Shown here: positions 1 to 64,000 of the stretch, piece after piece
How positions within the stretch are numbered: position 1 is the first letter of the stretch
Layout: every line of letters starts with the position of its first letter
NCBI GenBank assembly: GCA_005779395.1
Contig: SXJP01000039.1
Span: 22,603-86,602 of the forward strand
DNA length: 64,000 bases
DNA from: Actinomycetota bacterium
GTDB lineage: Bacteria; Actinomycetota; Acidimicrobiia; IMCC26256; PALSA-610
Reading direction: 5' to 3'
The notes under the pieces: generated by a model
Databases searched by the model: none
What the model was told of the DNA's origin: nothing
What the model saw: the letters and a program-made list of their open reading frames with translations, nothing else
Program-made: the position numbers and the translations under genes

Positions 1-294
1 ACAGCTGCCGAGCTCAAGTCGAAGGTCGGTGGGCACGTAGTACAAGTTGGCTTTGCGACAGATTCCGAGTTCTCTGACGCTTTGCGAGCTCTCGAACGCG
101 AGGGGCTTGCCGCCGACTTCCCAAACCGGACCATCAATGTTCCGGCCCACGGGGCTTCTGATGTTGCGCCAATCGTGCGGTTGCTCGATGATGCCGGAAT
201 CGGGATAAGCGGACTCGAATTGCGTGAGCCAACACTCGACGATGTTTATTTCGCATTGACCAGCGCGCCCTCACACTTAGATCAGGCGAGATGA
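1..294 (+). CDS. ABC transporter ATP-binding protein, C-terminal fragment (gene begins upstream of window)
   Basis: Frame 1 is open from base 1 (TAAELKSKVGGHVVQVGF...LDDVYFALT) to the stop at 292-294. An ABC-2 permease gene follows 6 bp later, the DrrA/DrrB-type arrangement. Confidence 0.6.
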   Translation, partial: TAAELKSKVGGHVVQVGFATDSEFSDALRALEREGLAADFPNRTINVPAHGASDVAPIVRLLDDAGIGISGLELREPTLDDVYFALTSAPSHLDQAR

Positions 295-300
295 TCGACT

Positions 301-1167
301 ATGTCTTCTAGCGTTAACCCCACCAGCAACAAGCCCACGACTAACTTCTTCGTCGAGGTCATGATCCTTGTCGGACGCAACCTCCGAAAAATTCTCCGAG
401 TACCGCAGCTCGCCTTCTTTTCGCTGGTACAGCCTGTCCTTTTTCTAACGCTATTCAGCCAGGTGTTCCGTGGCCTTGCGTCGTCACCTGGATTCCCGCG
501 TGGAATCAACTACATCGACTACCTGCTGCCATCAATCGTCATTTCAACCGTCGCCCAGAATGCAGTGCAGAGCGCAGTCGGTATCGCGACAGACCTAAAT
601 ACAGGCATGATCGATAGGTTCCGAAGCCTTCCGATCACACGCGGTTCCGTGCTTTTCGCGCGGTCGATCTCTGACTTCTTGCGCTCCGGTTTTCAAGTTC
701 TAGTAATGCTCGCTCTCGGCTATGCGGTCTTCGGGTTCCGTTTCCACGGCGGGTTTCTGGGCGCAATCGGCATGGTCGGACTGTCGATGGCCTTCGCATG
801 GGCTCTGACTTGGATATTTCTTGCGTTCGGTGTTCAGACCAAGAATCCAGAGACCGCTCAGGTCGCTGGATTCATGGTGATTTTCCCTCTCATGTTTGCA
901 TCGAGTTCCTACGTGCCAGTAGAGACGCTTCCAGGCTGGTTGCAAGCGATCGCGCAGGTGAACCCGCTGAGTTATCTCGTTGACGCCACTCGGGCGCTCG
1001 TGCTCGGCTGGGATCTCTCGCCCGACCTGGCTCAAGCTGCCATAGCCATTGCCGCCGTAGCTGCCGCTGGAATGTTCCTTACGTTTCGAGCTTGGCGGTA
1101 CATCGGCCGACCGAAGTCAGCCGGCCGCGCTAAACGACCTCGCGGAGTTCCTGCTTCAGCTGATTGA
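301..1167 (+). CDS. ABC-2 type transporter permease (DrrB-like)
   Basis: 288 aa with multiple hydrophobic segments in an ABC-2 permease pattern. It sits directly downstream of the ATPase fragment. Confidence 0.8.
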
Positions 1168-3154
1168 TCTCGTCACGAAGCCTCGCTGCTTCTTCAAACC
1201 GCAAGTCGCGTGACGCATCAAGCATTTCGTCAGTCAGGGACGCGATCAGGCGGGCTAGCTCATCGTGGGGTAATCCAAGCTCCGTCAGTCTCGACGGCAA
1301 GCGCTTAGAACGGCTCGTGCTTCCGGTCAACGGCGCCGACTCGTCATCGTCCGCGCGACTTCTGACCATATCGAGGATGTCGATCACCTTCTTGCGGATG
1401 GTCTGCGGGTCAATTCCGTGTTCGGCGTTGTATTCGAGCTGTTTCTTCCTTCGTCGGGTCGTCTCTGAGATCGCTTTGCGCATCGAGTCGGTTACGCGGT
1501 CTGCGTACATGATCACCTGGCCGTCGACGTTGCGAGCAGCACGCCCAATCGTCTGCACGAGCGCAGTTTCAGAACGCAGAAAACCCTCTTTGTCGGCATC
1601 AAGAATCGCTACAAGTGAAACTTCCGGCAAGTCGAGACCCTCGCGTAGCAAGTTGATACCGATGAGAACATCAAACTCCCCGAGTCGGAGCGAACGGAGG
1701 ATCTCTACTCGTTCCATTGTCTTCACTTCGCTGTGCAAGTAGCGAACGCGTATTCCGAGTTCGAGTAGGTAGTCCGTGAGGTCTTCTGACATTTTCTTGG
1801 TGAGCGTCGTGACTAGGACTCGGGCTTCTTGTTCGACTCGCGCTCGAATCTCGAAAATGAGATCGTCGATCTGACCCTTAGTTGGGCGAATCAACACCTC
1901 GGGATCAATCAAACCGGTCGGCCTAACAACCTGCTCCACAATTTGGCTGCTGGTCTCGCGTTCGAATGGTCCCGGAGTAGCCGAGAGGAACACGCAATTC
2001 TTCACCTTCGAGAGGAACTCATCGAACTGCAATGGCCTGTTGTCTCGCGCACTTGGTAAGCGAAAACCGTGCTCGACAAGGGTGTCCTTGCGCGACCGGT
2101 CGCCCGCGAACTGCCCGCGTATCTGCGGAACTCCTACGTGACTCTCGTCGAGCACGATCAGGTAATCGTCTGGAAAATAGTCGAGGAGCGTGTACGGCGG
2201 TTCGCCGTAGACACGTCCGTCGAGATGCATCGAATAATTCTCGACGCCATTACATGAACCCACCTCACGCAACATTTCGAGGTCGTAGTTGGTCCGCATA
2301 CGCAGCCGTTGAGCTTCGAGCAACTTACTCTGCGACTCGAGTTCGGATAGCCGAACTACCAATTCGGCTTCGATACCCTCTATCGACTTAGCCAAGCGTT
2401 CTGGATTGGTTACATAGTGACTCGCAGGGAACAAAGCCATTCGGTCGAGTTCCTCGACGACCTCGCCCGTTAGTGGCTCTACCATCGTGATGCGCTCGAC
2501 CTCGTCGCCAAACATCGAGATTCGAATGGCGCGTTCCTCGTATGCAGGGAAAATTTCGATCGTGTCGCCGCGAACTCGAAACTTGTTACGCCCGAATGCA
2601 AAGTCGTTGCGCTCATATTGCAGGCCTACGAGCTTGCGGAGGATCGAGCGTTGGTCCTTCTGTTCGCCCACCTCGACCCAAAGCAACTGCTCGCCGTATG
2701 TCTCTGGCGACCCGAGCCCATAGATAGCCGATACCGAAGCAACGATGATCACGTCGCGACGAGTCAAGAGCGCGGCAGTCGCCGAGTGTCGTAGGCGGTC
2801 GATCTCGTCATTGATCGCGCTGTCTTTTTCGATGAACGTGTCGCTCGACGGAAGGTACGCCTCCGGCTGGTCATAGTCGTAGTAAGAGACGAAGTACTCG
2901 ACCCGATTCTTCGGGAAGAACTCTCTGAACTCCGCCGTCAGCTGAGCCGCTAGTGACTTGTTCGGGGCCAACACAATCGTTGGGCGTTGGACCTGAGCTA
3001 TGACATTCGCGATCGTAAAACTCTTACCGGACCCTGTAATTCCGAGCAGCGTCTGAAACTGCTCGCCATTCTGCACGCCAGCAACTAGCGCCCGTATCGC
3101 TTCCGGCTGGTCGCCCGCCGGAGAAAGCTCCGAGACGAGTTCTAGGTCTGTCAT
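1130..3154 (-). CDS. uvrB: excinuclease ABC subunit B
   Basis: 674 aa with Walker A GITGSGKS, helicase motifs, and a C-terminal UVR coiled coil ([17 protein letters not shown]). Confidence 0.97.
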
Positions 3155-3175
3155 CGCATCCGATCCTACGGACCG

Positions 3176-3793
3176 CTACTGACTGTCAATCTCTAGCAGC
3201 GCATGCCAAATTTCATCGACCTGAGTTTCGAGTTCAGCGAGTCCACCAGAGTTGTCTACAACTCGCGTCGCGTGCTCACGACGTTCGGCATCGGTCGCTT
3301 GTTGAGCGATCCTTCGACGTGAATCGTCGGCTGAGAGGCCACGCTCCTCTAAACGAGATAGTCGGGTCTCGAGTGGAGCTTCGACCACGATGACATACGC
3401 ATAATCGGGCAAGGAATTGCTAGCTGTCTCCTGCGCCTTCTTACGGCTTTCGGCAAGCAGCGGCACATCGTGGATCACGATTGCGTCCGGTGCACACTCC
3501 CCCAATTGACGCAAGAACTCATGGCCTATCGCTGGGTGAGTGATGGCTTCGAGGTCCGCTCGGGCCTCTGATGAACCAAAAGCCATTTCGGCTAGACGTG
3601 GTCGAACTAGCGATCCAGAGTCGTCAAGGATCTCGCTGCCGAACCGTTTTACAAGCTGCGCGAGAGCATCGCTGCCTGGCTCTACGACCTTGCGCGCTAT
3701 GAGATCTGCATCGATAACAACGGCACCGCGAGTTGCGAGCAGTGCCGCAACTGTTGACTTGCCTGAGCCAATTCCACCCGTCAATCCAACCAT
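3176..3793 (-). CDS. coaE: dephospho-CoA kinase
   Basis: ATG 3793 gives MVGLTGGIGSGKST, a P-loop at the N-terminus as in CoaE. The longer track ORF (to 3952) adds non-homologous sequence. Confidence 0.9.
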   Translation of the reverse strand: MVGLTGGIGSGKSTVAALLATRGAVVIDADLIARKVVEPGSDALAQLVKRFGSEILDDSGSLVRPRLAEMAFGSSEARADLEAITHPAIGHEFLRQLGECAPDAIVIHDVPLLAESRKKAQETASNSLPDYAYVIVVEAPLETRLSRLEERGLSADDSRRRIAQQATDAERREHATRVVDNSGGLAELETQVDEIWHALLEIDSQ

Positions 3794-3834
3794 CAACACG
3801 AAAAAAGAGTCTACGGCTTCGCGTTGAAGTGCCG

Positions 3835-5559
3835 ATGAAGCACATAGGCCCAATGACCTACCACCCAAATGAGGCGATGAATACACACCGTGACGCGACG
3901 GAGGCTCCGAGCCCTCTACTCGCCAAAACTGATTCAGTGAACCCCCCGACACTTCCCCGTCTGCAGTTCCTCGCGACTGGAGCGCGGTGGACCACGACTC
4001 TGCTCGGAATTGGCATCGCTACATGGCGCGATCCGGGAAACCCGATTGCTTGGGCATGCGCAGCAAGTCTTGTCGCGTTCACTGTCTGGCAGACCGTCGA
4101 ACGGATGGACCTCGAGAGCACCCCTCGGCATCTGCCGTTAGTAGTTGTCATTGAACTCCTCATCGCAATAATCGCCGCATCCGTGACAGGCGGACTCGAG
4201 AGCCCGTATGTGCTCGCCCCGATGGTGCCACTAATGCTGGCGGGCTACTCCTGGGGCAAGACACGAGCGCGCGGCCTGGCTTATGCAGAAGGTGCGGTCA
4301 TCGTTGCCCTCGGTTTCGCGTCTATCGCGTCACCGACTTCTTCACGGTCGACGCTCTTGTTAGGAATCGTGTACTCGCTGTGCACGATTCTTGGAGCGGT
4401 AATACGTCGGCTGAATGACGACGCCAGTATTCAGCAGACAGCGGCGGCAAGCCAGGTGTCGAGCATGATTAGAGCTAACGACATGCTCGTGACGCTGCAT
4501 GCACTTGCTCAGACGCTGCCATCTTCTTTAGATCTGACAGAAGTCACAGATTCACTGAGGTTGAGACTTAGAGATCAATACTCGTACACATCGCTGCTCG
4601 TCCTGGTTCGCGAGGAGTCAAGCGAACTATGGCGCACCGCCTTGGCCGACGGCGTGCGAGCTGACAAGACCATGCGGTCCTGTGACCTACCCATCGCTCT
4701 GCAGATGGCACAGACGACGAACCAGCCATTGGCAGTCGGCGACCTGCTCGCCTCTACTACGACCGGATACCTACCAGACGCACGCTCAGGTATCTACGCA
4801 GCCCTTCATGCTCGCGGCAAGGTCGTGGCCTTGATCGCAATCGAGAATGCCGAACCAAATACCTACGGCCAAATCGAAGCAATTGAATTCGGATCCATAA
4901 CTGGATCGTTGGCCCTAGCGATGGACAACGCTATTTGGTTCTCCCACTTACGTCGGTTTGGCGCAGAGGCCGAACGCTCGCGCATCGCACGGGATTTACA
5001 CGACCGTGTCGCACAGTCACTCGCGTATGTCGCGTTTGAACTCGAACGACTCTCAGATGAAAATGCCGTACGAAGCACTGCCGAGATTGGCGAAGTACGC
5101 GACGTGATTCGCAGCGTCGTAACAGAACTTCGCGACACGCTCTATGAACTCAGAGCAAGCGTGAGTTCCGAATCAGATTTTGCGGGGGTCGCCGAACGGT
5201 ACCTCGACCGCTACGAACGACGCACGGGGTTAGCGGTCCACTTCGACCACAACGTCCTAATAAGGCCAGCTGTGGCGGTCGAACAGGAACTATGGCGGAT
5301 CACTCAAGAAGCGCTCGAAAACGCGGCACGACACGCGCGGGCCGAAACCGTGAAGGTCGCCTATTCGGCGGCTAGCGGACAGATCGTATTGATAGTTGAT
5401 GATGATGGCATCGGATTCATGCCCAATATGCATGATCGCGATCGATTCGGCCTTGTGGGCATGCGAGAACGTGCCGATGCAATCGGAGCCGAGCTGCAAG
5501 TTGACAGTTGGCCGGGCCGAGGAACTCGGATCCGCGTGAAAATGGAGGTCGGTTCTTGA
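3835..5559 (+). CDS. membrane-bound GAF-domain sensor histidine kinase (HisKA_3/NarX-type)
   Basis: About 5 N-terminal hydrophobic segments, then a GAF-like middle region. H-box RIARDLHDRVAQSL and an HATPase_c region (DDDGIGF, GLVGMRERA) follow. ATG 3835 avoids overlap with coaE. Confidence 0.85.
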   Translation: MKHIGPMTYHPNEAMNTHRDATEAPSPLLAKTDSVNPPTLPRLQFLATGARWTTTLLGIGIATWRDPGNPIAWACAASLVAFTVWQTVERMDLESTPRHLPLVVVIELLIAIIAASVTGGLESPYVLAPMVPLMLAGYSWGKTRARGLAYAEGAVIVALGFASIASPTSSRSTLLLGIVYSLCTILGAVIRRLNDDASIQQTAAASQVSSMIRANDMLVTLHALAQTLPSSLDLTEVTDSLRLRLRDQYSYTSLLVLVREESSELWRTALADGVRADKTMRSCDLPIALQMAQTTNQPLAVGDLLASTTTGYLPDARSGIYAALHARGKVVALIAIENAEPNTYGQIEAIEFGSITGSLALAMDNAIWFSHLRRFGAEAERSRIARDLHDRVAQSLAYVAFELERLSDENAVRSTAEIGEVRDVIRSVVTELRDTLYELRASVSSESDFAGVAERYLDRYERRTGLAVHFDHNVLIRPAVAVEQELWRITQEALENAARHARAETVKVAYSAASGQIVLIVDDDGIGFMPNMHDRDRFGLVGMRERADAIGAELQVDSWPGRGTRIRVKMEVGS

Positions 5560-6200
5560 CACGTGTATTGCTAGCTGATGATCACCAGTTGTTGCGCCAG
5601 GCATTGCGGCGCGCACTAGAAGATGCCGGAGTAATGGTGGTTGGCGAAGCCGCCGACGGCGACGAAGCAACCCGTCTTGTCGATGAGCTACGACCAGACC
5701 TTGTGGTCATGGATGTAACGATGCCCGTGCTCGACGGAATCGAAGCAACGCGTCGCATCCACCGGTCGAATCCGGCGCTGCCGATCGTCATGCTCACAAT
5801 GCACGGCGAATTCGAATTACGCGAGCAAGCAGCGCGCGCTGGCGCCGCAGCATTCCTAACGAAAGATTCCGCAATGCATGAGGTCGTCTCGACGGTCCTC
5901 GAGACAGCTGCTGGTTCGACCTTGTCGCCGAACCTTGCAAGCACGATTCTTGCGGACTTCTCCAACTTGGGCACAACCTTGCCCCCGCGCCCGAACGAGT
6001 CGCCACTCACGAAGCGAGAAGAGGAAGTACTTCAAGAGATTGCCGACGGTTACTCGACGACCGAAGTTGCTGCGAGACTTTTCATCAGTGTGAAGACTGT
6101 GAAGAACCATCTCGCTTCGGTTTACGAAAAACTCGATGCACGCGACCGCACTCAAGCCGTACTATCAGCCGTGCGCATCGGGATCATCCGCATCGCATAA
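5556..6200 (+). CDS. response regulator, NarL/LuxR family
   Basis: Receiver domain (VLLADDH...DLVVMDVTMP) plus a LuxR HTH (LTKREEEVLQEIADGYSTTEVAARLFISVKTVKNHL). TTG 5556 overlaps the kinase stop (TTGA) and GGAGG lies 7 nt upstream. ATG 5508 is the alternative start. Confidence 0.88.
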   Translation: MTRVLLADDHQLLRQALRRALEDAGVMVVGEAADGDEATRLVDELRPDLVVMDVTMPVLDGIEATRRIHRSNPALPIVMLTMHGEFELREQAARAGAAAFLTKDSAMHEVVSTVLETAAGSTLSPNLASTILADFSNLGTTLPPRPNESPLTKREEEVLQEIADGYSTTEVAARLFISVKTVKNHLASVYEKLDARDRTQAVLSAVRIGIIRIA

Positions 6201-6458
6201 CTCCAACAATTGCGGCCGTTCATGCGACGGGCAGACGCTGTGTAGGTGATTTGGTGCGGCTGACCTATTCCGAAATCGGTTCGAGAGCGTCATGCTGGTG
6301 TCTTGAAACTCCACCGACGTTGGCGCTCTCTTTCGATATCCCTGCGCCAACGTGGCGCGACGCGCATTGAGGTCGTCCTGTTACTGGCATTCATCGCGCT
6401 TGCCCTGACCGTCGCACTCGTGGTGCTCGGGCCAGGAACAAGTCCGAGTCAGAGCTAG

Positions 6459-7814
6459 TTAGCCCTCGACCGTTTCGGCGCCTTCACTCTCCGCCGCTAC
6501 TTCACTGGCAGGCTCCGACACTTCGGCCGCTGCGACAGCTTCGCCGTCTGCTGTTGCCTCGGCTACAAAATCCGTGCCGATGTAGTTGCCGTGCTCGTCG
6601 AAAGCATGATCGCCGTAGATGTCTTGGTATTCAGCCGAAACGTTCCCACCTTCGGCAGCCTGCTTGATCGAGAGTGATATGCGACGACGTTCAAGATCGA
6701 CGTCGATGATCTTCACCCACAGTTCCTCGCCTGGCTGCACTACCTGCTCGGCTGCTTCAACGTGATGTACGGCCATTTCAGAAATGTGGACAAGGCCTTC
6801 GATACCTTCGCCGACCTGCACGAAACCACCGAATGGCACGAGTTTCGTTACCTTGCCATACACGAGTTCGCCTACCTGGTGGCTGTCCGCGAATTCTTGC
6901 CACGGGTCGAGTTGCGTTGCTTTGAGCGAGAGGCTGATGCGCTCGCGGCTCAGGTCGACTTCGAGCACTTGAACCGTGACCTCATCGCCGACTTGGACTA
7001 CCGAGCTTGGGTGATCGACGTGCTTCCACGAAAGCTCGGAAACGTGTACGAGTCCGTCCATTCCACCGAGATCGACGAATGCACCAAAGTTGACGACGCT
7101 ACTCACGACACCTGGACGGATCTCTCCTGGTTGCAGATTCGTAAGGAACTCATCACGCTGATCACGTTGGTTCTCTTCTAGGAACGCACGGCGGCTCAGG
7201 ACAACGTTGTTGCGATTCTTGTCCAACTCGATGATCTTGCACTCGAGGTGGCGTCCAACAAACGGCATGAGATCGCGGACCCGACGAAGGTCGACGAGCG
7301 ACGCTGGCAGGAAGCCGCGAAGTCCGATGTCGACGATGAGTCCGCCCTTGACAACTTCGATGACCAGACCTGAGACGATACCGTCGGTCTCCTTGAGCTT
7401 CTCGATCGCTCCCCACGCACGTTCGTACAAAGCGCGCTTCTTCGAAAGAATCAGGCGACCTTCCTTGTCTTCTTTCTGAAGGACTAGCGCTTCGACTTCC
7501 TCGCCGAGAGAAACAATCTCCGCCGGGTTGACATCGTTGCGAATCGAGAGTTCCTTGGCGGGAATCACACCTTCGGTCTTGTATCCGATGTCGAGGAGCA
7601 CTTCGTCTGTGTCGATCTTTACGACCGTGCCCTTGACGACGTCTCCATCTTCGAAGTTGACAATCGTCTTGTCGATGGCCTCTTCGAGCGACATGTCGCC
7701 GAGGTCGTTCTCAACTATGACTACAAGTTGTTCCATTGACTCAGAGCCTGCATCGACGATCCCGTCGGTGGCTTCAGATGAATCAACGACAATTTCCGTT
7801 TCAATGTCTGACAT
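6459..7814 (-). CDS. rpsA: 30S ribosomal protein S1
   Basis: Repeated S1 RNA-binding domains (GxVxG...V.V.G..GLVH.SE). ATG 7814 (MSDIETEIVV) is preferred over the longer track ORF. Confidence 0.95.
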   Translation of the reverse strand: MSDIETEIVVDSSEATDGIVDAGSESMEQLVVIVENDLGDMSLEEAIDKTIVNFEDGDVVKGTVVKIDTDEVLLDIGYKTEGVIPAKELSIRNDVNPAEIVSLGEEVEALVLQKEDKEGRLILSKKRALYERAWGAIEKLKETDGIVSGLVIEVVKGGLIVDIGLRGFLPASLVDLRRVRDLMPFVGRHLECKIIELDKNRNNVVLSRRAFLEENQRDQRDEFLTNLQPGEIRPGVVSSVVNFGAFVDLGGMDGLVHVSELSWKHVDHPSSVVQVGDEVTVQVLEVDLSRERISLSLKATQLDPWQEFADSHQVGELVYGKVTKLVPFGGFVQVGEGIEGLVHISEMAVHHVEAAEQVVQPGEELWVKIIDVDLERRRISLSIKQAAEGGNVSAEYQDIYGDHAFDEHGNYIGTDFVAEATADGEAVAAAEVSEPASEVAAESEGAETVEG

Positions 7815-7937
7815 AACAAACCAACTAAAGCTCGCGGCACATCTTGTGCCTAGATCCTTCGAGACAACACGGGATCGGTTGATCGCGTTGCCAAGAACCA
7901 GTCCGACGGACCGGTCAGGCAAGATTAGTTGTGTCGC

Positions 7938-8675
7938 TCAGCAGCCAAGAATTCGGGTACCGAGCAGTAGCAATTCTGGACGGTCCAAGGTAACTGCGTG
8001 AGGACCGTAGTCGCCGGGTGTCACGCCATGGATTGCGTCGACTTCAAGATCCGAACCGCGAGCGAGCAGACGAAGCTCCCTTGCTGTGAAACACGTAGTC
8101 CAAAGATCGAACTCTTCCTCGGCGCCATCGGCATTACGGAGCGTTGCGCGTTCATGATTGACGCCCGAGACGAGATTGAAATTGTCGTTCGTCTCCAACC
8201 AGCGGACCGCGAAGTACGACGAAAAGGCGCTCAGAGCGACGCGACCGCCGGTCTTCAGGGCCTTCACGAGACGACTGACGAGCACCGCGTCTTCGGCTCC
8301 ACCGAGAAGACCGAACCCACCTTGACAGAGGCAGATAAGGGCATCGAATTCACCATCGATATCGAGTTCGTTGATATCGCCAACTTCGAACGTTGCATCA
8401 AGTGCCTCTGACCGTGCGCTCTTGCGCGCTAAGTCGATGAATGTCTCCGAAAGGTCGATGCCGTGGGCGCTGATGCCGCGACGAGCGAGTTCGAGGCTGT
8501 GGCGACCGGGTCCACAACCGACATCAAGTACACGCATGCCAGGTTTGAGACCGAACGAATCCACGATGAAGTCAACCTCTTGTTTCGTCCCGTATGTGAA
8601 CGCATTGCGCAAGTAGGCAGTACCGAGGAAATCCGCGAGAGGATTGAACCAACCGATGCCTCTGAACTCCCCCAC
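7938..8675 (-). CDS. class I SAM-dependent methyltransferase
   Basis: Motif I VLDVGCGPGRHSLELARRG. GTG 8675 lies 7 nt after the polA stop. TTG 8723 is the longest alternative and overlaps polA by 41 nt. Confidence 0.8.
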   Translation of the reverse strand: MGEFRGIGWFNPLADFLGTAYLRNAFTYGTKQEVDFIVDSFGLKPGMRVLDVGCGPGRHSLELARRGISAHGIDLSETFIDLARKSARSEALDATFEVGDINELDIDGEFDALICLCQGGFGLLGGAEDAVLVSRLVKALKTGGRVALSAFSSYFAVRWLETNDNFNLVSGVNHERATLRNADGAEEEFDLWTTCFTARELRLLARGSDLEVDAIHGVTPGDYGPHAVTLDRPELLLLGTRILGC

Positions 8676-8682
8676 GACTGCG

Positions 8683-11355
8683 TTACTTCGCCTCGGCCCA
8701 GTTCGGACCAAACCCCGTGTCAACCACTAACGGCACGCGCAGTTCGCAGACGTTTTCCATCGCACCGCGCACGAGTGCTGTGATCGCTTCAAGTTCTGCA
8801 TTGGGGACTTCAAACACAAGTTCATCATGCACTGTCATGATCATGCGCGTGCGGTATCCACCAGCCGCAAGAGCACGGTCACAGTCGATCATGGCCAACT
8901 TGAAAATGTCGGCTGCAGCGCCCTGTGCCGGCGCGTTCTGCGCCATGCGTTCGCCCATCTGGCGGATTCGGAAATTGTCGCTTGCAATTTCGGGGATTTG
9001 ACGACGTCTGCCGAACATCGTGGTGGTGTAGCCGTTAGCCGTCGCTCCGATGACCGTATTAGAAGTGAACTCGCGAATGAGTGGAAAGCTTGCGAAGTAC
9101 GCGTCAAGAAGCTCTTGAGCCAAGCCCGTCGCTATGTCGAGACGTTGCCCTAGTCCGTAAGCCTCCATGCCGTAGGCCAACCCGTAGTTGACCATCTTGG
9201 CAACGTTTCTTTGGTTGCTGTCGACCTCGCCTTCGGGAACGTTGAATACCTTGGCAGCTGTAGCCGCGTGAATGTCGGCGCCTCGCTCGAATGCGTCGAT
9301 AAGCCCAGGGTCCCCGGAGAGGTGAGCGATGACGCGAAGCTCGATCTGGCTGTAATCCGCAGACAGCAAAGTGCAACCATCGTCAACAATGAACGCGCGG
9401 CGTAACGACTTGCCTATTTCTGTCCGCGTAGGAATGTTCTGAAGGTTCGGATTTTCGCTAGACACGCGACCGGTGGCAGTACCTAGTTGATTGAATCTCG
9501 CGTGTATGCGCCCGTCAGCCTGTACGAGCGGTGGGAGCGCATCGGCATAAGTGTTGCGGAGTTTCTCGACCTCGCGGTATGCAAGGATCTCGGCGACGAT
9601 GGGGTGATGTCCACTCAATTTCTGTAGTGAGTCTGCATCGGTCGACGGCCCCGTTTTGGTCTTCTTTACTGGAGTTAGTCCGAGCTTTTCGAATAGAACT
9701 GTCCGTAACTGCGGCACAGAATTGATTACAAAAGATTCACCTGCGAACTCATGAATTCTTGCTTCGTGTTCTCTGGCCTTCTCTGCCAGATCTTTGCTGA
9801 GCGAGCGCAAGAAGTCGACATCGATTCTGACTCCGCCAGCTTCCATTCGCCCTAAGACCGGAACGAGTGGCCTTTCGAATTTGTCGTAGAGCTGGGTCAG
9901 ATCTCTAGCATCGAGCGCTTCCCGCAGTTTGTCGGCCAGCACCAGGACAGCTGCTGCATTCCTGCCAGCCTGGTTGATTGCACTTTCACCGCCGAAGTCG
10001 AGAGTTCCGTCGGTTGCGTCAGGCGAGCTGAGTTCAACTCCGAGATAACGCTGCGCTAGACGGTCGAGCGAGTATTTGCCGTCCGCTGGATCGATTAGGT
10101 ACGCCATCACCGCTGTGTCGGCATCTAGTGAAGAAAACTCAGGGTTTCCGAGCCCATGAACAAGCTCTTTCGCTCGGTGCGAGATGACTCTGGCGCCGCC
10201 TTCGAAAATTCGCGCGATCTCGGTGCGCACTGCCGTGACGGCGAGCACATTTGCCGGGATATAGGTGGCAGAGTCCGCCGATACGGCGATCGCGACTCCA
10301 TCGAGGTCGTATCGATTTTGATCGGCCCATCGCGGTTCTATCGCGACGGAACCCTTGATCGAGGCAAGGAGTTCAATCACGCGGCCTGTGTCATTAGCAA
10401 TTTCTACGTCTACGTCGAAACCAGCAACCTCGACAGAGTTCGAGTTCGGTCCTGCAGCGCCGCCAACCGCTTCGATGATCCGCGCGTATAGCTGGCGAAA
10501 CTCGAGTTGGTTGCACAACGCGAGTAGCTCGTCGGTGTCGAAATGGCCTTGCACCAAGTCGGCTACTTCGACTCCTACATCGACATCGCGACGAAGGATG
10601 GACATCTGCCTGTTCCTGAACACGCGGGCTTTGAACTCTGCGAGATTATGTTGTTGCTTCGGTGGCAGGTCTTTGAGGTTTTCGAAAATCGTCTCGAGAT
10701 CGCCGTAGGCAGCGATCAGTTTTGCAGCCGTCTTCTCCCCGATACCAGGAACTCCTGGAAGGTTGTCGGAAGCGTCGCCTCGCATGGCCGCATAGTTCGG
10801 ATACTGCGCAGGCGTGACGCCCGTCCGCTCGAATATTCCTGCCTCGTCGTAGAAGGCGTAGTCGCTCACGCCACGCTTGTTGTATAGGACCCTTATGTGC
10901 GGGTCTTGAACGAGTTGATAACTGTCGCGATCGCCAGTGACGATAATTACATCGATGCTTAGTTCCGCAGCGCGAGTGGCGAGCGTCGCGATCACATCAT
11001 CGGCTTCGACCCCCACGACCTCAAGTTGCGGAATCTGTAGCGTTTTTAGGACCTCGCGAATGAGCGGCCACTGGGAGCGAAAAATATCTGGAGTCGGAGG
11101 TCGCCCAGCCTTGTAATCGGGATACATCTCGAATCGTTCGGTCGAACCGCCAGGCGCATCAAAAATTACGGCGACCAGATCGGGCCTGTGATCCGAAATC
11201 ACCTTTGAGAGCATCGCTGTGAATCCGTACACAGCATTTGTGTATGTACCTGTACTCGTAGCCATGTCTGCTGGCATCGCGAAGAAGGCTCGATAGGCAA
11301 GTGAGTTACCGTCGAGCAACAACAACGTTTTGCGATCACTGTCGTCCGTGGCCAT
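8683..11355 (-). CDS. polA: DNA polymerase I
   Basis: 890 aa with a 5'-nuclease N-domain (LLLLDGNSLAYRAFFA) and C-terminal Pol A motifs (DYSQIELR, QVHDELVFE-type TVHDELVFEV). Confidence 0.97.
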   Translation of the reverse strand: MATDDSDRKTLLLLDGNSLAYRAFFAMPADMATSTGTYTNAVYGFTAMLSKVISDHRPDLVAVIFDAPGGSTERFEMYPDYKAGRPPTPDIFRSQWPLIREVLKTLQIPQLEVVGVEADDVIATLATRAAELSIDVIIVTGDRDSYQLVQDPHIRVLYNKRGVSDYAFYDEAGIFERTGVTPAQYPNYAAMRGDASDNLPGVPGIGEKTAAKLIAAYGDLETIFENLKDLPPKQQHNLAEFKARVFRNRQMSILRRDVDVGVEVADLVQGHFDTDELLALCNQLEFRQLYARIIEAVGGAAGPNSNSVEVAGFDVDVEIANDTGRVIELLASIKGSVAIEPRWADQNRYDLDGVAIAVSADSATYIPANVLAVTAVRTEIARIFEGGARVISHRAKELVHGLGNPEFSSLDADTAVMAYLIDPADGKYSLDRLAQRYLGVELSSPDATDGTLDFGGESAINQAGRNAAAVLVLADKLREALDARDLTQLYDKFERPLVPVLGRMEAGGVRIDVDFLRSLSKDLAEKAREHEARIHEFAGESFVINSVPQLRTVLFEKLGLTPVKKTKTGPSTDADSLQKLSGHHPIVAEILAYREVEKLRNTYADALPPLVQADGRIHARFNQLGTATGRVSSENPNLQNIPTRTEIGKSLRRAFIVDDGCTLLSADYSQIELRVIAHLSGDPGLIDAFERGADIHAATAAKVFNVPEGEVDSNQRNVAKMVNYGLAYGMEAYGLGQRLDIATGLAQELLDAYFASFPLIREFTSNTVIGATANGYTTTMFGRRRQIPEIASDNFRIRQMGERMAQNAPAQGAAADIFKLAMIDCDRALAAGGYRTRMIMTVHDELVFEVPNAELEAITALVRGAMENVCELRVPLVVDTGFGPNWAEAK

Positions 11356-11409
11356 GCGGTCAGACTAGGGCGAAGCTGAGACGAGCCTTCTCGACAGCTT
11401 CATTCGCAA

Positions 11410-11997
11410 CTACGGAGTGAGCGAACCGTCGATCACCGATTGCGCGACTTCAGCGACACCCTTTCGAGTATCCATCGCAGTTTTTTGCAGGAAGCGCCAT
11501 GCTGCGGCCTCGCCGAGTCCGAACCCATCCATCAAGCGTCCCTTAGCCCTATCGGTGAGCTTGCGCGCTTCAAGCCGTGCGACAAGATCGGCGTTCTCGT
11601 GTTCTAACGCGACCATTTGCTCGTGTCGGCCGAGAGCCATCTCAATCGCGGGAATTAGATCACTTTTTTGGAACGGTTTGACTAGGTAAGCAAGAGCACC
11701 GGCCTCACGCGCTTGCTCGACTAAGTCGTGTTGGCTGAACGCCGTGAGAATTAAGACTGCCGCGAGCTTTTCGTTCGTGATGTGTCGAGCTGCTGTCAGC
11801 CCATCCATTCCCGGCATCTTGATATCGAGGATCGCTAGGTCGGCTTTGTGCTCCTTGACCAACTCGACGGCATGGTCACCTCGGCTGGTCTCGCCAACTA
11901 TCAGGTAGCCCTCTTCTTCGAGGATTTCCTTTAGGTCGAGCCTGATAATCGCCTCATCTTCGGCAACCACTATTCGAACGGGATCTGCCACCGCCAT
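11410..11997 (-). CDS. pdtaR: ANTAR-domain response regulator (PdtaR-like)
   Basis: 195 aa with a receiver domain (IVVAEDE...LAILDIKMPGMDG) and a C-terminal ANTAR helix region (LEARKLTDRAKGRLM). It sits next to polA, as pdtaR does in mycobacteria. Confidence 0.85.
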   Translation of the reverse strand: MAVADPVRIVVAEDEAIIRLDLKEILEEEGYLIVGETSRGDHAVELVKEHKADLAILDIKMPGMDGLTAARHITNEKLAAVLILTAFSQHDLVEQAREAGALAYLVKPFQKSDLIPAIEMALGRHEQMVALEHENADLVARLEARKLTDRAKGRLMDGFGLGEAAAWRFLQKTAMDTRKGVAEVAQSVIDGSLTP

Positions 11998-12026
11998 ACC
12001 TTCCTACAGTTCATATCTACACGATT

Positions 12027-12335
12027 TCAAGACTCGATAGCGTCCGATAACGCAATTGCCAGACGCTCCAACAAGACATCCTGCTCGCTCTCGAGTTCCG
12101 ATATCGAACGCGCCAGCGAAGCTCGGTAGTTCGCGTGTGCATCCGCGTGTCGTTGTGCTTCTCGCGCTACTGAATCCGATAGCGGAGTCTCAGCGACTAG
12201 AGACCGTAGGCGTGCCTCGTCGGCTTCGTCGCTCAGAAACGCGAGTTGTTCGTCTGCGACTTCGAGTTCGGCGCGGAGGCGCTTTGCGCGCCCCGACACG
12301 TCGATTAGGCGACGTTCAAGAATCGACTTGGACAT
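12027..12335 (-). CDS. hypothetical coiled-coil protein
   Basis: 102-aa ATG-initiated ORF, highly helical and charged (AELEVADEQLAFLSDEADEARLRSL). It lies 29 bp upstream of the pdtaR-like gene on the same strand. No family recognised. Confidence 0.5.
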   Translation of the reverse strand: MSKSILERRLIDVSGRAKRLRAELEVADEQLAFLSDEADEARLRSLVAETPLSDSVAREAQRHADAHANYRASLARSISELESEQDVLLERLAIALSDAIES

Positions 12336-12410
12336 GGTCGTCTGAGTCTACGGCTCACTTCGCTTCCGCTCAGGCGATTCAACGCTGAGGCCGTAGACTC
12401 GCCCGGCTTT

Positions 12411-12494
12411 GCCCGGATGGCGCAATTGGCTGACGCGGTGGACTCAAAATCCACTGTCCGTAAGGATGTGCGGGTTCGAATCCCGCTCCGGGCA
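12411..12494 (+). tRNA. tRNA-Leu (anticodon CAA)
   Basis: Acceptor stem GCCCGGA/TCCGGGC, anticodon stem-loop GTGGA-CTCAAAA-TCCAC, long variable arm, and T-arm GCGGGTTCGAATCCCGC. Discriminator is A and no CCA is encoded. Confidence 0.93.
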
Positions 12495-12498
12495 CTCT

Positions 12499-12762
12499 GT
12501 GTTTGAATTCTTTGCAGGCACCATCTCAGGTGCAGCGCTTCTAGGGGTTGTCCTAATAATTATCGGACCGTCGCGAAGGATACGTAGCGAACCCGCAATC
12601 GACGACGAAGTTGAGGTTCGGATCCTCCTTGGGCTCGACCCGGAACCAAGTGATCAGGAAGACGAAACAGATTCATCACAAGACAGTGTCCGCTACAGCG
12701 CCAACCAAATCAAAGAACTCGAAGATTTGTCTCGTTCGCCGAAGAAACGCAAGCGCACTTAG
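12499..12762 (+). CDS. hypothetical small membrane-anchored acidic protein
   Basis: GTG 12499 lies just after the tRNA. It opens VFEFFAGTISGAALLGVVLIIIGP (one TM), followed by an acidic stretch and a KKRKR tail. The track ORF start at 12409 lies inside the tRNA and was rejected. Confidence 0.3.
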   Translation: MFEFFAGTISGAALLGVVLIIIGPSRRIRSEPAIDDEVEVRILLGLDPEPSDQEDETDSSQDSVRYSANQIKELEDLSRSPKKRKRT

Positions 12763-13175
12763 CTGAGCGCAAATAGCAAACGTGCGCGGACCGCGACTTC
12801 ACCATCGACGGTTGCAACGGCACTAGCCCATCCACCTCGAGCCGACAATCTTTCCATTGTTATTTCCATGCGTAGTTCTTCATCTGGTCGGACGACCCTC
12901 TTCCATCGCACAGCTTCGACACCTCCGAACAGCGGAAGCTTGCCTGCGTAGCGTTGATCAGAAAGCAGGGCAATGCCGCCAGCCTGTGCTAACGCCTCAA
13001 GCTGGATTACGCCCGGCAGTATTGGATTACCAGGGAAGTGCCCAGCGAAGAATTCCTCATCACCCGTCGGTCGCCAGCGAGCGACGACGCGTACCCCTGG
13101 TTCGAGTTCGTCTACAGCGTCAACAAAACGAAATGGTGGGCGGTGCGCAAGCAGGCTGATCGGATCGTCGGTCAT
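12759..13175 (-). CDS. fabZ: 3-hydroxyacyl-ACP dehydratase (hot-dog fold)
   Basis: 138 aa with the FabZ signature FFAGHFPGNPILPGVIQLEALAQ. Confidence 0.85.
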   Translation of the reverse strand: MTDDPISLLAHRPPFRFVDAVDELEPGVRVVARWRPTGDEEFFAGHFPGNPILPGVIQLEALAQAGGIALLSDQRYAGKLPLFGGVEAVRWKRVVRPDEELRMEITMERLSARGGWASAVATVDGEVAVRARLLFALS

Positions 13176-13215
13176 TGCATGAACTTAGGGTTTGCGCGTG
13201 CTTGCATGGAGACCA

Positions 13216-14136
13216 ATGCGCGTTGCAATCACCTTCCCAGGACAAGGAACACAAGCGCCCGGCATGGGAGCACCATGGCTTGACAGCAATTCATGGAAGA
13301 TTCTCGAGCATGCCGCGGAAGCCTTGAACGAGGACCTCGCCGAACTTGTTCTTCATGCAGACGCCGACGCCTTGGCTCGAACTCGTTCTGCGCAACTCGC
13401 GGTTCTGCTGACATCCCTGATGGCATGGGACGCGGCCGAGGCAACGATCAGGCGCAATCACCAAATCGTCGCCTTCGCCGGTCACTCGCTCGGTCAAGTC
13501 ACGGCATTAATTGCATCCGGTGCGGTTTCGCTTATAGATGGGGTGCGTTTCGCGGCAAGACGCGCCGAACTAACTCAGGCCGAGGCCGACCGCAATGAGG
13601 GCAGAATGGCTGCGTTGCTCGGTGTCACGCCTGAGCAAGCGACCCTTGCGTGCGATGCCGCCCCAAACTCTGCGTGGGTCGCTAACGACAACGCCCCCGG
13701 GCAAGTAGTCATCGCAGGAACAGCAACTGGGATTGAGACTGCGATCGCTCGTGCGAAGGAACTAGGAGCCAAACGCGCAATGCACCTGCCTGTAGACGGC
13801 GCATTTCACACACCGCTGATGGGTGGCGCTGTCGCCGGACTGGCCGAGGCTCTAACGTTGATTTCTTTCGCTGAACCATCTGCTCCAGTGGTGTCTAACG
13901 CTGATGCCCGCGCCTACTCAGACGGCATTGGCTGGCAGAAACGACTCGCCACGCATCCCGTATCCGCAGTGCGCTGGCGCGAATGCATGCTGAGTCTTTG
14001 CAGCCGTCCACTAAATGCCGAAATCTTTTTTGAAATCGGTCACGGCGCGATGATCGCTGGTGTCGCAAAACGAACGGTAGACACTGTCCGCGTAGTCAGC
14101 GTCGCAGGTCAGAGCGATATCGAGGCAATTGAGTAA
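13216..14136 (+). CDS. fabD: malonyl CoA-ACP transacylase
   Basis: N-terminus FPGQGTQAPGMG and active-site GHSLGQ. ATG 13216 is preferred over TTG 13192. Confidence 0.92.
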   Translation: MRVAITFPGQGTQAPGMGAPWLDSNSWKILEHAAEALNEDLAELVLHADADALARTRSAQLAVLLTSLMAWDAAEATIRRNHQIVAFAGHSLGQVTALIASGAVSLIDGVRFAARRAELTQAEADRNEGRMAALLGVTPEQATLACDAAPNSAWVANDNAPGQVVIAGTATGIETAIARAKELGAKRAMHLPVDGAFHTPLMGGAVAGLAEALTLISFAEPSAPVVSNADARAYSDGIGWQKRLATHPVSAVRWRECMLSLCSRPLNAEIFFEIGHGAMIAGVAKRTVDTVRVVSVAGQSDIEAIE

Positions 14137-14167
14137 CCACTTGGGTTTCCTATGAGTCTCTGCCCCG

Positions 14168-14452
14168 ATGCTTACCTCCACACTGTCACGCCTCGGTTCC
14201 ATCCACCACGGTGAGTTCGTTTCTATTCCTGAGCGAATGATCGTCACGCCTGCCAACGGTGTATTCCGGCAGACCGCACTTGCATACACAGGGGTGTATG
14301 TCGGTGCTGGCGACGAAATCGGAGTGCTTGAGAGTCCCGGAAAGCGCGTTCGCGTGCTCTCGCCTTTCTCGGGAACCTTGATGGGCGTTCTCGCTGACGA
14401 AGGCGAACGCCTCCGCGAGGGAGAGCCCGTCGCTTGGCTTCGCGTCGCGTAG
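14168..14452 (+). CDS. biotin/lipoyl-like (BCCP-like) domain protein lacking the canonical EAMKM lysine
   Basis: 94 aa. GDEIGVLESPGKRVRVLSPFSGTLMGVLADEGERLREGEPVAWL aligns without gaps to the BCCP hairpin (E..K....SGTV...V..G..V..G.PL). The motif reads ESPGK instead of EAMKM. Confidence 0.55.
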   Translation: MLTSTLSRLGSIHHGEFVSIPERMIVTPANGVFRQTALAYTGVYVGAGDEIGVLESPGKRVRVLSPFSGTLMGVLADEGERLREGEPVAWLRVA

Positions 14453-14464
14453 CTTGACCTTCTC

Positions 14465-15469
14465 GTGATTTCGACACCTAACAATCCCATTAGTCGTGCG
14501 CGCATAAGAGGTTGGGGAATCGCCCTACCTGATGACGTCATAACGAACGCAGACTTGCAAGCCCGGCTCGACACAACAGATGAATGGATTGTCGAGCGGA
14601 CCGGAATTCGTGAACGCCGTAAAGCAAGTGCATCTGAGTCGACAGCTTCGCTGGCTACCGAAGCTGCGACAAAAGCCATCAAGTCTGCTGGCTTGTCGCC
14701 TGCAGATATAGATCTCCTAATAGTGGCGACGGCTACACCGGAGCAACTCATACCGCACACCGGCGCACACGTCGGCGAGAGTCTTGGGCTTGCTTGCGGC
14801 AGCTTCGACCTAAACGCCGCTTGCGCCGGATTCGTATACGCGAGCGTTGTCGGATCTGCATTGCTCAACACGGGTATGAGCAATGTCCTAGTGGTCGGTG
14901 CCGAAACTCTTAGCCGAATAGTCGATCAGCACGACCGCGGCACTGCCGTTCTTTTCGGAGATGGGGCGGGCGCCGCTGTCTGGTCTCTCGGTGACCCGGA
15001 CTATGGGTTGCTCAGCTTCGATCTCGGCTGCGATGGCAGTGCCGCCGACATTCTTCAGATTCCTGCTGGCGGTTCTCGGTTGCCGACTTCGGCCGAAACT
15101 GTCGCGAACAATGATCACGTCGTGAAGATGCAGGGCCAAGAAGTTTTCAAACGTGCGGTTCGCGCTATCGGCGAGTCAGCAATAGCAACCTTGGCTAATG
15201 CCAACACCACGATCGATGCCGTCGACTGGTTCGTTCCACATCAGGCCAACATCAGGATCATTGAGACTGCAGCTAACCGAATTGGCATCCCGATGGAACG
15301 TGTGATTGTCAACATAGACAAGTACGGGAACACCAGCACGGCCTCAATTCCGCTCGCTCTGTTCGAAGCGGTCGAGAGTGGCCAGATCAAACACGGAGAC
15401 AGCCTTCTCGTCGCTGGCTTCGGAGCAGGAATGACCTGGGCGAGTGCTCTTATTCGATGGGGAAATTGA
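14465..15469 (+). CDS. fabH: 3-oxoacyl-ACP synthase III
   Basis: 334 aa with the KAS III pattern: TDEWIVERTGIRERR, active-site NAACAGF, HQAN and GNTSTASIP. Confidence 0.93.
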   Translation: MISTPNNPISRARIRGWGIALPDDVITNADLQARLDTTDEWIVERTGIRERRKASASESTASLATEAATKAIKSAGLSPADIDLLIVATATPEQLIPHTGAHVGESLGLACGSFDLNAACAGFVYASVVGSALLNTGMSNVLVVGAETLSRIVDQHDRGTAVLFGDGAGAAVWSLGDPDYGLLSFDLGCDGSAADILQIPAGGSRLPTSAETVANNDHVVKMQGQEVFKRAVRAIGESAIATLANANTTIDAVDWFVPHQANIRIIETAANRIGIPMERVIVNIDKYGNTSTASIPLALFEAVESGQIKHGDSLLVAGFGAGMTWASALIRWGN

Positions 15470-16224
15470 TGGTGACCGATAACGAACGAAGAATTGCCTT
15501 CGTCACCGGTGGATCGAAGGGAATTGGAGCGGCCACTAGCTGTGCACTCGCTCGCTCGGGCTTGTACGTAGCCGTTGGGTACGCGTCCGATGAAGTCGGC
15601 GCACGACAAGTCGTTGAGGACATCAAATCGAGTGGAGGCATCGCTATTGCCGTCCACTGCGACGTCACCCGCGTCGATTCTGTCGAGAACGCTTTCGCCG
15701 AAATTGAGCGGACGCTCGGAAAAGTCGCAGTTCTAGTCAACAACGGCGGCATCACGGCAGATGGACTCATCATGCGAATGACAGACGAACAGTGGTCATC
15801 GGTGATCGAGACGAACCTGTCCGGCGCATTCCGCACTATTCGCAGGGCGACGCCAGGGATGCTCAAACATCGGTACGGTCGCATCATCAACGTCTCGAGC
15901 GCGAGCGGGCAAATGGGTATCGCCGGTCAGGCCAACTACTCAGCGGCCAAGGCGGGACTCGTTGGACTGACCAGAAGTTTCGCCAGGGAGCTTGGTTCAC
16001 GTGGCATCACAGCAAATATCGTTGCACCGGGGCCAATCGATACCGCGATGACCGATGGCCTCACCGATGAGTGGCGTTCGCAGGCCGAGGCGCAAGTCGC
16101 TTTACGCCGATTCGGAACACCTATTGAAGTAGCTGACGTCATCGCATTTCTGTGTTCGCCGGAAGCCTCGTACATCACAGGAGCAATCATCCCTGTAGAT
16201 GGCGGCCTGGCGATGGGCCACTAG
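15469..16224 (+). CDS. fabG: 3-oxoacyl-ACP reductase (SDR)
   Basis: TGGSKGIG cofactor motif and YSAAK catalytic motif. ATG 15469 overlaps the fabH stop (TGATG). ATG 15457 is the alternative start. Confidence 0.92.
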   Translation: MVTDNERRIAFVTGGSKGIGAATSCALARSGLYVAVGYASDEVGARQVVEDIKSSGGIAIAVHCDVTRVDSVENAFAEIERTLGKVAVLVNNGGITADGLIMRMTDEQWSSVIETNLSGAFRTIRRATPGMLKHRYGRIINVSSASGQMGIAGQANYSAAKAGLVGLTRSFARELGSRGITANIVAPGPIDTAMTDGLTDEWRSQAEAQVALRRFGTPIEVADVIAFLCSPEASYITGAIIPVDGGLAMGH

Positions 16225-16334
16225 AGAGCAGCCCATCTTTTCGACACGAATTTCGACCCACATAACGAAGTAAGTTCAAAGACCGAAGACCTAACCATCA
16301 AGTAGCCGGGATCCGGCAGATAAGCAGGAACGAA

Positions 16335-16577
16335 ATGGAACGCACCGAGGCACTTGCAGTAGTACGTGAAGTCGCAGTCGAAGTCCTATCTCTCGATGCA
16401 TCGAGCATCACCGAGGATGCACGCTTTAAGGAAGACCTTGAAGCCGACAGCCTCGATCTAGTTGAGCTAGTCATGGGTCTAGAAGAACGATTCTCGATTG
16501 AAGTTCCAGAAGAAGACCTCGAAGGCGTAACCACCATTGGCCACGCCGTAGATCTAGTACTCGCAAAAATCAGCTAG
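16335..16577 (+). CDS. acpP: acyl carrier protein
   Basis: 80 aa with the phosphopantetheine site DLEADSLDLVELVM. Confidence 0.95.
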   Translation: MERTEALAVVREVAVEVLSLDASSITEDARFKEDLEADSLDLVELVMGLEERFSIEVPEEDLEGVTTIGHAVDLVLAKIS

Positions 16578-16588
16578 GCAGCGCGAGC

Positions 16589-17848
16589 GTGAGCAGTCTC
16601 GACTTTCGTGGTCGTCATCGTGTCGCAGTGACGGGTCTCGGCGTGAAATCGCCTGCTGGCAACGACCTCGATACCTTTTGGGCACGCCTTTGCTCCGGAG
16701 ATTCTGCTGGCGCTCGTATCTCTCGATACGACCCAGCCGAGCTGACTGTGCAAATCGGTTGCGAGGTACCGGAATTTGATGTCGAGAAGTACATAACCAT
16801 GAAAGAGGCACGCAGACTCGATCGGTCGGCGGTACTCGGCATCTCCTCGTCGGTGGACGCGCTCGCAGACGCTAGTGATCCTCGGATAGACCCGGCACGA
16901 TGCGCTGTAGTTGGCGGCGCAGGCATCGGTGGGCTAATCACCCTCGAAGAACAAGTCGAGATTCGATTCACTAAGGGTGCGCGTAGCGTCAGTCCCCTAC
17001 TCGTCCCGATGATGATGCCTAACGCGACGGCCGCGGGCGTCTCGCTTCGGTTCGGCTGGACTGGTCCAAACTTCACTGTCGCAACGGCGTGCGCCGCTAG
17101 TACGAACGCAATCGGCGACGCCGCGGAACTTATTCGTCATGGCACAGCCGATGTCGTAATGGTTGTTGGCGCGGAGTCTTGTCAGACAAAGACCGCTATC
17201 TCTGCTTTCGCCCGCATGACTGCGTTGTCCGGACGCAACGACGATCCGGCTCGTGCCTCTCGGCCCTTCGACGCTGGCCGCGATGGCTTCGTGATGGGAG
17301 AAGGCGCCGGCGCGCTCTTACTCGAACGCATGGATCTCGCCGTCGAGCGTGGCGCACGAATCTACGCAGAATTCGGGGGGTACGGACGCAACTCTGATGC
17401 CCATCACATAACAGCACCGTCGCCTGGTGGAGAGGGTGCCGTCGCGTGCATGAAACTCGCTCTGGCAGATGCAGGGCTCGACCCGTCTGCCGTCGGCCAT
17501 ATCAACGCGCATGGCACAAGTACACCTCTCAACGACTCGGCGGAGTCAGCCGCAATTTTCAAAGTCTTCGGCGACGATGGGCCAGTCGTCACTTCGACGA
17601 AAGGCGTTACCGGGCACATGATCGGTGCGGCTGGCGCCGTCGAAGCGATAGCCGCGATTCTTGCGATGCGCTCCGAGAGCGTGCCGCCGACAGCAAACCT
17701 CGAACGCCTCGGCGATGACATCACGATCGATGTTGTTGCCGGAACGCCACGCTTTGTGCCATCGAAACCGTCTATGTCAAACAGCTTCGGTTTCGGCGGT
17801 CACAACGCGTCCGTAATTTTTCTGCCAGCGCCCAGCGGAGTCGAATGA
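16589..17848 (+). CDS. fabF: 3-oxoacyl-ACP synthase II
   Basis: 419 aa with KAS I/II motifs: ATACAAS active-site Cys, HITAP, NAHGTSTPLND and SFGFGGHNAS. Confidence 0.95.
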   Translation: MSSLDFRGRHRVAVTGLGVKSPAGNDLDTFWARLCSGDSAGARISRYDPAELTVQIGCEVPEFDVEKYITMKEARRLDRSAVLGISSSVDALADASDPRIDPARCAVVGGAGIGGLITLEEQVEIRFTKGARSVSPLLVPMMMPNATAAGVSLRFGWTGPNFTVATACAASTNAIGDAAELIRHGTADVVMVVGAESCQTKTAISAFARMTALSGRNDDPARASRPFDAGRDGFVMGEGAGALLLERMDLAVERGARIYAEFGGYGRNSDAHHITAPSPGGEGAVACMKLALADAGLDPSAVGHINAHGTSTPLNDSAESAAIFKVFGDDGPVVTSTKGVTGHMIGAAGAVEAIAAILAMRSESVPPTANLERLGDDITIDVVAGTPRFVPSKPSMSNSFGFGGHNASVIFLPAPSGVE

Positions 17849-19173
17849 TCGCAGGCGTCGGGATGGGGTCGCGAACCGACGTCGCGACAAACGTCGTGTT
17901 ACGGGACCTAGATGGCAGCAACGTCGTCTGGGTCGAACTAAGCGGCGGGCAGCACCACGGCTCTATCACATCGGCTGGAGGAAGCACGATCAGCGAGGCC
18001 ATCGACCTCGCGGCCGATCTTGGAATCCCCGTTGCACTCGTTATCGACAGTTCCGGTTCAGATGTCTTCGAGGGTCTCGCTGCGCTGCATGCGTGGGGAC
18101 TCATAGCGCGGTCGCTCACACGTGCTTCTGGCGTCGTACCAACAATAATCGGAGTAACAGGTGCATGTGTTTCAGGTCCGGCGTTGCTGCTCGGCCTTGC
18201 CGACCTCGTCGTGATGACCGAAACGGCCTTTGCATTCGTCACAGGACCTCAAGCAGTTACAGAATTCACCGGTATACAGACCGATCGCCATGGACTCGGT
18301 GGAGCGAGCATCCACGACACGTCTTCGGGCCTCGCTGCGATCGTCGTCTCCGGTCCGGTTGCCGTGGCGGGCGCAATCGAAACGCTCCTCTCCTACCTTC
18401 CTAGCAATTCGCTTTCAGATCCGCCTGTGAGCGATACCCACGATCCGAAGGACCGCCTTTGTGATCGGGCGGCCACATCGATCCCAAGTGCTCCTACTGG
18501 TGGCTTCGACGTTCGCCATGTAATTGAGGACGTTGTCGATGAACACTCATTCGTCGAAATTCGTGCAAGCTACGCCCCGAACGTTGTTACCGGGTTCGGA
18601 CGATTGGACAGTCGATCGGTTGGCATAGTCGCGAACCAACCACAAAACCGGGCTGGAACTCTAGACATAGAGGCTTCCCGGAAAGCGGCCCGGTTCGTAT
18701 CACTTTGCGACGCTTTCAACCTTCCTATCGTCACCCTCGTAGATACTCCAGGATTTGAGCCAGGCAAGGATCTCGAGTGGCGTGGAATGATTCGCCATGG
18801 CGCAGAACTCGCCCACGCGTACTGCGAAGCGACAGTGCCAAGAATCTGCGTAATCATGCGCAAATCATTCGGCGGCGCCTACATCGTTATGGACTCACGG
18901 GGAGTTGGTAACGACCTCTGTTTCGCTTGGCCATGTGCAGAGATTGCTGTGATGGGCGCCGCGGGAGCGATGCAAATACTCCGGTCTGACTCCACCACAA
19001 AGGTTGATTACGAAGAGGATTTCCTCAACCCATACCGCGCCGCCGAGCGCGGGTACGTCGACGCTGTAATCCACCCAAGCGAAACACGCATAGCGTTGTG
19101 TTCTGGGCTCTCGCAACTGCAGATGAAGCGAAGTCTCGGCAGGCCACGCAAGCACTCCAACTCACCGATGTGA
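17845..19173 (+). CDS. acyl-CoA carboxylase carboxyltransferase (beta) subunit, AccD6-like
   Basis: 442 aa, carboxyl-transferase family (VGIVANQP...LPIVTLVDTPGF...RKSFGGAYIVM). The start overlaps the fabF stop (ATGA). It occupies the position of accD6 in the mycobacterial fabD-acpM-kasA-kasB-accD6 operon. Confidence 0.85.
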   Translation: MIAGVGMGSRTDVATNVVLRDLDGSNVVWVELSGGQHHGSITSAGGSTISEAIDLAADLGIPVALVIDSSGSDVFEGLAALHAWGLIARSLTRASGVVPTIIGVTGACVSGPALLLGLADLVVMTETAFAFVTGPQAVTEFTGIQTDRHGLGGASIHDTSSGLAAIVVSGPVAVAGAIETLLSYLPSNSLSDPPVSDTHDPKDRLCDRAATSIPSAPTGGFDVRHVIEDVVDEHSFVEIRASYAPNVVTGFGRLDSRSVGIVANQPQNRAGTLDIEASRKAARFVSLCDAFNLPIVTLVDTPGFEPGKDLEWRGMIRHGAELAHAYCEATVPRICVIMRKSFGGAYIVMDSRGVGNDLCFAWPCAEIAVMGAAGAMQILRSDSTTKVDYEEDFLNPYRAAERGYVDAVIHPSETRIALCSGLSQLQMKRSLGRPRKHSNSPM

Positions 19174-19198
19174 TCCTCATCTAACAAGGATGTACCAA

Positions 19199-19960
19199 AT
19201 GTTGCTTCAAGGTAAACGAATCTTGATCACGGGCGTGCTCAACGATGCATCGATCGCGTTTTCGGTAGCCCGCGCTGCACAGGAACAAAGTGCGACGGTC
19301 GTGCTTTCAAGCTTTGGTCGCGTGATGTCTCTGACACAGCGCACAGCCAAGCGGCTACCTAACCCTGATGTCGAAATCGTCGAATTCGATGCGACCAACC
19401 CTCAAGATGTGGACGCCCTCGCTAGCCGCGTAGGTGGCGAACTGCACGGAGCACTGCATGCGATCGCGTTCGCCCCTGAGAGTTGCCTCGGAGGCGGTTT
19501 TCTAAGTGCGCCCTGGGACGATGTCGCTACGGCTCTACACGTGTCGACCTATTCGCTCAAGGCGCTCGCCGTAGCCGTGCGACCCCTCATGCCTGCAGGC
19601 GGCGCTGTCGTCGGTCTCGATTTCGATAATGGCTCTCAAGCGTGGCCTGTCTACGACTGGATGGGAGTCGCAAAGGCAGCTTTGCAGTCAACAGCACGGT
19701 ACCTCGCGAGAGATCTTGGCTCTTCAAATATTCGAGTGAACCTTGTGGCTGCTGGCCCTATCCGCACCATCGCAGCGAAGTCGATTCCAGGATTCGAACA
19801 ATTTGAGGAAGCGTGGGCCGCTCGAGCGCCCCTCGGTTGGGATGTCCGCGACCCAGAACCAGCAGCCCGTGCCTGTGTCGCTTTACTCAGTGATTTCTTC
19901 ACCGCGACAACCGGTGAAATTGTGCATGTAGATGGCGGGTATCACGCCATCGGGGCCTAA
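19199..19960 (+). CDS. fabI: enoyl-ACP reductase [NADH] (FabI/InhA type)
   Basis: MLLQGKRILITGV N-terminus with an SDR-like FabI/InhA pattern. ATG 19199 has better GGA spacing than ATG 19190. Confidence 0.9.
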   Translation: MLLQGKRILITGVLNDASIAFSVARAAQEQSATVVLSSFGRVMSLTQRTAKRLPNPDVEIVEFDATNPQDVDALASRVGGELHGALHAIAFAPESCLGGGFLSAPWDDVATALHVSTYSLKALAVAVRPLMPAGGAVVGLDFDNGSQAWPVYDWMGVAKAALQSTARYLARDLGSSNIRVNLVAAGPIRTIAAKSIPGFEQFEEAWAARAPLGWDVRDPEPAARACVALLSDFFTATTGEIVHVDGGYHAIGA

Positions 19961-19975
19961 TTACGCTTTGAACCT

Positions 19976-20440
19976 TTAACCCTTCAGTACCTGGGTTGCT
20001 TTAGGAACTGTGTCTTTCGGGCTGACCTTGTAGAACACTCCTGCAAGCTTGCCTCTGGGGTCGATTACGAATGCACTGCGCACTACCCCCATGTACTTGC
20101 GTCCGTAGTTCACCTTCTCCGCCCACACGCCGTAGGCCTCAGCTACTGCATGGTCACCGTCGGAGAGCAAAGGGAAACCAAGTTCATACTTGTCGTCAAA
20201 CCGCTTCTGCTTCTCGACAGCATCAGGCGAGACTCCAAGCACGACAGCGTTCAACACTGCCAAGTCAGCAAGCGCAGAACTCAATTCGCAAGATTGTGTC
20301 GTGCACCCAGGCGTGTCTGCCTTCGGGTAGAAGTACAAGACCACCGACTGTCCCTTGAATTGTGAGAGCTTCACCAACTTGCCGTCCTGGTCCATCAGGC
20401 TGAATATTGGAGCGCGATTACCGACTTCGAGTTTGGTCAT
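19976..20440 (-). CDS. bcp: thioredoxin-dependent thiol peroxidase (peroxiredoxin Bcp)
   Basis: 154 aa from ATG 20440 with the peroxidatic motif FYPKADTPGCTTQ. The 317-aa track ORF is an unsupported N-terminal extension. Confidence 0.92.
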   Translation of the reverse strand: MTKLEVGNRAPIFSLMDQDGKLVKLSQFKGQSVVLYFYPKADTPGCTTQSCELSSALADLAVLNAVVLGVSPDAVEKQKRFDDKYELGFPLLSDGDHAVAEAYGVWAEKVNYGRKYMGVVRSAFVIDPRGKLAGVFYKVSPKDTVPKATQVLKG

Positions 20441-20486
20441 GTCATTCCTGTCGAGTGCGAGGGTCGTTGTACATAGCCTGCCTAGC

Positions 20487-22106
20487 ATGTCGCAGATGCA
20501 AGCTACGCGAACGATTGATCTTGCCACATCGGCCGAGCGTGCAAGCGCAGTGATTGCAGCAGAGTTCGGAGCACACGAAGCTTCGCACTGCGCTGACCGG
20601 TCGCCGTGTCTAATCGCGCACCTTCCAGCGATCGCGGCAGAAACCTGGCTCATCACCACCGTGACATCTACGGGTGAAGACTCGTGCACGGTTGACATCG
20701 TCGCGATGACCGACATGAAGGTCCCGTATTTCCAATGGGCGATCACTGGCATGGCACTCGGGCAGCTCGAGCGGCATGCCGACCGTTGCATCAACGTGAT
20801 CGAATGCGCAATTCGTGCTGAGTCCCCACCCGACGCACTTAAGGCCCCAATGCTGCTTGCGAATGTGCCTTTCACGCAACGCCAAGCAAGTCTGCTCGCA
20901 ACAGCTGCGATGGCCACAGCGGTAGCCACTTTTGGTGGCTCGCTATTCGGTCAGAACGCGCAGAACATTCAAGACAGCTTCGACCTTTCCGATCAGGCGC
21001 TTACAGTTGCCCTAGCTGCGTCGCGCGCAGGCGCTCTTGTCGCATTGTTCGTGATGGGCCTCGCGGACAGGGTTGGCCGACGCCGCATGATCCTCATTGG
21101 CCTCATCGGAATGGCGATTGCCAACGCACTCACTGCCCTATCGCCCGATGTCTACACGCTCACAGCTCTCCAAGGAGTGGCGCGAGGCTTCGTCGGTGCT
21201 GCAGCGATAGTTGCGGGCATTGCCGCTATCGAAGAATCGCCGAAGGGCGCACGAGCTTTCGCAGCAGCGATGCTCGCGATGTCCGGTGGATTTGGATTCA
21301 CTGCCGTCGTTTTTCTACTCCCGATCGCAGACAGGCACCCCGACGCTTGGCGACTCTCGTACCTAGTTTCGGGCCTAAGCGTCCTGATCGTCCCGAGCGT
21401 CGCTCGCAACCTCACAGAGAGTCGGCGCTACACGAAGCTTGTCGCAGCCGACATAGAACGCGGGCGCGCTAGCGAGGTCGTTGATCGCCTATACGGGAAA
21501 CGATTCGCGGTGCTAGCTGCCGTCGGTTTCATGACGAACATGTTGTCTGCGCCATCTGCTCAGCTGATGAACAAGTACCTCGATGACCGCGGTTTCTCGA
21601 ACAGTGGTATTACCGGGTTTCGTGCGGCGACCACAGGGTTCCCCGGATTCATCGGCATCATATTGGCAGGGAAACTCACCGAAGTTCGCGGTCGACGTCC
21701 TGTTGCAGCGCTGTTCCTTTGTCTCGCCGGTCTGTGCCAAATCGGATTTTTTCTTTCGTCCGGCATCTTCCTTTATGTGTTTTCGATGCTCAGCGTCCTC
21801 GCTGCGAGTTGCGGTGGTCTCGCGATAAGCACGATGGGCGCCGAACTGTTCCCCACGGAGGTCCGCGGCACGAGCAACGGCATGTTGCTAGTAGTCAGCG
21901 TTGTCGGCTCTGCTTCAGGTTTGATTCTCGCCGGGCTACTTGCAGACCCACTCGGCGGCATTGGTCGAGCGATCGCACTCTGCGCGATTCCGACTGTCTT
22001 GGCCGCGGTCTTATTCGTACCGAGGCTTCCAGAACCTGCGGGCCAAGACCTCGACGAAATTTCCCCGAATGAAAGCCTGCCGGAGCACGCAATAGTCGTT
22101 GATTGA
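20487..22106 (+). CDS. MFS transporter with ~160-aa N-terminal soluble extension
   Basis: The C-terminal ~380 aa has a 12-TM MFS pattern (GLADRVGRRRMIL loop motif). The N-terminal region (MSQMQATRTIDLATSAERASAVIA...) is non-membrane. The start is uncertain: ATG 20487 or ATG 20439. Confidence 0.75.
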   Translation: MSQMQATRTIDLATSAERASAVIAAEFGAHEASHCADRSPCLIAHLPAIAAETWLITTVTSTGEDSCTVDIVAMTDMKVPYFQWAITGMALGQLERHADRCINVIECAIRAESPPDALKAPMLLANVPFTQRQASLLATAAMATAVATFGGSLFGQNAQNIQDSFDLSDQALTVALAASRAGALVALFVMGLADRVGRRRMILIGLIGMAIANALTALSPDVYTLTALQGVARGFVGAAAIVAGIAAIEESPKGARAFAAAMLAMSGGFGFTAVVFLLPIADRHPDAWRLSYLVSGLSVLIVPSVARNLTESRRYTKLVAADIERGRASEVVDRLYGKRFAVLAAVGFMTNMLSAPSAQLMNKYLDDRGFSNSGITGFRAATTGFPGFIGIILAGKLTEVRGRRPVAALFLCLAGLCQIGFFLSSGIFLYVFSMLSVLAASCGGLAISTMGAELFPTEVRGTSNGMLLVVSVVGSASGLILAGLLADPLGGIGRAIALCAIPTVLAAVLFVPRLPEPAGQDLDEISPNESLPEHAIVVD

Positions 22107-22185
22107 AAAATTCCTTTCGCGAAGACTTCAGTTTTTGACATGGTTTGGCCGATGACTCCCGTGCGGGCGGGGCAGAGGGGAACTA

Positions 22186-23535
22186 ATGCCGACAGCCGAC
22201 GCAATCAGCCACCTCTTCAAGCGGGCTGGATTCGGCCTCGACCTGGAGACCATTCAGCAGAAGTCCTTGCAACCACTAGAGACGACAGTTGAAGAACTAC
22301 TAGACGATTTCGTCGAAGTCGAGAAACCGACATTTCTCGACGACGCGAGCCTCGAAGACTGGGAACGCGAGTACCTGCTACGCCACTGGTGGCTAGACCG
22401 CATGGCAGGTTCGACTAAACCCCTCCAAGAAAAACTCACGCTCTTTTGGCACGGACATTTCGCTACAGAGAACTCGAAGGTAAACGACGTCCGCCTGATG
22501 TGGGATCAGAACAACCTGTTCCGGACATCCGGCATGGGCAATTTTCGTGAACTTGTTCAGAACATGTCGTTGCAAGCAGCGATGGTCTTATACCTAGACA
22601 ATGCCTATAACCACAAGAGTTCCCCGAATGAAAACTTTGCGCGCGAATTGCTTGAACTCTTCACTTTGGGAGTGAACCAGTACAGCCAGGCCGACGTCAT
22701 CACGGCCGCTCGAGCTTGGACAGGTCACAACATCAACGACTCCATGAGCCCGATGACATATGAGTTTCACAGCACCGCCCACGACTTCGGGACCAAGGAA
22801 TTCATGGGTGAGTCAAGGGCTTGGGACGGACCACAGATAATCGACTACCTACTTGAAGAAAACCTGGCCACGAAAATGATCGCTGCACGGCACATCACAC
22901 GAAAGTTATGGGTGTACTTCGCGGGCTCGACTCCACCGGAAGCAGTGATTGACGAACTGTCGCACGTGTTCTTCGATTCGGACCTAAACATCAAAGACTT
23001 GCTGCGAGCAGTCTTCCTAAGGCCCGAGTTTTATGGACGCCGGTCCCGGAATGGACTCGTCCGCAACCCGACAGAGTGGGTGGTCGCGATAATGAAAGCG
23101 ACCCACATCCCGATGACCGATCCAGGAGATGGCAGCGACCATTTTCACGCCTGGGGAATGGACGAGATGGGGATGGAACTCTTTCAACCACCGAACGTCG
23201 CTGGCTGGAAGAACAACGCTTACTGGCTTGGTACTACACAACACTGGGCTCGCGCTTCATGGATATGGAACTACCGCTGGACTCTGCATGAGGCGAACTT
23301 CTTGTTTAGTGACGTACAGGAAGTACTCGATGGACCTGGTGGCGATGCGCGCTACGAATTAGCGGTCGACAATGCCTTGGCCAAGTTCGGCATCTACACG
23401 CCGACTGCCAACACCAAATCTGTGCTCACGACTTGGATCAAGAAGCAGTACGAGGCTCCCGGCGAATGGCGCCAACGCGCTTGGTACCACGTCACGCAAC
23501 TAATCACGATGTCCCCAGATTTCATGATGGCCTAA
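22186..23535 (+). CDS. DUF1800 family protein
   Basis: 449 aa with LFWHGHFAT and LLELFTLG blocks typical of DUF1800. It has a good RBS (GAGGGGA) and is paired with a DUF1501 gene downstream. Confidence 0.8.
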   Translation: MPTADAISHLFKRAGFGLDLETIQQKSLQPLETTVEELLDDFVEVEKPTFLDDASLEDWEREYLLRHWWLDRMAGSTKPLQEKLTLFWHGHFATENSKVNDVRLMWDQNNLFRTSGMGNFRELVQNMSLQAAMVLYLDNAYNHKSSPNENFARELLELFTLGVNQYSQADVITAARAWTGHNINDSMSPMTYEFHSTAHDFGTKEFMGESRAWDGPQIIDYLLEENLATKMIAARHITRKLWVYFAGSTPPEAVIDELSHVFFDSDLNIKDLLRAVFLRPEFYGRRSRNGLVRNPTEWVVAIMKATHIPMTDPGDGSDHFHAWGMDEMGMELFQPPNVAGWKNNAYWLGTTQHWARASWIWNYRWTLHEANFLFSDVQEVLDGPGGDARYELAVDNALAKFGIYTPTANTKSVLTTWIKKQYEAPGEWRQRAWYHVTQLITMSPDFMMA

Positions 23536-23546
23536 AGGCGAACCCG

Positions 23547-24839
23547 ATGACCACGACCTTCAACCAAGACACCAACACAGATCGCCTCAGGATGAACTTG
23601 GACCTAGGGCGACGGCGCTTCCTCCAACTCGGTGCAGCCGGTGTCGGTGGACTCGCTCTGAATCCGCTGCTAAGCAATCTCAACGCATTCGCAGCACCAC
23701 AACTAGGACCGCACGATCCGATTCTCGTGCTAATCGAGATGGATGGTGGCAACGATGCTCTCAACATGCTCTGCCCGACGACCCAATCCGCGTACTACGA
23801 AAAGCGCCCGACGATCGCGATTCCAGAAGCTTCGCAGTTAGCTATAAATACCGAAGTAGGCCTGCACCCAAATCTCGCGAACATCAAGAAGCGCTACGAC
23901 AATGGCAAAGTCGCATTCATCCGCGGAGTCGGATCCAATCCAACCGATTTCAGCCACTTCACGTCGATGGCTAACTGGATGCAAGGTTGGGGTGGCGGAC
24001 AGCTTGCTTACCCAACTGGCTGGATCGGACGCTGGGCAGACAGCCTCTACAACGCCCAAAATGAAGCGCTGTACCAGGTAGTCATCGATCAGTCGGTGCC
24101 GCTACATCATGTTGGCGACAAGAATCAGGCCGCAGGACTTCCACTATGGATTGGCAGCGCTTTCGGCGTCGAGAGGGACACGCCCGATGAGATCCGAATG
24201 CTTAGGACTCTGTCAAAATATGCAGCCTCGGGTGAGAGTGGACGAGGTGACTGGGGCAATGAAATTGCTGAGAGCAACAAAGCACTTGTTCGTGTCAGTG
24301 GCAAGGTCCAACCAGCGTACGCAGGCGAATTTCCCGACGATTACTTCGCTCATCAAATGGCGCTCGCGGCGAATCTGATCAACGCCAATCTAGGGATACG
24401 TGTACTCACAGTCCGACTCGGCGGCTTCGATACCCATACCAACCAAGGTGGGATAGTGGGCGATCACGCGAACTTGATGAAAAGTCTCGATGACGGGATC
24501 AAAGCATTCTTCACCAAACTGTCTCTCAACTACAGACGTCAAACCCTCCTGATGTCGTTCTCGGAGTTTGGTCGACGACCAGAGGAGAACAGCGATCGTG
24601 GGACCGACCACGGGACAGCAGGCGTTGTGATGCTCATTGGCGATCTGGTCCGTGGAGGCGTCTACGGAAGCCAACCATCGCTGGCTTCAGCGGATCTCGT
24701 TGACTATGGCAATCTCAAACGATATGTTGATTTCCGTCGCGTTTATGCAAGCGTGTTGAAGAAATGGTTGCGAGCCGACCCCACCTCGCTGCTCGGAAGG
24801 AGCTACGACACGCTCGACTTCATCAAGGCCGCGCCGTAG
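23547..24839 (+). CDS. DUF1501 family protein (sulfatase-like fold) with twin-arginine signal
   Basis: ATG 23547 lies 12 bp after the DUF1800 stop. Tat motif GRRRFLQLGAAGVGG and C-terminal block FSEFGRRPEENSDRGTDHG. Confidence 0.85.
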   Translation: MTTTFNQDTNTDRLRMNLDLGRRRFLQLGAAGVGGLALNPLLSNLNAFAAPQLGPHDPILVLIEMDGGNDALNMLCPTTQSAYYEKRPTIAIPEASQLAINTEVGLHPNLANIKKRYDNGKVAFIRGVGSNPTDFSHFTSMANWMQGWGGGQLAYPTGWIGRWADSLYNAQNEALYQVVIDQSVPLHHVGDKNQAAGLPLWIGSAFGVERDTPDEIRMLRTLSKYAASGESGRGDWGNEIAESNKALVRVSGKVQPAYAGEFPDDYFAHQMALAANLINANLGIRVLTVRLGGFDTHTNQGGIVGDHANLMKSLDDGIKAFFTKLSLNYRRQTLLMSFSEFGRRPEENSDRGTDHGTAGVVMLIGDLVRGGVYGSQPSLASADLVDYGNLKRYVDFRRVYASVLKKWLRADPTSLLGRSYDTLDFIKAAP

Positions 24840-24867
24840 CCAAATCTGTCGTGCATCGGATTTCGTA

Positions 24868-25647
24868 TTAGCGAGCGCTTAGCGACTCCCATCCTTGCGG
24901 AGGCTGTTCTAGGCGCCAATAGGCCTCATCTGGTCGTGAAGCGAGTTTCAGTGACAAGTTCCAGTCGTGCTCGAGGGCAAGTAGCTGGCTCGGATAGTGC
25001 TCGATTGCCGCAAGCTTGCGATCCCACGACTGGTCGGTCGATGGGCTCGCTTTCGTCGGCCAGAGGTTCGAACGAAACAACTCTGAGACTCGCCATGCGA
25101 GCATGCCGGGAATGAAGTTGTATCCCATGTCTTCGTAAGCGAACCACGAGAGTTCCGAGCCAAGTCCCTCGCGAGCGATGGTCGCTGCGTCGTGAGTCAC
25201 TCCATGGTCTGGGTTGGCCAAACCGAACGGGATAATGACGCTTGTTGGACTATGACTCGCGATGGCGTCGGCCAGCGTCGGGGCGATCAACGTGGGCGAA
25301 ACCGGGTTGCCGGCTTCGTTGTACGAGTGCTCGACAAAGTCAAGGTGATGAGCAATAGCACCAAGGCTCGACAGTGCCGAGATGTCTTCGGCTCTGCGCG
25401 CTGCCATCACATCATCGTCGGGAACGAATCCAGAGATGACATCCCAGGGCCGTTGCGGAACCGGGTATGCATCCGGATTACCAGCGAAAACTGTTATGAC
25501 TACCGCTCCTGGATGAGCGCTCAGTAACTGCCCACATCCGAGCACGGCATCATCTAGGTGTGGAGACACGACAACTATCCGTTCGAGTTCGCACTCCGCT
25601 ACGAGTCCCCAGCCGAGCATCGACTGCTCGGACTCGTTTCTACTCAT
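24868..25647 (-). CDS. PIG-L/LmbE family N-acetyl deacetylase
   Basis: 259 aa with the VVVSPHLDDAVLGCG metal-binding motif. Its ATG overlaps the upstream gene's end by 8 nt. Confidence 0.85.
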   Translation of the reverse strand: MSRNESEQSMLGWGLVAECELERIVVVSPHLDDAVLGCGQLLSAHPGAVVITVFAGNPDAYPVPQRPWDVISGFVPDDDVMAARRAEDISALSSLGAIAHHLDFVEHSYNEAGNPVSPTLIAPTLADAIASHSPTSVIIPFGLANPDHGVTHDAATIAREGLGSELSWFAYEDMGYNFIPGMLAWRVSELFRSNLWPTKASPSTDQSWDRKLAAIEHYPSQLLALEHDWNLSLKLASRPDEAYWRLEQPPQGWESLSAR

Positions 25648-26986
25648 ACAGCTTGTCTACATAGTCCGCTATACCAGCTTCGACTAGGCCCTGCATTTCG
25701 GTCATCTGCGCCATGCCGTAGACCGGCGCCAGGTCGCTTCCCGCGTCCGGGTTCTCTCGCAGATATTGAACACACGCGGCGAGGTCTGCCACGAGGCGCT
25801 CGACTACTCCCGTTTGGCAGTGTCGCAAAGTGACACACAGGTGCATTGCTGCCGGTTCTTGCAAGCCATTTAGCGACCATCCGCGTTTCGCCATCTCGTC
25901 GAGGACACCCCAGATGTTGACTTCATCTGACTTCCAAGCAACGTCAAAGAGTGGGTCACCGATTACCTCGATTCCATCGATCTCCCTCACCGCCGCCTTC
26001 ACTTGCGATGCGGTTTCGAGAATCTGCCTGACAGCTGCGAGATAACCATCTTCACCCATAGAAACCATCGCTGCCCAACACTGAGCGATGAGCGCCCCAG
26101 GACGCGACCCAGCAAACGTCGGCGAGTAATAGAGCCCGCCCGACCACGAGGCCGTCGTGTAGTACTGAAAATGTCGCAAGGCTTTGCCGCGATACAAGAC
26201 GACCGAGGTTCCCTTTGCCGCGTAGCCGTACTTATGTGTGTCGGCTGACATCGATGTGACCCCAGGTATCCGAAAATCAAATGGCGGTACTTCGTAGCCC
26301 AGTCTTTCTGCCCACGGCAAGACGAACCCACCGAGACATGCGTCGACATGCATTCCAACCCCGCGCTCGGAAGCTGCCTCGGCCAACGCCTCGATCGGGT
26401 CTACTAGACCATTCGGGTAGTTAGGCGCCGAGCCAACGACGACGACAGTGTTCGCGTTGATCGCAGCCGTCATGGCTACGACATCTGCGCGCCCATCGGG
26501 CCCAGGTTGAATCGACACCTTCTTGATGCCGAAGTATTGGCTCGCCTTGTCGAATGCAGCATGAGCGGTTGCTGGAATAACCATTTCTGGTTCGGTGATG
26601 CCGTTAGCGAATCCTCGATCGCGGTACGTCTTCATGGCGAGCAGAATGCTCTCGGTGCCTCCGCTACTCACTGTGCCAACAACGTCGTCGTCACCGTTGA
26701 GCATCGTCGCTGTCATCCGACAGATCTCGCCATCGAACTTTGAAATGCTCGGCCACAGGTCTGCATGTAGCGGATTCGTCTGGCTGTGCAACGCGTAGAC
26801 CTCGGACAAGAACGCTATGTGTTCTGGGTCACCGTGGTAGACGCTGCCGCTAGCGAACCCGTCTACCCATCGACTCTCTTCGCGGTCGCGCAAGTCGGTC
26901 ATCATCGCGAGGACATCTTTGTGGTCTCTGCCATGCAGAGGAATTTCGCGCACAGGCGGGAACTCATCTTTGTAGGGATTGCTCAA
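25640..26986 (-). CDS. PLP-dependent group II decarboxylase-fold enzyme, sphingosine-1-phosphate-lyase-like
   Basis: The PLP-lysine block SADTHKYGYAAKGTSVVLYR closely matches the SPL signature. TTG 26986 is preceded by GAGAGGAAG and lies 13 nt after the kinase stop. The track ORF to 27124 would overlap the kinase. Confidence 0.85.
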   Translation of the reverse strand: MSNPYKDEFPPVREIPLHGRDHKDVLAMMTDLRDREESRWVDGFASGSVYHGDPEHIAFLSEVYALHSQTNPLHADLWPSISKFDGEICRMTATMLNGDDDVVGTVSSGGTESILLAMKTYRDRGFANGITEPEMVIPATAHAAFDKASQYFGIKKVSIQPGPDGRADVVAMTAAINANTVVVVGSAPNYPNGLVDPIEALAEAASERGVGMHVDACLGGFVLPWAERLGYEVPPFDFRIPGVTSMSADTHKYGYAAKGTSVVLYRGKALRHFQYYTTASWSGGLYYSPTFAGSRPGALIAQCWAAMVSMGEDGYLAAVRQILETASQVKAAVREIDGIEVIGDPLFDVAWKSDEVNIWGVLDEMAKRGWSLNGLQEPAAMHLCVTLRHCQTGVVERLVADLAACVQYLRENPDAGSDLAPVYGMAQMTEMQGLVEAGIADYVDKLYE

Positions 26987-26999
26987 TTTCTTCCTCTCG

Positions 27000-28616
27000 T
27001 CAAGACGCCGCGTTCGCGTGGCGCTCGCGGTACCAGCCCTTAGTTTGTTTATGAAAAGCCCGGTACGCACCGTAAGCATCGTCGTACAACGAACGGTTCG
27101 CCGGCTTCGGCACGTAGGTGGCACTTATCTCGACGACATCGGCGATTCCGTCGATGTCAACGCGGCCGAGCGCGAGCGAGGCGAGCATCGCGGCGCCGCG
27201 CCCATTCGCTCGGATCGGATCTTTTACGCTTCGGATTTCACGGTCGAGAACGTCAGCAAAGATCTGCGCCCAAAATTCGGAGTTAGCTCCGCCGCCTACG
27301 AAGTTCAACCACGGGAATGGTCCACCGCGGAACTTCTCGACCCCAGCCAACAACCACCGAGTATTGAGAGCCACGCCTTCGAGAACGGACCGCACCAAGT
27401 CTGCTCGCGTGGTCGAAATCGAAACGTTGGCCCAAGCTGACCGCAGGTGGTGATCGTCGACGGGCGTGCGCTCCCCCACCAACCACGGGAAGAATAAAAC
27501 TCCGTTAGAACCTGGGGGCGCGCTCGCCGCGAGCTCATCAATTAGCGCGTACGCATTGGGCGGTGGCTCAGGAGTCCCGAGACAATCGGTCGGCCAAAGC
27601 ACGTTGTCGCGCAAAAAGTTGAGGCACTCTCCTGCCGTCTCTTGTTCATCGGCAATGAAGTAGCGACCCGGCAGCGGCGACGGCAAAGACGCGATGCCGC
27701 GCGATAAATCGGTCTTCTTCTCCAGAACATGGCCACTAACCCACGATGACGTACCGACGTAGAGATGTCCCTCGCCGTCTCGAACAGCGCCACTCCCGAT
27801 AGCAGCAGACTGCACGTCGGGCGTACCACCGATAACCGGAATACCGGTAGGCACACCGAGACTCGTCGCGACCTCAGGTAACACATCGCCGACAATGTCT
27901 GTGGCTGCGATCAGATCAGGAAATTTCCTGCGTTCGAACCCAACCGCTGCCAACAGGCTCGGGGAATAGTCGATCTTCGAAGGATCGCGATTATCTGTCA
28001 ACCAATGAACTGCTATTGAGTCATGCGTTGCGACCATGCGGCCAGTTAGTTGGTGGTTCAGCCAATCCTTAGGTTCGAGGTAACAGTGTGTTGCGGCGGC
28101 TATTTCAGGTCGATCTCTCTCGATCCATAAGACGTGGCTGATCGGATCTTTGCCTGAGTGTGCTGGCGCGCCACCAGTGAGAGATATCCAGCGCCGCAAC
28201 CTCTGCGGTGAGTAACCGCTGACGTTGACACGGCCTCGCACGATGTCGCGAGTAACGCCCGCGCCGCGTGCGTCCATCCAGATGACGGCATTCATTAATG
28301 GCTTACCCGAAGCGTCTACGGCGACGGTCCCTGACCACTGCGACGTCACCGAGATTCCGACAACACTCACAGGATCGACTACTTGCCTTGCCGCCAAACG
28401 TTGCGCCGATGCCAATATGCCTTCCCACCAGTCGGATGGTCGTTGCTCAACTCCGTCTGGCGGCACTAGGACAAGTTCGACCGGTTCGAATTCCCCAGCG
28501 ACGAAGTGACCTTTGGTCGTGAAGTACGCAACCTTCGGACCAGATGTTCCGAGATCGATCGTGAGAATGTGTTCGGTCACCGTGACGTCGCTATTCACTC
28601 TTGCGGCGCCGACCAT
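27000..28616 (-). CDS. FGGY-family carbohydrate kinase (xylulokinase-like)
   Basis: 538 aa with N-terminal ILTIDLGTSGPKV and the GTPDVQSAAIGSG / FVGGGANS FGGY blocks. The start is ambiguous: ATG 28616, GTG 28598 or GTG 28580. Confidence 0.88.
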   Translation of the reverse strand: MVGAARVNSDVTVTEHILTIDLGTSGPKVAYFTTKGHFVAGEFEPVELVLVPPDGVEQRPSDWWEGILASAQRLAARQVVDPVSVVGISVTSQWSGTVAVDASGKPLMNAVIWMDARGAGVTRDIVRGRVNVSGYSPQRLRRWISLTGGAPAHSGKDPISHVLWIERDRPEIAAATHCYLEPKDWLNHQLTGRMVATHDSIAVHWLTDNRDPSKIDYSPSLLAAVGFERRKFPDLIAATDIVGDVLPEVATSLGVPTGIPVIGGTPDVQSAAIGSGAVRDGEGHLYVGTSSWVSGHVLEKKTDLSRGIASLPSPLPGRYFIADEQETAGECLNFLRDNVLWPTDCLGTPEPPPNAYALIDELAASAPPGSNGVLFFPWLVGERTPVDDHHLRSAWANVSISTTRADLVRSVLEGVALNTRWLLAGVEKFRGGPFPWLNFVGGGANSEFWAQIFADVLDREIRSVKDPIRANGRGAAMLASLALGRVDIDGIADVVEISATYVPKPANRSLYDDAYGAYRAFHKQTKGWYRERHANAAS

Positions 28617-28899
28617 GGCCGAAGAACCCGCCTACCGGACGAGCATGTGCGTGGTAATGGTCGGGGATATTGCGCATGTTGTCGTCTACGTAGTGCTCGA
28701 AATCGAAATGCTCTGTCACGACGAGTTTGAGTTTCGTCATCATGTGCACCATGTCGACCTCGGGAGGCTCGACACCGTGGGGCTTCCAAACGACCATCGG
28801 CGTATAACAGATCTCACATTCGGCGATCCAGCAGATGTCGTCTTCGTGGAACCATTCGGTGATACGTGCGGCTTCGCAGAGGTCGCAGTGATGATCCAT
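28591..28899 (-). CDS. small Cys-rich HIT-like (histidine-triad-like) protein
   Basis: ATG 28899 is preceded by GGTGGAGG. The 102-aa product has CDLC...CEIC motifs and a C-terminal H-Y-H-A-H-A tract resembling the HxHxHxx HIT motif. The assignment is tentative. Confidence 0.5.
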   Translation of the reverse strand: MDHHCDLCEAARITEWFHEDDICWIAECEICYTPMVVWKPHGVEPPEVDMVHMMTKLKLVVTEHFDFEHYVDDNMRNIPDHYHAHARPVGGFFGHGRRRKSE

Positions 28900-29018
28900 A
28901 ACCTCCACCGTATGTGAAGTAACGGGCACGGAGCGACAAGGATCGGAACACAAATGGCCGAACTGGCCGTTCGACCCATTCCGAAGCCGTCCTGAAACAT
29001 GGCAGAATATGCAGGCTT

Positions 29019-30122
29019 ATGAAGGGTCTGATACTGGCCGGCGGTTCCGGCACCCGGCTTCGACCCATCACGCATACAGGCGCGAAGCAACTCGTCCCGA
29101 TTGCGAACAAGCCGATCATCTTCTACGGCATCGAAGCGATGGCTTCGGCTGGAATTACCGAAATTGGCGTTGTTGTAGGCGATAACAAGGACGAGTTCAT
29201 TACTGCGATGGGCGACGGTTCCCAGTTCGGAATCGAGATCACCTATATCCCGCAGGACGCACCACGGGGACTAGCTCACTGCGTTCTTATAGCAACGGAT
29301 TTCCTGGGTTCAGATGACTTCGTGATGTACCTCGGCGACAACATGTTGCAACAGGACCTTGCAGGGTTCGTCGATAAGTTCGAGCGTGAACGCAGCGCGC
29401 CACCAGAACTTCATGTTGAGCCGAAGCCAGCACCAGCAGCACAGATATTGCTCGCAGTCGTAGAAGATCCACGCCAATTTGGTGTTGCAGAGATTGGCCC
29501 ATCAGGAGAAGTCATTCGACTAATCGAGAAACCTGCAGACCCACCTAGCGATCTAGCGCTTGTCGGCGTGTACCTGTTTGATGAAAAAATTCATGAAGCC
29601 GTGCGCTCAATTAGCCCGAGCGAACGTGGCGAGCTGGAGATTACGGACGCCATCCAATGGCTTGCCGATCAGGGTCACCGAGTAGTACACGAAGTTCTCA
29701 ACGGTTGGTGGATCGACACAGGCAAAAAGGATCCACTTATCGAGTGCAACCGCTTGGTGCTCGAAACTCTCACACCTCGCAACGACGGCAAGATCGACGC
29801 GCAGAGCAAGATCGACGGACGGGTAGTTATCGAACAGGGTGCTGAACTCATAAACAGTTCTGTTCGAGGCCCAGCGATTATCGGACGCAATACCAAGCTC
29901 ATAGATACTTACGTCGGACCATTCACTTCCATCGCTTCTGATTGCACCGTTATCGACGCCGAGATAGAGCATTCTGTCGTGCTCGAACGGTGTCATATCG
30001 AAGGCGTCCATCGTCTTCAGGATTCCCTCATCGGCCGCGATGCAGAGGTAGTGCGCTCGTCTCTGCGACCGAAAGCGAGCAGATTGATGCTCGGCGACCA
30101 TTCACGCATCGAGTTGGAGTAG
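29019..30122 (+). CDS. rmlA: glucose-1-phosphate thymidylyltransferase (long form with C-terminal left-handed beta-helix)
   Basis: MKGLILAGGSGTRLRPITHTGAKQLVPIANKP N-terminus. At 367 aa it carries a hexapeptide-repeat-like C-terminal part. Confidence 0.9.
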   Translation: MKGLILAGGSGTRLRPITHTGAKQLVPIANKPIIFYGIEAMASAGITEIGVVVGDNKDEFITAMGDGSQFGIEITYIPQDAPRGLAHCVLIATDFLGSDDFVMYLGDNMLQQDLAGFVDKFERERSAPPELHVEPKPAPAAQILLAVVEDPRQFGVAEIGPSGEVIRLIEKPADPPSDLALVGVYLFDEKIHEAVRSISPSERGELEITDAIQWLADQGHRVVHEVLNGWWIDTGKKDPLIECNRLVLETLTPRNDGKIDAQSKIDGRVVIEQGAELINSSVRGPAIIGRNTKLIDTYVGPFTSIASDCTVIDAEIEHSVVLERCHIEGVHRLQDSLIGRDAEVVRSSLRPKASRLMLGDHSRIELE

Positions 30123-30130
30123 AAAAAGCC

Positions 30131-30697
30131 GTGGCCAAGCTGACCGAGTCGAATCTCATCAAAGGCGTGTTGCACGTTGAGCCAGTGGTACACGGCGACG
30201 AACGTGGTTTCTTCGTCGAGACATACCGCAGAGAATGGTTCCCGTTCGGTCGCGAGATGCTCCAGGGCAACCGTGGCGATCGCGCCGCTGGTTGTCTTGT
30301 CGGCCTGCACTATCACCTCCACCAGGCGGACTATTGGTATGTGCCGTACGGCACTGCGCGCGTCGTACTGCATGACCTTCGGCAGGGATCGCCGACAAAC
30401 GGCGTGACCGAATGCTTCGACCTCGGTGTCAACGCCGATGGCAAGAACGAACACCACGGTGTCTTCATCCCACCTGGTGTCGCCCACGGTTTTGCGAGCC
30501 TCACCGACATGACCATCACGTACCTCGTTGACAGCTACTACAACGCAGCCGACGAACTCGGAGTCGCGTGGAATGACCCAGAAATCAACGCTGACTGGGG
30601 CGTTACAGATCCGATACTTTCCAAGCGAGACCAGTCGAACCCGGAGAGGTCTGAACTAGGGCAACAGTGGCAGCCACACTTCGCGCTGCGCACCTAG
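30131..30697 (+). CDS. rmlC: dTDP-4-dehydrorhamnose 3,5-epimerase
   Basis: Cupin blocks HGDERGFF, GLHYH and GVAHGF. GTG 30131 lies just after the rmlA stop. The track ORF start (29942) lies inside rmlA. Confidence 0.88.
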   Translation: MAKLTESNLIKGVLHVEPVVHGDERGFFVETYRREWFPFGREMLQGNRGDRAAGCLVGLHYHLHQADYWYVPYGTARVVLHDLRQGSPTNGVTECFDLGVNADGKNEHHGVFIPPGVAHGFASLTDMTITYLVDSYYNAADELGVAWNDPEINADWGVTDPILSKRDQSNPERSELGQQWQPHFALRT

Positions 30698-30710
30698 GGG
30701 AGACACTGCC

Positions 30711-31670
30711 GTGAAGATGCTCGTTACCGGTGGGGCCGGATTCATTGGCTCGAACTTCGTCCGCTGGGTGTTCGCAAACACAGATGACGAAGTTGTTGTC
30801 TACGACGCGCTCACCTACGCAGGGAATCTCTCAACGCTGCGAGACGTCGACGACAACCCGCGCTTTTCGTTTGTACACGGCAACATCTGCGACCCAGGAC
30901 CGCTCGCTGCCTCTCTCAAGGGCTGTGACGCTGTTGTGCACTTCGCCGCAGAAAGTCACGTAGACCGCTCCATCGATGGCTCCGACGATTTCGTACACAC
31001 GAATTGTTTCGGCACCAACGTCGTTATGGACACAGCGCGTCGCGTCGGGGTGCCTCGCGCACTCCATGTCGGAACGGACGAGGTGTACGGCTCTGTCGAG
31101 GTCGGGTCATCGAAAGAATCAGACCCCCTCGAACCGCGTTCTCCTTACTCGGCGAGCAAAGCCGGTAGCGACCTCATCGCGCTCTCCTATCACCACACGC
31201 ATGGCCTCGATGTCGTCGTCACGCGTTGCACCAACAACTTCGGCGCATTCCAATATCCAGAAAAAGCGATCCCTCTATTTACAACGAACCTTCTCGACGA
31301 TAAGAAGATTCCGCTATACGGCGATGGCCTGAACGAGCGTGACTGGATCCACGTGGACGACCATTGCTCTGGCGTTTACACAGTGTTGCAACATGGAATC
31401 TCGGGCGAGATCTACAACATCGGTGCTGGCAATGAAACAACTAACAGGGTGCTCGTAGACAAACTGCTGGCACTAAATGGCTGTGGCGAAGAGATGGTCT
31501 CGTATGTCGCGGATCGCCTCGGGCATGACCGTCGTTATTCGGTTGATGTCGCAAAAGTTTCGGCCCTTGGATGGAAACGACAGCGCACCCTTGATGAGGC
31601 GTTAGAGCGCACTGTTGCGTGGTATGCCGATAATCGCTGGTGGTGGGAACCACTTCGGGCGAGGGGCTAA
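30711..31670 (+). CDS. rmlB: dTDP-glucose 4,6-dehydratase
   Basis: VTGGAGFIGSNFV Rossmann motif, YSASKAGSD catalytic motif, 319 aa. Confidence 0.95.
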   Translation: MKMLVTGGAGFIGSNFVRWVFANTDDEVVVYDALTYAGNLSTLRDVDDNPRFSFVHGNICDPGPLAASLKGCDAVVHFAAESHVDRSIDGSDDFVHTNCFGTNVVMDTARRVGVPRALHVGTDEVYGSVEVGSSKESDPLEPRSPYSASKAGSDLIALSYHHTHGLDVVVTRCTNNFGAFQYPEKAIPLFTTNLLDDKKIPLYGDGLNERDWIHVDDHCSGVYTVLQHGISGEIYNIGAGNETTNRVLVDKLLALNGCGEEMVSYVADRLGHDRRYSVDVAKVSALGWKRQRTLDEALERTVAWYADNRWWWEPLRARG

Positions 31671-31674
31671 CGCG

Positions 31675-32526
31675 ATGCGCCTCGTAGTTACTGGCGCGGG
31701 CGGGATGCTCGGCCAAGAAGTCGTCGGTATCTCGACCGGCGTCCATGAAATCCTCGCCTTTGACCATGCATCGCTCGATATCGGTGACGCCGCCGCAGTC
31801 AGTGCGACCCTCGATGCAAGCGGCGCTGAATGCATCATCAATTGCGCCGCATACACGGCTGTCGACAACTGTGAAAGCAACACTGAAACGGCGTACCGCA
31901 TCAACAGCGACGGCCCAGCAAATCTCGCTGCAGTTGCGCACCGACTAGGCGCACGACTAGTTCATGTCTCAACTGATTACGTTTTCGATGGCACGAAGCC
32001 AACTCCGTACGTCGAAACTGACAAGACCAACCCGCAATCGGTGTACGGAGCGTCGAAACTCAGCGGGGAACACGCCGTGCTCGAACTTGGTCACGCCGGC
32101 ATTGTCGCTCGGACTGCATGGGTGTTCGGTCAACACGGAGCGAACATGGTCAAGACTGTTCTACGTATCAAAGACACCGTTCCGACCTTAAGCTTCGTAG
32201 ACGACCAACGTGGCTCTCCTACGAGTGCAGCTGACCTTGCAACGATGCTCATAGCACTCGCCGATTCAAAGCACTCTGGACTATTTCATGTGACAAACGC
32301 TGGCAACGTCAGCTGGTTCGAGTTTGTCCAACAGATCTTGGCGCTCACAGGTGATGACCCTGCTCGTGTGCTTCCGATAAAGACGTCGGATCTCAGTCCC
32401 CCACGCCCGGCGCCACGCCCAGCAAACAGCGTCTTAGATAATGCCGCGTTGCGAGCCTGCGGGCTCGCTCCCTTGCGGAGCTACGAAGCCGCACTCGCGG
32501 ACGTAATCACCCAGCTAACGATCTGA
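31675..32526 (+). CDS. rmlD: dTDP-4-dehydrorhamnose reductase
   Basis: ATG 31675 gives MRLVVTGAGGMLG. YGASKLSGE catalytic motif, 283 aa. Confidence 0.93.
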   Translation: MRLVVTGAGGMLGQEVVGISTGVHEILAFDHASLDIGDAAAVSATLDASGAECIINCAAYTAVDNCESNTETAYRINSDGPANLAAVAHRLGARLVHVSTDYVFDGTKPTPYVETDKTNPQSVYGASKLSGEHAVLELGHAGIVARTAWVFGQHGANMVKTVLRIKDTVPTLSFVDDQRGSPTSAADLATMLIALADSKHSGLFHVTNAGNVSWFEFVQQILALTGDDPARVLPIKTSDLSPPRPAPRPANSVLDNAALRACGLAPLRSYEAALADVITQLTI

Positions 32527-32808
32527 TGCCGGTGCTTCTGCACGTATGCGTCGTTGCATTAATGCGCGCACGGCACCATCGAAAATCACTAGAGGGATAA
32601 GTATTCGCGTAGCTGCTGAGACCTCGTCAAGAAGCCACGACAGGTAGGCAGCCGCCGAAAACAATGCGACGAGAGCGACAGCGAGGCCAGCTTGTTGGCG
32701 TAGAGCGCTGCCTCTCTTGGGCACCGGAAACCGCTCTGGATCCCGATACAACATCAGTATCAAAAAGACTACGAGCCAGATTACAATTTGGCTTTCAACC
32801 AAGTACAT
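32515..32808 (-). CDS. small 3-TM membrane protein, partner/immunity-like paralogue I5
   Basis: ATG 32808 has GGTGGA 7 nt upstream. Three hydrophobic segments and a basic tail (MQRRIR). It shares its architecture with I1-I4. Confidence 0.55.
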   Translation of the reverse strand: MYLVESQIVIWLVVFLILMLYRDPERFPVPKRGSALRQQAGLAVALVALFSAAAYLSWLLDEVSAATRILIPLVIFDGAVRALMQRRIRAEAPASDR

Positions 32809-32830
32809 CACTTAGTCCACCTACATGTGT

Positions 32831-33136
32831 TCAGTATCCAACCAACTTTCGATTGCGCCTAGCCGACAAGAATATGTCGAGAGCAATCAGCGGAACTCCT
32901 GACACATACTCAAATCCCCAACGGATATTCACCAAATCGATGTGCAGAATCGCGACGACGCCGTAGACACCCGTCAGCACAAATGCCCCAGCAAAATATG
33001 CAACAAACAACGGGAATACGACCGGCAATTTCTCGGGTTTCGAACCGCACTTACAAAAAGGATTGGGAAACATTCGGTCGCTAGTGCGCATCACAAGTAC
33101 GAAATAGCCAAGTAGCAAGATCACAGCGCGCTGCAC
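32831..33136 (-). CDS. small 3-TM membrane protein, partner/immunity-like paralogue I4
   Basis: GTG 33136, 101 aa, hydrophobic segments and a basic tail (SARRNRK). Its RBS is the weakest of the five. Confidence 0.5.
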   Translation of the reverse strand: MQRAVILLLGYFVLVMRTSDRMFPNPFCKCGSKPEKLPVVFPLFVAYFAGAFVLTGVYGVVAILHIDLVNIRWGFEYVSGVPLIALDIFLSARRNRKLVGY

Positions 33137-33197
33137 CTGCCGTTGCTATCGAGTACTCGTTGGCGGGTCACTCCAACTTGCAGTCCTGTGCGAGGCA

Positions 33198-33464
33198 TCA
33201 TGACGCGGGCGTTCGGCGCCGACGGCGCCAGCCCGAAGCGTCCTGGAGAGCGAACAACCCAACTAGCGGAAGAGTCGAGAGTTCAACGAGATACCACTCT
33301 GCGCCCTCGAAAATATAGAAGTACCCCACAAACCACACTGCCGCCGCGACGACAATACGAATACGAGATGCAAGCGGCGGTTTCGGCCGTTTCGCATTCC
33401 AACCTTCGCCACGCCTCACGTTACTGATGATGTCGAAAACCGAACATATGAGTAGAAAAATCAT
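33198..33464 (-). CDS. small 3-TM membrane protein, partner/immunity-like paralogue I3
   Basis: ATG 33464 has GGAGG 6 nt upstream. 88 aa with three hydrophobic segments and tail SGWRRRRR. Confidence 0.6.
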   Translation of the reverse strand: MIFLLICSVFDIISNVRRGEGWNAKRPKPPLASRIRIVVAAAVWFVGYFYIFEGAEWYLVELSTLPLVGLFALQDASGWRRRRRTPAS

Positions 33465-33509
33465 CGCCTGCCTCCAATCACCTTCTGCCTCGAGGGCCTT
33501 CGTGCAGTA

Positions 33510-33686
33510 CTAGTTCTTCTTCGCAACATCTTTGAAGTCGATACCGCCATCTTTGGTTGCTCCTACACCGACTTTCATAGTGAGGCAGCCGTCTGGTTTG
33601 CGCTCGACCGCTTCTTCAAGATCGTTCGAAGTGTCGTTCATCCACGACACAGACAATTCCTCGCCATCGATGGGATGTCGGTTCAA
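33510..33686 (-). pseudogene. orphan C-terminal module (copy A3) of the effector-like family, ended by in-frame TAG
   Basis: My own translation (58 codons, so below the track cut-off) gives LNRHPIDGEELSVSWMNDTSNDLEEAVERKPDGCLTMKVGVGATKDGGIDFKDVAKKN*. This is homologous to the last ~55 aa of A1 and A2. The stop falls before the conserved YC. Confidence 0.6.
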
Positions 33687-33964
33687 TTAGGAGGCCGAGA
33701 AGCGGACCGAACAGAGTTTGCATACCGTCGTTGCCATACGTGTACGGCAAAAAAGACAACCAGACCCGGCGACATCGCAAGTTCACGCATGTACCAATCC
33801 TGGTTTGGTGGGGCGAGCTCTACCGCCAAGAGAACGGGCGCTATCCACGCTAAAGAAAGCACTCTCAGAGGTAGAGGAAGGAACGAAAAATCGAATCCAG
33901 GAAATGAACCACGTGCGAGGCGACTGATAACTGCAAAAACGATTACAACCAATATCGTGATCAT
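33683..33964 (-). CDS. small 3-TM membrane protein, partner/immunity-like paralogue I2
   Basis: ATG 33964 is preceded by TAGGAG, which overlaps the A2 stop. 93 aa with three hydrophobic segments and tail HVWQRRY. Confidence 0.6.
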   Translation of the reverse strand: MITILVVIVFAVISRLARGSFPGFDFSFLPLPLRVLSLAWIAPVLLAVELAPPNQDWYMRELAMSPGLVVFFAVHVWQRRYANSVRSASRPPN

Positions 33965-33976
33965 TGCTTGCTTCTC

Positions 33977-34435
33977 CTAGTCCTCCTGCGCGATGGCTTT
34001 GGCGCAATAAGTGTTTTTGCGGCCGACATCATTGAAATCAATTCCCCCATCAATCGCGGCACCAGGGCCAGCCTTCATCGTCAAGCAGCCGTCCGGTTTG
34101 CGACCGATTGCCTCCATCACGTTCTTCGTTATGTCCTTCTTCCACCAGTCCCATTACGTGAAACACAATGCAGCAATCGCCGCTGCGATAGCGATTGCGA
34201 GCCCCGCCGAGGCGGCCGCCGTAGCGACTCCGAGCACGATGGATATCAGCACACAAGCTCTCGAAATCACGTCCCCAATAGTCGTGGCACCCTCGAGGTG
34301 GCGATGGAAATATGCAGTGAACCTAGGGCTGAAGTAGACGGTGCCTGTTGTCCAACCGGCGTTGAAATACCAGCCGTAACCCCAGATCGTGTCACCGACT
34401 TGCAGGCCCATTGGCTTTCCGACTGTCGGCATCAC
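33977..34435 (-). pseudogene. effector-like paralogue A2, 5'-truncated and interrupted by in-frame TAA (34154-34156)
   Basis: The track ORF 34154-34435 plus my translation of 33977-34153 in the same frame reads ...AAIAALCFT*WDWWKKDITKNVMEAIGRKPDGCLTMKAGPGAAIDGGIDFNDVGRKNTYCAKAIAQED*. This is collinear with A1. Confidence 0.7.
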
Positions 34436-34538
34436 TCCGTGGCCCTTGTTCGCAATTCCTCTACCAACTCGCGTTCTGCGAGGTGCCTAATTGCCAGAAA
34501 TCGTAAAAACGCGAGCGGTACCCACATGGCGGTCCTTA

Positions 34539-34832
34539 CTAGCTCGCAGCCGCCACTGCGCGAGCGGCGGCACTCAACGATCTCAAATATCGACGACGCC
34601 AGGTGTCGATCGCTACAAAGAACAGCGCCGCGGGCACTAGCGACAGGTTCTGTGGCAACGAATCAGAATTGTCCGCGAGCCACGGCGGAATTCCGATCAT
34701 CAACAAGAAGGCGACAACGTTCGGCAATTCACTCAGGCGCCAAGAAGCGAGCGAATAGTCGACGATTGGCTTGTCACGCTCCAACCACCGTCGCAGTGCG
34801 AGAAAACCTAAAAATGCATAGACGACGTACAT
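34539..34832 (-). CDS. small 3-TM membrane protein, partner/immunity-like paralogue I1
   Basis: ATG 34832 is preceded by GAGGAGG, which overlaps the A1 stop. 97 aa with three hydrophobic segments and tail DTWRRRY. Confidence 0.65.
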   Translation of the reverse strand: MYVVYAFLGFLALRRWLERDKPIVDYSLASWRLSELPNVVAFLLMIGIPPWLADNSDSLPQNLSLVPAALFFVAIDTWRRRYLRSLSAAARAVAAAS

Positions 34833-34843
34833 ATCTTTCCTCC

Positions 34844-35413
34844 TCAGCCTTCCTGATTCTTCGCTTCGGTGCAGTACTTGTTTTTTCTTGCTACGTCGTT
34901 GAAGTCAATGCCGCCGTTGTCGGCTGTGCCATAACCGACCTTCATCGTGAGACATCCGTCTGGTTTCCGGGCAATAGCTTGCTCAATATTGTTTGAAATG
35001 TCATCAGTCCACCAGTCCCATACGAAACCGCACACTGCGCCTAAAACGCCCGCGACGATCGCGGCGGCCCCTCCCTTGCTAGCTACGAGCCCGGACAGCC
35101 ATAGGCAAACATTCATAACCTTGTTCGCGATTTCGAGTTCGTCGTCAAGACTGCGCTCTAAGTAGGCAGTGAATCGTGGGCTGAAGTAAACGGTTGCACT
35201 GATCCAACCGGCGTTGAAATACCAGCCGTAGCTCCAGATTGCGTTCCCGACTTGTAGGCCCATTGGCTGCGGTCGTGCGGGATACTCACCTTGTCCCTTA
35301 TTGCGAGCGGCGCCGCCCGCAGTTGCATCAACCGAGATCTCCTCACTCGCTACGCCCGCTACCGCTGATTCACGTGAGAGAGAGAAAGTCTGCTCGACTT
35401 TCATCTGGTGCAA
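34844..35413 (-). CDS. effector-like protein A1 (uncharacterised family: W/Y/G-rich N-domain, Gly/Ala-rich hydrophobic hairpin, WDWW, Cys-pair C-domain)
   Basis: 189-aa ORF (TTG 35413 / ATG 35404, no SD). It is the only copy without an internal stop and has paralogues at 33977-34435 and 33510-33686. I recognise no named family. Confidence 0.65.
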   Translation of the reverse strand: MHQMKVEQTFSLSRESAVAGVASEEISVDATAGGAARNKGQGEYPARPQPMGLQVGNAIWSYGWYFNAGWISATVYFSPRFTAYLERSLDDELEIANKVMNVCLWLSGLVASKGGAAAIVAGVLGAVCGFVWDWWTDDISNNIEQAIARKPDGCLTMKVGYGTADNGGIDFNDVARKNKYCTEAKNQEG

Positions 35414-35483
35414 CTAACAAACACCCGGTTGCTGCAACTGTTGCAGCAAGAGTTCGTGCAACATATTTCTTTAGACAATTCAT
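35370..35483 (-). other. 37-codon leader ORF encoding a Sec/lipoprotein-type signal peptide, out of frame (+1) with A1
   Basis: GGAG lies 8 nt upstream of ATG 35483, which opens MNCLKKYVARTLAATVAATGCLLVAPDESRADFLSLT*. The ORF overlaps the A1 ORF by 44 nt. Confidence 0.45.
35376..35385 (-). repeat. (TC)5 dinucleotide tract on the coding strand (GAGAGAGAGA on the plus strand)
   Basis: Read directly from the sequence. It lies inside the 41-nt window in which a net +2/-1 nt change would fuse the leader ORF to A1. Confidence 0.9.
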
Positions 35484-35515
35484 TTAGACATCTCCAACCT
35501 GTTCGGTCCCCGCGG

Positions 35516-35558
35516 ATCTGACAAGCGGAAGTTTATCAGGCAATAGACAGATTGTCTA
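35516..35558 (-). promoter_or_regulatory. candidate promoter (TTGCCT-16 nt-TCAGAT) abutted by palindrome TAGACAgatTGTCTA
   Basis: The -35-like and -10-like hexamers lie upstream of the leader ORF on the minus strand. A perfect 6+6 palindrome at 35544-35558 sits directly next to the -35 element. The same TAGACA half-site recurs at 35472-35477 and 35485-35490. Confidence 0.25.
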
Positions 35559-35621
35559 GGACAAAATGGTTAGGAGCTGGGCTTCAGAAGGCGCGTAGCG
35601 AGGCAGCGCCACGCTCACTAG

Positions 35622-36821
35622 TTACAGGCGGGCGACTATCGCTTCAGCGAACTCAGAGCACTTGACCTCTGTTGCGCCGTCCATCTGACGGGCAAAGTCA
35701 TAGGTAACAATCTTGTCGGCGATGGTCGCCTCGAGAGCTCTGATGATGTCGTCTGCAGCGCCTTGCCAACCGAGATGCTCAAACATCATCACGCCAGACA
35801 GAATCACTGATCCTGGATTCACTTTGTCTTGACCGGCGTACTTGGGTGCTGTGCCGTGCGTCGCCTCGAAAATCGCGTGGCCGGTCACATAGTTGATGTT
35901 GCCACCAGGGGCGATGCCGATACCACCAACTTGGGCTGCGAGCGCATCTGACAGGTAGTCGCCATTCAGGTTCGTTGTGGCGATCACTTCGAACTCGGTT
36001 GGGCGCGTAAGAACTTGCTGCAATGTGATGTCGGCGATGCTGTCCTTCACCAAGATCTTGTCGCCTCGTTCACCGTTGCAGTCGTCCCAACCAACAGCAA
36101 CATCGGAGAACTCTTCGCGGACGAGCTCATAGCCCCACTTGGCGAATGCGCCTTCTGTGAACTTCTGGATGTTGCCCTTGTGCACGATCGTGACGCTCTT
36201 GCGGTTATTCGCAACGGCATACTCGATCGCTGCGCGGATAAGGCGCTTCGAGCCAGTAACCGATACTGGTTTGATGCCGATACCGCTATCGGTACGAATA
36301 TCCCAGCCGAAATCGCTCTTCAATAGAGCGATGAGCTTGGCTGCCTCTGGAGTGCCCTGCTCTACCTCGAGGCCAGCGTAAATGTCTTCTGTGTTCTCAC
36401 GAAAGATCACCATGTCGACAAGGTCCGGGCGCTTTACCGGCGAAGGCACACCTGTAAACCAGCGCACTGGTCGCAGGCAAACGTACAGGTCTAAAATCTG
36501 ACGCAAAGCAACATTGAGGCTGCGGATACCGCCACCTATCGGAGTTGTAAGCGGGCCTTTGATGCCGATCAGGTACTCGCGAAACGCCGCGACAGTTTTA
36601 TCGGGAAGCCACGAACCTGTGGCGTCAAATGCCTTCTGACCGGCTAGAACTTCTTTCCAAGCGATCGATTTGCCGTGCTTCTTAGCTGCCGCATCGAGCA
36701 CAAGTTTCGCTGCTGGCCAGATGTCGACACCTGTACCGTCGCCTTCGACGAATGGAATAATGGGCTCGTCCGGAACCCACAACTTGCCGTCGGCTCCCAT
36801 CGTGATCTTTTCAGCGGTCAT
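35622..36821 (-). CDS. icd: isocitrate dehydrogenase (NADP-dependent, homodimeric type)
   Basis: 399 aa with IDH/IPMDH blocks [19 protein letters not shown] and [23 protein letters not shown]. Confidence 0.95.
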
Positions 36822-36845
36822 GGCCCGAGACTATCTAGGAACACG

Positions 36846-37841
36846 TCACGGTCCGGCTTCGGCCGAGAGGCTTCCGACGATGTCTACGAAATTGCCATCG
36901 ACTCCAGTCGCGAGATCGCCGGTGGTGAGCCCACCTGTAGTTGGTTTGCCGTCAAGGCCGGTTGCGTCAAGCAGTGCATCGACAACCTGGCTCTGGATCA
37001 AGATCTCTACACGCCGGTTCTTCGAGCGTCCTGCCTCTGTTGCGTTGGATGCAATTGGTCGCGTGTCGGCATGTCCTGAGGAATGAAGATCAGACTCGGC
37101 GAGTCCGACGGTCATTAGGTAGCGCAATACGGCGCTAGAACGCGCTCCAGACAGTTCCCAGTTCGATGGGAACTGCGCTGTTCGAATTGGATTCGTGTCT
37201 GTGTGGCCACCGATGAGTATTGGGTTATCTACGCCTTCAAGAGCGATCGCGATGAGGTCCAAGATCGTCGTCCCGTACGGCTGAATTTCGGCTTCACCCG
37301 AATTGAAAAGAACCTGGTCCGTGATGATCGTGAGATGCAGTCCGTCGTCGAGCAACTCAAAATGGAGTTTGTCCGCAAACCCTTCGCGCGTAGCAGCCGC
37401 TTCAAGCGCCCGTTTGATACCTTCAAGAGTCGCTTTCTCACTCGCGATTGCCGCCTGAAGTGCTTGCTCGCGTTGGAGTATTTGGTCGAGATATGTCTCG
37501 CCGATGTCATTCTGGGTTGGGCCAGGATCACCACCTTGCTGACTCGAGCTACCCGAGCCACCTTCGGAGTTGGGCGCAGGAATGATCTCGTGGCCTTGCT
37601 TTGCAGCAAACACGCCCGTCGTAAGTTCGCCACCGCCGAGTGCATCGTTGAAGCCGATGGAGAGTTCCTTGAACTTGTCCTTGTCGACAGACGACATCGC
37701 GAACAGCGCAATGAACATCGCCATCAGCAGAGTCAGGAGGTCGGCGTAGGGAATTACCCATGCTTCATGGTTGACATGTTCTTCGTGTTCCTCATGCGGT
37801 TCGTCATCGTGGCCGTGACCACCGCTAGCTGCGCCGGACAT
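36846..37841 (-). CDS. motB: MotB-type stator protein (OmpA-like C-terminal domain)
   Basis: N-terminal TM with conserved Asp (WVIPYADLLTLLMAMF) and a Gly/Ser-rich linker. OmpA-like block GHTDTNPIRTAQFPSNWELSGARS....NRRVEI. Confidence 0.88.
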   Translation of the reverse strand: MSGAASGGHGHDDEPHEEHEEHVNHEAWVIPYADLLTLLMAMFIALFAMSSVDKDKFKELSIGFNDALGGGELTTGVFAAKQGHEIIPAPNSEGGSGSSSQQGGDPGPTQNDIGETYLDQILQREQALQAAIASEKATLEGIKRALEAAATREGFADKLHFELLDDGLHLTIITDQVLFNSGEAEIQPYGTTILDLIAIALEGVDNPILIGGHTDTNPIRTAQFPSNWELSGARSSAVLRYLMTVGLAESDLHSSGHADTRPIASNATEAGRSKNRRVEILIQSQVVDALLDATGLDGKPTTGGLTTGDLATGVDGNFVDIVGSLSAEAGP

Positions 37842-37851
37842 CGTTCAGCCC

Positions 37852-38625
37852 CTATGCGGCCTCAGCTTCGCGTTCCGCTGGTGGAACACGAGCCATCAAG
37901 AACTCTTCAACAATGCGAGGACTAGTACCTGCCTGCATCGCCATTACGCCCTCGATCACTAGTTCCATGTGATCAACCTCTTCGGTGGTGCAACGCTTCA
38001 GCTTGTTCGCCATCGGCAAGAAAATCCCGTTCGCCAAAAAGACGCCCCAGAAGGTCGCGACGAACGCAGCAGATATACCGTGACCGATTGCCGCAGGATC
38101 GTCGAGGTGGGCCATCGTCGCCATCAGACCGAATACTGCTCCGATGATCCCAAAAGTCGGGGCAAAAACTCCTGCGTTTGTGAGGAAATTCTGGCCCGCC
38201 TTGTGACGCTCTTTCAACGCAGCTACCTCTGCCCTCAGGGTCTTCTTTAGAGCGTCGGGGTCGGTGCCATCGACCGCGAGTTGGATTCCTTTTTTGAGGA
38301 ATGGGTCTTCGAGTTGCTTCGCATCTTCTTCGAGTGCGAGAAGCCCTTCGGTCCGGGCGCGGTTCGTGAGGCGCACGATCACTTCAATCGTTTCTTTCGT
38401 GTTCTTTTCGGGGTTGCCCTTCACGGCCTTACCGATGTACTTGCCGACAGCAGCACCCTCAGCGAAAGGTGCACCAATGAAAGTCGCACCCATAGCGCCA
38501 ACCACAACAATCAACAGAGCGGGGACGTTGGTGAACAGGGCAACGATGTCAGCGCCTTTCAGGATGGCGCCGACGAAGACTCCGACAAAGGCCATCACGA
38601 GGCCGATCATCGTGCCTTTTTCCAT
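37852..38625 (-). CDS. motA: MotA/TolQ/ExbB-family proton-channel stator protein
   Basis: 257 aa with a 4-TM MotA/PomA-like topology. It lies immediately upstream of motB (10-bp gap). Confidence 0.88.
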   Translation of the reverse strand: MEKGTMIGLVMAFVGVFVGAILKGADIVALFTNVPALLIVVVGAMGATFIGAPFAEGAAVGKYIGKAVKGNPEKNTKETIEVIVRLTNRARTEGLLALEEDAKQLEDPFLKKGIQLAVDGTDPDALKKTLRAEVAALKERHKAGQNFLTNAGVFAPTFGIIGAVFGLMATMAHLDDPAAIGHGISAAFVATFWGVFLANGIFLPMANKLKRCTTEEVDHMELVIEGVMAMQAGTSPRIVEEFLMARVPPAEREAEAA

Positions 38626-38787
38626 CTCAGCCTCCTGCGCTAGGTACCAAGACCGCTCGACTCAAGCGGCCCTGCATTCGTGGCATAGCTATCGGCGCAT
38701 ATGCGTGAGGACTCAATACCGAGTTTTGGCCATTCCGCGAGCAATTTCGGCCTCACGCCGGTCGATTCAACGCTTCGTGACGAGATT

Positions 38788-39567
38788 TCAGGCGTCTAGG
38801 GCAGCGCGGAGACTCGCTACAAACTTGTGGGCCTCGATCGGGCCTCCGCTTTGGAGAAGGCGACGTACCAACGCTGAGCCAACAACTACGCCATCGCAAT
38901 GCGACGAAGCCTCAGCGGCCTGCTCGGGCGTGCTGATTCCGACACCGAGCAACACGGGGATATCGGTAGCGGCTTTGAGGCGCGCACCCATTGAGGCTGC
39001 CGTATTAGCAAGGCCTTTGCGCTCCCCCGTAACCCCAAGGAGCGACACCGCATAAAGGAACCCCGAAGCCGCGGCGCATATCTCGACAAGTCGCGCATCG
39101 GTTGTTGTGGGCGAAGCGAGCAGTACGCATTCGACTCCGTGGCTACGCGCAGTCGCGTCCCAACCGCCTCGCTTCATCTCGTCGACGGGGAGGTCAGGCA
39201 AAATCGCCGCATCTATCCCAGCGTTAGCCAACAGCGACGCAAACCTGGCATGGCCCATGTGCGCAACGATGTTGTAGTACGTCATCACAGCAATCGGCGC
39301 TGCAATGTCGAGTTCGCTTGCCTGAGCGATTACCGACTCAGGCGTAGCCCCAATATCGAGAGAACGCTGACTCGCCTCTTGGATCGTTACGCCGTCCATG
39401 ACGGGATCAGAAAACGGAATTCCTATCTCGATCGCGTCGGCTCCGGCGTCGGAACATGCTCTGACAACGTCTAGCCAGTCCTTACCAAGTCCTCCAGTGA
39501 CATAGGGAACGAGCAATTTCCGACCCGTATCGCGAGAAGCGCGCAATGTTGATTCGAGATGCATCAA
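38788..39567 (-). CDS. trpA: tryptophan synthase alpha chain
   Basis: 259 aa with [14 protein letters not shown] and [11 protein letters not shown] blocks. It overlaps the trpB stop by 4 nt. Confidence 0.95.
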
Positions 39568-40799
39568 AGACTGCCGAGACGCTCTGCGATTTGCGCGGCA
39601 TCCTTATCGCCACGCCCCGAGAGTGTTACGAGCACGGTCGAGCCAGATGGGATTGTGTCGCCTACCGCACGTTCGAGCCAGCCAATCGCGTGGGCTGGCT
39701 CTAGTGCTGGCACGATGCCCTCTGTCGACGAAAGCAGCACGAACCCAGACACTGCTTCGTCGTCGGTAGCGCTCTCATAGCGTGCTCGTCCGCTCGCAGC
39801 GAGTGCTGCATGTTCAGGGCCGATACCCGGGTAGTCGAGTCCTGCACTTATCGAGTGAGCTTCGAGGACTTGGCCGTGTTCATCTTGCAAGAACAGGGAG
39901 CGCATCCCGTGCACATAGCCCGGCACGCCACGATTTACAGCCGCTCCGTGTTTGCCGGTTTCTAGGCCGAGTCCTGCGGCTTCGACACCGACGAGCGCCG
40001 TGTCCTTTAGGTCGACGAAGCCAGCGAAGGTTCCCATTGCGTTAGACCCGCCGCCGATACATGCGACTACGTAGTCGGGGTCTCCACCATCGAGTATCGA
40101 CCGGCATTGCTCGCGTGCCTCGTCGCCAACAACGCGCTGGAACTCACGGACCATCCATGGAAATGGATGTGGACCCATGACAGAACCGAGGCAGTAGTGA
40201 GTCGTTTCGACCGAAGCAACCCACTCACGCATTGCGTCGTTGACAGCGTCTTTCAAGGTGGCCGAACCGCTCGTGACAGGAATTACCTCAGCGCCGAGTA
40301 ACCGCATCCGCCACACGTTCAGCGCCTGACGCTCGACATCGACAGCACCCATGAACACCGTGCACTCAAGACCAAACAGCGCAGCGGCAGTTGCTGTCGC
40401 TACACCGTGCTGACCAGCACCGGTTTCGGCGATCACACGCCCCTTGCCCATGCGACGAGTGAGTAGCGCCTGACCGAGAACGTTATTGATCTTGTGACTA
40501 CCGGTATGGGTCAGGTCTTCACGCTTGAGTAGTACTCGAACACCGAGTTTGTCCGAGAGCCTGTGACATTCGGTGACCGGCGTCGGCCGACCAGCATAGG
40601 ACCCGAGCAGGTCCGAGAACTCTGAGCGAAACGCATCGTCATGCCAAGCCGCGCGAAACTCGTTTTCGAGTTCTTCTAGAGCTGCGATCAGGGTCTCTGG
40701 AACGAAACGCCCGCCGAATTCACCGAAACGACCAGCTTCCGAAGGCTCTGGCCCTTGAGGTCCGAGAATTACTCCCCCACCGCGGACGGGTGGATTCAT
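39564..40799 (-). CDS. trpB: tryptophan synthase beta chain
   Basis: 411 aa with the PLP-lysine block [16 protein letters not shown] and GGGSNAMG. Confidence 0.97.
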
Positions 40800-41551
40800 T
40801 TTCGCAACCCGAGATCGTCAAGGCTCCAGTCGAAGGGGCGCGACTTGCCTGGGACCACATCTGGAATTTGCTCTATAGGGATCTCATCAAGCGCGATTCC
40901 GAAGTCGATAGCGCGTTCGGCCTTATGGCCTCGACTCGCGCTAAGTACATCGCCTGCGTCTTTTGCAGCTTGGACGAACAACCTGACCTTGGTTGGGTCC
41001 TTGTGGCCTGTCGTTCGTTCGACGCCACTGCTGACATCGACTCCCCACGGCCGGATCGTAGAAATCGCGTCGGCAACATTCTGATGATTCAGACCGCCAG
41101 CTAGCAACAGTCGCACACCCGGCGGGATTCTGTCGGCGAGCGCCCAATCGAAAACCTTGCCGCTGCCCGGGTTGGGTCCGTCGACGAGAACAATGTCGGC
41201 CGGGCTGTTCGCAGCGAGAGAAATCGCAGGGTCGCCAACCTTGTAGCCCTGGATCACGAAACGCACGCGCTCACGTATGTAACGCACATCCGTAACGGTT
41301 TCGCGCCCGTGCAGTTGCGCTCCGCGTAGTCCTGCGCGGTTACAGATTTCTACGACTCGCTCGGGACGTTCGTCTACGAAGACGCCGACGGCAATTGTCT
41401 CTGCTGGCAACCGCCGGACTATGTCGCGAACCTCCTCGACATTGACCTGCCTTCGGCTAGGAGCAAACACAAATCCGAGCGCGTCGGCGCCCATAGCGAC
41501 AGCCAACAGCGCGTCGTCCTCGTTAGTAATGCCGCAGATCTTTACGAACAT
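40796..41551 (-). CDS. trpF: phosphoribosylanthranilate isomerase with ~45-aa C-terminal extension
   Basis: [15 protein letters not shown]-terminus and a GVDVSSGVE block. At 251 aa it is longer than a typical ~205-aa TrpF. It overlaps the trpB start by 4 nt. Confidence 0.88.
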
Positions 41552-41563
41552 GGTGCGAGCAGA

Positions 41564-42361
41564 TTACGACTTGGCTACGAACGCCGCGGCCATTTGTGCA
41601 CATAGCGCTGCAGGATCGGGACAACGGGAGAACGCTTCGCCGACAAGTACGGCGTCAAGGCCCGCGTCGGCCATTCTCTGTGCATCAGCCACGGTTCTGA
41701 CTGCCGACTCCCCAATGCGTATCACTTCTGTTGGGAGAAGCGATCCAAGGCGTTCAGCGATTCCGAGGTCTTCCGAGAAGCTTTGCAGACTCCTGTTGTT
41801 GATACCAACGATGCGCGCTCCTGCGCTAAGTGCGCGTTCAATCTCTGCTTCATCGTGCGTCTCCACAAGCGCAGCTAGGCCTAGGTCCGTCGCCGCCTCT
41901 CTGAGATCTCTAAGGGTGGCGTCGTCTAGTGCTGCAACGATCAGCAACACAGCGTCAGCCCCGAGAGCGCGCGCCTCGAACAACTGGATTTCCGCGATGA
42001 CGAAGTCTTTCCGGAGAATTGGTAGCGCGACCGCTTCGCGCGTGAGCGTCAAATCTTGGGCTCTGCCACCGAAGTATGGGCCGTCCGTTAGGACGCTTAG
42101 CGCCGACGCACCGCCGGATTCAAAATCTGAGGCGCGTTTCGAAGGGTCGAGATCGGGATCTAGATCTCCCTTGCTCGGCGACCGTCGCTTGATTTCAGCG
42201 ACTACAGCTAGGTGCCCATCAGGTCGTCGCAGGCTGCCCGCGAAGTCACGCGTCGGCAATGCCTCTACGGCAGCGCGGCGTATGGCGTTGCGAGTCTGTG
42301 GTTGGTGTAGCAGCGTGACCTCGTCGCGTTTGGTCGCGAGGATGTCGTCAAGGATTCCCAT
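41564..42361 (-). CDS. trpC: indole-3-glycerol phosphate synthase
   Basis: 265 aa with EIKRRSPSKG, ILRKDF and VGINNR blocks. Confidence 0.93.
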   Translation of the reverse strand: MGILDDILATKRDEVTLLHQPQTRNAIRRAAVEALPTRDFAGSLRRPDGHLAVVAEIKRRSPSKGDLDPDLDPSKRASDFESGGASALSVLTDGPYFGGRAQDLTLTREAVALPILRKDFVIAEIQLFEARALGADAVLLIVAALDDATLRDLREAATDLGLAALVETHDEAEIERALSAGARIVGINNRSLQSFSEDLGIAERLGSLLPTEVIRIGESAVRTVADAQRMADAGLDAVLVGEAFSRCPDPAALCAQMAAAFVAKS

Positions 42362-42396
42362 TCGACCGCGAGGCTAGCGAGGACTCGCAAACTGAG

Positions 42397-43989
42397 TTAA
42401 CGCGGGAAGGTCACCGCGCTCGTGAAGTAATCGCCCTTGCGAGCCGAGCCCACGACGCCGGGGCTGTTCTCTGTCCAATGCACGCTTCCGCTGTTGCTCG
42501 GCGCGTTCATCGCGTCACCAAATCTGGTCAATGCTCCCGCACTCAGATATTTTCCTACGTCTTCGCCCGGCGACCCAACCAATAGTTCGGCGAGGCCATC
42601 GGCGTCTGTATCGACTGCGCCAAGTGTTGCCCCAAACCAGCCACTACGCGTCGGCGCCCCAAGGACGCCATCGGTATTCAGGGTGAACACCACAGAATCA
42701 GTTGCCGTTGCCCCTGCGACCGAAGGGAAGAGGACGTGTGCCTGACCACCGTCAATAGCGCCGCTGAGATCCTCGAATGGCACGCCGATCACAAGAACGT
42801 CATCTGCGCCACCGCCATCGACATCTGCTAACCGAGCGATCAAGACCGAGTGACCGAATTCTTGTCCACGTCGAGATCCACCAGGGATACCAGTCGTCTC
42901 CTGGTTCAACATCTGGCTCATAGTCAAACCGAGAAGATCGGCGTCGCCAGTCGCAACGAATACCGCGCCAGCAAAAGCAACTGCCCCGGAAGCCTCACCT
43001 GGTGCGCCAACAGCGAGATCATCGATCCCGTCGAGGTTGAGGTCACCTGCAGCGATGCTCCACCCGAAAAAATCAGAGACCTGTCTGCCCGCGGAACCGA
43101 CGTTGCGAAAGTTGCGTTCCGTCAACGTCTGACTCGTCGAAGGATCTAATGCAGTGCCGGAAGCCCCGCGCAAAATGTGTACAGCGCCAGCACCCGCGTG
43201 CGTCGTCGCGAAGTCGCCAGGAACACCAATAGCGAGATCATCAATCTCGTCGCCGCCGAAGCGGCCAACTGCGAGCGAGTAACCGAAATTGTCGCTCAAC
43301 TCAGGGATACCTGCGATTCCATTCGTGGCTTGCGTGAATCTTCGCGAGCCAATATCGGTAAGGCCACATACGCAACCATTCAGCACCGCCACTGCGCCAG
43401 CGCGACGGCGGCCGTTGATTCTCTCTCCAGGTATTCCAATGGCGAGATCGTCGAGCAGGTCGTCGTTGAAATCGCCCGCAGCGAGCGCAGTACTGAACAG
43501 CTCCGCAGGTGCAGTGGTACTAGCTATTTGCCCAACGTCTTGATGCCACAGCTCGGATCCGGCTGCGGTGAGGCCGTTCGCCGATCCGTAAAGCACTAGG
43601 ACACTGCCAGCAGCCCTCTTGGTAGCTATGACGTCGCCAGGTATCCCTGCGGCTAGATCGTCGTATCCATCGCCATTGAAGTCACCGGAGGCAAGACTCG
43701 CGCCTAGAGACTCTGCGTCATGGGTGATGCCGGGGATCCCAGCCGTCGCCTGATCGAAAAATAGCAAGCGGTTCGCAGCGGCCGGCTCCGCTCCATAAAA
43801 GACATAAACGGCACCAGCGCCACGGTTCTCGCCAGCAGCACCTACGGCGTAGTCGCCGAATCCGTCTCCGTCGAAATCCGGATGGGTTCCCGGCATTGTG
43901 GCAGCGGGGACCACCTCAATCGCGACGAACGTGGACGACATCGATATGAGGAGCACGAGTGTGCGCAGAACGCGCAAGTAAGACTTCAC
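42397..43989 (-). CDS. secreted FG-GAP repeat (integrin-alpha-like beta-propeller) protein
   Basis: N-terminal signal peptide, then seven repeats of the DxDGDGxxDLAxGxPG type (e.g. GDFNGDGYDDLAAGIPGD, GDLNLDGIDDLAVGAPGE). Confidence 0.85.
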   Translation of the reverse strand: MKSYLRVLRTLVLLISMSSTFVAIEVVPAATMPGTHPDFDGDGFGDYAVGAAGENRGAGAVYVFYGAEPAAANRLLFFDQATAGIPGITHDAESLGASLASGDFNGDGYDDLAAGIPGDVIATKRAAGSVLVLYGSANGLTAAGSELWHQDVGQIASTTAPAELFSTALAAGDFNDDLLDDLAIGIPGERINGRRRAGAVAVLNGCVCGLTDIGSRRFTQATNGIAGIPELSDNFGYSLAVGRFGGDEIDDLAIGVPGDFATTHAGAGAVHILRGASGTALDPSTSQTLTERNFRNVGSAGRQVSDFFGWSIAAGDLNLDGIDDLAVGAPGEASGAVAFAGAVFVATGDADLLGLTMSQMLNQETTGIPGGSRRGQEFGHSVLIARLADVDGGGADDVLVIGVPFEDLSGAIDGGQAHVLFPSVAGATATDSVVFTLNTDGVLGAPTRSGWFGATLGAVDTDADGLAELLVGSPGEDVGKYLSAGALTRFGDAMNAPSNSGSVHWTENSPGVVGSARKGDYFTSAVTFPR

Positions 43990-44056
43990 TCATGATTCGA
44001 TCGGCCGTCACAGGAGTAGTTCCACGCATACGACTGACGGGATGCGAAAGCGACAT

Positions 44057-44929
44057 TTAGTCCAGCGTGATGGTTGTTGTTTGTGACACTCGCAGCGCAG
44101 CGCCTTGCTCGACTTCACGCCGCAACGTTGCTAACGCGACAGGCCCACAACGTGGCGACACCGCCGAACTCGAAACTACGCCGACAACCTTGCCGTCAAG
44201 GTTGACTACCTCGTCTCCAACCGACACTTCGACACTGGGGCGTAGACGGCGCATGGTCTTGTTGACATGCCCACGACTGTCGATTCTGCACACGAGTTCC
44301 TGGCCTAAGAAGCAACCCTTCGTGAAACTGACTGCCGTGACTTCAAGCGCCGCTTCCTGCGCAATTGTGTCCGCGTCGATATCTGCGGGTTGACGAGCGA
44401 CGCCGAGTTCGATCCGCAATGTCTCTAACGCCACTAAGTCGGCTTCCGTCACATCTGGAATGCTCATTGAGGAGATCAGAGATGTCGGGCCCAACAGCTC
44501 ATGCCCCGGACTGGTCGGCCAATCGATGGTTGCTACGTGCACGCCATCGGGAACATTCGGAGCTACGCCGACAGAGTTCGGGCCCCTCACGACCAAGGCC
44601 TGATATCTCGCGGAGCAGTCTTCGATTCTGACGTCGACTCTTATCTTGAACCTCGCTAGACCGACCGCTAGCAGCGGCCCGACTTCCGGCTCGCACCGCA
44701 ACCAGAACATGTCCTCAGCTACTCGTACGACGTGAAAGTCTGCTGTGAGTTTGCCTTGAGGTTCGAGGAGTAACGAGTGACGCGTCTCACCTACTCCGAT
44801 TCCGTCGAGGTCTTGACTCACAAGCGCTTGCAAAAACTTGAGAGCATCCGGTCCAGCGACTTCGACGAGTCCCACAGCGTCGATGCGGACGTAAGCCACG
44901 TCGTTGCAGAGTTGTTCGAAACCCTTCAA
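44057..44929 (-). CDS. ygfZ: folate-binding YgfZ/GcvT-family protein
   Basis: 290 aa with the signature TKGCFLGQE (KGCYxGQE type). Its start overlaps the trpE stop by 4 nt. Confidence 0.8.
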   Translation of the reverse strand: MKGFEQLCNDVAYVRIDAVGLVEVAGPDALKFLQALVSQDLDGIGVGETRHSLLLEPQGKLTADFHVVRVAEDMFWLRCEPEVGPLLAVGLARFKIRVDVRIEDCSARYQALVVRGPNSVGVAPNVPDGVHVATIDWPTSPGHELLGPTSLISSMSIPDVTEADLVALETLRIELGVARQPADIDADTIAQEAALEVTAVSFTKGCFLGQELVCRIDSRGHVNKTMRRLRPSVEVSVGDEVVNLDGKVVGVVSSSAVSPRCGPVALATLRREVEQGAALRVSQTTTITLD

Positions 44930-46464
44930 CTTGGCCTCACTGCAGAACCGGATCCGAAGATGCGATTAGCTGTGGCCGCAGCGCTCAGCAGTGCACGCGC
45001 CTTGTTAGAACATTCGAGATCTTCATCGGCCGGATCGCTATCGGCGACAACTCCAGCACCAGCTTGAACCGAAGCCTTACCGTCGCTGAAAAACATTGTG
45101 CGAATCGCGATAGCGATGTCGAGATTGCCTGAGAAATCGAAATAGCCGACAACACCTGCATATGGACCACGCTTGGCCGGCTCTAGTTCATCGATTATTT
45201 CCATAGCCCGAACCTTTGGCGCTCCGCTCACCGTACCGGCAGGGAAGGTCGCGCGTACCACATCGATGACTGACTTATCGGGTCGGAGTTCCCCAGAAAC
45301 CTGACTCGTCATGTGCATGACATGGCTGTAACGCTCGAGGGTCATGAGCTCATCAATTTGTTCGGACCCGAATTTGACGATGCGCCCGAGGTCATTACGG
45401 GCGAGGTCTACGAGCATTACGTGCTCAGCGCGCTCCTTCGGATGCTCGATCAACTCGGCGGCGAGTCTCTGGTCGTGTTCCTCCGTCCGCCCACGCTTGC
45501 GTGTCCCAGCGATCGGTCTACCGATAACCCTTCCGTCCTGCAACGACACAAGTGCCTCGGGAGAACTCCCGACTGTCGTCACGCCTCCAGCACGCAGGAA
45601 ATACATGTACGGCGACGGATTGACAAGACGGAGTACGCGGTAGAGCGCTAGCGGATCTGGGGGATCACACAAATCGAAGCGTTGGGCTAACACCACCTGA
45701 AAGATGTCGCCAGCAAGAATGTGTTCCTTTGCTGCAGCTACTGCCTCTGCATATTCGTCCGCTGGAGTGCGTCGCACAACCTCGGCTACATCGCCCGTAT
45801 CGCCAGGCTCGGGGATCGCAGCGTCGTAAGTGGTCGTAGGGTTCGGCGCGCTCAGCGACGCGAGTGTGCGCTCGATCCTCTCCGACGCGCGTTCATACTG
45901 CGAGCGCAAGACTTCTTCTGTGGAACCGGGATCTATATAGCAGTTTTCGATCAACGACATGCGTTGAGCGAAGTGGTCGAACGCTGCTACGGAAGCACAA
46001 AGCGCAAGGACAGCGTCTGGCATCCCCTGATCATCAGGTGGAGTGTTCTCGAGTATTTCGATCTCGCGCACCGTGTCGTAGCCGAGTAGTCCGACTATGC
46101 CACCGTGGAACGGCGCCAGGCCGTCGATTCGAGGAGCGCGGTATTTGACCAGCATCGCCTCGAGCGCAGCGAGGATGCCGTTGTCGGTCGGTACGTCCTC
46201 TAACTGTTCGCCAGAGAACTCAACGTTTGTTCCGCGTACGACAATTGTCGTCACTTGATCCCATCCGAGAAAAGACCAGCGCCCCCAACGCTCGGCATGT
46301 TCTACGGATTCGAGCAGGAAGCCATCGCGGTCTCCAACAAGTTTCATGAAAGCGGACAAGGGCGTTTCGAGATCGGCAAGAACTTCGCACCAAACAGGAA
46401 TAACAGTGTGATCGACAGCCAGCGCCACAAACTCGTCGGCGCTTAGACGCAGCGGAATTGCCAT
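44926..46464 (-). CDS. trpE: anthranilate synthase component I
   Basis: ATG 46464 lies 4 nt after the hisI stop. 512 aa with chorismate-binding blocks ([32 protein letters not shown]). Confidence 0.93.
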
Positions 46465-46468
46465 TTGT

Positions 46469-46846
46469 TCAGACCTTGCCTGGAGCGATGCCGCTTCCAA
46501 ATTCTCTGAAGAAACAACTGCGCTCTCCTGTATGGCAAGCGCCTGAGCCTTCTTGATCGACGAGGAACAACAACGTGTCCATGTCGCAGTCATAAGAAGC
46601 GCGCCTCACGAATTGACGATCTCCGCTAGTTTCGCCTTTGCACCAAAACTCGTTCCGGCTACGACTCCAAAACCAGGTTCTGCCCGTCTCCAGCGTCCGG
46701 ACGAGCGATTCTGAGTTCATCCAAGCGACCATGAGGACTTCGAGGCTGGTCGCGTCCTGCACGATCGCTGGAACTAGACCATCGGAGTTGAAAGCAACAG
46801 CCGCGATTTCACTTGCGGAATACGAAATCGGTGTCGCAACGAGCAT
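46469..46846 (-). CDS. hisI: phosphoribosyl-AMP cyclohydrolase
   Basis: 125 aa with [16 protein letters not shown] and CDMDTLL..V.Q.G.ACHTG blocks. Confidence 0.92.
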
Positions 46847-46876
46847 CGCCGCAAAACTAATGCGCGAAACTGATTT

Positions 46877-48940
46877 ATGACTGCAGGTTTAATTCCACCA
46901 TCAGCGCCTCGCCATCCGAAATCGCTAGTCGCCCATGGACATACACGCGATGACGATTGGTTTTGGCTGCGGGAACGCACGAATCCCGCAACGATCGCAT
47001 ACATCGAGGCTGAGAACACGTTTACCGACGCAACACTCGCCAGTCTCGACTGCTTGCGTGCGACTCTATTCGAAGAAATTCGAAGCCATATCCAAGAAGA
47101 TGATGAATCGGCGCCAGCGCCTTACGGACCCTGGGAATACTTCACACGTACCATCGAAGGCAGCCAATACGAACTTCACCTGCGCAGACCACTAACTGGT
47201 GGCCCAGCGACTGTCGTGCTCGACGAGAACGCCCAAGCGACAGGACATGATTTCTTCGCCGTTGGCGACATAGAGATTTCGCAAGACCATCAGATCGTGG
47301 CATGGACACGCGATACAAACGGCGGAGAGCGCTACTCGCTCCACTTCTGCGACATCGCGACAGGGCTAGCCCTCCCCGACGTCATCGAAAACTGTTACTA
47401 CGGGATTGCGTGGGCCCAGGATTGTCGTACGGTCTTCTACTGCCGCCCGGACGATGCAATGCGTCCGTACCAAGTGTGGAGACATGAACTCGGTACCAGA
47501 GCAGACGCCGACGTGCTCGTCTACGAGGACCTAGACGAGCGGTTCGACATGTCTCTTGAAACAAGTTTGAGTCGAGCGTGGATCCTGATCACCTCTGTAT
47601 CAAGAATTACTACTGAGGTGTGGGTCATCGACGCATCCGACCCGACCGAACTTCCTAGGTGTATAGAACCTCGACGCGATGGCATCGAGTACTACATAAT
47701 CCACCATGACCACGACGTCACCGGCGACCGGTTCCTGATTCTCAATAACGCGAACGGTGCAACAAACTTCGCTCTGCACTCAGCACCGGTCAGCAACCCG
47801 GGTATCGAATCTTGGTCGGAGGTCGTTGGCCATTCTGACGACGCGCGAATCGTGAGCGTCGACGCGTTCAAGGATCACATTCTCTTGTACGAACGTGTGA
47901 ACGGACTGCAAAGGCTCCGAGTACTCACAATTCTTGACAACGAAATTCATGAGATCCAGATGACCGACGAGATTTTCTCGGTATGGCCCGGAGCGAACCT
48001 CAACTACAACACAACAGTCATTCGGTACGGCTACTCGTCGATGATTGTGCCGAAGACAGTCTTTGATTACGACATCGCGACCCGCACGGCATCGCTCGTC
48101 AAGCAGCAACCAGTCCCGGCCTACACCGCGTCGAACTACGTCACAAAGCGCGAGTGGGCGATCGCGCACGATGGCGTAAGAGTCCCAATTTCAATCGTCT
48201 TTCGCTCCGACACGCACATCGACGGCAGAGCGCCGCTGTACCACTATGCGTACGGTTCCTATGAGGCGACAGTCGAGCCGACATTCCGAGTGCTCGCGCT
48301 GCCACTACTAGATCGTGGCTTCGTCGTGGCGATATCGCATCCCCGCGGGGGCGGCGAAATGGGCCGCGACTGGTGGGAACACGGGCGCGGCCTAGAGAAA
48401 ATCAATACGTTTCTTGATTTCAATGCCTGCACCCGACACTTACATGCGAACGGCTACGGGAATCCCCAAACCACCGTAGCTAGAGGCGCCTCAGCTGGGG
48501 GTCTACTCATGGGCGCAGTTATGCATCTCGCTCCCGACCTTTACGCAGGCATCGTCGCAGAGGTCCCTTTCGTTGATGTCATTTCGACTCTGCAAGACCC
48601 TTCGATCCCGTTGACTGTCAACGAGTGGGACGAATGGGGCGATCCAGCCGACGCGAAGATTTACAACGCAATGCTCGACTACTCCCCCTATGACAACATC
48701 GATGCAGAAGCCAAATACCCACGCTGCCTAGTCACCGCTGGGTTGAACGACCCTCGTGTTCAATATTGGGAACCAACAAAATTCGTCGCCAAGATGCGCT
48801 ATGTATCGCCAGCCACCGACATCTTGTTGCGCACAGAAATGGGTGCTGGTCATGGAGGGCCGAGTGGGCGTTACGACGCGTGGAAGGATGAAGCGTTCGT
48901 GCAAAGCTGGATAATTGAAACGGCCGGTGTAGTTGTTTGA
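46877..48940 (+). CDS. ptrB: oligopeptidase B (S9 prolyl oligopeptidase family, protease II)
   Basis: 687 aa with N-terminal [14 protein letters not shown], a propeller region, and a C-terminal catalytic domain ([10 protein letters not shown] nucleophile block). Confidence 0.9.
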
Positions 48941-49168
48941 CTAGACCGAGACGAGTTCGGCCATCATTAGGCCTCGGCGTTCGAGATAGCTAGTGCGCTT
49001 CGAAACCGCGTCCTGCCAAGCCGCAAAGTCAAGCTCGAAATGTGCGCGGTCGCCATCTTCGTAAGCGTGCTCTAGCTCATCGAATGCAGCGTCTTCGGCG
49101 TCGAGAAGTTCTCGGTATTTCATCAAGAAGTTTTCGTCGACGCCGTGCAACCCGTTCGCTTCAACCAT
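48941..49168 (-). CDS. hypothetical small acidic protein
   Basis: A 75-aa ORF from ATG 49168 (AAGGGA upstream). The remainder of the 226-aa track ORF overlaps hisF antisense and is R/C/W-rich junk. Confidence 0.4.
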   Translation of the reverse strand: MVEANGLHGVDENFLMKYRELLDAEDAAFDELEHAYEDGDRAHFELDFAAWQDAVSKRTSYLERRGLMMAELVSV

Positions 49169-49326
49169 CTCGGTTCCCTTCCAGAGCCGTGCTCCGTGGG
49201 TCGTGACTCCGGCTACACACCGGTGCCGTCTGAGCACCATAAGCCCGTCGGCGATGCATCGCTCGCGAATCCGACATTTTGCCCGGGACCAGGACCTACA
49301 GCCCCGCGTGTCAGGGACCGTTTTGG

Positions 49327-50091
49327 TCAAACTGGACGTACTTCGACCCCGGCAAGCGCCAAATGGGCTTTGGCTTCTGCAATCGTGTGCGCTCCAAAGT
49401 GAAAGATGCTCGCAGCGAGCAGAGCCTGTGCTCCGCCTTCGACCGCACCAGCGACCAAATGGTCGAGTGTTCCGACGCCACCGCTCGCAATAACTGGGAC
49501 GTTTGTAATCGCGCCAACTTCTTGAAGCAGTTCGATGTCGTACCCAACCTTCGTACCGTCGCGATCCATGCTGGTGACTAGAAGTTCTCCTGCCCCTAGG
49601 CGACACACCTCGACAGCCCATTCGAGGGCATCAAGCCCGGCCGGAGTACGGCCACCATGCGTCACGACTTCCCACCCTGCACTCGGGTCCGAGCTATTAC
49701 GTCGGCGAGCGTCGATAGCTACCACCACACACTGCTCTCCAAATTCGTCGGCGGATCGTGCGAGCAAGTCTGGATCGTTGACCGCTGCCGTATTGAAACT
49801 CACCTTGTCGGCGCCCGCTCGCAACAGTCGGCGAGCGTCGTCGACCGTGCGGATACCACCGCCGACAGTGAACGGAATAAACAAGTTCTCCGCCACCTTT
49901 TCGACAACTGCGAGCATTGTGTCGCGTCCATCCGATGAAGCAGTGATGTCCAAGAAAACGAGTTCGTCTGCGCCAGCGTCGCCGTAGCGCAGTGCGAGTT
50001 CGACAGGATCTCCCGCGTCTCGAATCTCGACGAACTTTATGCCTTTCACTACGCGACCCGCATCGACGTCTAGGCACGGGATAAGCCTCAC
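49327..50091 (-). CDS. hisF: imidazole glycerol phosphate synthase cyclase subunit
   Basis: [16 protein letters not shown] and the SGGVG. blocks. GTG 50091 overlaps the hisA stop (GTGA). TTG 50100 is the alternative start. Confidence 0.95.
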
Positions 50092-50825
50092 GGCAGACAA
50101 GCTGCGACCCCTTCAGCAACCGAGAAGCGCGCTTCGTAGAGAGCCTTGCCTGCGATCGCGCCGGCAAGGCTGTTCCCGTCAGGGCCACGCAGCGCGCTGA
50201 GTTCACGCAAATCTGCGAGCGTTCCGACCCCACCACTCGCGATGATTGGCAACGAAGTTGCCGCCAACAATTCGGTGTAAAGCTCGATGTCTGGCCCCGT
50301 GAGCATTCCATCGACAGCAATCTGCGTGACAATCAATGCGCTCGCTCCTGAAGCACTGAAATGCGCGACCATCTCGAGGAGGTCAATTCCGGAACTTCTC
50401 GTCCAACCGTGCACAGCAATATCTCGACCTCGCACGTCGAGTCCTATGGCCACCATTCCTGGGTGAGCTAGAGCGAGATCGCAAACTAAAGAGGGGTCAG
50501 AGACCGCAGCACTACCGATGATCACGCGCGAAGCTCCCCGTTTGAGGCGCGCTCTCGCGGCTTCGAGGCTACGCACCCCTCCACCCGTCTGAATCCGACA
50601 TTGTGGAACTGCCGCAGCGATCGCCTCGACTACACCGAGATTGGCGGCACCACCAGATTTCGCCGAATCAAGATCGACAACGTGCATCCAGCGGGCTCCT
50701 TGTGCTGCGAACTCACGCGCGACAGTTACCGGATCGTCGCCATAGATGGTTTCGAGGTCGTAGTCGCCCTGTTGGAGACGAACACATCGGCCTGCCCTCA
50801 GGTCTATCGCTGGATACAACTCCAC
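50088..50825 (-). CDS. hisA: ProFAR isomerase (HisA; PriA-type homologue in Actinobacteria)
   Basis: 245 aa with ELYPAIDL and [10 protein letters not shown] blocks, in the hisH-hisA-hisF order. Confidence 0.93.
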
Positions 50826-51436
50826 TAACTGGCTGCTTTCACGAAGTTTTCGAGCAGGCTAAGTCCAACACTTCCGCTCTTTTCCGGATGGAATTGCGTA
50901 GCCCAGACATTGCCAGACTCGACTGCACACACAAAACGATGGCCATAAGAAGTCCAATGTGTCGTCACGGATTCTTCGGTCACAACAGCCGCGTATGAGT
51001 GAACAAAATACAGCCAAGGGTTCTTACCTAGCCCAGAGAACATTCGAGAGTCTGGGCTGACAGCGACCGTGTTCCACGCGATATGAGGGAGGCGCTCTGA
51101 ATCTGAGAGCCGTTTGACGTTGCCCTTCAACACTCCGAGACCGGGAACCCTTGGAGCCTCGTCGCTGCCATCGAAAAGCATTTGCATGCCAACACAAATC
51201 CCAAGAAATGGCTTTCGCGACGTCGCGCAATCTCGCACTACTTCGGCGAGACCGCCCGCCTGCAACGCGGACATGCATGCGCCAAAATTCCCGACCCCTG
51301 GCACGACAACCGCCTCCGCCGCGGCGATGCGCGCCGAGTCGGATGTAAGAAATGCATCAGCGCCGACGAACTGCAATGCCTTTTCGGCACTTCTTAGGTT
51401 GCCAATGCCATAGTCGACAATCGCGATTGTTGTCAC
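50825..51436 (-). CDS. hisH: imidazole glycerol phosphate synthase glutaminase subunit
   Basis: 203 aa with IVDYGIGNLRS, the GICVGMQ nucleophile elbow, and QFHPEKS. Confidence 0.95.
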   Translation of the reverse strand: MTTIAIVDYGIGNLRSAEKALQFVGADAFLTSDSARIAAAEAVVVPGVGNFGACMSALQAGGLAEVVRDCATSRKPFLGICVGMQMLFDGSDEAPRVPGLGVLKGNVKRLSDSERLPHIAWNTVAVSPDSRMFSGLGKNPWLYFVHSYAAVVTEESVTTHWTSYGHRFVCAVESGNVWATQFHPEKSGSVGLSLLENFVKAAS

Positions 51437-51439
51437 GAT

Positions 51440-52039
51440 CTAGAGCACGCCCTTGGTTGACGGAATTGCGACTCCTTCAACTCGCACAGCGTCGCGAAGC
51501 GCGCGGGCGAACCCTTTACAACTCGCTTCGATGATGTGGTGGCCATTCTTGCCAGCGACACTCCTGATGTGAAGTGTGAGGCGCGCTCCGTCGGCTAAGC
51601 CCTTCCAAAACTCTTCCATAAGTTGTGGATCGAATGTTCCAATCCACTCTGAAACCGCATCAACCTCGTAGGCAAGAAATGGTCTGCCTGACAGATCGAG
51701 TGCAACCTGAACGAGTGCCTCATCTAGGGGAACAAGTGAATTCGCGAATCTCCGAACGCCGGCCTTGTCTCCGAGCGCCTCGCGGATTGCAGTACCCAAT
51801 GCGATGCCGACATCTTCGACAGTGTGATGCAAATCGACAGCTAAATCACCCGTCGCCTCGACCGACAACGCAAGGCCGCCGTGCTTACCGATCTGGTCGA
51901 GCATGTGATCGAAGAACGGTATGCCGGTGGCTGCAAAAACTTGCGTGCCGTCGCTGTCTAGGTTCAGTGACAGCTCAATTTTTGTTTCCTTGGTTTCGCG
52001 GAAGAGTGTGTGCGTACGTCCGGATATTGACTCGTTCAT
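51440..52039 (-). CDS. hisB: imidazoleglycerol-phosphate dehydratase
   Basis: 199 aa with TGIPFFDHML, DLHHTVEDVG and GKNGHHIIEA blocks. Confidence 0.95.
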   Translation of the reverse strand: MNESISGRTHTLFRETKETKIELSLNLDSDGTQVFAATGIPFFDHMLDQIGKHGGLALSVEATGDLAVDLHHTVEDVGIALGTAIREALGDKAGVRRFANSLVPLDEALVQVALDLSGRPFLAYEVDAVSEWIGTFDPQLMEEFWKGLADGARLTLHIRSVAGKNGHHIIEASCKGFARALRDAVRVEGVAIPSTKGVL

Positions 52040-53124
52040 GCGATTCCAATCTCTTCTAGTGCTGTCCGCAAAGCGCTGAGCATCGCGTCATTTTCTGCTC
52101 GAGTGCCAACCGTCACCCGCAGGCATTCTTCAACCCTGTCCCAACGCGAAAAATCTCTGATGAGTACGCCCTGGCGCACCATCGCTTGCCATACGGCACC
52201 TGCGTTTCCTGCAACCCTAAACAAAATAAAGTTCGCGCCTGACGGAAATACTGTGATCGCTCCGAGCTTTCGTAAATCTTTAGTCAGTCGCTCGCGTTCT
52301 TCGATTAGGGCGTGCACTCTTGCTTCCATCTCTGCCGCATACGACAGAGCCAAAACGCCCGCTAGCTGTTTCTCGATTGAGAGGTGGTAGGGCAACACGA
52401 CCTTGTCGAGCTCTGAAATTATCCATTCCGGAGCGATGCAGTATCCGAGCCGGAGACCAGCCAAAGACCAAACCTTTGAATACGTGCGCACAACAACAAG
52501 TGGAGTCGCTTCTGCAAGCAACGAGATTGCAGAAGAGTCGTTGAAGTCGCCGTACGCCTCGTCGACAACGAGCAAGCCTCCGACCTCGGCGACAGCGGCG
52601 AGCAACGCATAGATGGTGCTCAGTGGCTCAATTGTTCCCGTTGGATTGTTAGGACTGCAAACAAAAGTGACGGCAGGTCTCGAATCCGATATCTGTTGTA
52701 CGGCCGACTCGATGTCGATCAGGAAATCTTCGGTTCGGGCACCGTCAGTGACCGTTGTACCCGCGATCCGAGCTATGTGGCTGTGCAGCGCGTACGTCGG
52801 CTCGAAGACGAGACACGACCTACCTGTGCCGCCGTAGGTGAGCAGAATTGTCTGCAAGACTTCGTTGCTGCCATTGGCTGCAAAAACGCGCTCGCGGTCC
52901 TGGGAAAACACTTTGCCGATTGCTGTGCGTAACTCTGTTGCCGCACGATCTGGATAGCGGTTGTACGACTCTTCGGCAATCGAGCGCGTCCACTCCTCGA
53001 CGAAATCCTTCGGCGGGGCGAACGGGCTTTCGTTGGTATTCAGACGCACAACAACATCGAGTTGGGGCGAGTGGTAGCCCTCGAGAGCGCGCAAATCGTC
53101 GCGAGGCGAAATTCTCTCTGTCAT
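52036..53124 (-). CDS. hisC: histidinol-phosphate aminotransferase
   Basis: 362 aa, a class II aminotransferase with a TYSKVWSLAGLRLGY PLP-lysine block. Confidence 0.93.
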   Translation of the reverse strand: MTERISPRDDLRALEGYHSPQLDVVVRLNTNESPFAPPKDFVEEWTRSIAEESYNRYPDRAATELRTAIGKVFSQDRERVFAANGSNEVLQTILLTYGGTGRSCLVFEPTYALHSHIARIAGTTVTDGARTEDFLIDIESAVQQISDSRPAVTFVCSPNNPTGTIEPLSTIYALLAAVAEVGGLLVVDEAYGDFNDSSAISLLAEATPLVVVRTYSKVWSLAGLRLGYCIAPEWIISELDKVVLPYHLSIEKQLAGVLALSYAAEMEARVHALIEERERLTKDLRKLGAITVFPSGANFILFRVAGNAGAVWQAMVRQGVLIRDFSRWDRVEECLRVTVGTRAENDAMLSALRTALEEIGIA

Positions 53125-54413
53125 GACGATGCCAGCCGGACACGGATGGATTGCGCGTGGGCGTCAAGGCCTTCGGCCTCGGCGATTGCGATAGCTGCCG
53201 GGCCGACAGAAGCGAGCCCGTCGTTGTCAACTCTGACAAGGTGTACATGCTTCTGGAACGTCGAGACTCTCAGCGCGCTCTGGTATCGGGCCGCGCCACC
53301 AGTTGGCAATACGTGGTTGGTGCCAGCCACGTAGTCACCGACAACTGCTGATGCCAACTCACCCACAAAAACCGCTCCGGCATTGCGCACTAGTGGTATG
53401 AGATCGTCTGCACCGGCACACATCAGTTGCAAATGCTCAGGAGCGATCTTGTTTGAGACTTCGACAGCCTGTTCAGTCGACCTCACTAGTACTACTAGGC
53501 CACCGCTTCTCAAGGTTGCCTCTGCATCGGCGCGACGAGGAGCGACGGCAAGCAGTTGATCTAGCGCCATTTCGACTTCGTCGGCAACGGACTCATCGCT
53601 AGTGACCAGAACGGCTTTGCCGCCGGGCCCATGCTCTGCCTGAGCGAGCATGTCGGCCGCAACTAAACGTGGATCGTTAAAACTGTCTGCGATCACGACC
53701 AATTCAGATGGCCCTGCGAGCGCGTCGATACCGACTTCACCGATCACTTGCCGCTTCGCTTCGGTGACGTATGCATTACCTGGTCCAACAATCACATCGA
53801 CAGGAACGATCGACTCAGTGCCGTATGCGAGGGCGGCTATGGCCTGGACCCCGCCAACCCGGTAGACCTCGTCGGCTCCAGCGATGAGGGCTGCAGCGAG
53901 AGTCACATCGGCAGGACTCCCGCTCAGACCTGGCGGCGTACATAGTGCGATCGACCGCACCCCAGCAACCTTGGCCGGGATCACGGTCATGAGAACAGAG
54001 GATGGGTAGGTCGCTCTGCCGCCAGGCACATAACACCCAGCGCGGTCGACAGGAATAGCGATGTCTTCGACCCGCACTCCCATCCGCTGGTGGACTGACG
54101 GGAATAATGCTTGCGTTTCGTGGTAGGCGCAAATCTGGTCGCGCGCTAGCTCAAGCGCGGCGATGAGCTCTGGATCACATGCTTCGAACGCGCACTCGAG
54201 TTCCTGCGGGGTGACCTGGACCGACCCAATCTTGACCCCGTCGAACTCTTCAGTTAACGAATGGAGGGCGTTGTCGCCACCGTCGCGGACGTGCCTGATA
54301 ATGCGCGCAACGGCGTCAGTCGGGGCATCCGATTCTGCGTCGGCGGAAGCAAGCATCGCTGCTAGATCGGAGTTCGAGTCGCGCAAATCTAAGCGTCTGA
54401 GCATGATGAACAT
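53121..54413 (-). CDS. hisD: histidinol dehydrogenase
   Basis: Blocks GRATYPSSVLM, AGPSE and QAEHGP. The start is ATG 54413 or ATG 54404. The track ORF to 54485 adds non-homologous residues. Confidence 0.95.
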   Translation of the reverse strand: MFIMLRRLDLRDSNSDLAAMLASADAESDAPTDAVARIIRHVRDGGDNALHSLTEEFDGVKIGSVQVTPQELECAFEACDPELIAALELARDQICAYHETQALFPSVHQRMGVRVEDIAIPVDRAGCYVPGGRATYPSSVLMTVIPAKVAGVRSIALCTPPGLSGSPADVTLAAALIAGADEVYRVGGVQAIAALAYGTESIVPVDVIVGPGNAYVTEAKRQVIGEVGIDALAGPSELVVIADSFNDPRLVAADMLAQAEHGPGGKAVLVTSDESVADEVEMALDQLLAVAPRRADAEATLRSGGLVVLVRSTEQAVEVSNKIAPEHLQLMCAGADDLIPLVRNAGAVFVGELASAVVGDYVAGTNHVLPTGGAARYQSALRVSTFQKHVHLVRVDNDGLASVGPAAIAIAEAEGLDAHAQSIRVRLASS

Positions 54414-54460
54414 GATCCTACCGATGCGAGCATCGGCCTTTCGGGTGGAAAACTGCTGGG

Positions 54461-54664
54461 ATGACGACTTCGGACCTTGCTGCACTGGCCTCGATTGGCA
54501 CTCAACTTGAGGAAATCGTGAGACGCGTGACCCTCATGGCCGAACAATTCGGGGCAACGCCAGACAGCGCAGTAGCCGTTGACCTCTTCGCGTTGGAGCG
54601 CAGCTTGCTGGGCGCCAAACGCGCGGTGCAGCGTGCTACGCAGACTCTCGAGCGAATGGCCTAA
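54461..54664 (+). CDS. hypothetical small helical protein
   Basis: 67-aa ATG ORF filling the gap between hisD and the GNAT gene, with coding-like codon usage. No family recognised. Confidence 0.45.
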   Translation: MTTSDLAALASIGTQLEEIVRRVTLMAEQFGATPDSAVAVDLFALERSLLGAKRAVQRATQTLERMA

Positions 54665-55848
54665 AAGTCGTCGTTCATGGCGGGACGAGGTCCTAGGAAC
54701 GCCGCATCGAGTGCGGAGACTTGTTCCGCTGTCGCATTCGCAAGTAGTCCAGCAGTTGACAGCGTCTGGGCCGAGACACACCCGGAGTACAACGCCGCTA
54801 AGCCGTTAATCGAAATCGATGGCCCTCCACCCTCGGCATGATTCAGTACGCCGTGCCCGTTTGAGACTTCTAGAGCCCAGTCGCCAGCATTCCATGGGCA
54901 GCGGGGATCGACCAAGGAAAGCGGCACACGTAATTCGAGCCCGAACGGATACCCGCGCGCTGCTACTGCTCCTGGAGCGTCGACGATGCGGAGCATCCAA
55001 CGATGATCCCAAACGACTCGGATGCGCTGGTCTCGCAGGTGCAATCCCAGAGCCTCTAGAGGAAGGCCTTGAACCCGCACCTCTCGTGCCTGCGCCTGAT
55101 GTGCACCCAAGTGGCGCCAAAGCACGCTCTCGGCATCCCAAGAGCCCGCTGCCAAGTCTTCCAAAACAAGCGAGTAGCCGCTCGGCCCGCGATCTTTGAT
55201 TTGCCGATAGATCATGTATCCAGTGAGACGACCCTGGTCTTCGACTACGTACGTGTAGCGATGAGGTTGATCACTCAAGTGCTCGTCCCACATCCACGCG
55301 GGCCGAGCGAGCATTCCCGGCCGCGCGGATGCAGCGCCGATATAGATCTTACGGATCGCGTCGAAGTCGCGTTGAGTCGCTAGACGCTCCTGCCCTGGGC
55401 CACAACCCAACGTCTCGAGATCGACTGTAGGCACGAGCCTCACGGATTGGTCTCCAGCTATTTCCCAACCGCACTTGCGATAAACACCCATCGTGGCTGG
55501 TCCGAGCGGACTGACCAACTCACCTCGATCGCGCATTCGCCTTAGTGCGACTTCTAGTAGCTCTGTGCCGATGCCGCGAGAACGGTACTCAGGGGCAACG
55601 ACGACAGCGCCAATTCCTCCTGCGGAGACTGCACGGCCACCAAAGAACTGACCAAAATTCAGAACCGAGAGTCTGCCGATGAGTCGACCCTTGTCATATG
55701 CGCCAATCATTCGCTCGATGAGGTCACCATTCTTGCTCTGCTCAATCCATGCGCGAGTCGAGCGCGCATCGAATGCGTAACCCTGTTCTCGAAGATTGGC
55801 GTGGTCCAAAAGATCGGCCTCGGTCGCATCGCGAATTTCGATAGGCAT
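54661..55848 (-). CDS. Eis-like GNAT acetyltransferase with C-terminal SCP2-like domain
   Basis: ATG 55848 is preceded by AGGAG. GNAT motif A VAPEYRSRGIGTELL, and a 395-aa three-domain length typical of the Eis family. Confidence 0.8.
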   Translation of the reverse strand: MPIEIRDATEADLLDHANLREQGYAFDARSTRAWIEQSKNGDLIERMIGAYDKGRLIGRLSVLNFGQFFGGRAVSAGGIGAVVVAPEYRSRGIGTELLEVALRRMRDRGELVSPLGPATMGVYRKCGWEIAGDQSVRLVPTVDLETLGCGPGQERLATQRDFDAIRKIYIGAASARPGMLARPAWMWDEHLSDQPHRYTYVVEDQGRLTGYMIYRQIKDRGPSGYSLVLEDLAAGSWDAESVLWRHLGAHQAQAREVRVQGLPLEALGLHLRDQRIRVVWDHRWMLRIVDAPGAVAARGYPFGLELRVPLSLVDPRCPWNAGDWALEVSNGHGVLNHAEGGGPSISINGLAALYSGCVSAQTLSTAGLLANATAEQVSALDAAFLGPRPAMNDDF

Positions 55849-55853
55849 GTCTC

Positions 55854-56531
55854 CTACGCCTTTTTCTGTGGCGCTCGCTGCGGTACGCCGAAGGTGCCGG
55901 CCGACGGACACACTTCAGCTAGGTCGCATTCGGAGCACCGCGGTTTTCGCGCATCGCATACTGCGCGACCATGCTCGATTAGTCGAAGCGAAAAGTCGCC
56001 TCGTTCATCTTCGGGAATCATGGCGTTCAGTTGCAACTCGATCTTTACCGCGTCTGTTTCATTCGTGAGCCTCAACCGCGACGCGAGCCGTGTGACGTGA
56101 GTATCAACCGGCAGCCCTGGCAATCCGAACCAAACGTGGCGAACAACGTTGCCTGTCTTACGTCCGACCCCAGGAACGGTCACGAGATCTGCGAGATCGC
56201 TCGGCACCTCGCCCGCGTACCTATCGTCGATAGCGGTCGCCATTCCGATCAGCGACTTGGCTTTAGACCGGAAGAATCCTGTGCTTTGGATGATCGTTTC
56301 GAGTTCGTCTGGATTAGCGCCGGCAAGGTCGGTAGGCGTCGGGTATCGAGCGAATAGTGATGGCGTCACAATGTTGACGCGCTTGTCTGTGCACTGAGCC
56401 GACAGAATCGTCGCAGCGAGCAACTCGAACGCATTGCGATGGTCGAGAGCGCACTCGACTCTTGGGTAAGTCTTCGTAAGAATCGTCCGCGCGGCGTCTG
56501 CTCGTGTCTGCGCGCCTCGTGGTCGGGCCAT
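55854..56531 (-). CDS. nth: endonuclease III
   Basis: HhH-GPD block VTVPGVGRKTGNVV and a C-terminal 4Fe-4S Cys cluster CDARKPRCSECDLAEVC. ATG 56531 gives a typical 225-aa length. The longest ORF reaches 56654. Confidence 0.9.
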   Translation of the reverse strand: MARPRGAQTRADAARTILTKTYPRVECALDHRNAFELLAATILSAQCTDKRVNIVTPSLFARYPTPTDLAGANPDELETIIQSTGFFRSKAKSLIGMATAIDDRYAGEVPSDLADLVTVPGVGRKTGNVVRHVWFGLPGLPVDTHVTRLASRLRLTNETDAVKIELQLNAMIPEDERGDFSLRLIEHGRAVCDARKPRCSECDLAEVCPSAGTFGVPQRAPQKKA

Positions 56532-56676
56532 GTCGGCACGATACCCTCGGCCTATGGCCTCTTCGACCGCCCCACCTGAGTCTTCGCTCATATCGCTCGG
56601 CGATGCCTTGCGCCGCGATGTCAATTCCCCAAGTTCACGCTCGGCATCCTTCACGTCGCGCGATGCCTACGCTCGC

Positions 56677-57420
56677 GTGGCTCCGGCCGACAACCACCAC
56701 GGCCCGACGCGTCGGTGGAACGTCGGATACTCGCCTTCAATAGGCACGATTGGTCTCGGCACCGCAATAGAGCTCATCATGCAGTGTCTCGCTCATATCG
56801 CAGATCAGGGCGGTGGCTATGTCACGCTCTGGCGCGAAGGTGCGCTCCCCGACGACGACAGGGCAGCTAGCCGCGTCGGCCTTGAGGTCGCCCGCGAGGT
56901 CAATCAGATGACAGCAGCTTTGCCGATACACGAGTCGGAACCAACCCAAGTTCTAGATGACATCATGTTTCGCAACTTTCGTCCGGGCCTTGACGACACC
57001 GCATTTCTCGAACTCAACAACGCTGCATTTCTCGGTCACGAGGAACAGGGCGCATGGACCAAAAGCGTCCTACAAGACCGGTACGCCGAAAGTTGGTTTG
57101 ACGCGACGTGGTTCATGGTCGCAGAACGCGATGGTGAACTAATTGGGTTCAACTGGTTGAAGCGCCACCCCGCGAGCGACGACTCCGGCGAGTACGGCGA
57201 GATTTATGTGATTGCCGTCAGCAATACGGCACAAGGCAATGGCGTAGGTAAGGCGTTGGCTCTGGCTGGCCTCGAACGAGTCGCTGAAGATGGCCTAAAA
57301 ACGGCGAAGCTCTTCGTTGCTTCTACGAATAGTGCAGCGATCGCGATGTATCACAGCCTCGGCTTTACAACGACACGAATAGATCGCGCGTACACCGCCT
57401 TGATCGCACCGGTCGACTAA
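56677..57420 (+). CDS. mycothiol synthase-like GNAT acetyltransferase (MshD-like, reduced N-terminal domain)
   Basis: The C-terminal GNAT domain matches the MshD pattern (FRPGLDDTAFLELNNAAFLGHEEQGAWT...GEIYVIAVSNTAQGNGVGKAL...MYHSLGF). The start is uncertain: GTG 56677, ATG 56779 or ATG 56530. Confidence 0.7.
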   Translation: MAPADNHHGPTRRWNVGYSPSIGTIGLGTAIELIMQCLAHIADQGGGYVTLWREGALPDDDRAASRVGLEVAREVNQMTAALPIHESEPTQVLDDIMFRNFRPGLDDTAFLELNNAAFLGHEEQGAWTKSVLQDRYAESWFDATWFMVAERDGELIGFNWLKRHPASDDSGEYGEIYVIAVSNTAQGNGVGKALALAGLERVAEDGLKTAKLFVASTNSAAIAMYHSLGFTTTRIDRAYTALIAPVD

Positions 57421-58478
57421 TGACAGATCCAAAATCATCTAGGTATGCGGCCACCCTGCCTGAACTCGAAGCGGTAGTCAAACAACTCGGCGAACCGGCG
57501 TTTCGGGCAAAACAGATTCATCAGGGCCTCTGGCAGCAGCGCAAACCACTAGAGACCCTTAGCACGATTAACGTACAACTCCGTGACGAACTCGCAGCGC
57601 TTCTTCCCCTAGACCTCGTAGAGATTCTCGAGCGCACGACGCTCGGTGGCATGACAGCGAAGTGGCTCTGGCAAGTGGCGGGCGGTGACCAGGTCGAGAC
57701 AGTGCTGATGCAGTCGGCGGACAGAGCGACGGTTTGCGTCTCTTCGCAAGCTGGTTGCGCGATGGGCTGCACTTTTTGCGCGACTGGTCAAGCCGGGTTC
57801 GAGCGCCACCTTCGTGCATCGGAGATCGTTGAGCAGGTTCTCCGAGCTCAGCACACATGCCAGCAACGAGTAAGCAACGTTGTATTCATGGGTATGGGCG
57901 AACCCCTCGCGAATCTCGACGAAGTCGAGCCTGCGCTCACAAGTTTGCAGGATGGTCTCGGCATATCGGCTCGCAAGATCGTTGTGAGCACAGTCGGCGT
58001 AGTGCCTGGTATGGACCGGCTACGGGCATTTCCGCTTCCCGTCACGCTCGCGGTGTCGTTGCATGCACCCGACGATGCTTTGCGCGAGCAACTTGTTCCC
58101 CTGAATCGTCGTTACCCAATCGCAGATATTCTCGACGCAGCACGCGGATATGTCCTCGCGAAAGGAAGGCGGGTGACATTTGAATATGCGTGCATCTCCG
58201 GCATCAACGACCATGTCCACTTGGCCGACGCGCTAGCCAACAAGCTCCTCGGCTTTCCTGGCGGAGCACACGTAAATCTGATTCCGTTGAATGCGACTAC
58301 AGGTTTCACGGGTCGGCCACCTAGCCCAGAGCGCATCGCAACATTTGCCGAGCGACTCACAGATAGAGGGATCAACGCAACTGTACGGCGTAACCGCGGC
58401 ACAGATATCGACGCAGCCTGCGGACAGCTACGAATGCGCACATCCGCGCCCGTAGAGATGAGAGAATCCAAGGCATGA
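57420..58478 (+). CDS. rlmN: 23S rRNA/tRNA (adenine-C2)-methyltransferase, radical SAM
   Basis: 352 aa with the radical-SAM cluster CAMGCTFCATG and a C-terminal catalytic Cys (DIDAACGQL). Confidence 0.95.
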   Translation: MTDPKSSRYAATLPELEAVVKQLGEPAFRAKQIHQGLWQQRKPLETLSTINVQLRDELAALLPLDLVEILERTTLGGMTAKWLWQVAGGDQVETVLMQSADRATVCVSSQAGCAMGCTFCATGQAGFERHLRASEIVEQVLRAQHTCQQRVSNVVFMGMGEPLANLDEVEPALTSLQDGLGISARKIVVSTVGVVPGMDRLRAFPLPVTLAVSLHAPDDALREQLVPLNRRYPIADILDAARGYVLAKGRRVTFEYACISGINDHVHLADALANKLLGFPGGAHVNLIPLNATTGFTGRPPSPERIATFAERLTDRGINATVRRNRGTDIDAACGQLRMRTSAPVEMRESKA

Positions 58479-58855
58479 ACCAGTGGCTGAATCGGTCGCA
58501 TCCGCAGATGCTCCTAATCGCGGTATTCCTCTGCTATTTCCAAGCCGCCCAAGGATTGCTACAAGCACTCGGGATACAGGGCCTTGGTGGGATAGTTGCT
58601 GCCAACGATCCGATTATCTTCTTCGCGATAGTTCTCGGACTCGGTCTAGGCGGCATCGGGATAGCGAACGACAAGAAGTGGGGATACTGGGCGGCTCTCA
58701 GCGCTTCGATCCTCCACGTTGTCATGTATGTAATCGTGTTCAAGTTTGCATTTCTCGGAACAACGTTGATCGTGAGTTTCAGTTTTGATGTAGCTCTCAT
58801 CGGACTGCTGACGCACAAACAAGTTCGCGAATATCAACGAGCCTGGTTTCGATAA
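58475..58855 (+). CDS. hypothetical membrane protein
   Basis: 126 aa with four hydrophobic segments. Its ATG overlaps the rlmN stop (ATGA). Confidence 0.6.
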   Translation: MNQWLNRSHPQMLLIAVFLCYFQAAQGLLQALGIQGLGGIVAANDPIIFFAIVLGLGLGGIGIANDKKWGYWAALSASILHVVMYVIVFKFAFLGTTLIVSFSFDVALIGLLTHKQVREYQRAWFR

Positions 58856-58858
58856 CTA

Positions 58859-60004
58859 GTGTGCGACACCTTCGCCTTCGTCGGTACCGGCGGGACTTTC
58901 TTCGCGAAGAACTCTGATCGGCCACCGGACGAAGTCCAAGTCGTTGACCAATTGCCACATCGGGTTGCTGGCGGTCCACTGCATGTCCAATATTTAGACC
59001 TAGGCAGAGACCCCGGAGCCTTCGCGTTACCAATCGCGTCGCAACCATCTTGGTTATGGGGGCTAGAGCATGGCGTGAACGAACATCGCGTCGCAATTGG
59101 CAATGAAGCGATCTACACAACAGATGACCGGTGGTCGTCACAGCCAGCACTACTTGGCATGGACCTCGTACGCCTCGCGTTGGAACGCGCGCGGACAGCG
59201 CATGAAGCAATAAGTGTGCTTACCAAGTTGATCGAAGTACATGGCCAAGGTGGCTCTGGATGGCATGGCACCAACGAGCCCTACTTCTCGTCATTCCTGG
59301 TTGCCGACCCGCGCTCTGCATGGATACTCGAAACGAGTCAACGTTCGTGGGCTGCGAAGAGGATTGGGACAGGCGGCGTAGCTATCTCAAACCGTATTTC
59401 ACTTTCGACAGATTTCGACTGTTCATCGCACGACATTGTTCAGGGTGGCGATTTTCAGGTGAAGCGTGATCCAAAGGCGCCAACGCAAATAGCCGACCAC
59501 CGACTCGCCATCACATCGCGCGCAGTTTCTGGAGCCGCAATAGTCAATCTCGATTCTATCGTTGCGACGTTGCGCGATCACGGCCCAGCACGACCGGCGT
59601 TACCCGCTGACATTCAGGACGATTGGTCAGGCGTTTCCGTATGCATGCATGTACGCGGGTATCAAGCCACTACTAGTTCTCTCGTTTCGTGGCTACCAAT
59701 CGACCCCGACGAACACGCGAGGTATTGGGTCGCGTTAGGAAGTCCTTGCACTTCTGTGTTCGTACCGTGTTTCGACGGCTCTATGCCAGCCGCACTCTCA
59801 CAAGCGGACACATGGCATCGATTTGTGGCCCTTCGAAACCGCGTCGAGACAGACCTGACTGGAATCGACGAACTTGTAGCAATTCGCGAAGTGTTAGATC
59901 CGTTGGAACACGAGCTCTGGACAAAAGCCGATAGCCGAGACCCGAACTGGTCATCGTTCGCGTCGGAAGCTCTTGATCGATCCCTTCGACTATTGCAGGT
60001 CTGA
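58859..60004 (+). CDS. Ntn-hydrolase, peptidase C69/secernin-like
   Basis: GTG start followed directly by CDTFAFVG....FFAKNSDR, the Cys nucleophile at position 2 as in C69/secernin enzymes. 381 aa. Confidence 0.7.
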   Translation: MCDTFAFVGTGGTFFAKNSDRPPDEVQVVDQLPHRVAGGPLHVQYLDLGRDPGAFALPIASQPSWLWGLEHGVNEHRVAIGNEAIYTTDDRWSSQPALLGMDLVRLALERARTAHEAISVLTKLIEVHGQGGSGWHGTNEPYFSSFLVADPRSAWILETSQRSWAAKRIGTGGVAISNRISLSTDFDCSSHDIVQGGDFQVKRDPKAPTQIADHRLAITSRAVSGAAIVNLDSIVATLRDHGPARPALPADIQDDWSGVSVCMHVRGYQATTSSLVSWLPIDPDEHARYWVALGSPCTSVFVPCFDGSMPAALSQADTWHRFVALRNRVETDLTGIDELVAIREVLDPLEHELWTKADSRDPNWSSFASEALDRSLRLLQV

Positions 60005-60035
60005 GTTTCCGGCCCTGTACGGTCCGGCGCTTCCT

Positions 60036-61607
60036 ATGGAGTTCAATCTTGCTGACCTTTGGGAAAAGGTCGCCGACACAATCCCCGAAAAGCAAGCGCT
60101 AGCAGACGGGAGTCGCCGCTTCACGTACGCCGCCCTTGACGCTCGCGCGAACGCGTTGGCTCATGTCCTTGAGCGTCGGGGCGTAAAAGCTGGCGACCAC
60201 ATCGGCGTGTATCTCTACAACTGTTCGGAGTACATAGAGACGATGCTGGCTGCATTCAAGTTGCGTGCCGTTCCGATCAATGTCAATTATCGATACGTCG
60301 AAGACGAACTTAGGTACCTGTTCACCGATGCAGATGCGGTTGCTCTAGTCGCCGATGTTGCATTCGCACCCAAGATCTCCGCAATCCGATACGAACTACC
60401 GCTGCTGCACACCGTGATTACCGTTGGGGCCGATGGAGATTATGAGTCTCTTATCGCCAGCGAGTCGAGTAGCCGCGACTTCGGACCTCGGTCAGCCGAC
60501 GACCACTACATGCTCTACACGGGTGGCACTACCGGCATGCCGAAAGGTGTCATTTGGCGCCACCAAGATGTGTTCTTTGGCGCTATGGGCGGCGCAGGCG
60601 GCGGGAGCACGCCAATAGCCACACCGGAGGAAATCAGCCAACGTTGCGTCGAAGGTAGGACCCGCGTTGTTCCTGCGTGCCCTTTCATGCATGGCACCGC
60701 GCACTGGATGGCGCTCTCCACCCTTTTCGTCGGTGGCGCGGTGATTATCGATCAGAACCGCAACTTCAATCCTGCGGCGCTTTGGAGACTCATCGCAGAC
60801 GAAGCCGCTACCTTCCTTGTCATCGTTGGCGATGCCTTCGCGCGGCCGCTAGTAGAAGCGATAGACGCAGACGTCGATCTGTCCTCATTGCAGGTACTGC
60901 TTTCTGGCGGAGCGATCCTCAGTCCGGCCATCAAGGAGGCACTTGTCGATGTCCTGCCGGGAGTGATAATCGTCGATGGTTACGGCGCCTCAGAGACCGG
61001 TGGTCAAGGTCAGTCAGTCACCGTCGGAGGAAGCGCTGTCCCTGCCTCGACGCGCTTTACCGTGAACGGCCAGACCATGGTCCTTGATGATGATCTGAAC
61101 CCAGCAAAAGTTGGTGTCGTGGGTCGACTTGCTCGCCGCGGACACATACCGCTCGGTTACTACAAAGACCCAGAAAAGACAGCTGCGACTTTCCCGACCG
61201 ACGCGAATGGCGATCGCTGGTCTGTGCCCGGCGACCACGCACGCCTCGAGGAAGACGGCAACATCACCCTGCTCGGTCGCGGCTCGATGTCGATCAACAC
61301 AGGTGGCGAAAAGGTCTACCCTGAAGAAATTGAGTCGGCACTCAAGTCACATCCGACAGTTTTTGACGCAGTCGTCGTCGGCGTGCCAGACGAACGTTTC
61401 GGCGAACGCGTAGTAGCAGTCGTGCAAGCACGCGAATCGTTGGACCTAGAACCATCTGCTCTCATGAATCATGTTCGCCTCAATGCCGCCGCGTACAAAG
61501 CGCCACGTTCGATCATTCCCGTTGAGAACATTCAGCGTTTGCCATCTGGCAAGCCGGACTATCGCTGGGCGCGCACGACAGCGATGAACGCCCTCGGCCT
61601 CGCTTAG
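60036..61607 (+). CDS. AMP-dependent acyl-CoA synthetase/ligase (FadD-like)
   Basis: AMP-binding motif [12 protein letters not shown], with GYGASETG and a C-terminal SGKPDYR block. ATG 60036 is preferred over the longer track ORF. Confidence 0.88.
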
Positions 61608-61645
61608 AGAGGTTCGCTCGACCTCCGCTCGGTACTCTCACCGCT

Positions 61646-63691
61646 ATGACGAGCACCAATCGGCTTGCCCAAGAGACAAGCCCGTACCTACGACAGCACG
61701 CCGACAACCCTGTCGACTGGTACCCGTGGGGTCCCGAAGCATTCGAAGCCGCACGCATTTCCGGGCTACCAATTTTCTTGTCAATCGGATACTCAGCTTG
61801 TCACTGGTGCCATGTGATGGCACACGAAAGCTTCGAGGACGAAGCAACCGCCGCTGTCATGAATCGCCTCTTCATCAACGTCAAGGTCGACCGCGAAGAA
61901 CGACCTGATGTCGATTCGATTTACATGGACGCAACGCAAGCGATAGCCGGTCGTGGCGGGTGGCCCATGAGCGTCTGGTTACGGCCAGACGGCCGCCCCT
62001 TTTACGCAGGCACCTATTTTCCACCTACCGATCGCCCCGGCATGCCTTCGTTTGTCAGGCTTTGTGAATCGATCAACGAGGCGTGGACCGAGCGAAGAGC
62101 CGACGTCGACAAGCAGGCCACCCAACTAACGGCTTCCATAGGTAGACGCCTCCCTGTCGTTGAGTCGAACGTCGACAACGATGTCTTGACTGCAGCGCAC
62201 GACGGATTGTTGACGAGTTTCGACCGTCATTGGGGTGGATTCGGGACAGCACCAAAGTTTCCGCCAGCTCAGACGCTCATGTTCTTGTGCCGCAGGTACG
62301 TCGTCGAGAACTCTCCTGAGACGCTCAACATGATCACCACAACCCTCGACGCAATGGCGGCAGGCGGAATGTACGACCAAATCGGTGGCGGGTTCTCCCG
62401 TTACAGCGTGGACAACGAGTGGCTCATCCCGCATTTCGAAAAGATGTTGTACGACAACGCTCTCTTAGCCAGGGCTTACACGCACGGCTGGCTGGTCACC
62501 AAGAATCATCGTTATGCGAAGATCGTCGAAGAAACCTTTGCTTATGCCCTCCGCGACCTGTCGGACCCGCAAGGCGGTTTCTATTCGGCAGAGGACGCCG
62601 ATAGCGAAGGCGTTGAAGGCAAGTTCTACGCCTGGTCGCTCGCAGAAGTGAACGAAGCGTGTGGCGCCGACGCCGACGCCATGATCGCACATTTCGCGCT
62701 GACCGAAGGTGGCAACTTCGTTGATCCGCACACCGGTTTCTCGGGCAATGTTCTAAGCCTTGCGCAACGAGGTAGTGAGCCAGACGCTCAAGTGAGTCGC
62801 GGCAGAGCGAGCCTGTTCGCTCGCCGTGCCGAACGGGCGCGTCCGGGTCTTGACGACAAGGTTCTTACTTCTTGGAATGCGTTGATGTGTAGGGCACTCG
62901 CTGAGGCTGGTTGGGTGTTCGGCCGACCAGAGTGGACCGAGCGCGCTCGCCACAATGCAGAGTTCCTCTGGCAGCACCTTCGTCGTGGCGACGGACGCGT
63001 CATGCGCTCATGGCAGTCAGACTCCCCCGAGGCACGGTTCCTCGGATACTGCGAGGATTACGCCGCATTGCTCGAGGCACTGTTGACACTCGCAGAGACA
63101 GACGACATCAGGTGGCTCGAGCGTGCGCACCAGATCGCCGATGAAATGATCGAATTGTTCGCCGATCCAGAGGGCGGGTTCTTTAGCACCGGAACCGATG
63201 CAGAATCGCTCATTGTGCGACCGCAAGACTTCATGGATAACGCGACACCGAGCGCGAACTCGATGGCAGCCGTTGGCCTACTTCGACTCAGTGCACTTCT
63301 CGGCGTCGACTCGTACGAGGAATTTGCCAGGGCCACCGTCGCTCGGTTCGCCCCACTTGTCGGCCGCGCCCCAAGCGCGTTCGGATATGCCACCGAGGCA
63401 ATCGAAAGACTTCTCGTCCCGCCGGTCGAAGTCGCGATTATTGGTGACTCAACTGACAACGAGCGCATCGCACTAGAACGAGTCCTAGCATCGAGACTCA
63501 TTCCGGGTGCAGTAATGCTCCACAGCGCGACAGCATCGGATGAGTCGCCACTGTTAGCAAACCGTAATGGCGTCGACGGACACGCGGCCGCATACGTGTG
63601 CGAGAGATATGCGTGCGAGACGCCTACAGCAGACCCAATTACGCTCGGCGACCTACTCGACCGAGTAGTAAAGAATCGCGGCTTGGCTTAG
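61646..63691 (+). CDS. thioredoxin-domain protein of the YyaL/SSP411 (DUF255) family
   Basis: 681 aa. The N-terminal DUF255 block has SACHWCHVM, and the C-terminal region is (alpha/alpha)6-like. Confidence 0.88.
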
Positions 63692-64000
63692 CGAGCAGCG
63701 TTGAAAGCTCCGGCCGAAAGATCTTCGGCGATTGCCCAACCAAATGCAACCATTGCTTCGCCCTTGGAAGCGTCGAGCGGGCCGACTAGCTGCACGATTT
63801 TTGCCCCACCAGTCGACTTGATGCCGACTGTGTCGAGAACTGGGACCACCGGGACCTTGCGCCCGCTGTGCTTGATACGAAAAGTGCGATCGTCGAATGC
63901 GCCTTCGTGGCCGAAGCGCTTGGCCAAACGTCGTCCCCATGCGCGCTCTTCGCCGTTAGCTTCGTACCCAGGCCGTGGCACGACGTTGGAATAGTTCGAC
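63688..64000 (-). CDS. hypothetical protein, possibly 5'-incomplete at window edge
   Basis: The frame stays open from the stop at 63688 to the window end. GTG 63981 is the first start candidate inside the window. No family recognised. Confidence 0.35.

Follow-up and report, generated by a model that had tools for sequence, protein, structure and literature searches.

We found that an FGGY-family kinase and a PLP enzyme of the S1P-lyase (SPL) family are encoded by a conserved gene pair, which rather probably constitutes a two-gene catabolic module for 2-amino-1,3-diols, with sphingoid bases as the most likely substrates. In the window (the whole 64,000-nucleotide stretch of DNA analysed), the pair lies in a cluster of four ORFs, all on the minus strand and running from 28899 down to 24868, in which neighbouring genes overlap or are separated by gaps of at most 13 nt. 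The features of this locus are as follows.

28591..28899, minus strand: gene for a 102-aa Cys/His-rich protein, first gene of the transcription unit.
27000..28616, minus strand: gene for the FGGY-family kinase, 526-538 aa depending on the start chosen, member of the conserved core pair.
25640..26986, minus strand: gene for the S1P-lyase-family PLP enzyme, 448 aa from TTG 26986, member of the conserved core pair.
24868..25647, minus strand: gene for a PIG-L/LmbE-family N-deacetylase, 259 aa (ATG 25647) or 250 aa (ATG 25620), lineage-specific accessory.
28900..29018, 119 bp: intergenic region separating the divergent small gene and rmlA, where the promoters of both units presumably lie.
29019..32526, plus strand: rmlA-rmlC-rmlB-rmlD (dTDP-L-rhamnose synthesis), divergent neighbour, context only.

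The initial annotation described four tightly coupled minus-strand genes divergent from rmlACBD, and the junctions read from the sequence agree with this layout. The 102-aa gene starts at ATG 28899, with GGAGG 7 nt before the start, and ends with TAG at 28593-28591. Three start candidates of the kinase, ATG 28616, GTG 28598 and GTG 28580, give a 26-nt overlap, an 8-nt overlap and a 10-nt gap, respectively, at this junction. The kinase stop (TGA, 27002-27000) is followed by the lyase TTG 26986, which is preceded by GAGAGGAAG, and the lyase stop (TAG, 25642-25640) overlaps the PIG-L ATG 25647 by 8 nt. Judging from an alignment of orthologues, the true PIG-L start may be ATG 25620 (M10), with a 19-nt gap to the lyase. 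Inside the cluster, no promoter- or terminator-like signal exceeded shuffle expectation, and the 119-bp intergenic region gave only a weak sigma-70-like match, which did not outscore shuffled sequence. On the plus strand, rmlA was identified with the rmlA_long model (TIGR01208, 449 bits against a cut-off of 320), and the dTDP_sugar_isom, GDP_Man_Dehyd/Epimerase and RmlD_sub_bind domains were found for the other rml genes. The rmlACBD genes adjoin only Acidimicrobiia loci, and this linkage is a lineage-restricted synteny.

Adjacency of the FGGY kinase and SPL genes, with the kinase co-directional, was observed in 70 of the 72 assessable genome loci, and the carriers belong to at least six phyla (Actinomycetota, Chloroflexota, Myxococcota, Desulfobacterota, Bacteroidota and Bacillota). 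Divergences of kinase and lyase co-vary (Spearman 0.79). At a Symbiobacterium-like locus, whose lyase is 86% identical to the crystallised SPL of Symbiobacterium thermophilum (StSPL), FGGY adjoins SPL in reversed gene order. Outside Acidimicrobiia, the kinase and the lyase alone persist of the four genes, and all four occur together solely in the window, L002 and L011. The conserved unit is thus the pair and not the quartet. The quartet had been proposed as a unit, with lack of co-conservation named as the observation against it, and co-conservation was indeed not found, since PIG-L is gone from the closest relatives. In unbiased clustering of neighbours at 85 loci, every further family was confined to 8 loci or fewer; neither a sugar-catabolic partner nor a ceramidase, fatty-aldehyde dehydrogenase or acyl-CoA synthetase was co-conserved in this set, the last three absences counting against sphingoid bases. 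Counting in the same direction, SPL is present with no adjoining FGGY in L018 and L069, and FGGY-PIG-L is found without SPL in L097 and L098.

It is very improbable that the four genes share no pathway, being juxtaposed by chance in a variable region, or that the module serves a biosynthetic role such as phosphoethanolamine supply or modification of a rhamnose-containing envelope glycan. In Acidimicrobiia, the stretch from the small gene to the MFS/redoxin genes varies greatly, and the arrangements found there (small gene alone, small-PIG-L, small-FGGY-PIG-L, small-FGGY-SPL, and all four) would fit chance, as the adjoining rmlACBD would fit a glycan role. However, the kinase and lyase genes adjoin in 70 of 72 loci, whose contexts are unrelated and which include both gene orders; this largely refutes chance juxtaposition of the pair. 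In addition, rml genes are missing at every non-Acidimicrobiia locus. Importers often adjoin the pair (TRAP DctP in Myxococcota; MFS, EamA and ABC transporters elsewhere), which argues for catabolism rather than biosynthesis.

The 448-aa lyase carries the motif SADTHKYGYAAKGTSVVLY, and an identical 448-aa protein is present in public data (P0001). Against solved SPLs, E values ranged from 1e-173 to 1e-74 (StSPL, 3MAD, 3.6e-173; human, 1e-115; Burkholderia, 1e-113; yeast, 3e-106). The values for amino-acid decarboxylase structures were 2e-18 (MfnA) and 8e-15 (GAD), and scores with the MfnA and GAD NCBIfam models were far under the cut-offs; an amino-acid decarboxylase was ruled out by this difference. 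Identity to StSPL is 59%. Using the StSPL active-site residues given in PMC10243590, 12 of the 13 PLP, phosphate and catalytic residues were found by alignment to be identical: K252, H251, D215, H142, G110, T111, S294, Y50, N71, H74, K258 and Y423 correspond to StSPL K311, H310, D274, H201, G168, T169, S353, Y105, N126, H129, K317 and Y482, and the sole difference is S48 in place of A103. The PLP enzyme is accordingly a true member of the S1P-lyase family, of EC 4.1.2.27 type and group II decarboxylase fold, and its initial assignment as SPL-type rather than decarboxylase is borne out.

The alignment begins at about residue 57-58 of StSPL, so that the Nt-FLEX segment (StSPL residues 1-57) is missing, and the only option for extending the lyase ORF upstream would run 125 nt into the kinase gene. 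Relatives of the lyase span 448-466 aa in Acidimicrobiia and, at about 500 aa, are longer in Chloroflexota; none of them has a hydrophobic helix. The Acidimicrobiia forms are without the N-terminal segment of about 50 residues present in the Chloroflexota forms and StSPL, a further point against the sphingoid-base reading. StSPL is soluble, with no transmembrane helix, and cleaves S1P in vitro, while its natural substrate is not established (PMC3148216). Its access tunnel is narrow and hydrophobic, C18 S1P is cleaved, and phosphoethanolamine sits in the active site as an external aldimine (PMC10243590).

For the kinase, both FGGY_N (PF00370, 144 bits, E 9e-42) and FGGY_C (PF02782, 86 bits, E 3e-24) were detected. 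Characterised specificities were compared for XylB, GntK, GlpK, AraB, FucK, RhaB and LsrK; the kinase stayed under every NCBIfam equivalog cut-off, the best being XylB TIGR01312 at 243 against 380 bits. Among PDB entries, E. coli XylB is nearest (E 5e-38), and the closest relatives are xylulo-, glucono- and glycerol kinases. Orthologues adjoining SPL share 44-80% identity. Across 57 members of the subfamily, little or no variation was seen in IDLGTSGPK and in GTPD261, which supplies the catalytic Asp, and the subfamily has invariant motifs of its own such as QWSGT, which aligns with QMHGA of E. coli XylB. FGGY kinases act on C3-C7 sugars and polyols, and we know of none acting on a lipid, all characterised members using small sugars or polyols.

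Taking the gene order, family memberships, active-site conservation and cross-phylum pairing established here, we infer that the product of the kinase is the substrate of the lyase. The FGGY kinase would use ATP to phosphorylate a 2-amino-1,3-diol at its primary hydroxyl, on C1. The SPL-family enzyme would then form an external aldimine with the substrate amine and carry out retro-aldol C2-C3 cleavage into phosphoethanolamine and an aldehyde. Because SPL chemistry requires a phosphate ester next to the amine, a kinase is logically needed, and the adjacency across phyla lends strong support to the earlier proposal that the lyase receives a phosphorylated 2-amino-1,3-diol from the kinase. The PIG-L N-deacylase, translationally coupled to or close behind the lyase, may admit N-acylated forms to the pathway, and the module would be transcribed behind an unrelated, conserved gene for a small Cys/His protein. 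The most likely substrates would be sphingoid long-chain bases and their N-acyl derivatives, from environmental scavenging or turnover, with the FGGY enzyme replacing the usual DAGK-type sphingosine kinase. Long-chain bases are favoured by the StSPL biochemistry and by an operon of Anaerolineales with a FAAH-like amidase and an aldehyde reductase.

A soluble amino-polyol is favoured, in turn, by the FGGY family and by the TRAP, MFS and EamA transporters. The initial annotation took the substrate to be an N-acetylated amino-polyol or amino sugar. In such a pathway, a soluble compound such as a 2-amino-2-deoxyalditol, serinol or threoninol would be deacetylated by PIG-L, phosphorylated at C1 by FGGY, and split by the SPL-like lyase into phosphoethanolamine and a short hydroxy-aldehyde. 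We consider this unlikely. The adjoining TRAP DctP, MFS, EamA and ABC transporters, within operons of several lineages, suggest a water-soluble substrate, against the sphingoid-base reading; the small-sugar relatives of the kinase, the solubility of the lyases and the GlcNAc-type relatives of PIG-L point the same way. On the other hand, no abundant natural substrate of this type is known, the lyase keeps the active site of an enzyme with a hydrophobic tunnel, a lipid-type amidase stands beside an aldehyde-reductase-like ADH in Anaerolineales, PIG-L is missing at most loci, and no sugar-catabolic partner is conserved alongside the pair. Nothing specific for an amino sugar was found, and the nearest characterised relative of the lyase cleaves the lipid S1P.

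PIG-L is a patchy, lineage-specific accessory. It follows SPL in L002, L009 and L011, is missing in L001, L094-L096, L014, L051, L057 and L010, closest relatives among them, and occurs without SPL in L097-L099, either with FGGY (L097, L098) or with the small gene alone. Its absence at most loci indicates that N-acetylation is not a general substrate feature. The domain (PF02585) scored 47.3 bits against the gathering cut-off of 28.2, no NCBIfam model matched, and the nearest PDB entries are teicoplanin/A40926 pseudoaglycone deacetylases (about E 1e-15). Six orthologues share SPHLDDAVL and GLANPDHxxTH without change, PHLDD (H30, D32, D33) and PDH148 included, and we take H30, D32, D33 and H148 to be zinc ligands by analogy with MshB and Orf2*. 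To our knowledge, every PIG-L enzyme characterised so far has an amide of the GlcNAc type as its substrate.

Two further amide hydrolases, unrelated to PIG-L and to each other, adjoin the pair in other phyla: an M20 amidohydrolase at the Symbiobacterium-like locus, and, in Anaerolineales, an amidase that, among solved structures, is closest to Arabidopsis fatty-acid amide hydrolase (full length, E 1.7e-121). The latter lies in a tight operon of Zn-ADH (AdhP/Ahr-like), FGGY, SPL and amidase, found in this lineage only, which fits a putative deacylase, kinase, lyase and aldehyde-reductase series acting on a lipid amide. Three independent recruitments make an upstream N-deacylation step plausible, and the deacylase-kinase-lyase logic first drawn from the window gains support. 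Plant FAAH hydrolyses N-acylethanolamines, and the same operon could be read as a B12-independent route in which the amidase releases ethanolamine, FGGY forms phosphoethanolamine, an SPL-like phospho-lyase yields acetaldehyde, ammonia and phosphate, and the ADH acts on acetaldehyde. Phosphoethanolamine bound in StSPL as an external aldimine would agree with such a route, but it is a stable product in the crystals with no further elimination (PMC10243590). Ethanolamine, moreover, is without the C3 hydroxyl used by SPL chemistry, and the amidase/ADH context is confined to one lineage. Known phosphoethanolamine phospho-lyases belong to another PLP family, and the enzymes that phosphorylate ethanolamine are members of the choline-kinase family. 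An ethanolamine route is therefore scarcely probable.

The 102-aa gene is a conserved Acidimicrobiia neighbour and not module-specific: it is found without FGGY or SPL in L088-L092, and after trpA without the module. Its product carries CxxC...CxxxxCxxC and DHYHAHARP motifs. It had been called HIT-like, and a HIT protein was the top Foldseek match of its AF2 model (pLDDT 78), a weak one (E 0.19, probability 0.66, TM 0.45), while no Pfam, NCBIfam or PDB sequence match was obtained. Its 965 homologues (67-100% identity) have no Pfam domain, and fusions to TrpA, a PRTase and a DSPc phosphatase were observed.

In comparison with known systems, the PIG-L protein shares its above-cut-off Pfam domain and the H-x-D-D and D-H zinc-binding motifs with MshB, teicoplanin Orf2* and Dbv21; the kinase and lyase context is not reported for the PIG-L/LmbE family. 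The kinase has the two-domain FGGY architecture and N-terminal DLGTS phosphate loop of XylB, GlpK, GntK, AraB and LsrK, and the Asp of G[ST]PD is conserved as in FGGY carbohydrate kinases, but its consistent partner is a PLP lyase and not sugar isomerases or aldolases. The lyase has family and fold in common with StSPL (3MAD/3MAU), human SGPL1 and yeast Dpl1p, and shares with StSPL the PLP lysine, the PLP-phosphate and substrate-phosphate ligands and the C-terminal Tyr. Like StSPL, it is soluble and without a transmembrane helix, whereas eukaryotic SPLs have an N-terminal membrane anchor. Encoding with an FGGY kinase is reported for no SPL in the literature searched, and no paper linking FGGY kinases with SPL or matching pathway was found, in line with the initial view. 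The joint occurrence of kinase and lyase across phyla points to an undescribed kinase-then-lyase route for sphingosine-like amino-diols, and provides a lead, open to testing, on what bacterial S1P lyases do in nature. In eukaryotic degradation, sphingosine kinase, S1P lyase and fatty aldehyde dehydrogenase act in this order, and the logic of C1-OH phosphorylation and retro-aldol cleavage is common to both. Among bacterial kinases for sphingoid bases, only a SphK1-like one has been characterised (PMC9045371), which counts against an FGGY enzyme in this role. Eukaryotes and P. gingivalis, with its dhSphK1 (PG1348), use the DAGK/SphK family, whereas the kinase described here belongs to the FGGY family of actin-fold sugar kinases.

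Four consecutive minus-strand open reading frames were found in the window as the initial annotation had proposed, and its description of their junctions was borne out when the junction sequences were read directly. The ORF list gave the following features.

28591–28953, minus strand: small Cys/His gene, likely start ATG 28899, with GGAGG seven bases before the start
27000–28616, minus strand: FGGY kinase, three candidate starts
25640–26986, minus strand: PLP enzyme of the sphingosine-1-phosphate lyase (SPL) family, start TTG 26986, maximal ORF to 27124
24868–25647, minus strand: PIG-L, alternative start ATG 25620

The stop codon of the small gene (TAG, 28593–28591) is overlapped or nearly abutted by all three candidate kinase starts. 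The lyase TTG lies 13 nt past the kinase TGA (27002–27000) and is preceded by GAGAGGAAG, and the lyase TAG (25642–25640) forms an 8-nt overlap with the PIG-L ATG at 25647. Since conservation among six PIG-L orthologues begins at Met10, the true start of PIG-L may be ATG 25620. Divergent transcription of rmlA, rmlC, rmlB and rmlD, from 29019, was also confirmed. Scanning for promoters and terminators gave signals no better than those of shuffled sequences. The window is ordinary core chromosome, with uvrB, polA, fabF/accD, the trp operon and motA/B. A DUF1800/DUF1501 gene pair (22186–24839, plus strand) is convergent to the four-gene cluster; an SGL (SMP-30/gluconolactonase-like) gene lies between DUF1800 and an MFS transporter gene in the loci L001, L094 and L096 and is missing from the window, and in the locus L002 the SGL domain and the MFS transporter are fused (972 aa). 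Within the tryptophan operon, a 530-aa FG-GAP-repeat protein is encoded (42397–43989, minus strand), flanked by the IGPS gene (41564–42361) and the anthranilate synthase genes (44057–46593). Just past rmlD, a stretch of slightly lower GC (0.535) carries four tandem small ORFs of 88–101 aa with hydrophobic N-termini, which may be paralogous small membrane proteins.

32515–32811, minus strand: first tandem small ORF
32831–33136, minus strand: second tandem small ORF
33198–33464, minus strand: third tandem small ORF
33683–33964, minus strand: fourth tandem small ORF

Crystal structures exist for bacterial homologues of S1P lyase, which have served as surrogates in drug discovery; the Symbiobacterium thermophilum enzyme (StSPL) has even been tried as a therapeutic enzyme. 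The PLP enzyme of the window is a new member of this known family. Its match to StSPL reached E 3.6e-173 with an overall identity of 59%, and those to the human, Burkholderia, yeast and Legionella SPLs ranged from 1e-115 to 1e-74, against merely about 1e-18 to 1e-13 for MfnA and glutamate decarboxylases; with the NCBIfam decarboxylase models it scored far under cut-off. An ordinary glutamate or tyrosine decarboxylase was thus ruled out by the PDB and NCBIfam scores, and the assignment to the SPL type rather than to the typical amino-acid decarboxylases, made in the initial annotation, was upheld. The active-site residues of StSPL were taken from a structural review (PMC10243590) and mapped onto the window lyase by alignment. 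Identical between the two enzymes were the PLP lysine K252, the residues H251, D215, H142, G110, T111 and S294, the phosphate/phosphoethanolamine ligands Y50, N71, H74 and K258, and the C-terminal Y423; the sole mapped difference was a Ser in place of StSPL A103. The window lyase also lacks an N-terminal segment of about 57 residues found in StSPL, which is annotated and was studied as a 507-aa protein with residues 1–57 forming the disordered, proline-rich 'Nt-FLEX' segment. The closest StSPL relatives (82–87% identical) are called at 458–461 aa (protein record P0241 compared with P0242–P0250; contig L093, 6001–7386) and the Acidimicrobiia lyases at 448–466 aa; judging from these predicted lengths, Nt-FLEX is not conserved across the StSPL clade. 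The Chloroflexota homologues are about 500 aa long, with an amphipathic, non-transmembrane N-terminus.

The genes that travel with the lyase were surveyed by an SPL alignment scan of one genome per species (GTDB), from which the best 80 loci (57–67% identity to the window protein) were kept. These belonged to Acidimicrobiia and Microthrixaceae, many Chloroflexota, Myxococcota (including the cultured Archangium gephyra and a Myxococcaceae isolate), Desulfobacterota, a Cytophagia MAG, a Calditrichaceae MAG and Bacillota. The SPL loci were searched with the window's proteins, and 72 of them had flanks long enough to be judged. In 70 of these an FGGY orthologue (44–61% identity) adjoined SPL and was co-directional with it, on the upstream side in 69 cases and on the downstream side in one. 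The two remaining loci (L018 and L069) had no adjoining FGGY orthologue and no substitute kinase nearby. Pairwise divergences of kinase and lyase co-varied (Spearman 0.79, 57 loci). The StSPL lineage was represented by a metagenomic locus whose SPL shares 86% identity with StSPL; there the FGGY kinase comes 5 nt after SPL, and hence the lineage of the crystallised enzyme also carries the kinase–lyase pair, in the opposite gene order. That the genes lie together by chance, or that they serve a biosynthetic function connected with rhamnose, is contradicted by this pairing in unrelated contexts and is in our estimate very improbable; adjacency to rmlACBD was confined to Acidimicrobiia. When 825 neighbour ORFs were clustered without bias, every further family was limited to 8 or fewer of the 85 loci, and a universal third partner (ceramidase, aldehyde dehydrogenase or alternative kinase) was rejected. 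The neighbourhood surveys also ruled out the quartet as a conserved unit: what is co-conserved elsewhere is the kinase–lyase pair, not the four genes together.

PIG-L follows SPL in three Acidimicrobiia loci (L002, L009 and L011; SPL identity 64–66%), and is missing in the window's closest relatives (L001, L094/95 and L096; SPL identity 80–84%) and from all non-Acidimicrobiia loci surveyed. A metagenome scan with PIG-L recovered Acidimicrobiia contigs without SPL.

Contig L097, 1210–3837: small gene, FGGY and PIG-L, with a 72-nt gap where SPL would lie
Contig L098, 650–3247: small gene, FGGY and PIG-L, with a 72-nt gap where SPL would lie
Contig L099, 173–1064: small gene and PIG-L only

Kinase and deacetylase are thus able to occur together without the lyase. 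Because the combinations of PIG-L, FGGY and SPL differ among Acidimicrobiia loci, the stretch from the small gene to the conserved MFS/redoxin genes can be seen as variable, with these cassettes gained and lost there. The window PIG-L scored above the Pfam threshold, its H-x-D-D and P-D-H motifs are invariant across orthologues, and it is distantly related (about E 1e-15) to the teicoplanin/A40926 pseudoaglycone deacetylases.

For the small protein, no match was detected in Pfam, NCBIfam or PDB sequences, profile query included. It is highly conserved (965 homologues, 67–100% identity), with five Cys, six His and DHYHAHARP invariant; the invariant family features can be written as CxxC, CxxxxCxxC and DHYHAHARPxGGFFGH. 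A profile search collected 732 representatives at E<=1e-3, a family without a Pfam model whose members are 70–80% identical within Acidimicrobiia (among its proteins P0376, P0392, P0371 and P0483). As the top Foldseek match of its AlphaFold model (pLDDT 78) was a HIT protein at a non-significant level (E 0.19, probability 0.66, TM 0.45), the designation 'HIT-like' is plausible but unproven. Some members are fused to TrpA, phosphoribosyltransferase or dual-specificity phosphatase, and the gene often directly follows trpA. Freshwater Acidimicrobiia (L089–L092; L089, 6001–6327) carry it immediately downstream of trpA with neither FGGY nor SPL, and the locus L088 likewise has it without them. Among the surveyed SPL loci it was present in Acidimicrobiia only, and it seems to be a conserved neighbour on the chromosome, with the module lying behind its promoter.

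Both FGGY domains are present in the kinase, which fell under every characterised equivalog cut-off, the best being XylB (243 bits vs 380). Near-invariant motifs of its subfamily are TxQWSGTVxVD, HWxTDNR, GTSSWLTCHVPFKKTD and NEQExAG, and alignment with XylB yielded no interpretable determinant of specificity, just subfamily motifs and small insertions. The window and the loci closest to it (L001, L094 and L096) have SGHV[LR][ED] where the subfamily has TCHVPF. The near-invariant motif WLTCHVPFKKTD, with P in 55 and F in 52 of 57 members, reads WVSGHV[LR][ED]KKTD in these loci; in this clade, charged residues replace hydrophobic ones just past the GTSS loop, which might alter kinase specificity.

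27717–27737 of the window: variant kinase motif, FGGY residues about 288–293 counted from GTG 28598

In the route that we propose, the FGGY kinase would phosphorylate the primary hydroxyl of a 2-amino-1,3-diol, and the SPL-type enzyme would cut C2–C3 to yield phosphoethanolamine and an aldehyde. An amide hydrolase, where present, would free the amine first; in the window this would be PIG-L, which would be co-transcribed and possibly translationally coupled. On balance we regard this kinase-to-lyase model as somewhat more likely than not. Use of the lyase in an ethanolamine/phosphoethanolamine phospho-lyase route is highly unlikely, since StSPL crystals contain bound phosphoethanolamine as the stable product (PMC10243590). 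The order deacylation, phosphorylation and cleavage, suggested in the initial annotation for an N-acetylated amino-polyol or amino sugar, gains support from the recruitment of three unrelated amide hydrolases beside the pair in three phyla, each a single lineage event: PIG-L in Acidimicrobiia, a FAAH-like amidase in Anaerolineales, and an M20 'amidohydrolase' after the kinase at the Symbiobacterium-like locus (TIGR01891, above cut-off). In five Anaerolineales loci (L017, L040, L045, L047 and L083; e.g. L083, 4233–10072), a Zn-dependent ADH, FGGY, SPL and the amidase form a tight operon. The best solved relative of this amidase-signature enzyme is the Arabidopsis fatty-acid amide hydrolase, matched over the full length at E 1.7e-121, compared with just 2e-64 for GatA, and the ADH shows similarity, though below cut-off, to AdhP and to the aldehyde reductase Ahr. 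From these similarities, the operon reads as a putative series of deacylase, kinase, lyase and aldehyde reductase. The amidase is itself a bacterial homologue of plant-type FAAH in a four-step-looking catabolic operon.

The evidence as to substrate conflicts. The amide-hydrolase and ADH contexts just described count in favour of a prior deacylation and a lipid. Lineage-specific transporters on the same strand, TRAP DctP in three Myxococcota loci, MFS in L012/L015/L078, L033 and L066, EamA in L007/L013 and ABC in L052/L081, argue for an exogenous, probably water-soluble compound that is taken up, and small sugars or polyols are the only known substrates of characterised FGGY kinases. A soluble amino-polyol, the substrate first envisaged, is rather unlikely in our judgement. 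Within the kinase-to-lyase model, long-chain sphingoid bases are only modestly favoured over such compounds because of this conflict. Tentatively, and as a possibility short of an even chance, the distinct FGGY subfamily may supply the bacterial kinase that has been missing for sphingoid bases or amino-diols resembling them. With SPL it would make up a small module for catabolism or detoxification that moves horizontally and is present in at least six phyla. It would be the first lipid-directed FGGY kinase, having displaced the SphK/DAGK-type kinase non-orthologously, and the lineage-specific amide hydrolases (PIG-L, FAAH-like and M20) would open the module to ceramide-like N-acyl substrates.

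The near-constant kinase neighbour gives a direct handle on the natural role of these lyases, as its substrate range should show what the carriers degrade. If the substrate is a sphingoid base, a lipid specificity would be added to the FGGY family, the turnover of sphingolipids would be widespread in bacteria of soil, sediment and sludge (for example Anaerolineae, Acidimicrobiia with Microthrixaceae among them, Myxococcota and Desulfobacteraceae), and the two genes would provide a marker of that turnover for metagenomics; if it is a soluble amino-polyol instead, a new small-molecule catabolic route would be defined. The pairing overturns nothing, and makes the purpose of bacterial S1P lyases a simple question of enzymology; cultured carriers exist. 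In full-text literature searches, no publication was found to connect FGGY kinases to SPL. The StSPL authors (2011) stated that its natural function was unknown and guessed at environmental sphingolipid catabolism (PMC3148216); the paper on the Burkholderia SPL discussed neither a kinase nor gene context. The degradative logic of the kinase–lyase module is that of eukaryotic sphingoid-base catabolism, but the kinase family differs, being FGGY here and SphK1-like in P. gingivalis PG1348, the sole characterised bacterial sphingoid kinase (PMC9045371).

Follow-up and report, generated by a model that had tools for sequence, protein, structure and literature searches.

The icd–rmlD interval of a 64-kb window (the whole stretch of DNA analysed, from an uncultured Acidimicrobiia bacterium) carries, on its minus strand, a single full-length A gene with two decayed copies, and five intact I ORFs, I1–I5 (Table 1). 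We tentatively read this island as an array of two-gene A/I cassettes encoding a secreted membrane-acting toxin, currently switched off, together with intramembrane immunity proteins, a reading that is plausible though short of probable. A would be exported via a Sec or lipoprotein leader as a protein of about 17 kDa, in which a hydrophobic helical hairpin is framed by an aromatic beta-hairpin and a disulfide-bracketed C-domain. It may insert into the membrane of related cells from outside and depolarise it, while I (about 90-100 aa, 3-TM) would act as the immunity protein, neutralising the cognate hairpin inside the membrane. Surplus I genes could be orphan immunities retained against the toxins of neighbours. 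Toxicity, immunity and the reversibility of the switch are inferred.

The initial annotation of this DNA gave the ORF coordinates, the minus-strand orientation of all island ORFs and the conserved blocks correctly, and precomputed Pfam hits identify the flanking genes as icd and rmlD. It had also suggested that the segment is AT-richer than its surroundings; the island's G+C is the lowest of the window (0.535 vs 0.568 +/- 0.013 in 3-kb windows), the dip being modest. Its further claim that this is the sole non-core segment of the window was checked by composition alone. Nucleotide repeats were confirmed within the island, a 144-nt family in three copies and a 116-nt family in two. In the one relative found with the icd–rmlD neighbourhood, prs lies at that place and the island is absent. 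Low G+C, prs in the relative and a tpiA-flanked insertion at a second locus (see below) are counted as signs of an acquired or mobile element. The candidate promoter was the one consensus match found, against 1.7 expected by chance; it is suitably placed, upstream of the leader ATG, and TTGACA-17-TAATAT occupies the equivalent place at the second locus.

Table 1. Features of the icd–rmlD island, in window positions, listed in the direction of transcription.
Feature	Position	Strand	Description
Candidate promoter, TAGACA-17 nt-TAAACT, TG-extended	35530..35558	(-)	Consensus match; in the 138-nt icd-leader spacer
Leader ORF, MNCLKKYVARTLAATVAATGCLLVAPDESRADFLSLT	35370..35483	(-)	37 codons + TGA; Sec-type signal peptide; preceded by GGAG
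(TC)5 tract	35376..35385	(-)	GA on + strand; at signal peptide/mature protein junction
A1, mature-protein frame	34844..35413	(-)	189 aa; full-length; open frame
I1	34539..34832	(-)	97 aa; three hydrophobic segments, basic tail; SD GAGGAGG overlaps A1 stop
I1' fragment, MWVPLAFLRFLAIRHLAERELV...	34432..34527	(-)	31-codon ORF; resembles I1 N-terminus; stop overlaps A2 start
A2, decayed A paralogue	33977..34435	(-)	Leader, linker and N-terminal region missing; in-frame TAA 34154-34156
I2	33683..33964	(-)	93 aa; intact; SD AGGAGGA; E 3e-9 to I1
A3, C-domain-only A remnant	33510..33686	(-)	58 aa; premature TAG 33510-33512
I3	33198..33464	(-)	88 aa; intact; SD TGGAGG; E 2e-6 to I2
I4	32831..33136	(-)	97-101 aa; I-type architecture; similarity weak
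I5	32515..32811	(-)	97-98 aa; SD AGGTGGA; E 2e-3 to I3

In A1, an acidic linker is followed by an aromatic beta-hairpin block (PMGLQVGNAIWSYGWYFNAGWISATVYFSPRFTAY), then by a hydrophobic hairpin and a C-domain (RKPDGCLTMK...KYC) bracketed by a conserved Cys pair; the mature protein would have about 165 aa and about 17-18 kDa. The hairpin, about 37-40 aa of low-complexity Ala/Gly/Val sequence rich in small residues, abounds in "small-xxx-small" patterns and is not a canonical glycine zipper, A1 having a single strict GxxxG. The three A paralogues first described, two of them decayed, all stood up to inspection; the lesion in A2 is the in-frame TAA, a frameshift being ruled out. A1-like sequence persists past the A3 stop codon to about 33480, and the A3 ORF ends 45 nt ahead of I3 because the premature TAG shortens it. 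The proposed spacing of about 10-15 bp between each A gene and a small ORF holds for A1/I1 (11 nt) and A2/I2 (12 nt) and fails for A3/I3, while the strong Shine-Dalgarno (SD) sequences noted earlier were found ahead of ATG (GAGGAGG, AGGAGGA).

As the initial annotation had it, I1–I5 each combine three hydrophobic segments with a basic tail; the predicted topology is 3-TM, N-out and C-in by the positive-inside rule. Their paralogy was likewise borne out by the E values in Table 1, with I4 only weakly similar to the other I proteins (hhalign E 1.4e-3, probability 17%) and with no A remnant upstream of it. The 3' end of I5 overlaps that of the convergent rmlD by 12 nt. The I1' fragment, identical to I1 residues 1-20 at 11/20 positions and lying where a gene is called in Logan contig L007, is the leftover of a deleted module. 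Decay is uneven across the island: about 475 I codons are free of lesions, vs two nonsense codons and two truncations in the A remnants. I genes have stayed intact and kept their SDs even beside a dead or absent A partner, which strengthens the toxin/immunity reading, and since each has its own ribosome-binding site, I would still be producible while A is off.

A1 and A2 share 83% of their residues in the N-domain and 70% in the C-domain, against 28% in the hairpin region. The N-domain comparison gives dN/dS = 0.085, and comparison of the A C-domains gives a pN of about 0.2 with saturation at synonymous sites. A domains have thus long been under strong purifying selection, and the lesions in the decayed copies must on that account be recent. 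Divergence is fastest in the hydrophobic hairpin and in the I proteins (I1/I2 identity 26%), a further point in favour of a toxin and its immunity protein, although the quick divergence of the hairpin, a low-complexity sequence, may mean weak constraint and not diversifying selection.

Full-length A proteins are rare. Among about 15 billion proteins there are three: A1, P0002, which is the A protein of this genome's second locus, and P0010, a distant metagenomic protein; the I family was found in this genome only. The second-locus A gene is likewise paired with a small membrane gene, and the P0010 stop is overlapped by the start of the next gene, so that at three independent places a small gene follows an A gene, which counts in favour of the toxin/immunity reading. 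At the second locus, an insertion of roughly 1 kb carries the promoter given above, and 41 nt of the tpiA 3' end are duplicated at its flank, with three differences, all synonymous; there, the A-I unit came in as a complete cassette that includes a promoter. This insertion, and the absence of the island from the one icd–rmlD relative, argue in the same direction. Against it stand the weak similarity of I4, the weak or not significant similarity of the second-locus partner to I1-I3/I5, and the shorter hydrophobic region of P0010.

The A1 leader ORF and A1 are in different reading frames. The initial annotation treated the leader as in need of repair; it overlooked that the break falls at a conserved (TC)n tract. 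The frame is broken exactly at this tract in both genomic loci, at (TC)5 in the island (locus 1) and at (TC)6, in the homologous position, at the second locus. One TC unit gained or lost repairs each A gene, giving complete pre-proteins; for A1, one added unit joins the leader in frame to form a 213-aa pre-protein. The leader frame is kept between the two loci, where 15/32 residues are identical and 7 codons differ synonymously (P about 0.003), and the mature frames are fully open over about 170 codons each in A1 and P0002. In P0010 the leader is in frame with the mature part, which adds to the case for an exported toxin. The tract is the sole dinucleotide repeat of at least 5 units in the 64-kb window, and its second-locus counterpart the sole one in 20.6 kb; in relatives, 532 kb held seven tracts of at least 5 units and none of at least 6. 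As TCT makes up merely 12% of Ser codons, the pure TC run is not explained by amino-acid sequence alone. Rarity, the frame break, its recurrence at the second locus, the selection, the fast divergence of hairpin and I proteins, and the insertion are additions to the initial annotation.

The tract could serve as an on/off switch, working by slipped-strand mispairing as in Helicobacter pylori oipA, whose expression is turned on and off by CT repeats within the sequence coding for the signal peptide (PMC10564699). The oipA tracts reported have 5, 6, 8, 9 and 11 CT units (PMC10564699), a range that overlaps the 5 and 6 units here. It may instead be a hotspot of recent double inactivation. For a contingency locus, five or six units make a short tract, tract length did not vary ((TC)5 in 5/5 locus 1 assemblies, (TC)6 in 4/4 locus 2 assemblies), and no in-frame allele was found among about 15 billion proteins; invariance and the absent allele make simple inactivation an equally good fit, and the short invariant tract weighs against the toxin/immunity reading.

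Homology searches weigh against it as well. No A or I protein resembled, by sequence or by profile, any family of toxins, bacteriocins, immunity, defence or phage proteins, or any solved structure, and A1 had no match in family libraries. Both structure predictions were unusable (pLDDT 39 and 43) and give no fold evidence. On the points that the initial annotation had named beforehand as decisive, no housekeeping family was matched, the locus is neither invariant nor syntenic, and the I ORFs share a common topology. Its bacteriocin or polymorphic-toxin and immunity proposal is consistent with all that could be checked, except that "polymorphic toxin" is a poor label in the strict sense: variation lies in the middle of the protein, the C-domain being conserved at about 70% identity, and a trafficking domain is absent apart from the signal peptide.

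The disruption of all A copies in the genome also suits a lineage-specific cell-envelope family without antagonism, in which A would be exported or anchored, I would be its membrane partner, and the island would be dispensable and undergoing pseudogenisation. Such a family would account for the missing toxin homology, for the lack of both tract polymorphism and an in-frame allele, and for families as tiny as short-lived orphan genes would give. We nevertheless consider it unlikely, given the strong purification of A domains for most of their history, the open mature frames of A1 and P0002, the insertion of an A-I unit self-contained with its own promoter, and intact I genes with SDs beside dead or absent A genes, which would be unexpected if I needs A.

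The leaders raise another alternative. Those of A1 and P0010 match the G+LPP lipoprotein pattern of Gram-positive bacteria, and a Cys is common to all three leaders, so A may be a lipid-anchored surface protein (phage receptor or decoy, adhesin) made phase-variable by (TC)n slippage, with I proteins as membrane partners or assembly factors. The long acidic linker after the leader and the parallel with the TC tract in the oipA signal-peptide region (PMC10564699) are in keeping with this. A phase-variable lipoprotein system is nonetheless quite improbable: the leader of P0002 departs from the lipobox pattern, tract-length variation was not seen, and both the excess of intact I genes lacking an A gene and the quick divergence of hairpin and I are left unexplained. 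A lipoprotein leader would also bear on the toxin/immunity reading, since A would then be tethered to the producer cell and a diffusible bacteriocin would be a poorer fit.

Class I holins are small proteins with a charged, basic C-terminal tail, a general description that resembles the I proteins. The size, three hydrophobic segments and basic tail of I, and a G+C below that of the surroundings, would fit what is left of a phage or lysis module in which I, small and with 2-3 TM segments and a highly basic C-terminal tail, is holin-like or acts in superinfection exclusion and A is a secreted lysis or exclusion factor. This origin is very doubtful, however, as PHROGs and PADLOC gave zero matches for any A or I protein, tblastn of 50,697 phage records and 72,556 plasmid records gave none, no integrase, endolysin domain or other phage gene lies within or beside the island, and five tandem holin paralogues would be unprecedented. 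Least credible is recoding, whereby ribosome or RNA polymerase would slip two nucleotides on (CU)n to yield some full-length pre-protein even from an "off" template: such a slip on a period-2 repeat would meet both needed shifts (+1 or, equivalently, -2 at locus 1; -1 or, equivalently, +2 at the second locus) and restore identical codon pairing, and tract DNA is kept in both paralogues, but opposite slip directions are required, a slippery heptamer or stimulatory structure is not evident, and two-nucleotide frameshifting is very rare in bacteria.

Among known systems, Sec-dependent class II bacteriocins such as enterocin P and lactococcin 972 have a Sec signal peptide, no double-glycine leader and an immunity gene immediately downstream. 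A resembles them in its Sec signal peptide and directly downstream I gene, and differs in mass (mature A about 17-18 kDa vs <10 kDa); A and I matched neither PF09683 nor other bacteriocin models. As in orphan toxin-CT/immunity modules of CDI, Rhs and other polymorphic toxin loci, the 5'-truncated A2 and A3 are each followed by an intact small gene and lie with their partners downstream of full-length A1. In polymorphic toxins, however, the C-terminal domain is variable and the N-terminal part a large delivery module, whereas the A C-domain is conserved and the middle variable, and A2 and A3 carry nonsense codons.

Pore-forming colicins and pyocin S5 resemble the proposed A/I toxin and immunity pairs in having a membrane-active hydrophobic helical hairpin and an adjoining gene for a small membrane immunity protein, which in pyocin S5 has three TM helices, and additional and orphan immunity genes are known downstream (PMC5358913). 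Differences are that A and I have no Pfam, NCBIfam or PDB similarity, that mature A (about 165 aa) is without receptor-binding or translocation domains, that colicins are leaderless and lysis-released whereas A has a Sec or lipoprotein leader, that the A/I host is a monoderm actinobacterium, and that each I gene shares its strand with A, to which it is translationally coupled. In H. pylori oipA, sabA and babB, as here, a CT/TC tract in the 5' signal-peptide region sets the frame by its length; those genes, from a Gram-negative pathogen, code for outer-membrane adhesins, and their documented strain length polymorphism has no counterpart seen at the A loci.

The T7SS toxins of Staphylococcus aureus, TspA/TsaI and EsxX/ExiCD, differ in carrying LXG or WXG-type N-terminal domains for T7SS export, vs the Sec-type leader of A, and in showing no sequence similarity to A or I; their hydrophobic element is of the glycine-zipper type, vs one strict GxxxG in A1. 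They share with A/I a monoderm host and a hydrophobic element of that general kind. ExiCD, polytopic membrane proteins that neutralise the glycine-zipper toxin EsxX, protect against toxin from outside (PMC12744356). In S. aureus, the immunity genes tsaI and esaG occur as strings of non-identical copies (PMC9484751), and such tandem paralogues, with orphans in non-producers (PMC9484751, PMC12744356), resemble the I1–I5 array.

The segment between icd and rmlD, hereafter the island, contains every minus-strand ORF that the initial annotation had placed there, and the conserved blocks quoted for the A family (A1 and its decayed copies A2 and A3) are correct. The DNA repeats are real, a 144-nt family in three copies and a 116-nt family in two. 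Of the small membrane ORFs I1-I5, those that directly follow an A copy were said to have strong Shine-Dalgarno (SD) sequences, and this is borne out: GAGGAGG and AGGAGGA lie across or just after the stop codon of A, with gaps of 11 nt between A1 and I1 and 12 nt between A2 and I2, and SD-like sequences are also present ahead of I3, I4, and I5. The proposed AT-richness holds insofar as G+C is the lowest in the window (0.535 vs. 0.568 ± 0.013 in 3-kb windows), although the dip is modest. Overall, the island anatomy is coherent. Past its premature TAG, the A3 frame remains open across 33465-33512, reaches the I3 start codon, and continues as the I3 frame; A3 seems to have lost its original stop codon, and the continuity into I3 is probably incidental. 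Rfam gave no match inside or near the island. The sole RNA gene detected in the window by Rfam or ARAGORN is tRNA-Leu(CAA) (12411-12495), which is unassociated with the island.

Features of the island and of the second locus on contig L001, ENA contig k141_1473662 (unprefixed coordinates are window positions)
Feature	Position	Strand	Description
icd	35622-36821		flank of island
A1	34844-35413	minus	ORF
I1	34539-34832	minus	ORF
I1 fragment	34432-34527		resembles I1 N-terminus, 31 codons
A2	33977-34435	minus	lacks leader and linker; in-frame TAA at 34154-34156, not a frameshift
I2	33683-33964	minus	ORF
A3	33510-33686	minus	C-domain remnant, premature TAG
I3	33198-33464	minus	ORF
I4	32831-33136	minus	ORF, no A partner
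I5	32515-32811	minus	ORF, no A partner
rmlD	31615-32526		flank of island, 3′ end facing it
Promoter-like site of island			place equivalent to second-locus promoter, weaker than it
41-nt tpiA 3′-end duplicate pair	L001:9825-9865, L001:10895-10935		flanks P0002 cassette; 93% identity

Upstream of A1 and in a different frame lies a 37-codon ORF (35370-35483), preceded by GGAG, that reads MNCLKKYVARTLAATVAATGCLLVAPDESRADFLSLT and ends in a stop codon; its predicted product is a typical signal peptide. The same layout is found at a second locus of this genome, where the leader of the A paralogue P0002, MMHFSKNLARVLVVTVIGATCLLVAPEPSQAQSLSLSQMRQW, is likewise closed by a stop codon and out of frame with P0002. 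The two leaders have 15 of 32 residues in common and seven synonymous codon changes at a nucleotide identity of only 57%, a degree of conservation reached in 0.3% of random-substitution trials, which indicates that the common ancestor of both loci was a leader-plus-mature gene. In P0010, a distant metagenomic A homologue, the leader is in frame. Possible SPase I sites in the A leaders are SRA↓D and SQA↓Q.

The frame break falls exactly at a TC repeat in both genes, (TC)5 at 35376-35385 in the window and (TC)6 at L001:10116-10127 in the second locus. The window gene requires a +1 shift, supplied by the gain of one TC unit, and the second-locus gene a -1 shift, supplied by the loss of one; the repaired pre-proteins are complete, at 213 and 196 aa, respectively. 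As at contingency loci, the unit number of a tract within the coding region thus sets the frame between leader and mature protein. These tracts are the only dinucleotide repeats of at least five units in the 64 kb of the window and the 20.6 kb of the second locus, and related genomes hold seven such repeats in 532 kb, none of six units or more. TCT accounts for only 12% of Ser codons, so the pure TC run is unexplained by peptide sequence alone. Across the window (1-64000), dinucleotide repeats are depleted, with seven tracts of at least four units vs. about 20 expected under a first-order Markov model, and the (TC)5 tract therefore stands out more. A repeat-gated leader is unusual for Actinomycetota. 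In H. pylori, a CT repeat of 5-11 units in the signal-peptide coding region of oipA switches the gene by slipped-strand mispairing (PMC10564699), and the TC repeat of the A genes is similarly placed. Tract length was not polymorphic among five assemblies of the island and four of the second locus, and no in-frame version of A was found in protein collections; the reversibility of the TC switch is consequently unproven, and recent inactivation at a mutational hotspot explains the frame break equally well.

Mature A (~165-190 aa, ~17 kDa) has four parts: an acidic linker, probably disordered; an aromatic block; a hydrophobic stretch of 37-40 aa, rich in small-xxx-small motifs and with a polar turn at its centre; and a C-domain with a conserved Cys on either side. 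AlphaFold2 draws the aromatic block as a beta-hairpin and the hydrophobic stretch as a helical hairpin, in low-confidence models (pLDDT 39 for A1 from a 5-sequence alignment, 43 for P0010 from a 6-sequence alignment) that were used for secondary structure alone. The N-domains of A1 and A2 have a dN/dS of 0.085, and the C-domains combine saturated synonymous sites with a pN of ~0.2. Given such long maintenance of A genes by selection, the damage to A2 and A3 is young compared with the paralogues themselves. Purifying selection on A, leader conservation, the SD sequences, and the existence of a second locus together effectively exclude chance ORFs.

All I proteins (88-101 aa) have the three hydrophobic segments and basic tail ascribed to them in the initial annotation, and their first loop is basic too; by the positive-inside rule, the N-terminus would lie outside and the C-terminus inside. 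Similarity is detectable between I1 and I2 (E 3e-9), I2 and I3 (E 2e-6), and I3 and I5 (E 2e-3), and that of I4 to the other I proteins is weak (hhalign E 1.4e-3, probability 17%). A profile search with the I family returned only the window's own I1, I2, I3, and I5, and I1-I5 had no homology to known immunity families in Pfam and NCBIfam. The ~475 I codons are all intact, and each gene has its own ribosome-binding site. The A remnants next to these genes have two nonsense codons and two truncations between them, and I4 and I5 stand without any A. Orphan immunity genes show this same pattern, with the small gene kept and the large one lost (PMC5358913, PMC9484751, PMC12744356).

The most economical model, which we favor tentatively and with less than even confidence, is an array of toxin-immunity cassettes in which the A toxin gene is currently off at the TC tract. 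Here A is proposed to be an exported toxin that inserts into membranes, I to be the protein that confers immunity to it within the membrane, and the I genes in excess to be orphan immunities; toxicity, immunity, and switching are what we infer. A1 and A2 are 83% identical in the N-domain and 70% in the C-domain, and only 28% in the middle, the hairpin. The I proteins, at 26-28% identity, are as divergent as the hairpin, which is what a co-diversifying intramembrane toxin-immunity interface predicts. Alternatively, hairpin divergence may reflect weak constraint on low-complexity hydrophobic sequence. A rival reading of A and I, which we consider rather unlikely, is a non-antagonistic envelope protein family in decay. 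If the toxin-immunity reading is wrong, the island is a decaying orphan of little general consequence. If it is true, two families without relatives join the membrane-targeting toxins and intramembrane immunity proteins, and the hairpin/I pairs become a compact model of specificity between transmembrane helices.

Other explanations fare less well. A phase-variable surface lipoprotein system is decidedly unlikely. The Gram-positive lipoprotein pattern G+LPP of Sutcliffe and Harrington, in which a short hydrophobic region reportedly precedes a lipobox with a terminal Cys, is found in the A1 leader and in P0010 and is absent from P0002. More doubtful than the lipoprotein system is a holin-like, lysis or exclusion remnant: the I topology is compatible with a holin, but there is no PHROGs match, no endolysin domain in A, and no phage context. 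Expression of the out-of-frame A genes through two-nucleotide recoding on the (CU)n run is very unlikely.

The toxin-immunity reading has counterparts among known systems. As with colicins and pyocins, a small polytopic membrane protein gene adjoins the A gene, 11-12 nt downstream. In function, the proposed pair would be akin to the pore-forming colicins and pyocin S5, with their 3-TM immunity proteins, and to the membrane-depolarising toxins of S. aureus, with their strings of membrane immunity genes. The pore-forming colicin/pyocin family was rejected, with no colicin Pfam model at E ≤ 1 for A1, A2, or A3. Every A and I protein, together with P0002, P0010, and the partner at the second locus, returned only sub-threshold noise from Pfam, NCBIfam, PADLOC, and PHROGs, and PDB sequences yielded no hit at E ≤ 10 in a profile search. 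Since every sequence-based test failed, we do not assign the island to the colicin/pyocin, S. aureus toxin, or H. pylori CT-repeat families; as far as sequence comparison can tell, A and I are two protein families without known relatives. A Sec-dependent class II bacteriocin was also rejected: a leader is present, but mature A has ~165-190 aa vs. <10 kDa for that class, and no bacteriocin Pfam model matched. The earlier suggestion of a polymorphic toxin agrees with the downstream small gene, the A2-I2 and A3-I3 remnants, and the unpaired I4 and I5. It does not fit the definition of such toxins, however, because the variable part (28%) is central rather than C-terminal, and the signal peptide is the sole delivery element.

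Logan and ENA contigs match the window at 100% identity, and SXTH01000038 of MAG GCA_005790985.1 matches it at 99.976%. Only five SNPs separate the window from this MAG over 20.5 kb; one of them, at 35106, is non-synonymous in A1 and replaces the Cys with which the hydrophobic hairpin starts by Ser (NVCLWL to NVSLWL). Icd is at most 86% identical to that of other Acidimicrobiia or Acidimicrobiales MAGs, which makes the host an uncultured, monoderm lineage of Actinomycetota. A synteny comparison of 80 icd loci was mostly uninformative, because just one relative (contig L012, Icd 85% identical) has icd adjoining rmlD. Its icd-rmlD gap holds no A or I gene and instead a prs-like gene (L012:9229-10167, 312 aa), named by eye from its sequence as ribose-phosphate pyrophosphokinase-like. 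When 5.8 billion clusters were searched by word index, only the same locus and P0002 came up; P0002 shares 40% identity with A1 and is encoded on a different contig of the same MAG. In an exhaustive HMM search of 1.84 billion representatives, the only genuine addition was a distant homologue, P0010 (200 aa, on a 2.9-kb JGI contig; pairwise BLASTP E 5e-11 to A1), for which no relatives of its own were found. Three repeat proteins from the exhaustive profile search (P0007-P0009) were spurious, matching only short low-complexity or 'ARKPDG' motifs. Among them, P0009, an FG-GAP/VCBS-like repeat protein of 647 aa, matches the A profile only via 'IARKPDGTLW...GNG', which resembles 'ARKPDGCLTMKVGYG' of A; we treat this as a short-motif coincidence, though a beta-turn motif may be shared. 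A scan of JGI metagenomes with A1 and P0002 gave no match, nor did the plasmid and phage collections when searched with A1 by tblastn. The system is restricted to one uncultured population.

The tpiA-secG junction is normally tight in Actinomycetota. At the second locus, it is occupied by P0002 and a 75-aa membrane ORF with two segments, and the cassette has a near-consensus promoter (TTGACA-17-TAATAT). The downstream copy of the duplicated tpiA 3′ end reads TSLDPDEFARIIAFGK before its stop codon vs. GASLDPDEFARIIAFKNV in the live gene, and all three nucleotide differences are synonymous, so the two copies evolved apart while serving as functional gene ends in separate lineages. The duplicate is an insertion footprint, and the P0002 cassette probably arrived with foreign DNA or by (site-specific) integration at the tpiA 3′ end. 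The island in the window shows no comparable duplication, with neither the icd nor the rmlD 3′ end directly repeated around it.

Combined with toxin-immunity cassettes, such mobility would amount to a novel bacteriocin system of Acidimicrobiia, which in this full form we regard as unlikely. A Sec-exported (possibly lipid-tethered) toxin of ~17 kDa would carry a hypervariable hairpin warhead, neutralised within the membrane by a cognate 3-TM mini-protein; the promoter-bearing cassette of ~1 kb would insert at the 3′ ends of housekeeping genes; and (TC)n slippage would stochastically toggle the toxin and not the immunity. Immune non-producers and a few producers would then coexist within a clonal population. 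To our knowledge, interbacterial antagonism in Acidimicrobiia, a phylum-level group, is essentially unstudied. If the reading is right, a dinucleotide repeat that switches a toxin gene through its signal-peptide region but leaves immunity on would, as far as we know, be the first such case in Actinomycetota. On the second-locus contig, a large serine recombinase gene (L001:17735-19390) lies ~7 kb downstream of the P0002 cassette, adjoining a DUF6338 gene.

Follow-up and report, generated by a model that had tools for sequence, protein, structure and literature searches.

In the 64-kb window (the whole stretch of DNA analysed here), a short ORF coding for a signal peptide and the adjoining ORF, A1, are supported by sequence comparison as the two halves of a single secreted-protein gene, with the break lying within a TC repeat tract. 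That the gene is split in this way, and that the split originated by slippage of the repeat, we take together to be very probable. The best single explanation of the locus is a functioning, reversible slipped-strand switch caught in its OFF state; judged from the sequences compared here, we give it an even chance of being correct.

The leader ORF (37 codons) occupies positions 35370–35483 of the minus strand, on which all window features given below lie. As read from the sequence, and as conserved in a paralogue described below, it represents the true 5′ end of the gene. It is preceded by a Shine–Dalgarno (SD) sequence GGAG (35492–35495), placed 8 nt upstream of the ATG at 35483 (spacer ATGTCTAA), and is translated as MNCLKKYVARTLAATVAATGCLLVAPDESRADFLSLT up to a TGA (35370–35372) that is premature in the present frame. 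The mature protein would be encoded by the A1 body (34844–35375), whose frame is +1 with respect to that of the leader. The listed A1 ORF is longer (34844–35413): it opens with TTG at 35413, has an alternative ATG at 35404, overlaps the leader ORF by 44 nt, and is closed just upstream by a TAG in its own frame (35414–35416). Inspection of the sequence revealed no SD before either the TTG or the ATG. The positions of the SD, ATG, stops and internal starts had been given in the initial annotation, and these, like the spacer, overlap and tract, were found to be correct on re-reading the sequence.

It had also been stated there that a net change of +2 or −1 nt would fuse the leader to A1 in a precursor of about 215 aa. 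In silico, one additional TC unit in the window copy gives a continuous leader–body protein of 213 aa, and the removal of one nucleotide gives one of 212 aa, near enough to that estimate. The tract is the sole lesion of the gene, and the A1 body is otherwise intact. Its N-terminal linker leads into a conserved aromatic block (YGWYFNxGW..YFSPRFTAYLER), after which come a hydrophobic stretch rich in Gly and Ala and, at the C-terminus, a two-Cys unit (PDGCL...NKYC).

The conceptual fusion was searched against about 5.8 billion protein clusters, and only two relatives were retrieved, P0001 and P0002. P0001 is the product of the same locus in the MAG GCA_005790985.1; it is 99% identical, is called from the internal ATG and carries the same frameshift. 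P0002 is encoded on a different contig of the same MAG and is 40% identical by BLASTP, or 48% after frame correction. The first 43 or so residues of the annotated P0002 are an out-of-frame translation of its leader region. In the DNA, the order is AGGAG, an 8-nt spacer, ATG, a 32-codon leader, (TC)6 and then the body in another frame; the leader ORF reads MMHFSKNLARVLVVTVIGATCLLVAPEPSQAQSLSLSQMRQW before its stop. There are 32 codons ahead of the tract in both leaders, and the (TC)6 of the paralogue falls at the exact codon position of the window TT(TC)5.

The two copies are out of frame in opposite directions. The paralogue needs the loss of one TC unit (or the gain of one nucleotide) for fusion, and the window copy needs the gain of one unit (or the loss of one nucleotide). 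Removing one TC from the paralogue in silico yields a 196-aa fusion. With these changes made, the predicted ON proteins can be aligned from Met1 to residue 48 with no gap, and their bodies over the full length; their overall identity is 48%. Each copy has a single lesion, at the tract, with the promoter-like site, SD, ATG, leader and conserved body motifs intact. Since, relative to co-linear ON states, the window copy lacks a single repeat unit and the paralogue has one too many, a slipped-strand origin of the lesions is well supported by the comparison.

The two leaders are identical at 15 of 32 residues, seven of which are maintained through synonymous codon changes (for example TTG/CTG, TTA/CTC and GCA/GCT within the block CLLVAP), and identity over the whole leader is 57%. 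No frame other than that of the leader is open in both copies. The conservation of the same frame, the synonymous changes and this shared open frame together indicate that the leader ORF is a real coding sequence under coding selection. The initial annotation had made its reading depend on the 37-codon ORF being conserved, and the homologous leader of the paralogue shows that it is. The block from SD to ATG is even more similar, with 15 of 16 positions identical (window GGAGATGTCTAAATGA, paralogue GGAGATGTGTAAATGA).

Both leaders have, by inspection and hydropathy scan, the features of a Sec signal peptide. A basic n-region (MNCLKKYVAR in the window, MMHFSKNLAR in the paralogue) is followed by a hydrophobic core of about 15 residues (TLAATVAATGCLLVA and VLVVTVIGATCLLVA, respectively) and by a c-region (PDESRA and PEPSQA). 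An S-x-A motif of the signal peptidase I type is kept at residues 29–31, as SRA in the window and SQA in the paralogue. The lipobox-like A-T-G-C that had been proposed in the window leader is not upheld. It fits only a loose PROSITE-type pattern, and its Cys lies inside the conserved hydrophobic block CLLVAP; the paralogue has G-A-T-C, in which the Thr at −1 is disallowed. A lipoprotein signal was therefore rejected, a lipobox [LVI][ASTVI][GAS]-C not being conserved between the two copies.

About 47 nt ahead of the leader ATG, at 35530–35558, there is a sigma-70-like promoter match (TAGACA, a 17-nt spacer and a TG-extended TAAACT). It is a match to the consensus and the only promoter-like match in 32400–35700. 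The −35 hexamer is contained in a palindrome of 15 nt, TAGACAATCTGTCTA (35544–35558). The paralogue has a promoter-like match, TTGACA-17-TAATAT, at the equivalent distance from its leader ATG, again the only one in its locus.

The candidate frame-switch site is the 12-nt tract TT(TC)5 (35376–35387), which starts at codon 33. The initial annotation had pointed to a (TC)5 tract in the region where the frame would have to change, and this is confirmed: the plus strand at 35376–35385 reads GAGAGAGAGA, that is (TC)5 on the coding strand, and it is preceded there by TT. The tract begins one residue past the predicted signal-peptidase site, and a different number of units at this position would leave the mature protein unchanged beyond its first residues.

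Dinucleotide tracts of at least five units are rare in the sequence examined. The 64-kb window contains just the one described here, and the 20-kb locus of the paralogue just its own; a first-order model predicts about 0.25 (TC)n/(GA)n tracts of at least five units in the window. There are no homopolymers of 7 nt or more in the 84 kb examined (the window and the paralogue locus). The tract encodes the residues SLSL, and TCT accounts for only 13% of Ser codons; the probability that SLSL would be written as the pure TC run TCTCTCTCTCTC is about 0.002. In the tract region, 11 of 12 nt are identical between the paralogues, as against 57% for the surrounding leader, and the perfect tract thus persists in both copies despite a divergence that saturates the adjacent synonymous sites.

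Several features expected of phase-variable genes are therefore found together. In both copies there is a simple-sequence repeat within the reading frame; the gain or loss of one unit toggles, in silico, between an intact and a truncated product; and the repeat is longer or rarer than composition predicts and persists in a homologue despite divergence. Selection generally acts against mono- and dinucleotide simple-sequence repeats of about 10 bp or more in the coding DNA of prokaryotes, and their enrichment near N-termini has been taken as a signature of phase variation (PMC3315296).

The normal architecture of the family can be deduced from a more distant relative. A profile search of 1.84 billion representatives retrieved this genome's own copies and one further member, P0008 (E 4e-5; hhalign probability 97%, E 2.7e-11), which is a singleton. 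P0008 is a single protein of 200 aa with the signal peptide in frame with the body, which indicates that signal peptide and body normally form one reading frame. The initial annotation had suggested looking for a leader–body fusion at related loci, and P0008 provides one. Together with the paralogue comparison, this in-frame relative strongly supports the premise that leader and A1 belong to one gene. P0008 lacks the SLSL motif, so the tract is neither family-wide nor required by the protein.

Other candidate relatives were discarded. P0007 and P0009 proved to be spurious matches to repeats of the 'ARKPDGTLW' type. A degenerate DNA pattern of the leader, searched in metagenome and genome contigs, gave 17 matches, all due to chance; they were in unrelated taxa and had neither the tract nor a homologous body. 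No related loci were found in reference genome contigs, and the roughly 15 billion public proteins include no leader-fused (ON) form. The A and I proteins (the I proteins are described below) have no matches in Pfam, NCBIfam, PADLOC, PHROGs or PDB sequences, and a profile search of the I family in a 5.8-billion-protein database returned self-matches only. The AlphaFold models are poor (pLDDT 37.6 and 47.4), too low for a fold search. As judged by these searches, the A family is tiny, lineage-restricted and previously unknown.

A1 is the first member of an array of A-related sequences and small membrane-protein genes. I1 (34539–34832) codes for a 97-aa small membrane protein, starts 11 nt past the A1 stop and has its own strong SD (GGAGG, 6 nt, ATG); it is a candidate cognate partner or immunity protein. 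It is followed by A2 (33977–34435), a 5′-truncated A copy identified by three-frame translation and alignment, with no leader, no tract and one in-frame stop (between ALCFT and WDWW). A 111-nt repeat links the two A copies with 84% identity (34308–34416 in A2, 35160–35268 in A1). Further along are I2 (33683–33964, 93 aa), related to I1 by BLASTP; A3 (33510–33686), a C-terminal A fragment with an in-frame stop (between KKN and YCTK), beyond which its homology runs for a few codons; and I3 (33198–33464, 88 aa), related to I2. The array also includes I4 (32831–33136), a small hydrophobic ORF of 101 aa with no detectable similarity to I1–I3, and I5 (32515–32811, 98 aa), weakly similar to I3 (E 0.012).

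I1, I2, I3 and I5, all small membrane proteins, are distantly related to one another (BLASTP E 1.9e-8 for I1–I2 and 1.3e-5 for I2–I3). The paralogue is likewise followed by a small ORF, of 75 aa, with a predicted TM segment and its own SD, and the whole module sits between tpiA and secG in the gene order uvrC-rapZ-yvcK-gap-pgk-tpi-secG, an order that by itself would suggest an actinobacterial host. I1 and the 75-aa ORF each have their own SD, so these partner genes are probably translated independently of the genes upstream. The gene arrangement by itself suggests a toxin/immunity-like role for the A and I proteins.

If the tract acts as a switch, the locus might work as follows. The leader ORF and A1 would form a single gene, whose product of about 213 aa would be exported by Sec and whose reading frame would be set, immediately after the signal-peptidase site, by the number of TC units. 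The sequenced population would be one unit short, with TT(TC)5 in place of TT(TC)6; ribosomes starting from the SD and ATG would produce the 37-residue leader peptide and stop, the body would not be made, and the gene would be OFF. The paralogue would be OFF through one extra unit, (TC)6 instead of (TC)5. Slipped-strand mispairing at replication would change the number of units and so provide heritable and reversible ON/OFF expression of a secreted or membrane-inserting protein, and the small membrane protein encoded downstream, with its own ribosome-binding site, would be made in either state. We infer that the locus still switches, in both directions, and that selection maintains the tract. 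Contingency loci of this kind typically switch at rates above about 1e-5 per generation.

The pattern of real lesions in the array favours such a switch: the dead copies A2 and A3 carry truncations and nonsense codons, and A1 and P0002 each have a single lesion, at the tract. Other observations count against it. Public data contain neither tract-length variation nor an ON protein; five to six units is short as contingency tracts go; the decayed copies in the array suggest that the locus may be eroding; and the tract, missing from P0008, is not family-wide.

The alternative that survives best is fixed inactivation, which we consider clearly less probable than the switch but a serious contender. 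Both copies would be recent pseudogenes, each disabled first at the TC tract simply because this was its most mutable site; the genes would be silent for good, as one aspect of a decay that affects the entire cassette array. The available assemblies are in line with this. (TC)5 at A1 and (TC)6 at the paralogue are found in the window, the NCBI MAG, the Logan assemblies of SRR8894379 and SRR8894382 and the ENA assemblies. Contigs were also retrieved through the neighbouring genes I1 and Icd, which avoids the bias of retrieval by the exact protein, and they have the same OFF configuration everywhere. Thus, all public assemblies are OFF at both loci, with no ON allele in public data. No variation in tract length was found across the retrievable assemblies, which are consensus sequences of essentially one population (they differ by 5 SNPs in 20.5 kb), and such sequences neither show nor exclude a minority of ON cells. 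The clear degeneration of the neighbours A2 and A3 and the small size and restricted distribution of the family, as expected for dispensable genes, also fit fixed inactivation.

However, decay does not readily account for exactly one lesion per copy, with the promoter-like site, SD, ATG, leader and body motifs intact, nor for the survival of a perfect tract in both paralogues amid saturated synonymous sites. In addition, a tract that has been hit in two of two copies should revert appreciably, which blurs the distinction between fixed inactivation and a switch. Of the four explanations listed in the initial annotation, both of these are still standing, as is the slipped-strand origin that they share.

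The +1 ribosomal frameshift, also on that list, is disfavoured. More generally, we regard as improbable any recoding by which the full-length protein would be produced from the DNA as it is, through ribosomal frameshifting or RNA-polymerase slippage. Ribosomes would have to shift by +1 or −2 in the window copy and by −1 or +2 in the paralogue, and a tRNA that re-pairs two bases along the UC repeat might bring this about. When two paralogues are frameshifted at a conserved sequence, this is a classic mark of programmed recoding; codon and anticodon can re-pair perfectly on a dinucleotide repeat after a 2-nt shift; and at the UUU-C just ahead of the window tract, tRNA-Phe might in theory slip by +1. 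Nevertheless, the two copies need opposite net shifts and P0008 needs none, and the leader stop lies one codon past the tract in one copy and six codons past it in the other.

The elements that usually accompany programmed frameshifting were also missing. Neither switch window has a slippery X XXY YYZ heptamer, a shifty stop or a homopolymer of 4 nt or more. The 86 nt downstream show no stronger folding than shuffled sequences (z = +0.68 and −0.91), the predicted structure is not shared by the two copies, and no Rfam match above threshold was obtained at the junction; a stimulatory element and a common shift direction in the homologues are thus lacking. We know of no established precedent in bacteria for 2-nt ribosomal shifts or for transcriptional slippage on (UC)5–6.

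It is very unlikely that there are two separate genes, the 37-codon ORF encoding a stand-alone peptide or serving as a regulatory uORF and A1 being translated from TTG 35413 or ATG 35404. Gene callers do start A1 at ATG 35404 (P0001, P0003), but the internal starts have no SD and are not conserved in the paralogue. Upstream, the body frame of the paralogue is an out-of-frame reading of the leader, and the body frame of the window is interrupted by three stops. P0008, moreover, is a single protein with signal peptide and body, and a peptide consisting only of a signal sequence has no obvious independent role.

A sequencing or assembly indel in a genome that is truly in frame can practically be dismissed: indel errors typically arise in repeats, and these are metagenome assemblies, but the A1 junction is identical in at least four assemblies from different pipelines and runs (the window, the NCBI MAG, the two Logan runs and ENA ERZ27257035), the paralogue junction is identical in four, and the two loci would need errors in opposite directions. 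Dinucleotide runs of 10–12 nt are not known to be error-prone for short-read chemistry.

The slipped-strand switch, if real, would be a known mechanism in an unusual setting, operating on a new protein family and in two paralogues. To our knowledge, repeat-driven phase variation is documented almost entirely in host-adapted pathogens (Helicobacter, Neisseria, Haemophilus and Campylobacter), and a real switch here would show the same strategy at work in free-living communities and in a candidate competition system. A more ambitious and tentative reading is that a free-living bacterium carries TC switches at the signal-peptide/mature boundary of two paralogues of a new, membrane-active, bacteriocin-like exported family. 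The small membrane partners, being translated separately, would then allow a scheme in which few cells produce and all cells stay protected, and the silent truncated cassettes downstream would be available for recombination. If the lesions instead reflect fixed decay, the locus is an ordinary pair of pseudogenes. Both copies are mis-annotated, one being called from an internal ATG and the other with a 43-residue out-of-frame N-terminus, which means that such switches can hide real secreted proteins in the annotation of MAGs.

By analogy, the closest precedent is oipA (hopH) of H. pylori, in which CT repeats of 5–11 units in the signal-peptide coding region switch the gene ON and OFF through slipped-strand mispairing; the 5CT and 6CT alleles are each found in both ON and OFF strains (PMC10564699). 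There, as proposed here, a CT/TC tract of similar length in the 5′ coding region sets the frame of an exported protein through its unit number. The oipA tract is inside the signal peptide, upstream of the cleavage motif, whereas the tract described here begins one residue past the predicted cleavage site. The proteins are also different, the oipA family comprising Hop β-barrels and the A family orphan, helical-hairpin-like proteins, and so are the hosts, a host-restricted pathogen as against an uncultured environmental bacterium. Tract polymorphism is abundantly documented for oipA, and none was seen here among assemblies of one population. In H. pylori, hopZ, sabA, sabB and babB undergo CT-repeat phase variation like oipA; the presence of several paralogous genes with the same kind of tract in one genome is thus common to both organisms.

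Reversible frameshifts in short homopolymer tracts have been demonstrated experimentally in genes of M. tuberculosis such as glpK, where the tract is only 7 nt long. That case resembles the present one in its short coding repeat, in the reversible loss of function (proposed here) and in an organism that is not classically phase-variable; it differs in that the repeat is a homopolymer in the gene of a metabolic enzyme, and not a dinucleotide repeat in that of an exported protein. Frameshifting of the prfB type also involves two overlapping ORFs, the first of which is short and stops just past the shift region. The locus described here, in contrast, has no CUU-UGA shifty stop, no suitably spaced internal SD as a stimulator and no conserved RNA element, and its paralogue would need a shift in the opposite direction.

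The array as a whole recalls toxin/immunity arrays such as cdiA-CT/cdiI orphans, Rhs orphans and bacteriocin–immunity clusters. In both, one exported protein is encoded in full length, a small membrane-protein gene comes next, and farther downstream are 5′-truncated copies of the first gene, each trailed by a diverged small membrane-protein gene. The conserved 111-nt stretch found here could support recombination between copies. The A and I proteins differ from these systems in that their sequences match no known toxin, bacteriocin or immunity family. Finally, classic toxin–immunity pairs co-diversify, whereas here the C-termini of the A proteins are fairly conserved (58–66% identical) and the I proteins have diverged (17–28% identical).

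Simple repeats are very scarce in this genome. Neither the window (1-64000) nor L001 (1-20612), the 20-kb locus of the same genome that carries the paralogue, contains homopolymers of at least 7 nt, and the longest dinucleotide runs in the two sequences are of four units, with the exception of the two TC tracts, TT(TC)5 at the junction of the leader and the body ORF A1 and (TC)6 at the same codon in the paralogue. Three-unit tetranucleotide repeats are found in the window for CTCG (15547-15558) and GTCA (61009-61020).

The UC tract of the RNA can, in both paralogues, pair with a purine-rich stretch that lies 20-40 nt further downstream. For the window copy (region 35333-35385) this stretch is GAGUGAGGAGA, and for the paralogue (region L001 10116-10155) it is GAGACAG..GGUAGAGG. 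This pairing may simply reflect composition, because neither fold is significantly more stable than those of shuffled sequences (z = -0.46 and -1.85).

Upstream of the leader, a perfect 15 nt palindrome, TAGACAATCTGTCTA (window 35544-35558, minus strand), overlaps the -35 hexamer of the sole promoter-like match and is a candidate operator through which a repressor could control the cassette.

The window and the NCBI MAG GCA_005790985.1 differ by only five SNPs across 20.5 kb. One of the five (window 35106) is a non-synonymous change in A1, where the hydrophobic segment begins; the window encodes Cys at this position and the MAG encodes Ser. Downstream of A1, on the minus strand, are two partial copies. 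A2 (33977-34435) is 5'-truncated, lacks the leader and is interrupted by one in-frame stop (..ALCFT*WDWW..); A3 (33510-33686) is a C-terminal fragment, likewise interrupted by one stop (..KKN*YCTK..). Over 111 nt, A2 (34308-34416) matches A1 (35160-35268) at 84% identity, and this segment could therefore serve as a substrate for recombination that exchanges cassettes.

The signal peptide is hidden by both types of database annotation. In P0002, the paralogue protein, the N-terminal approximately 43 residues (MTRRCVNDAFFKEPCASTCCNSNRGYLSARCSRTKSSAI...) result from translating the signal-peptide region (L001 10001-10130) in the wrong frame; for the A1 proteins P0001 and P0003, the called start is an internal ATG.

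The paralogue of A1 forms a module with a 75-aa TM ORF (L001 10022-10889; contig SXTH01000010.1 of MAG GCA_005790985.1, ENA k141_1473662) that is situated between tpiA and secG, the identity of SecG being confirmed with Pfam. The surrounding gene block, uvrC-rapZ-yvcK-gap-pgk-tpi-secG, is otherwise conserved, and the module has the look of an insertion into this housekeeping operon.
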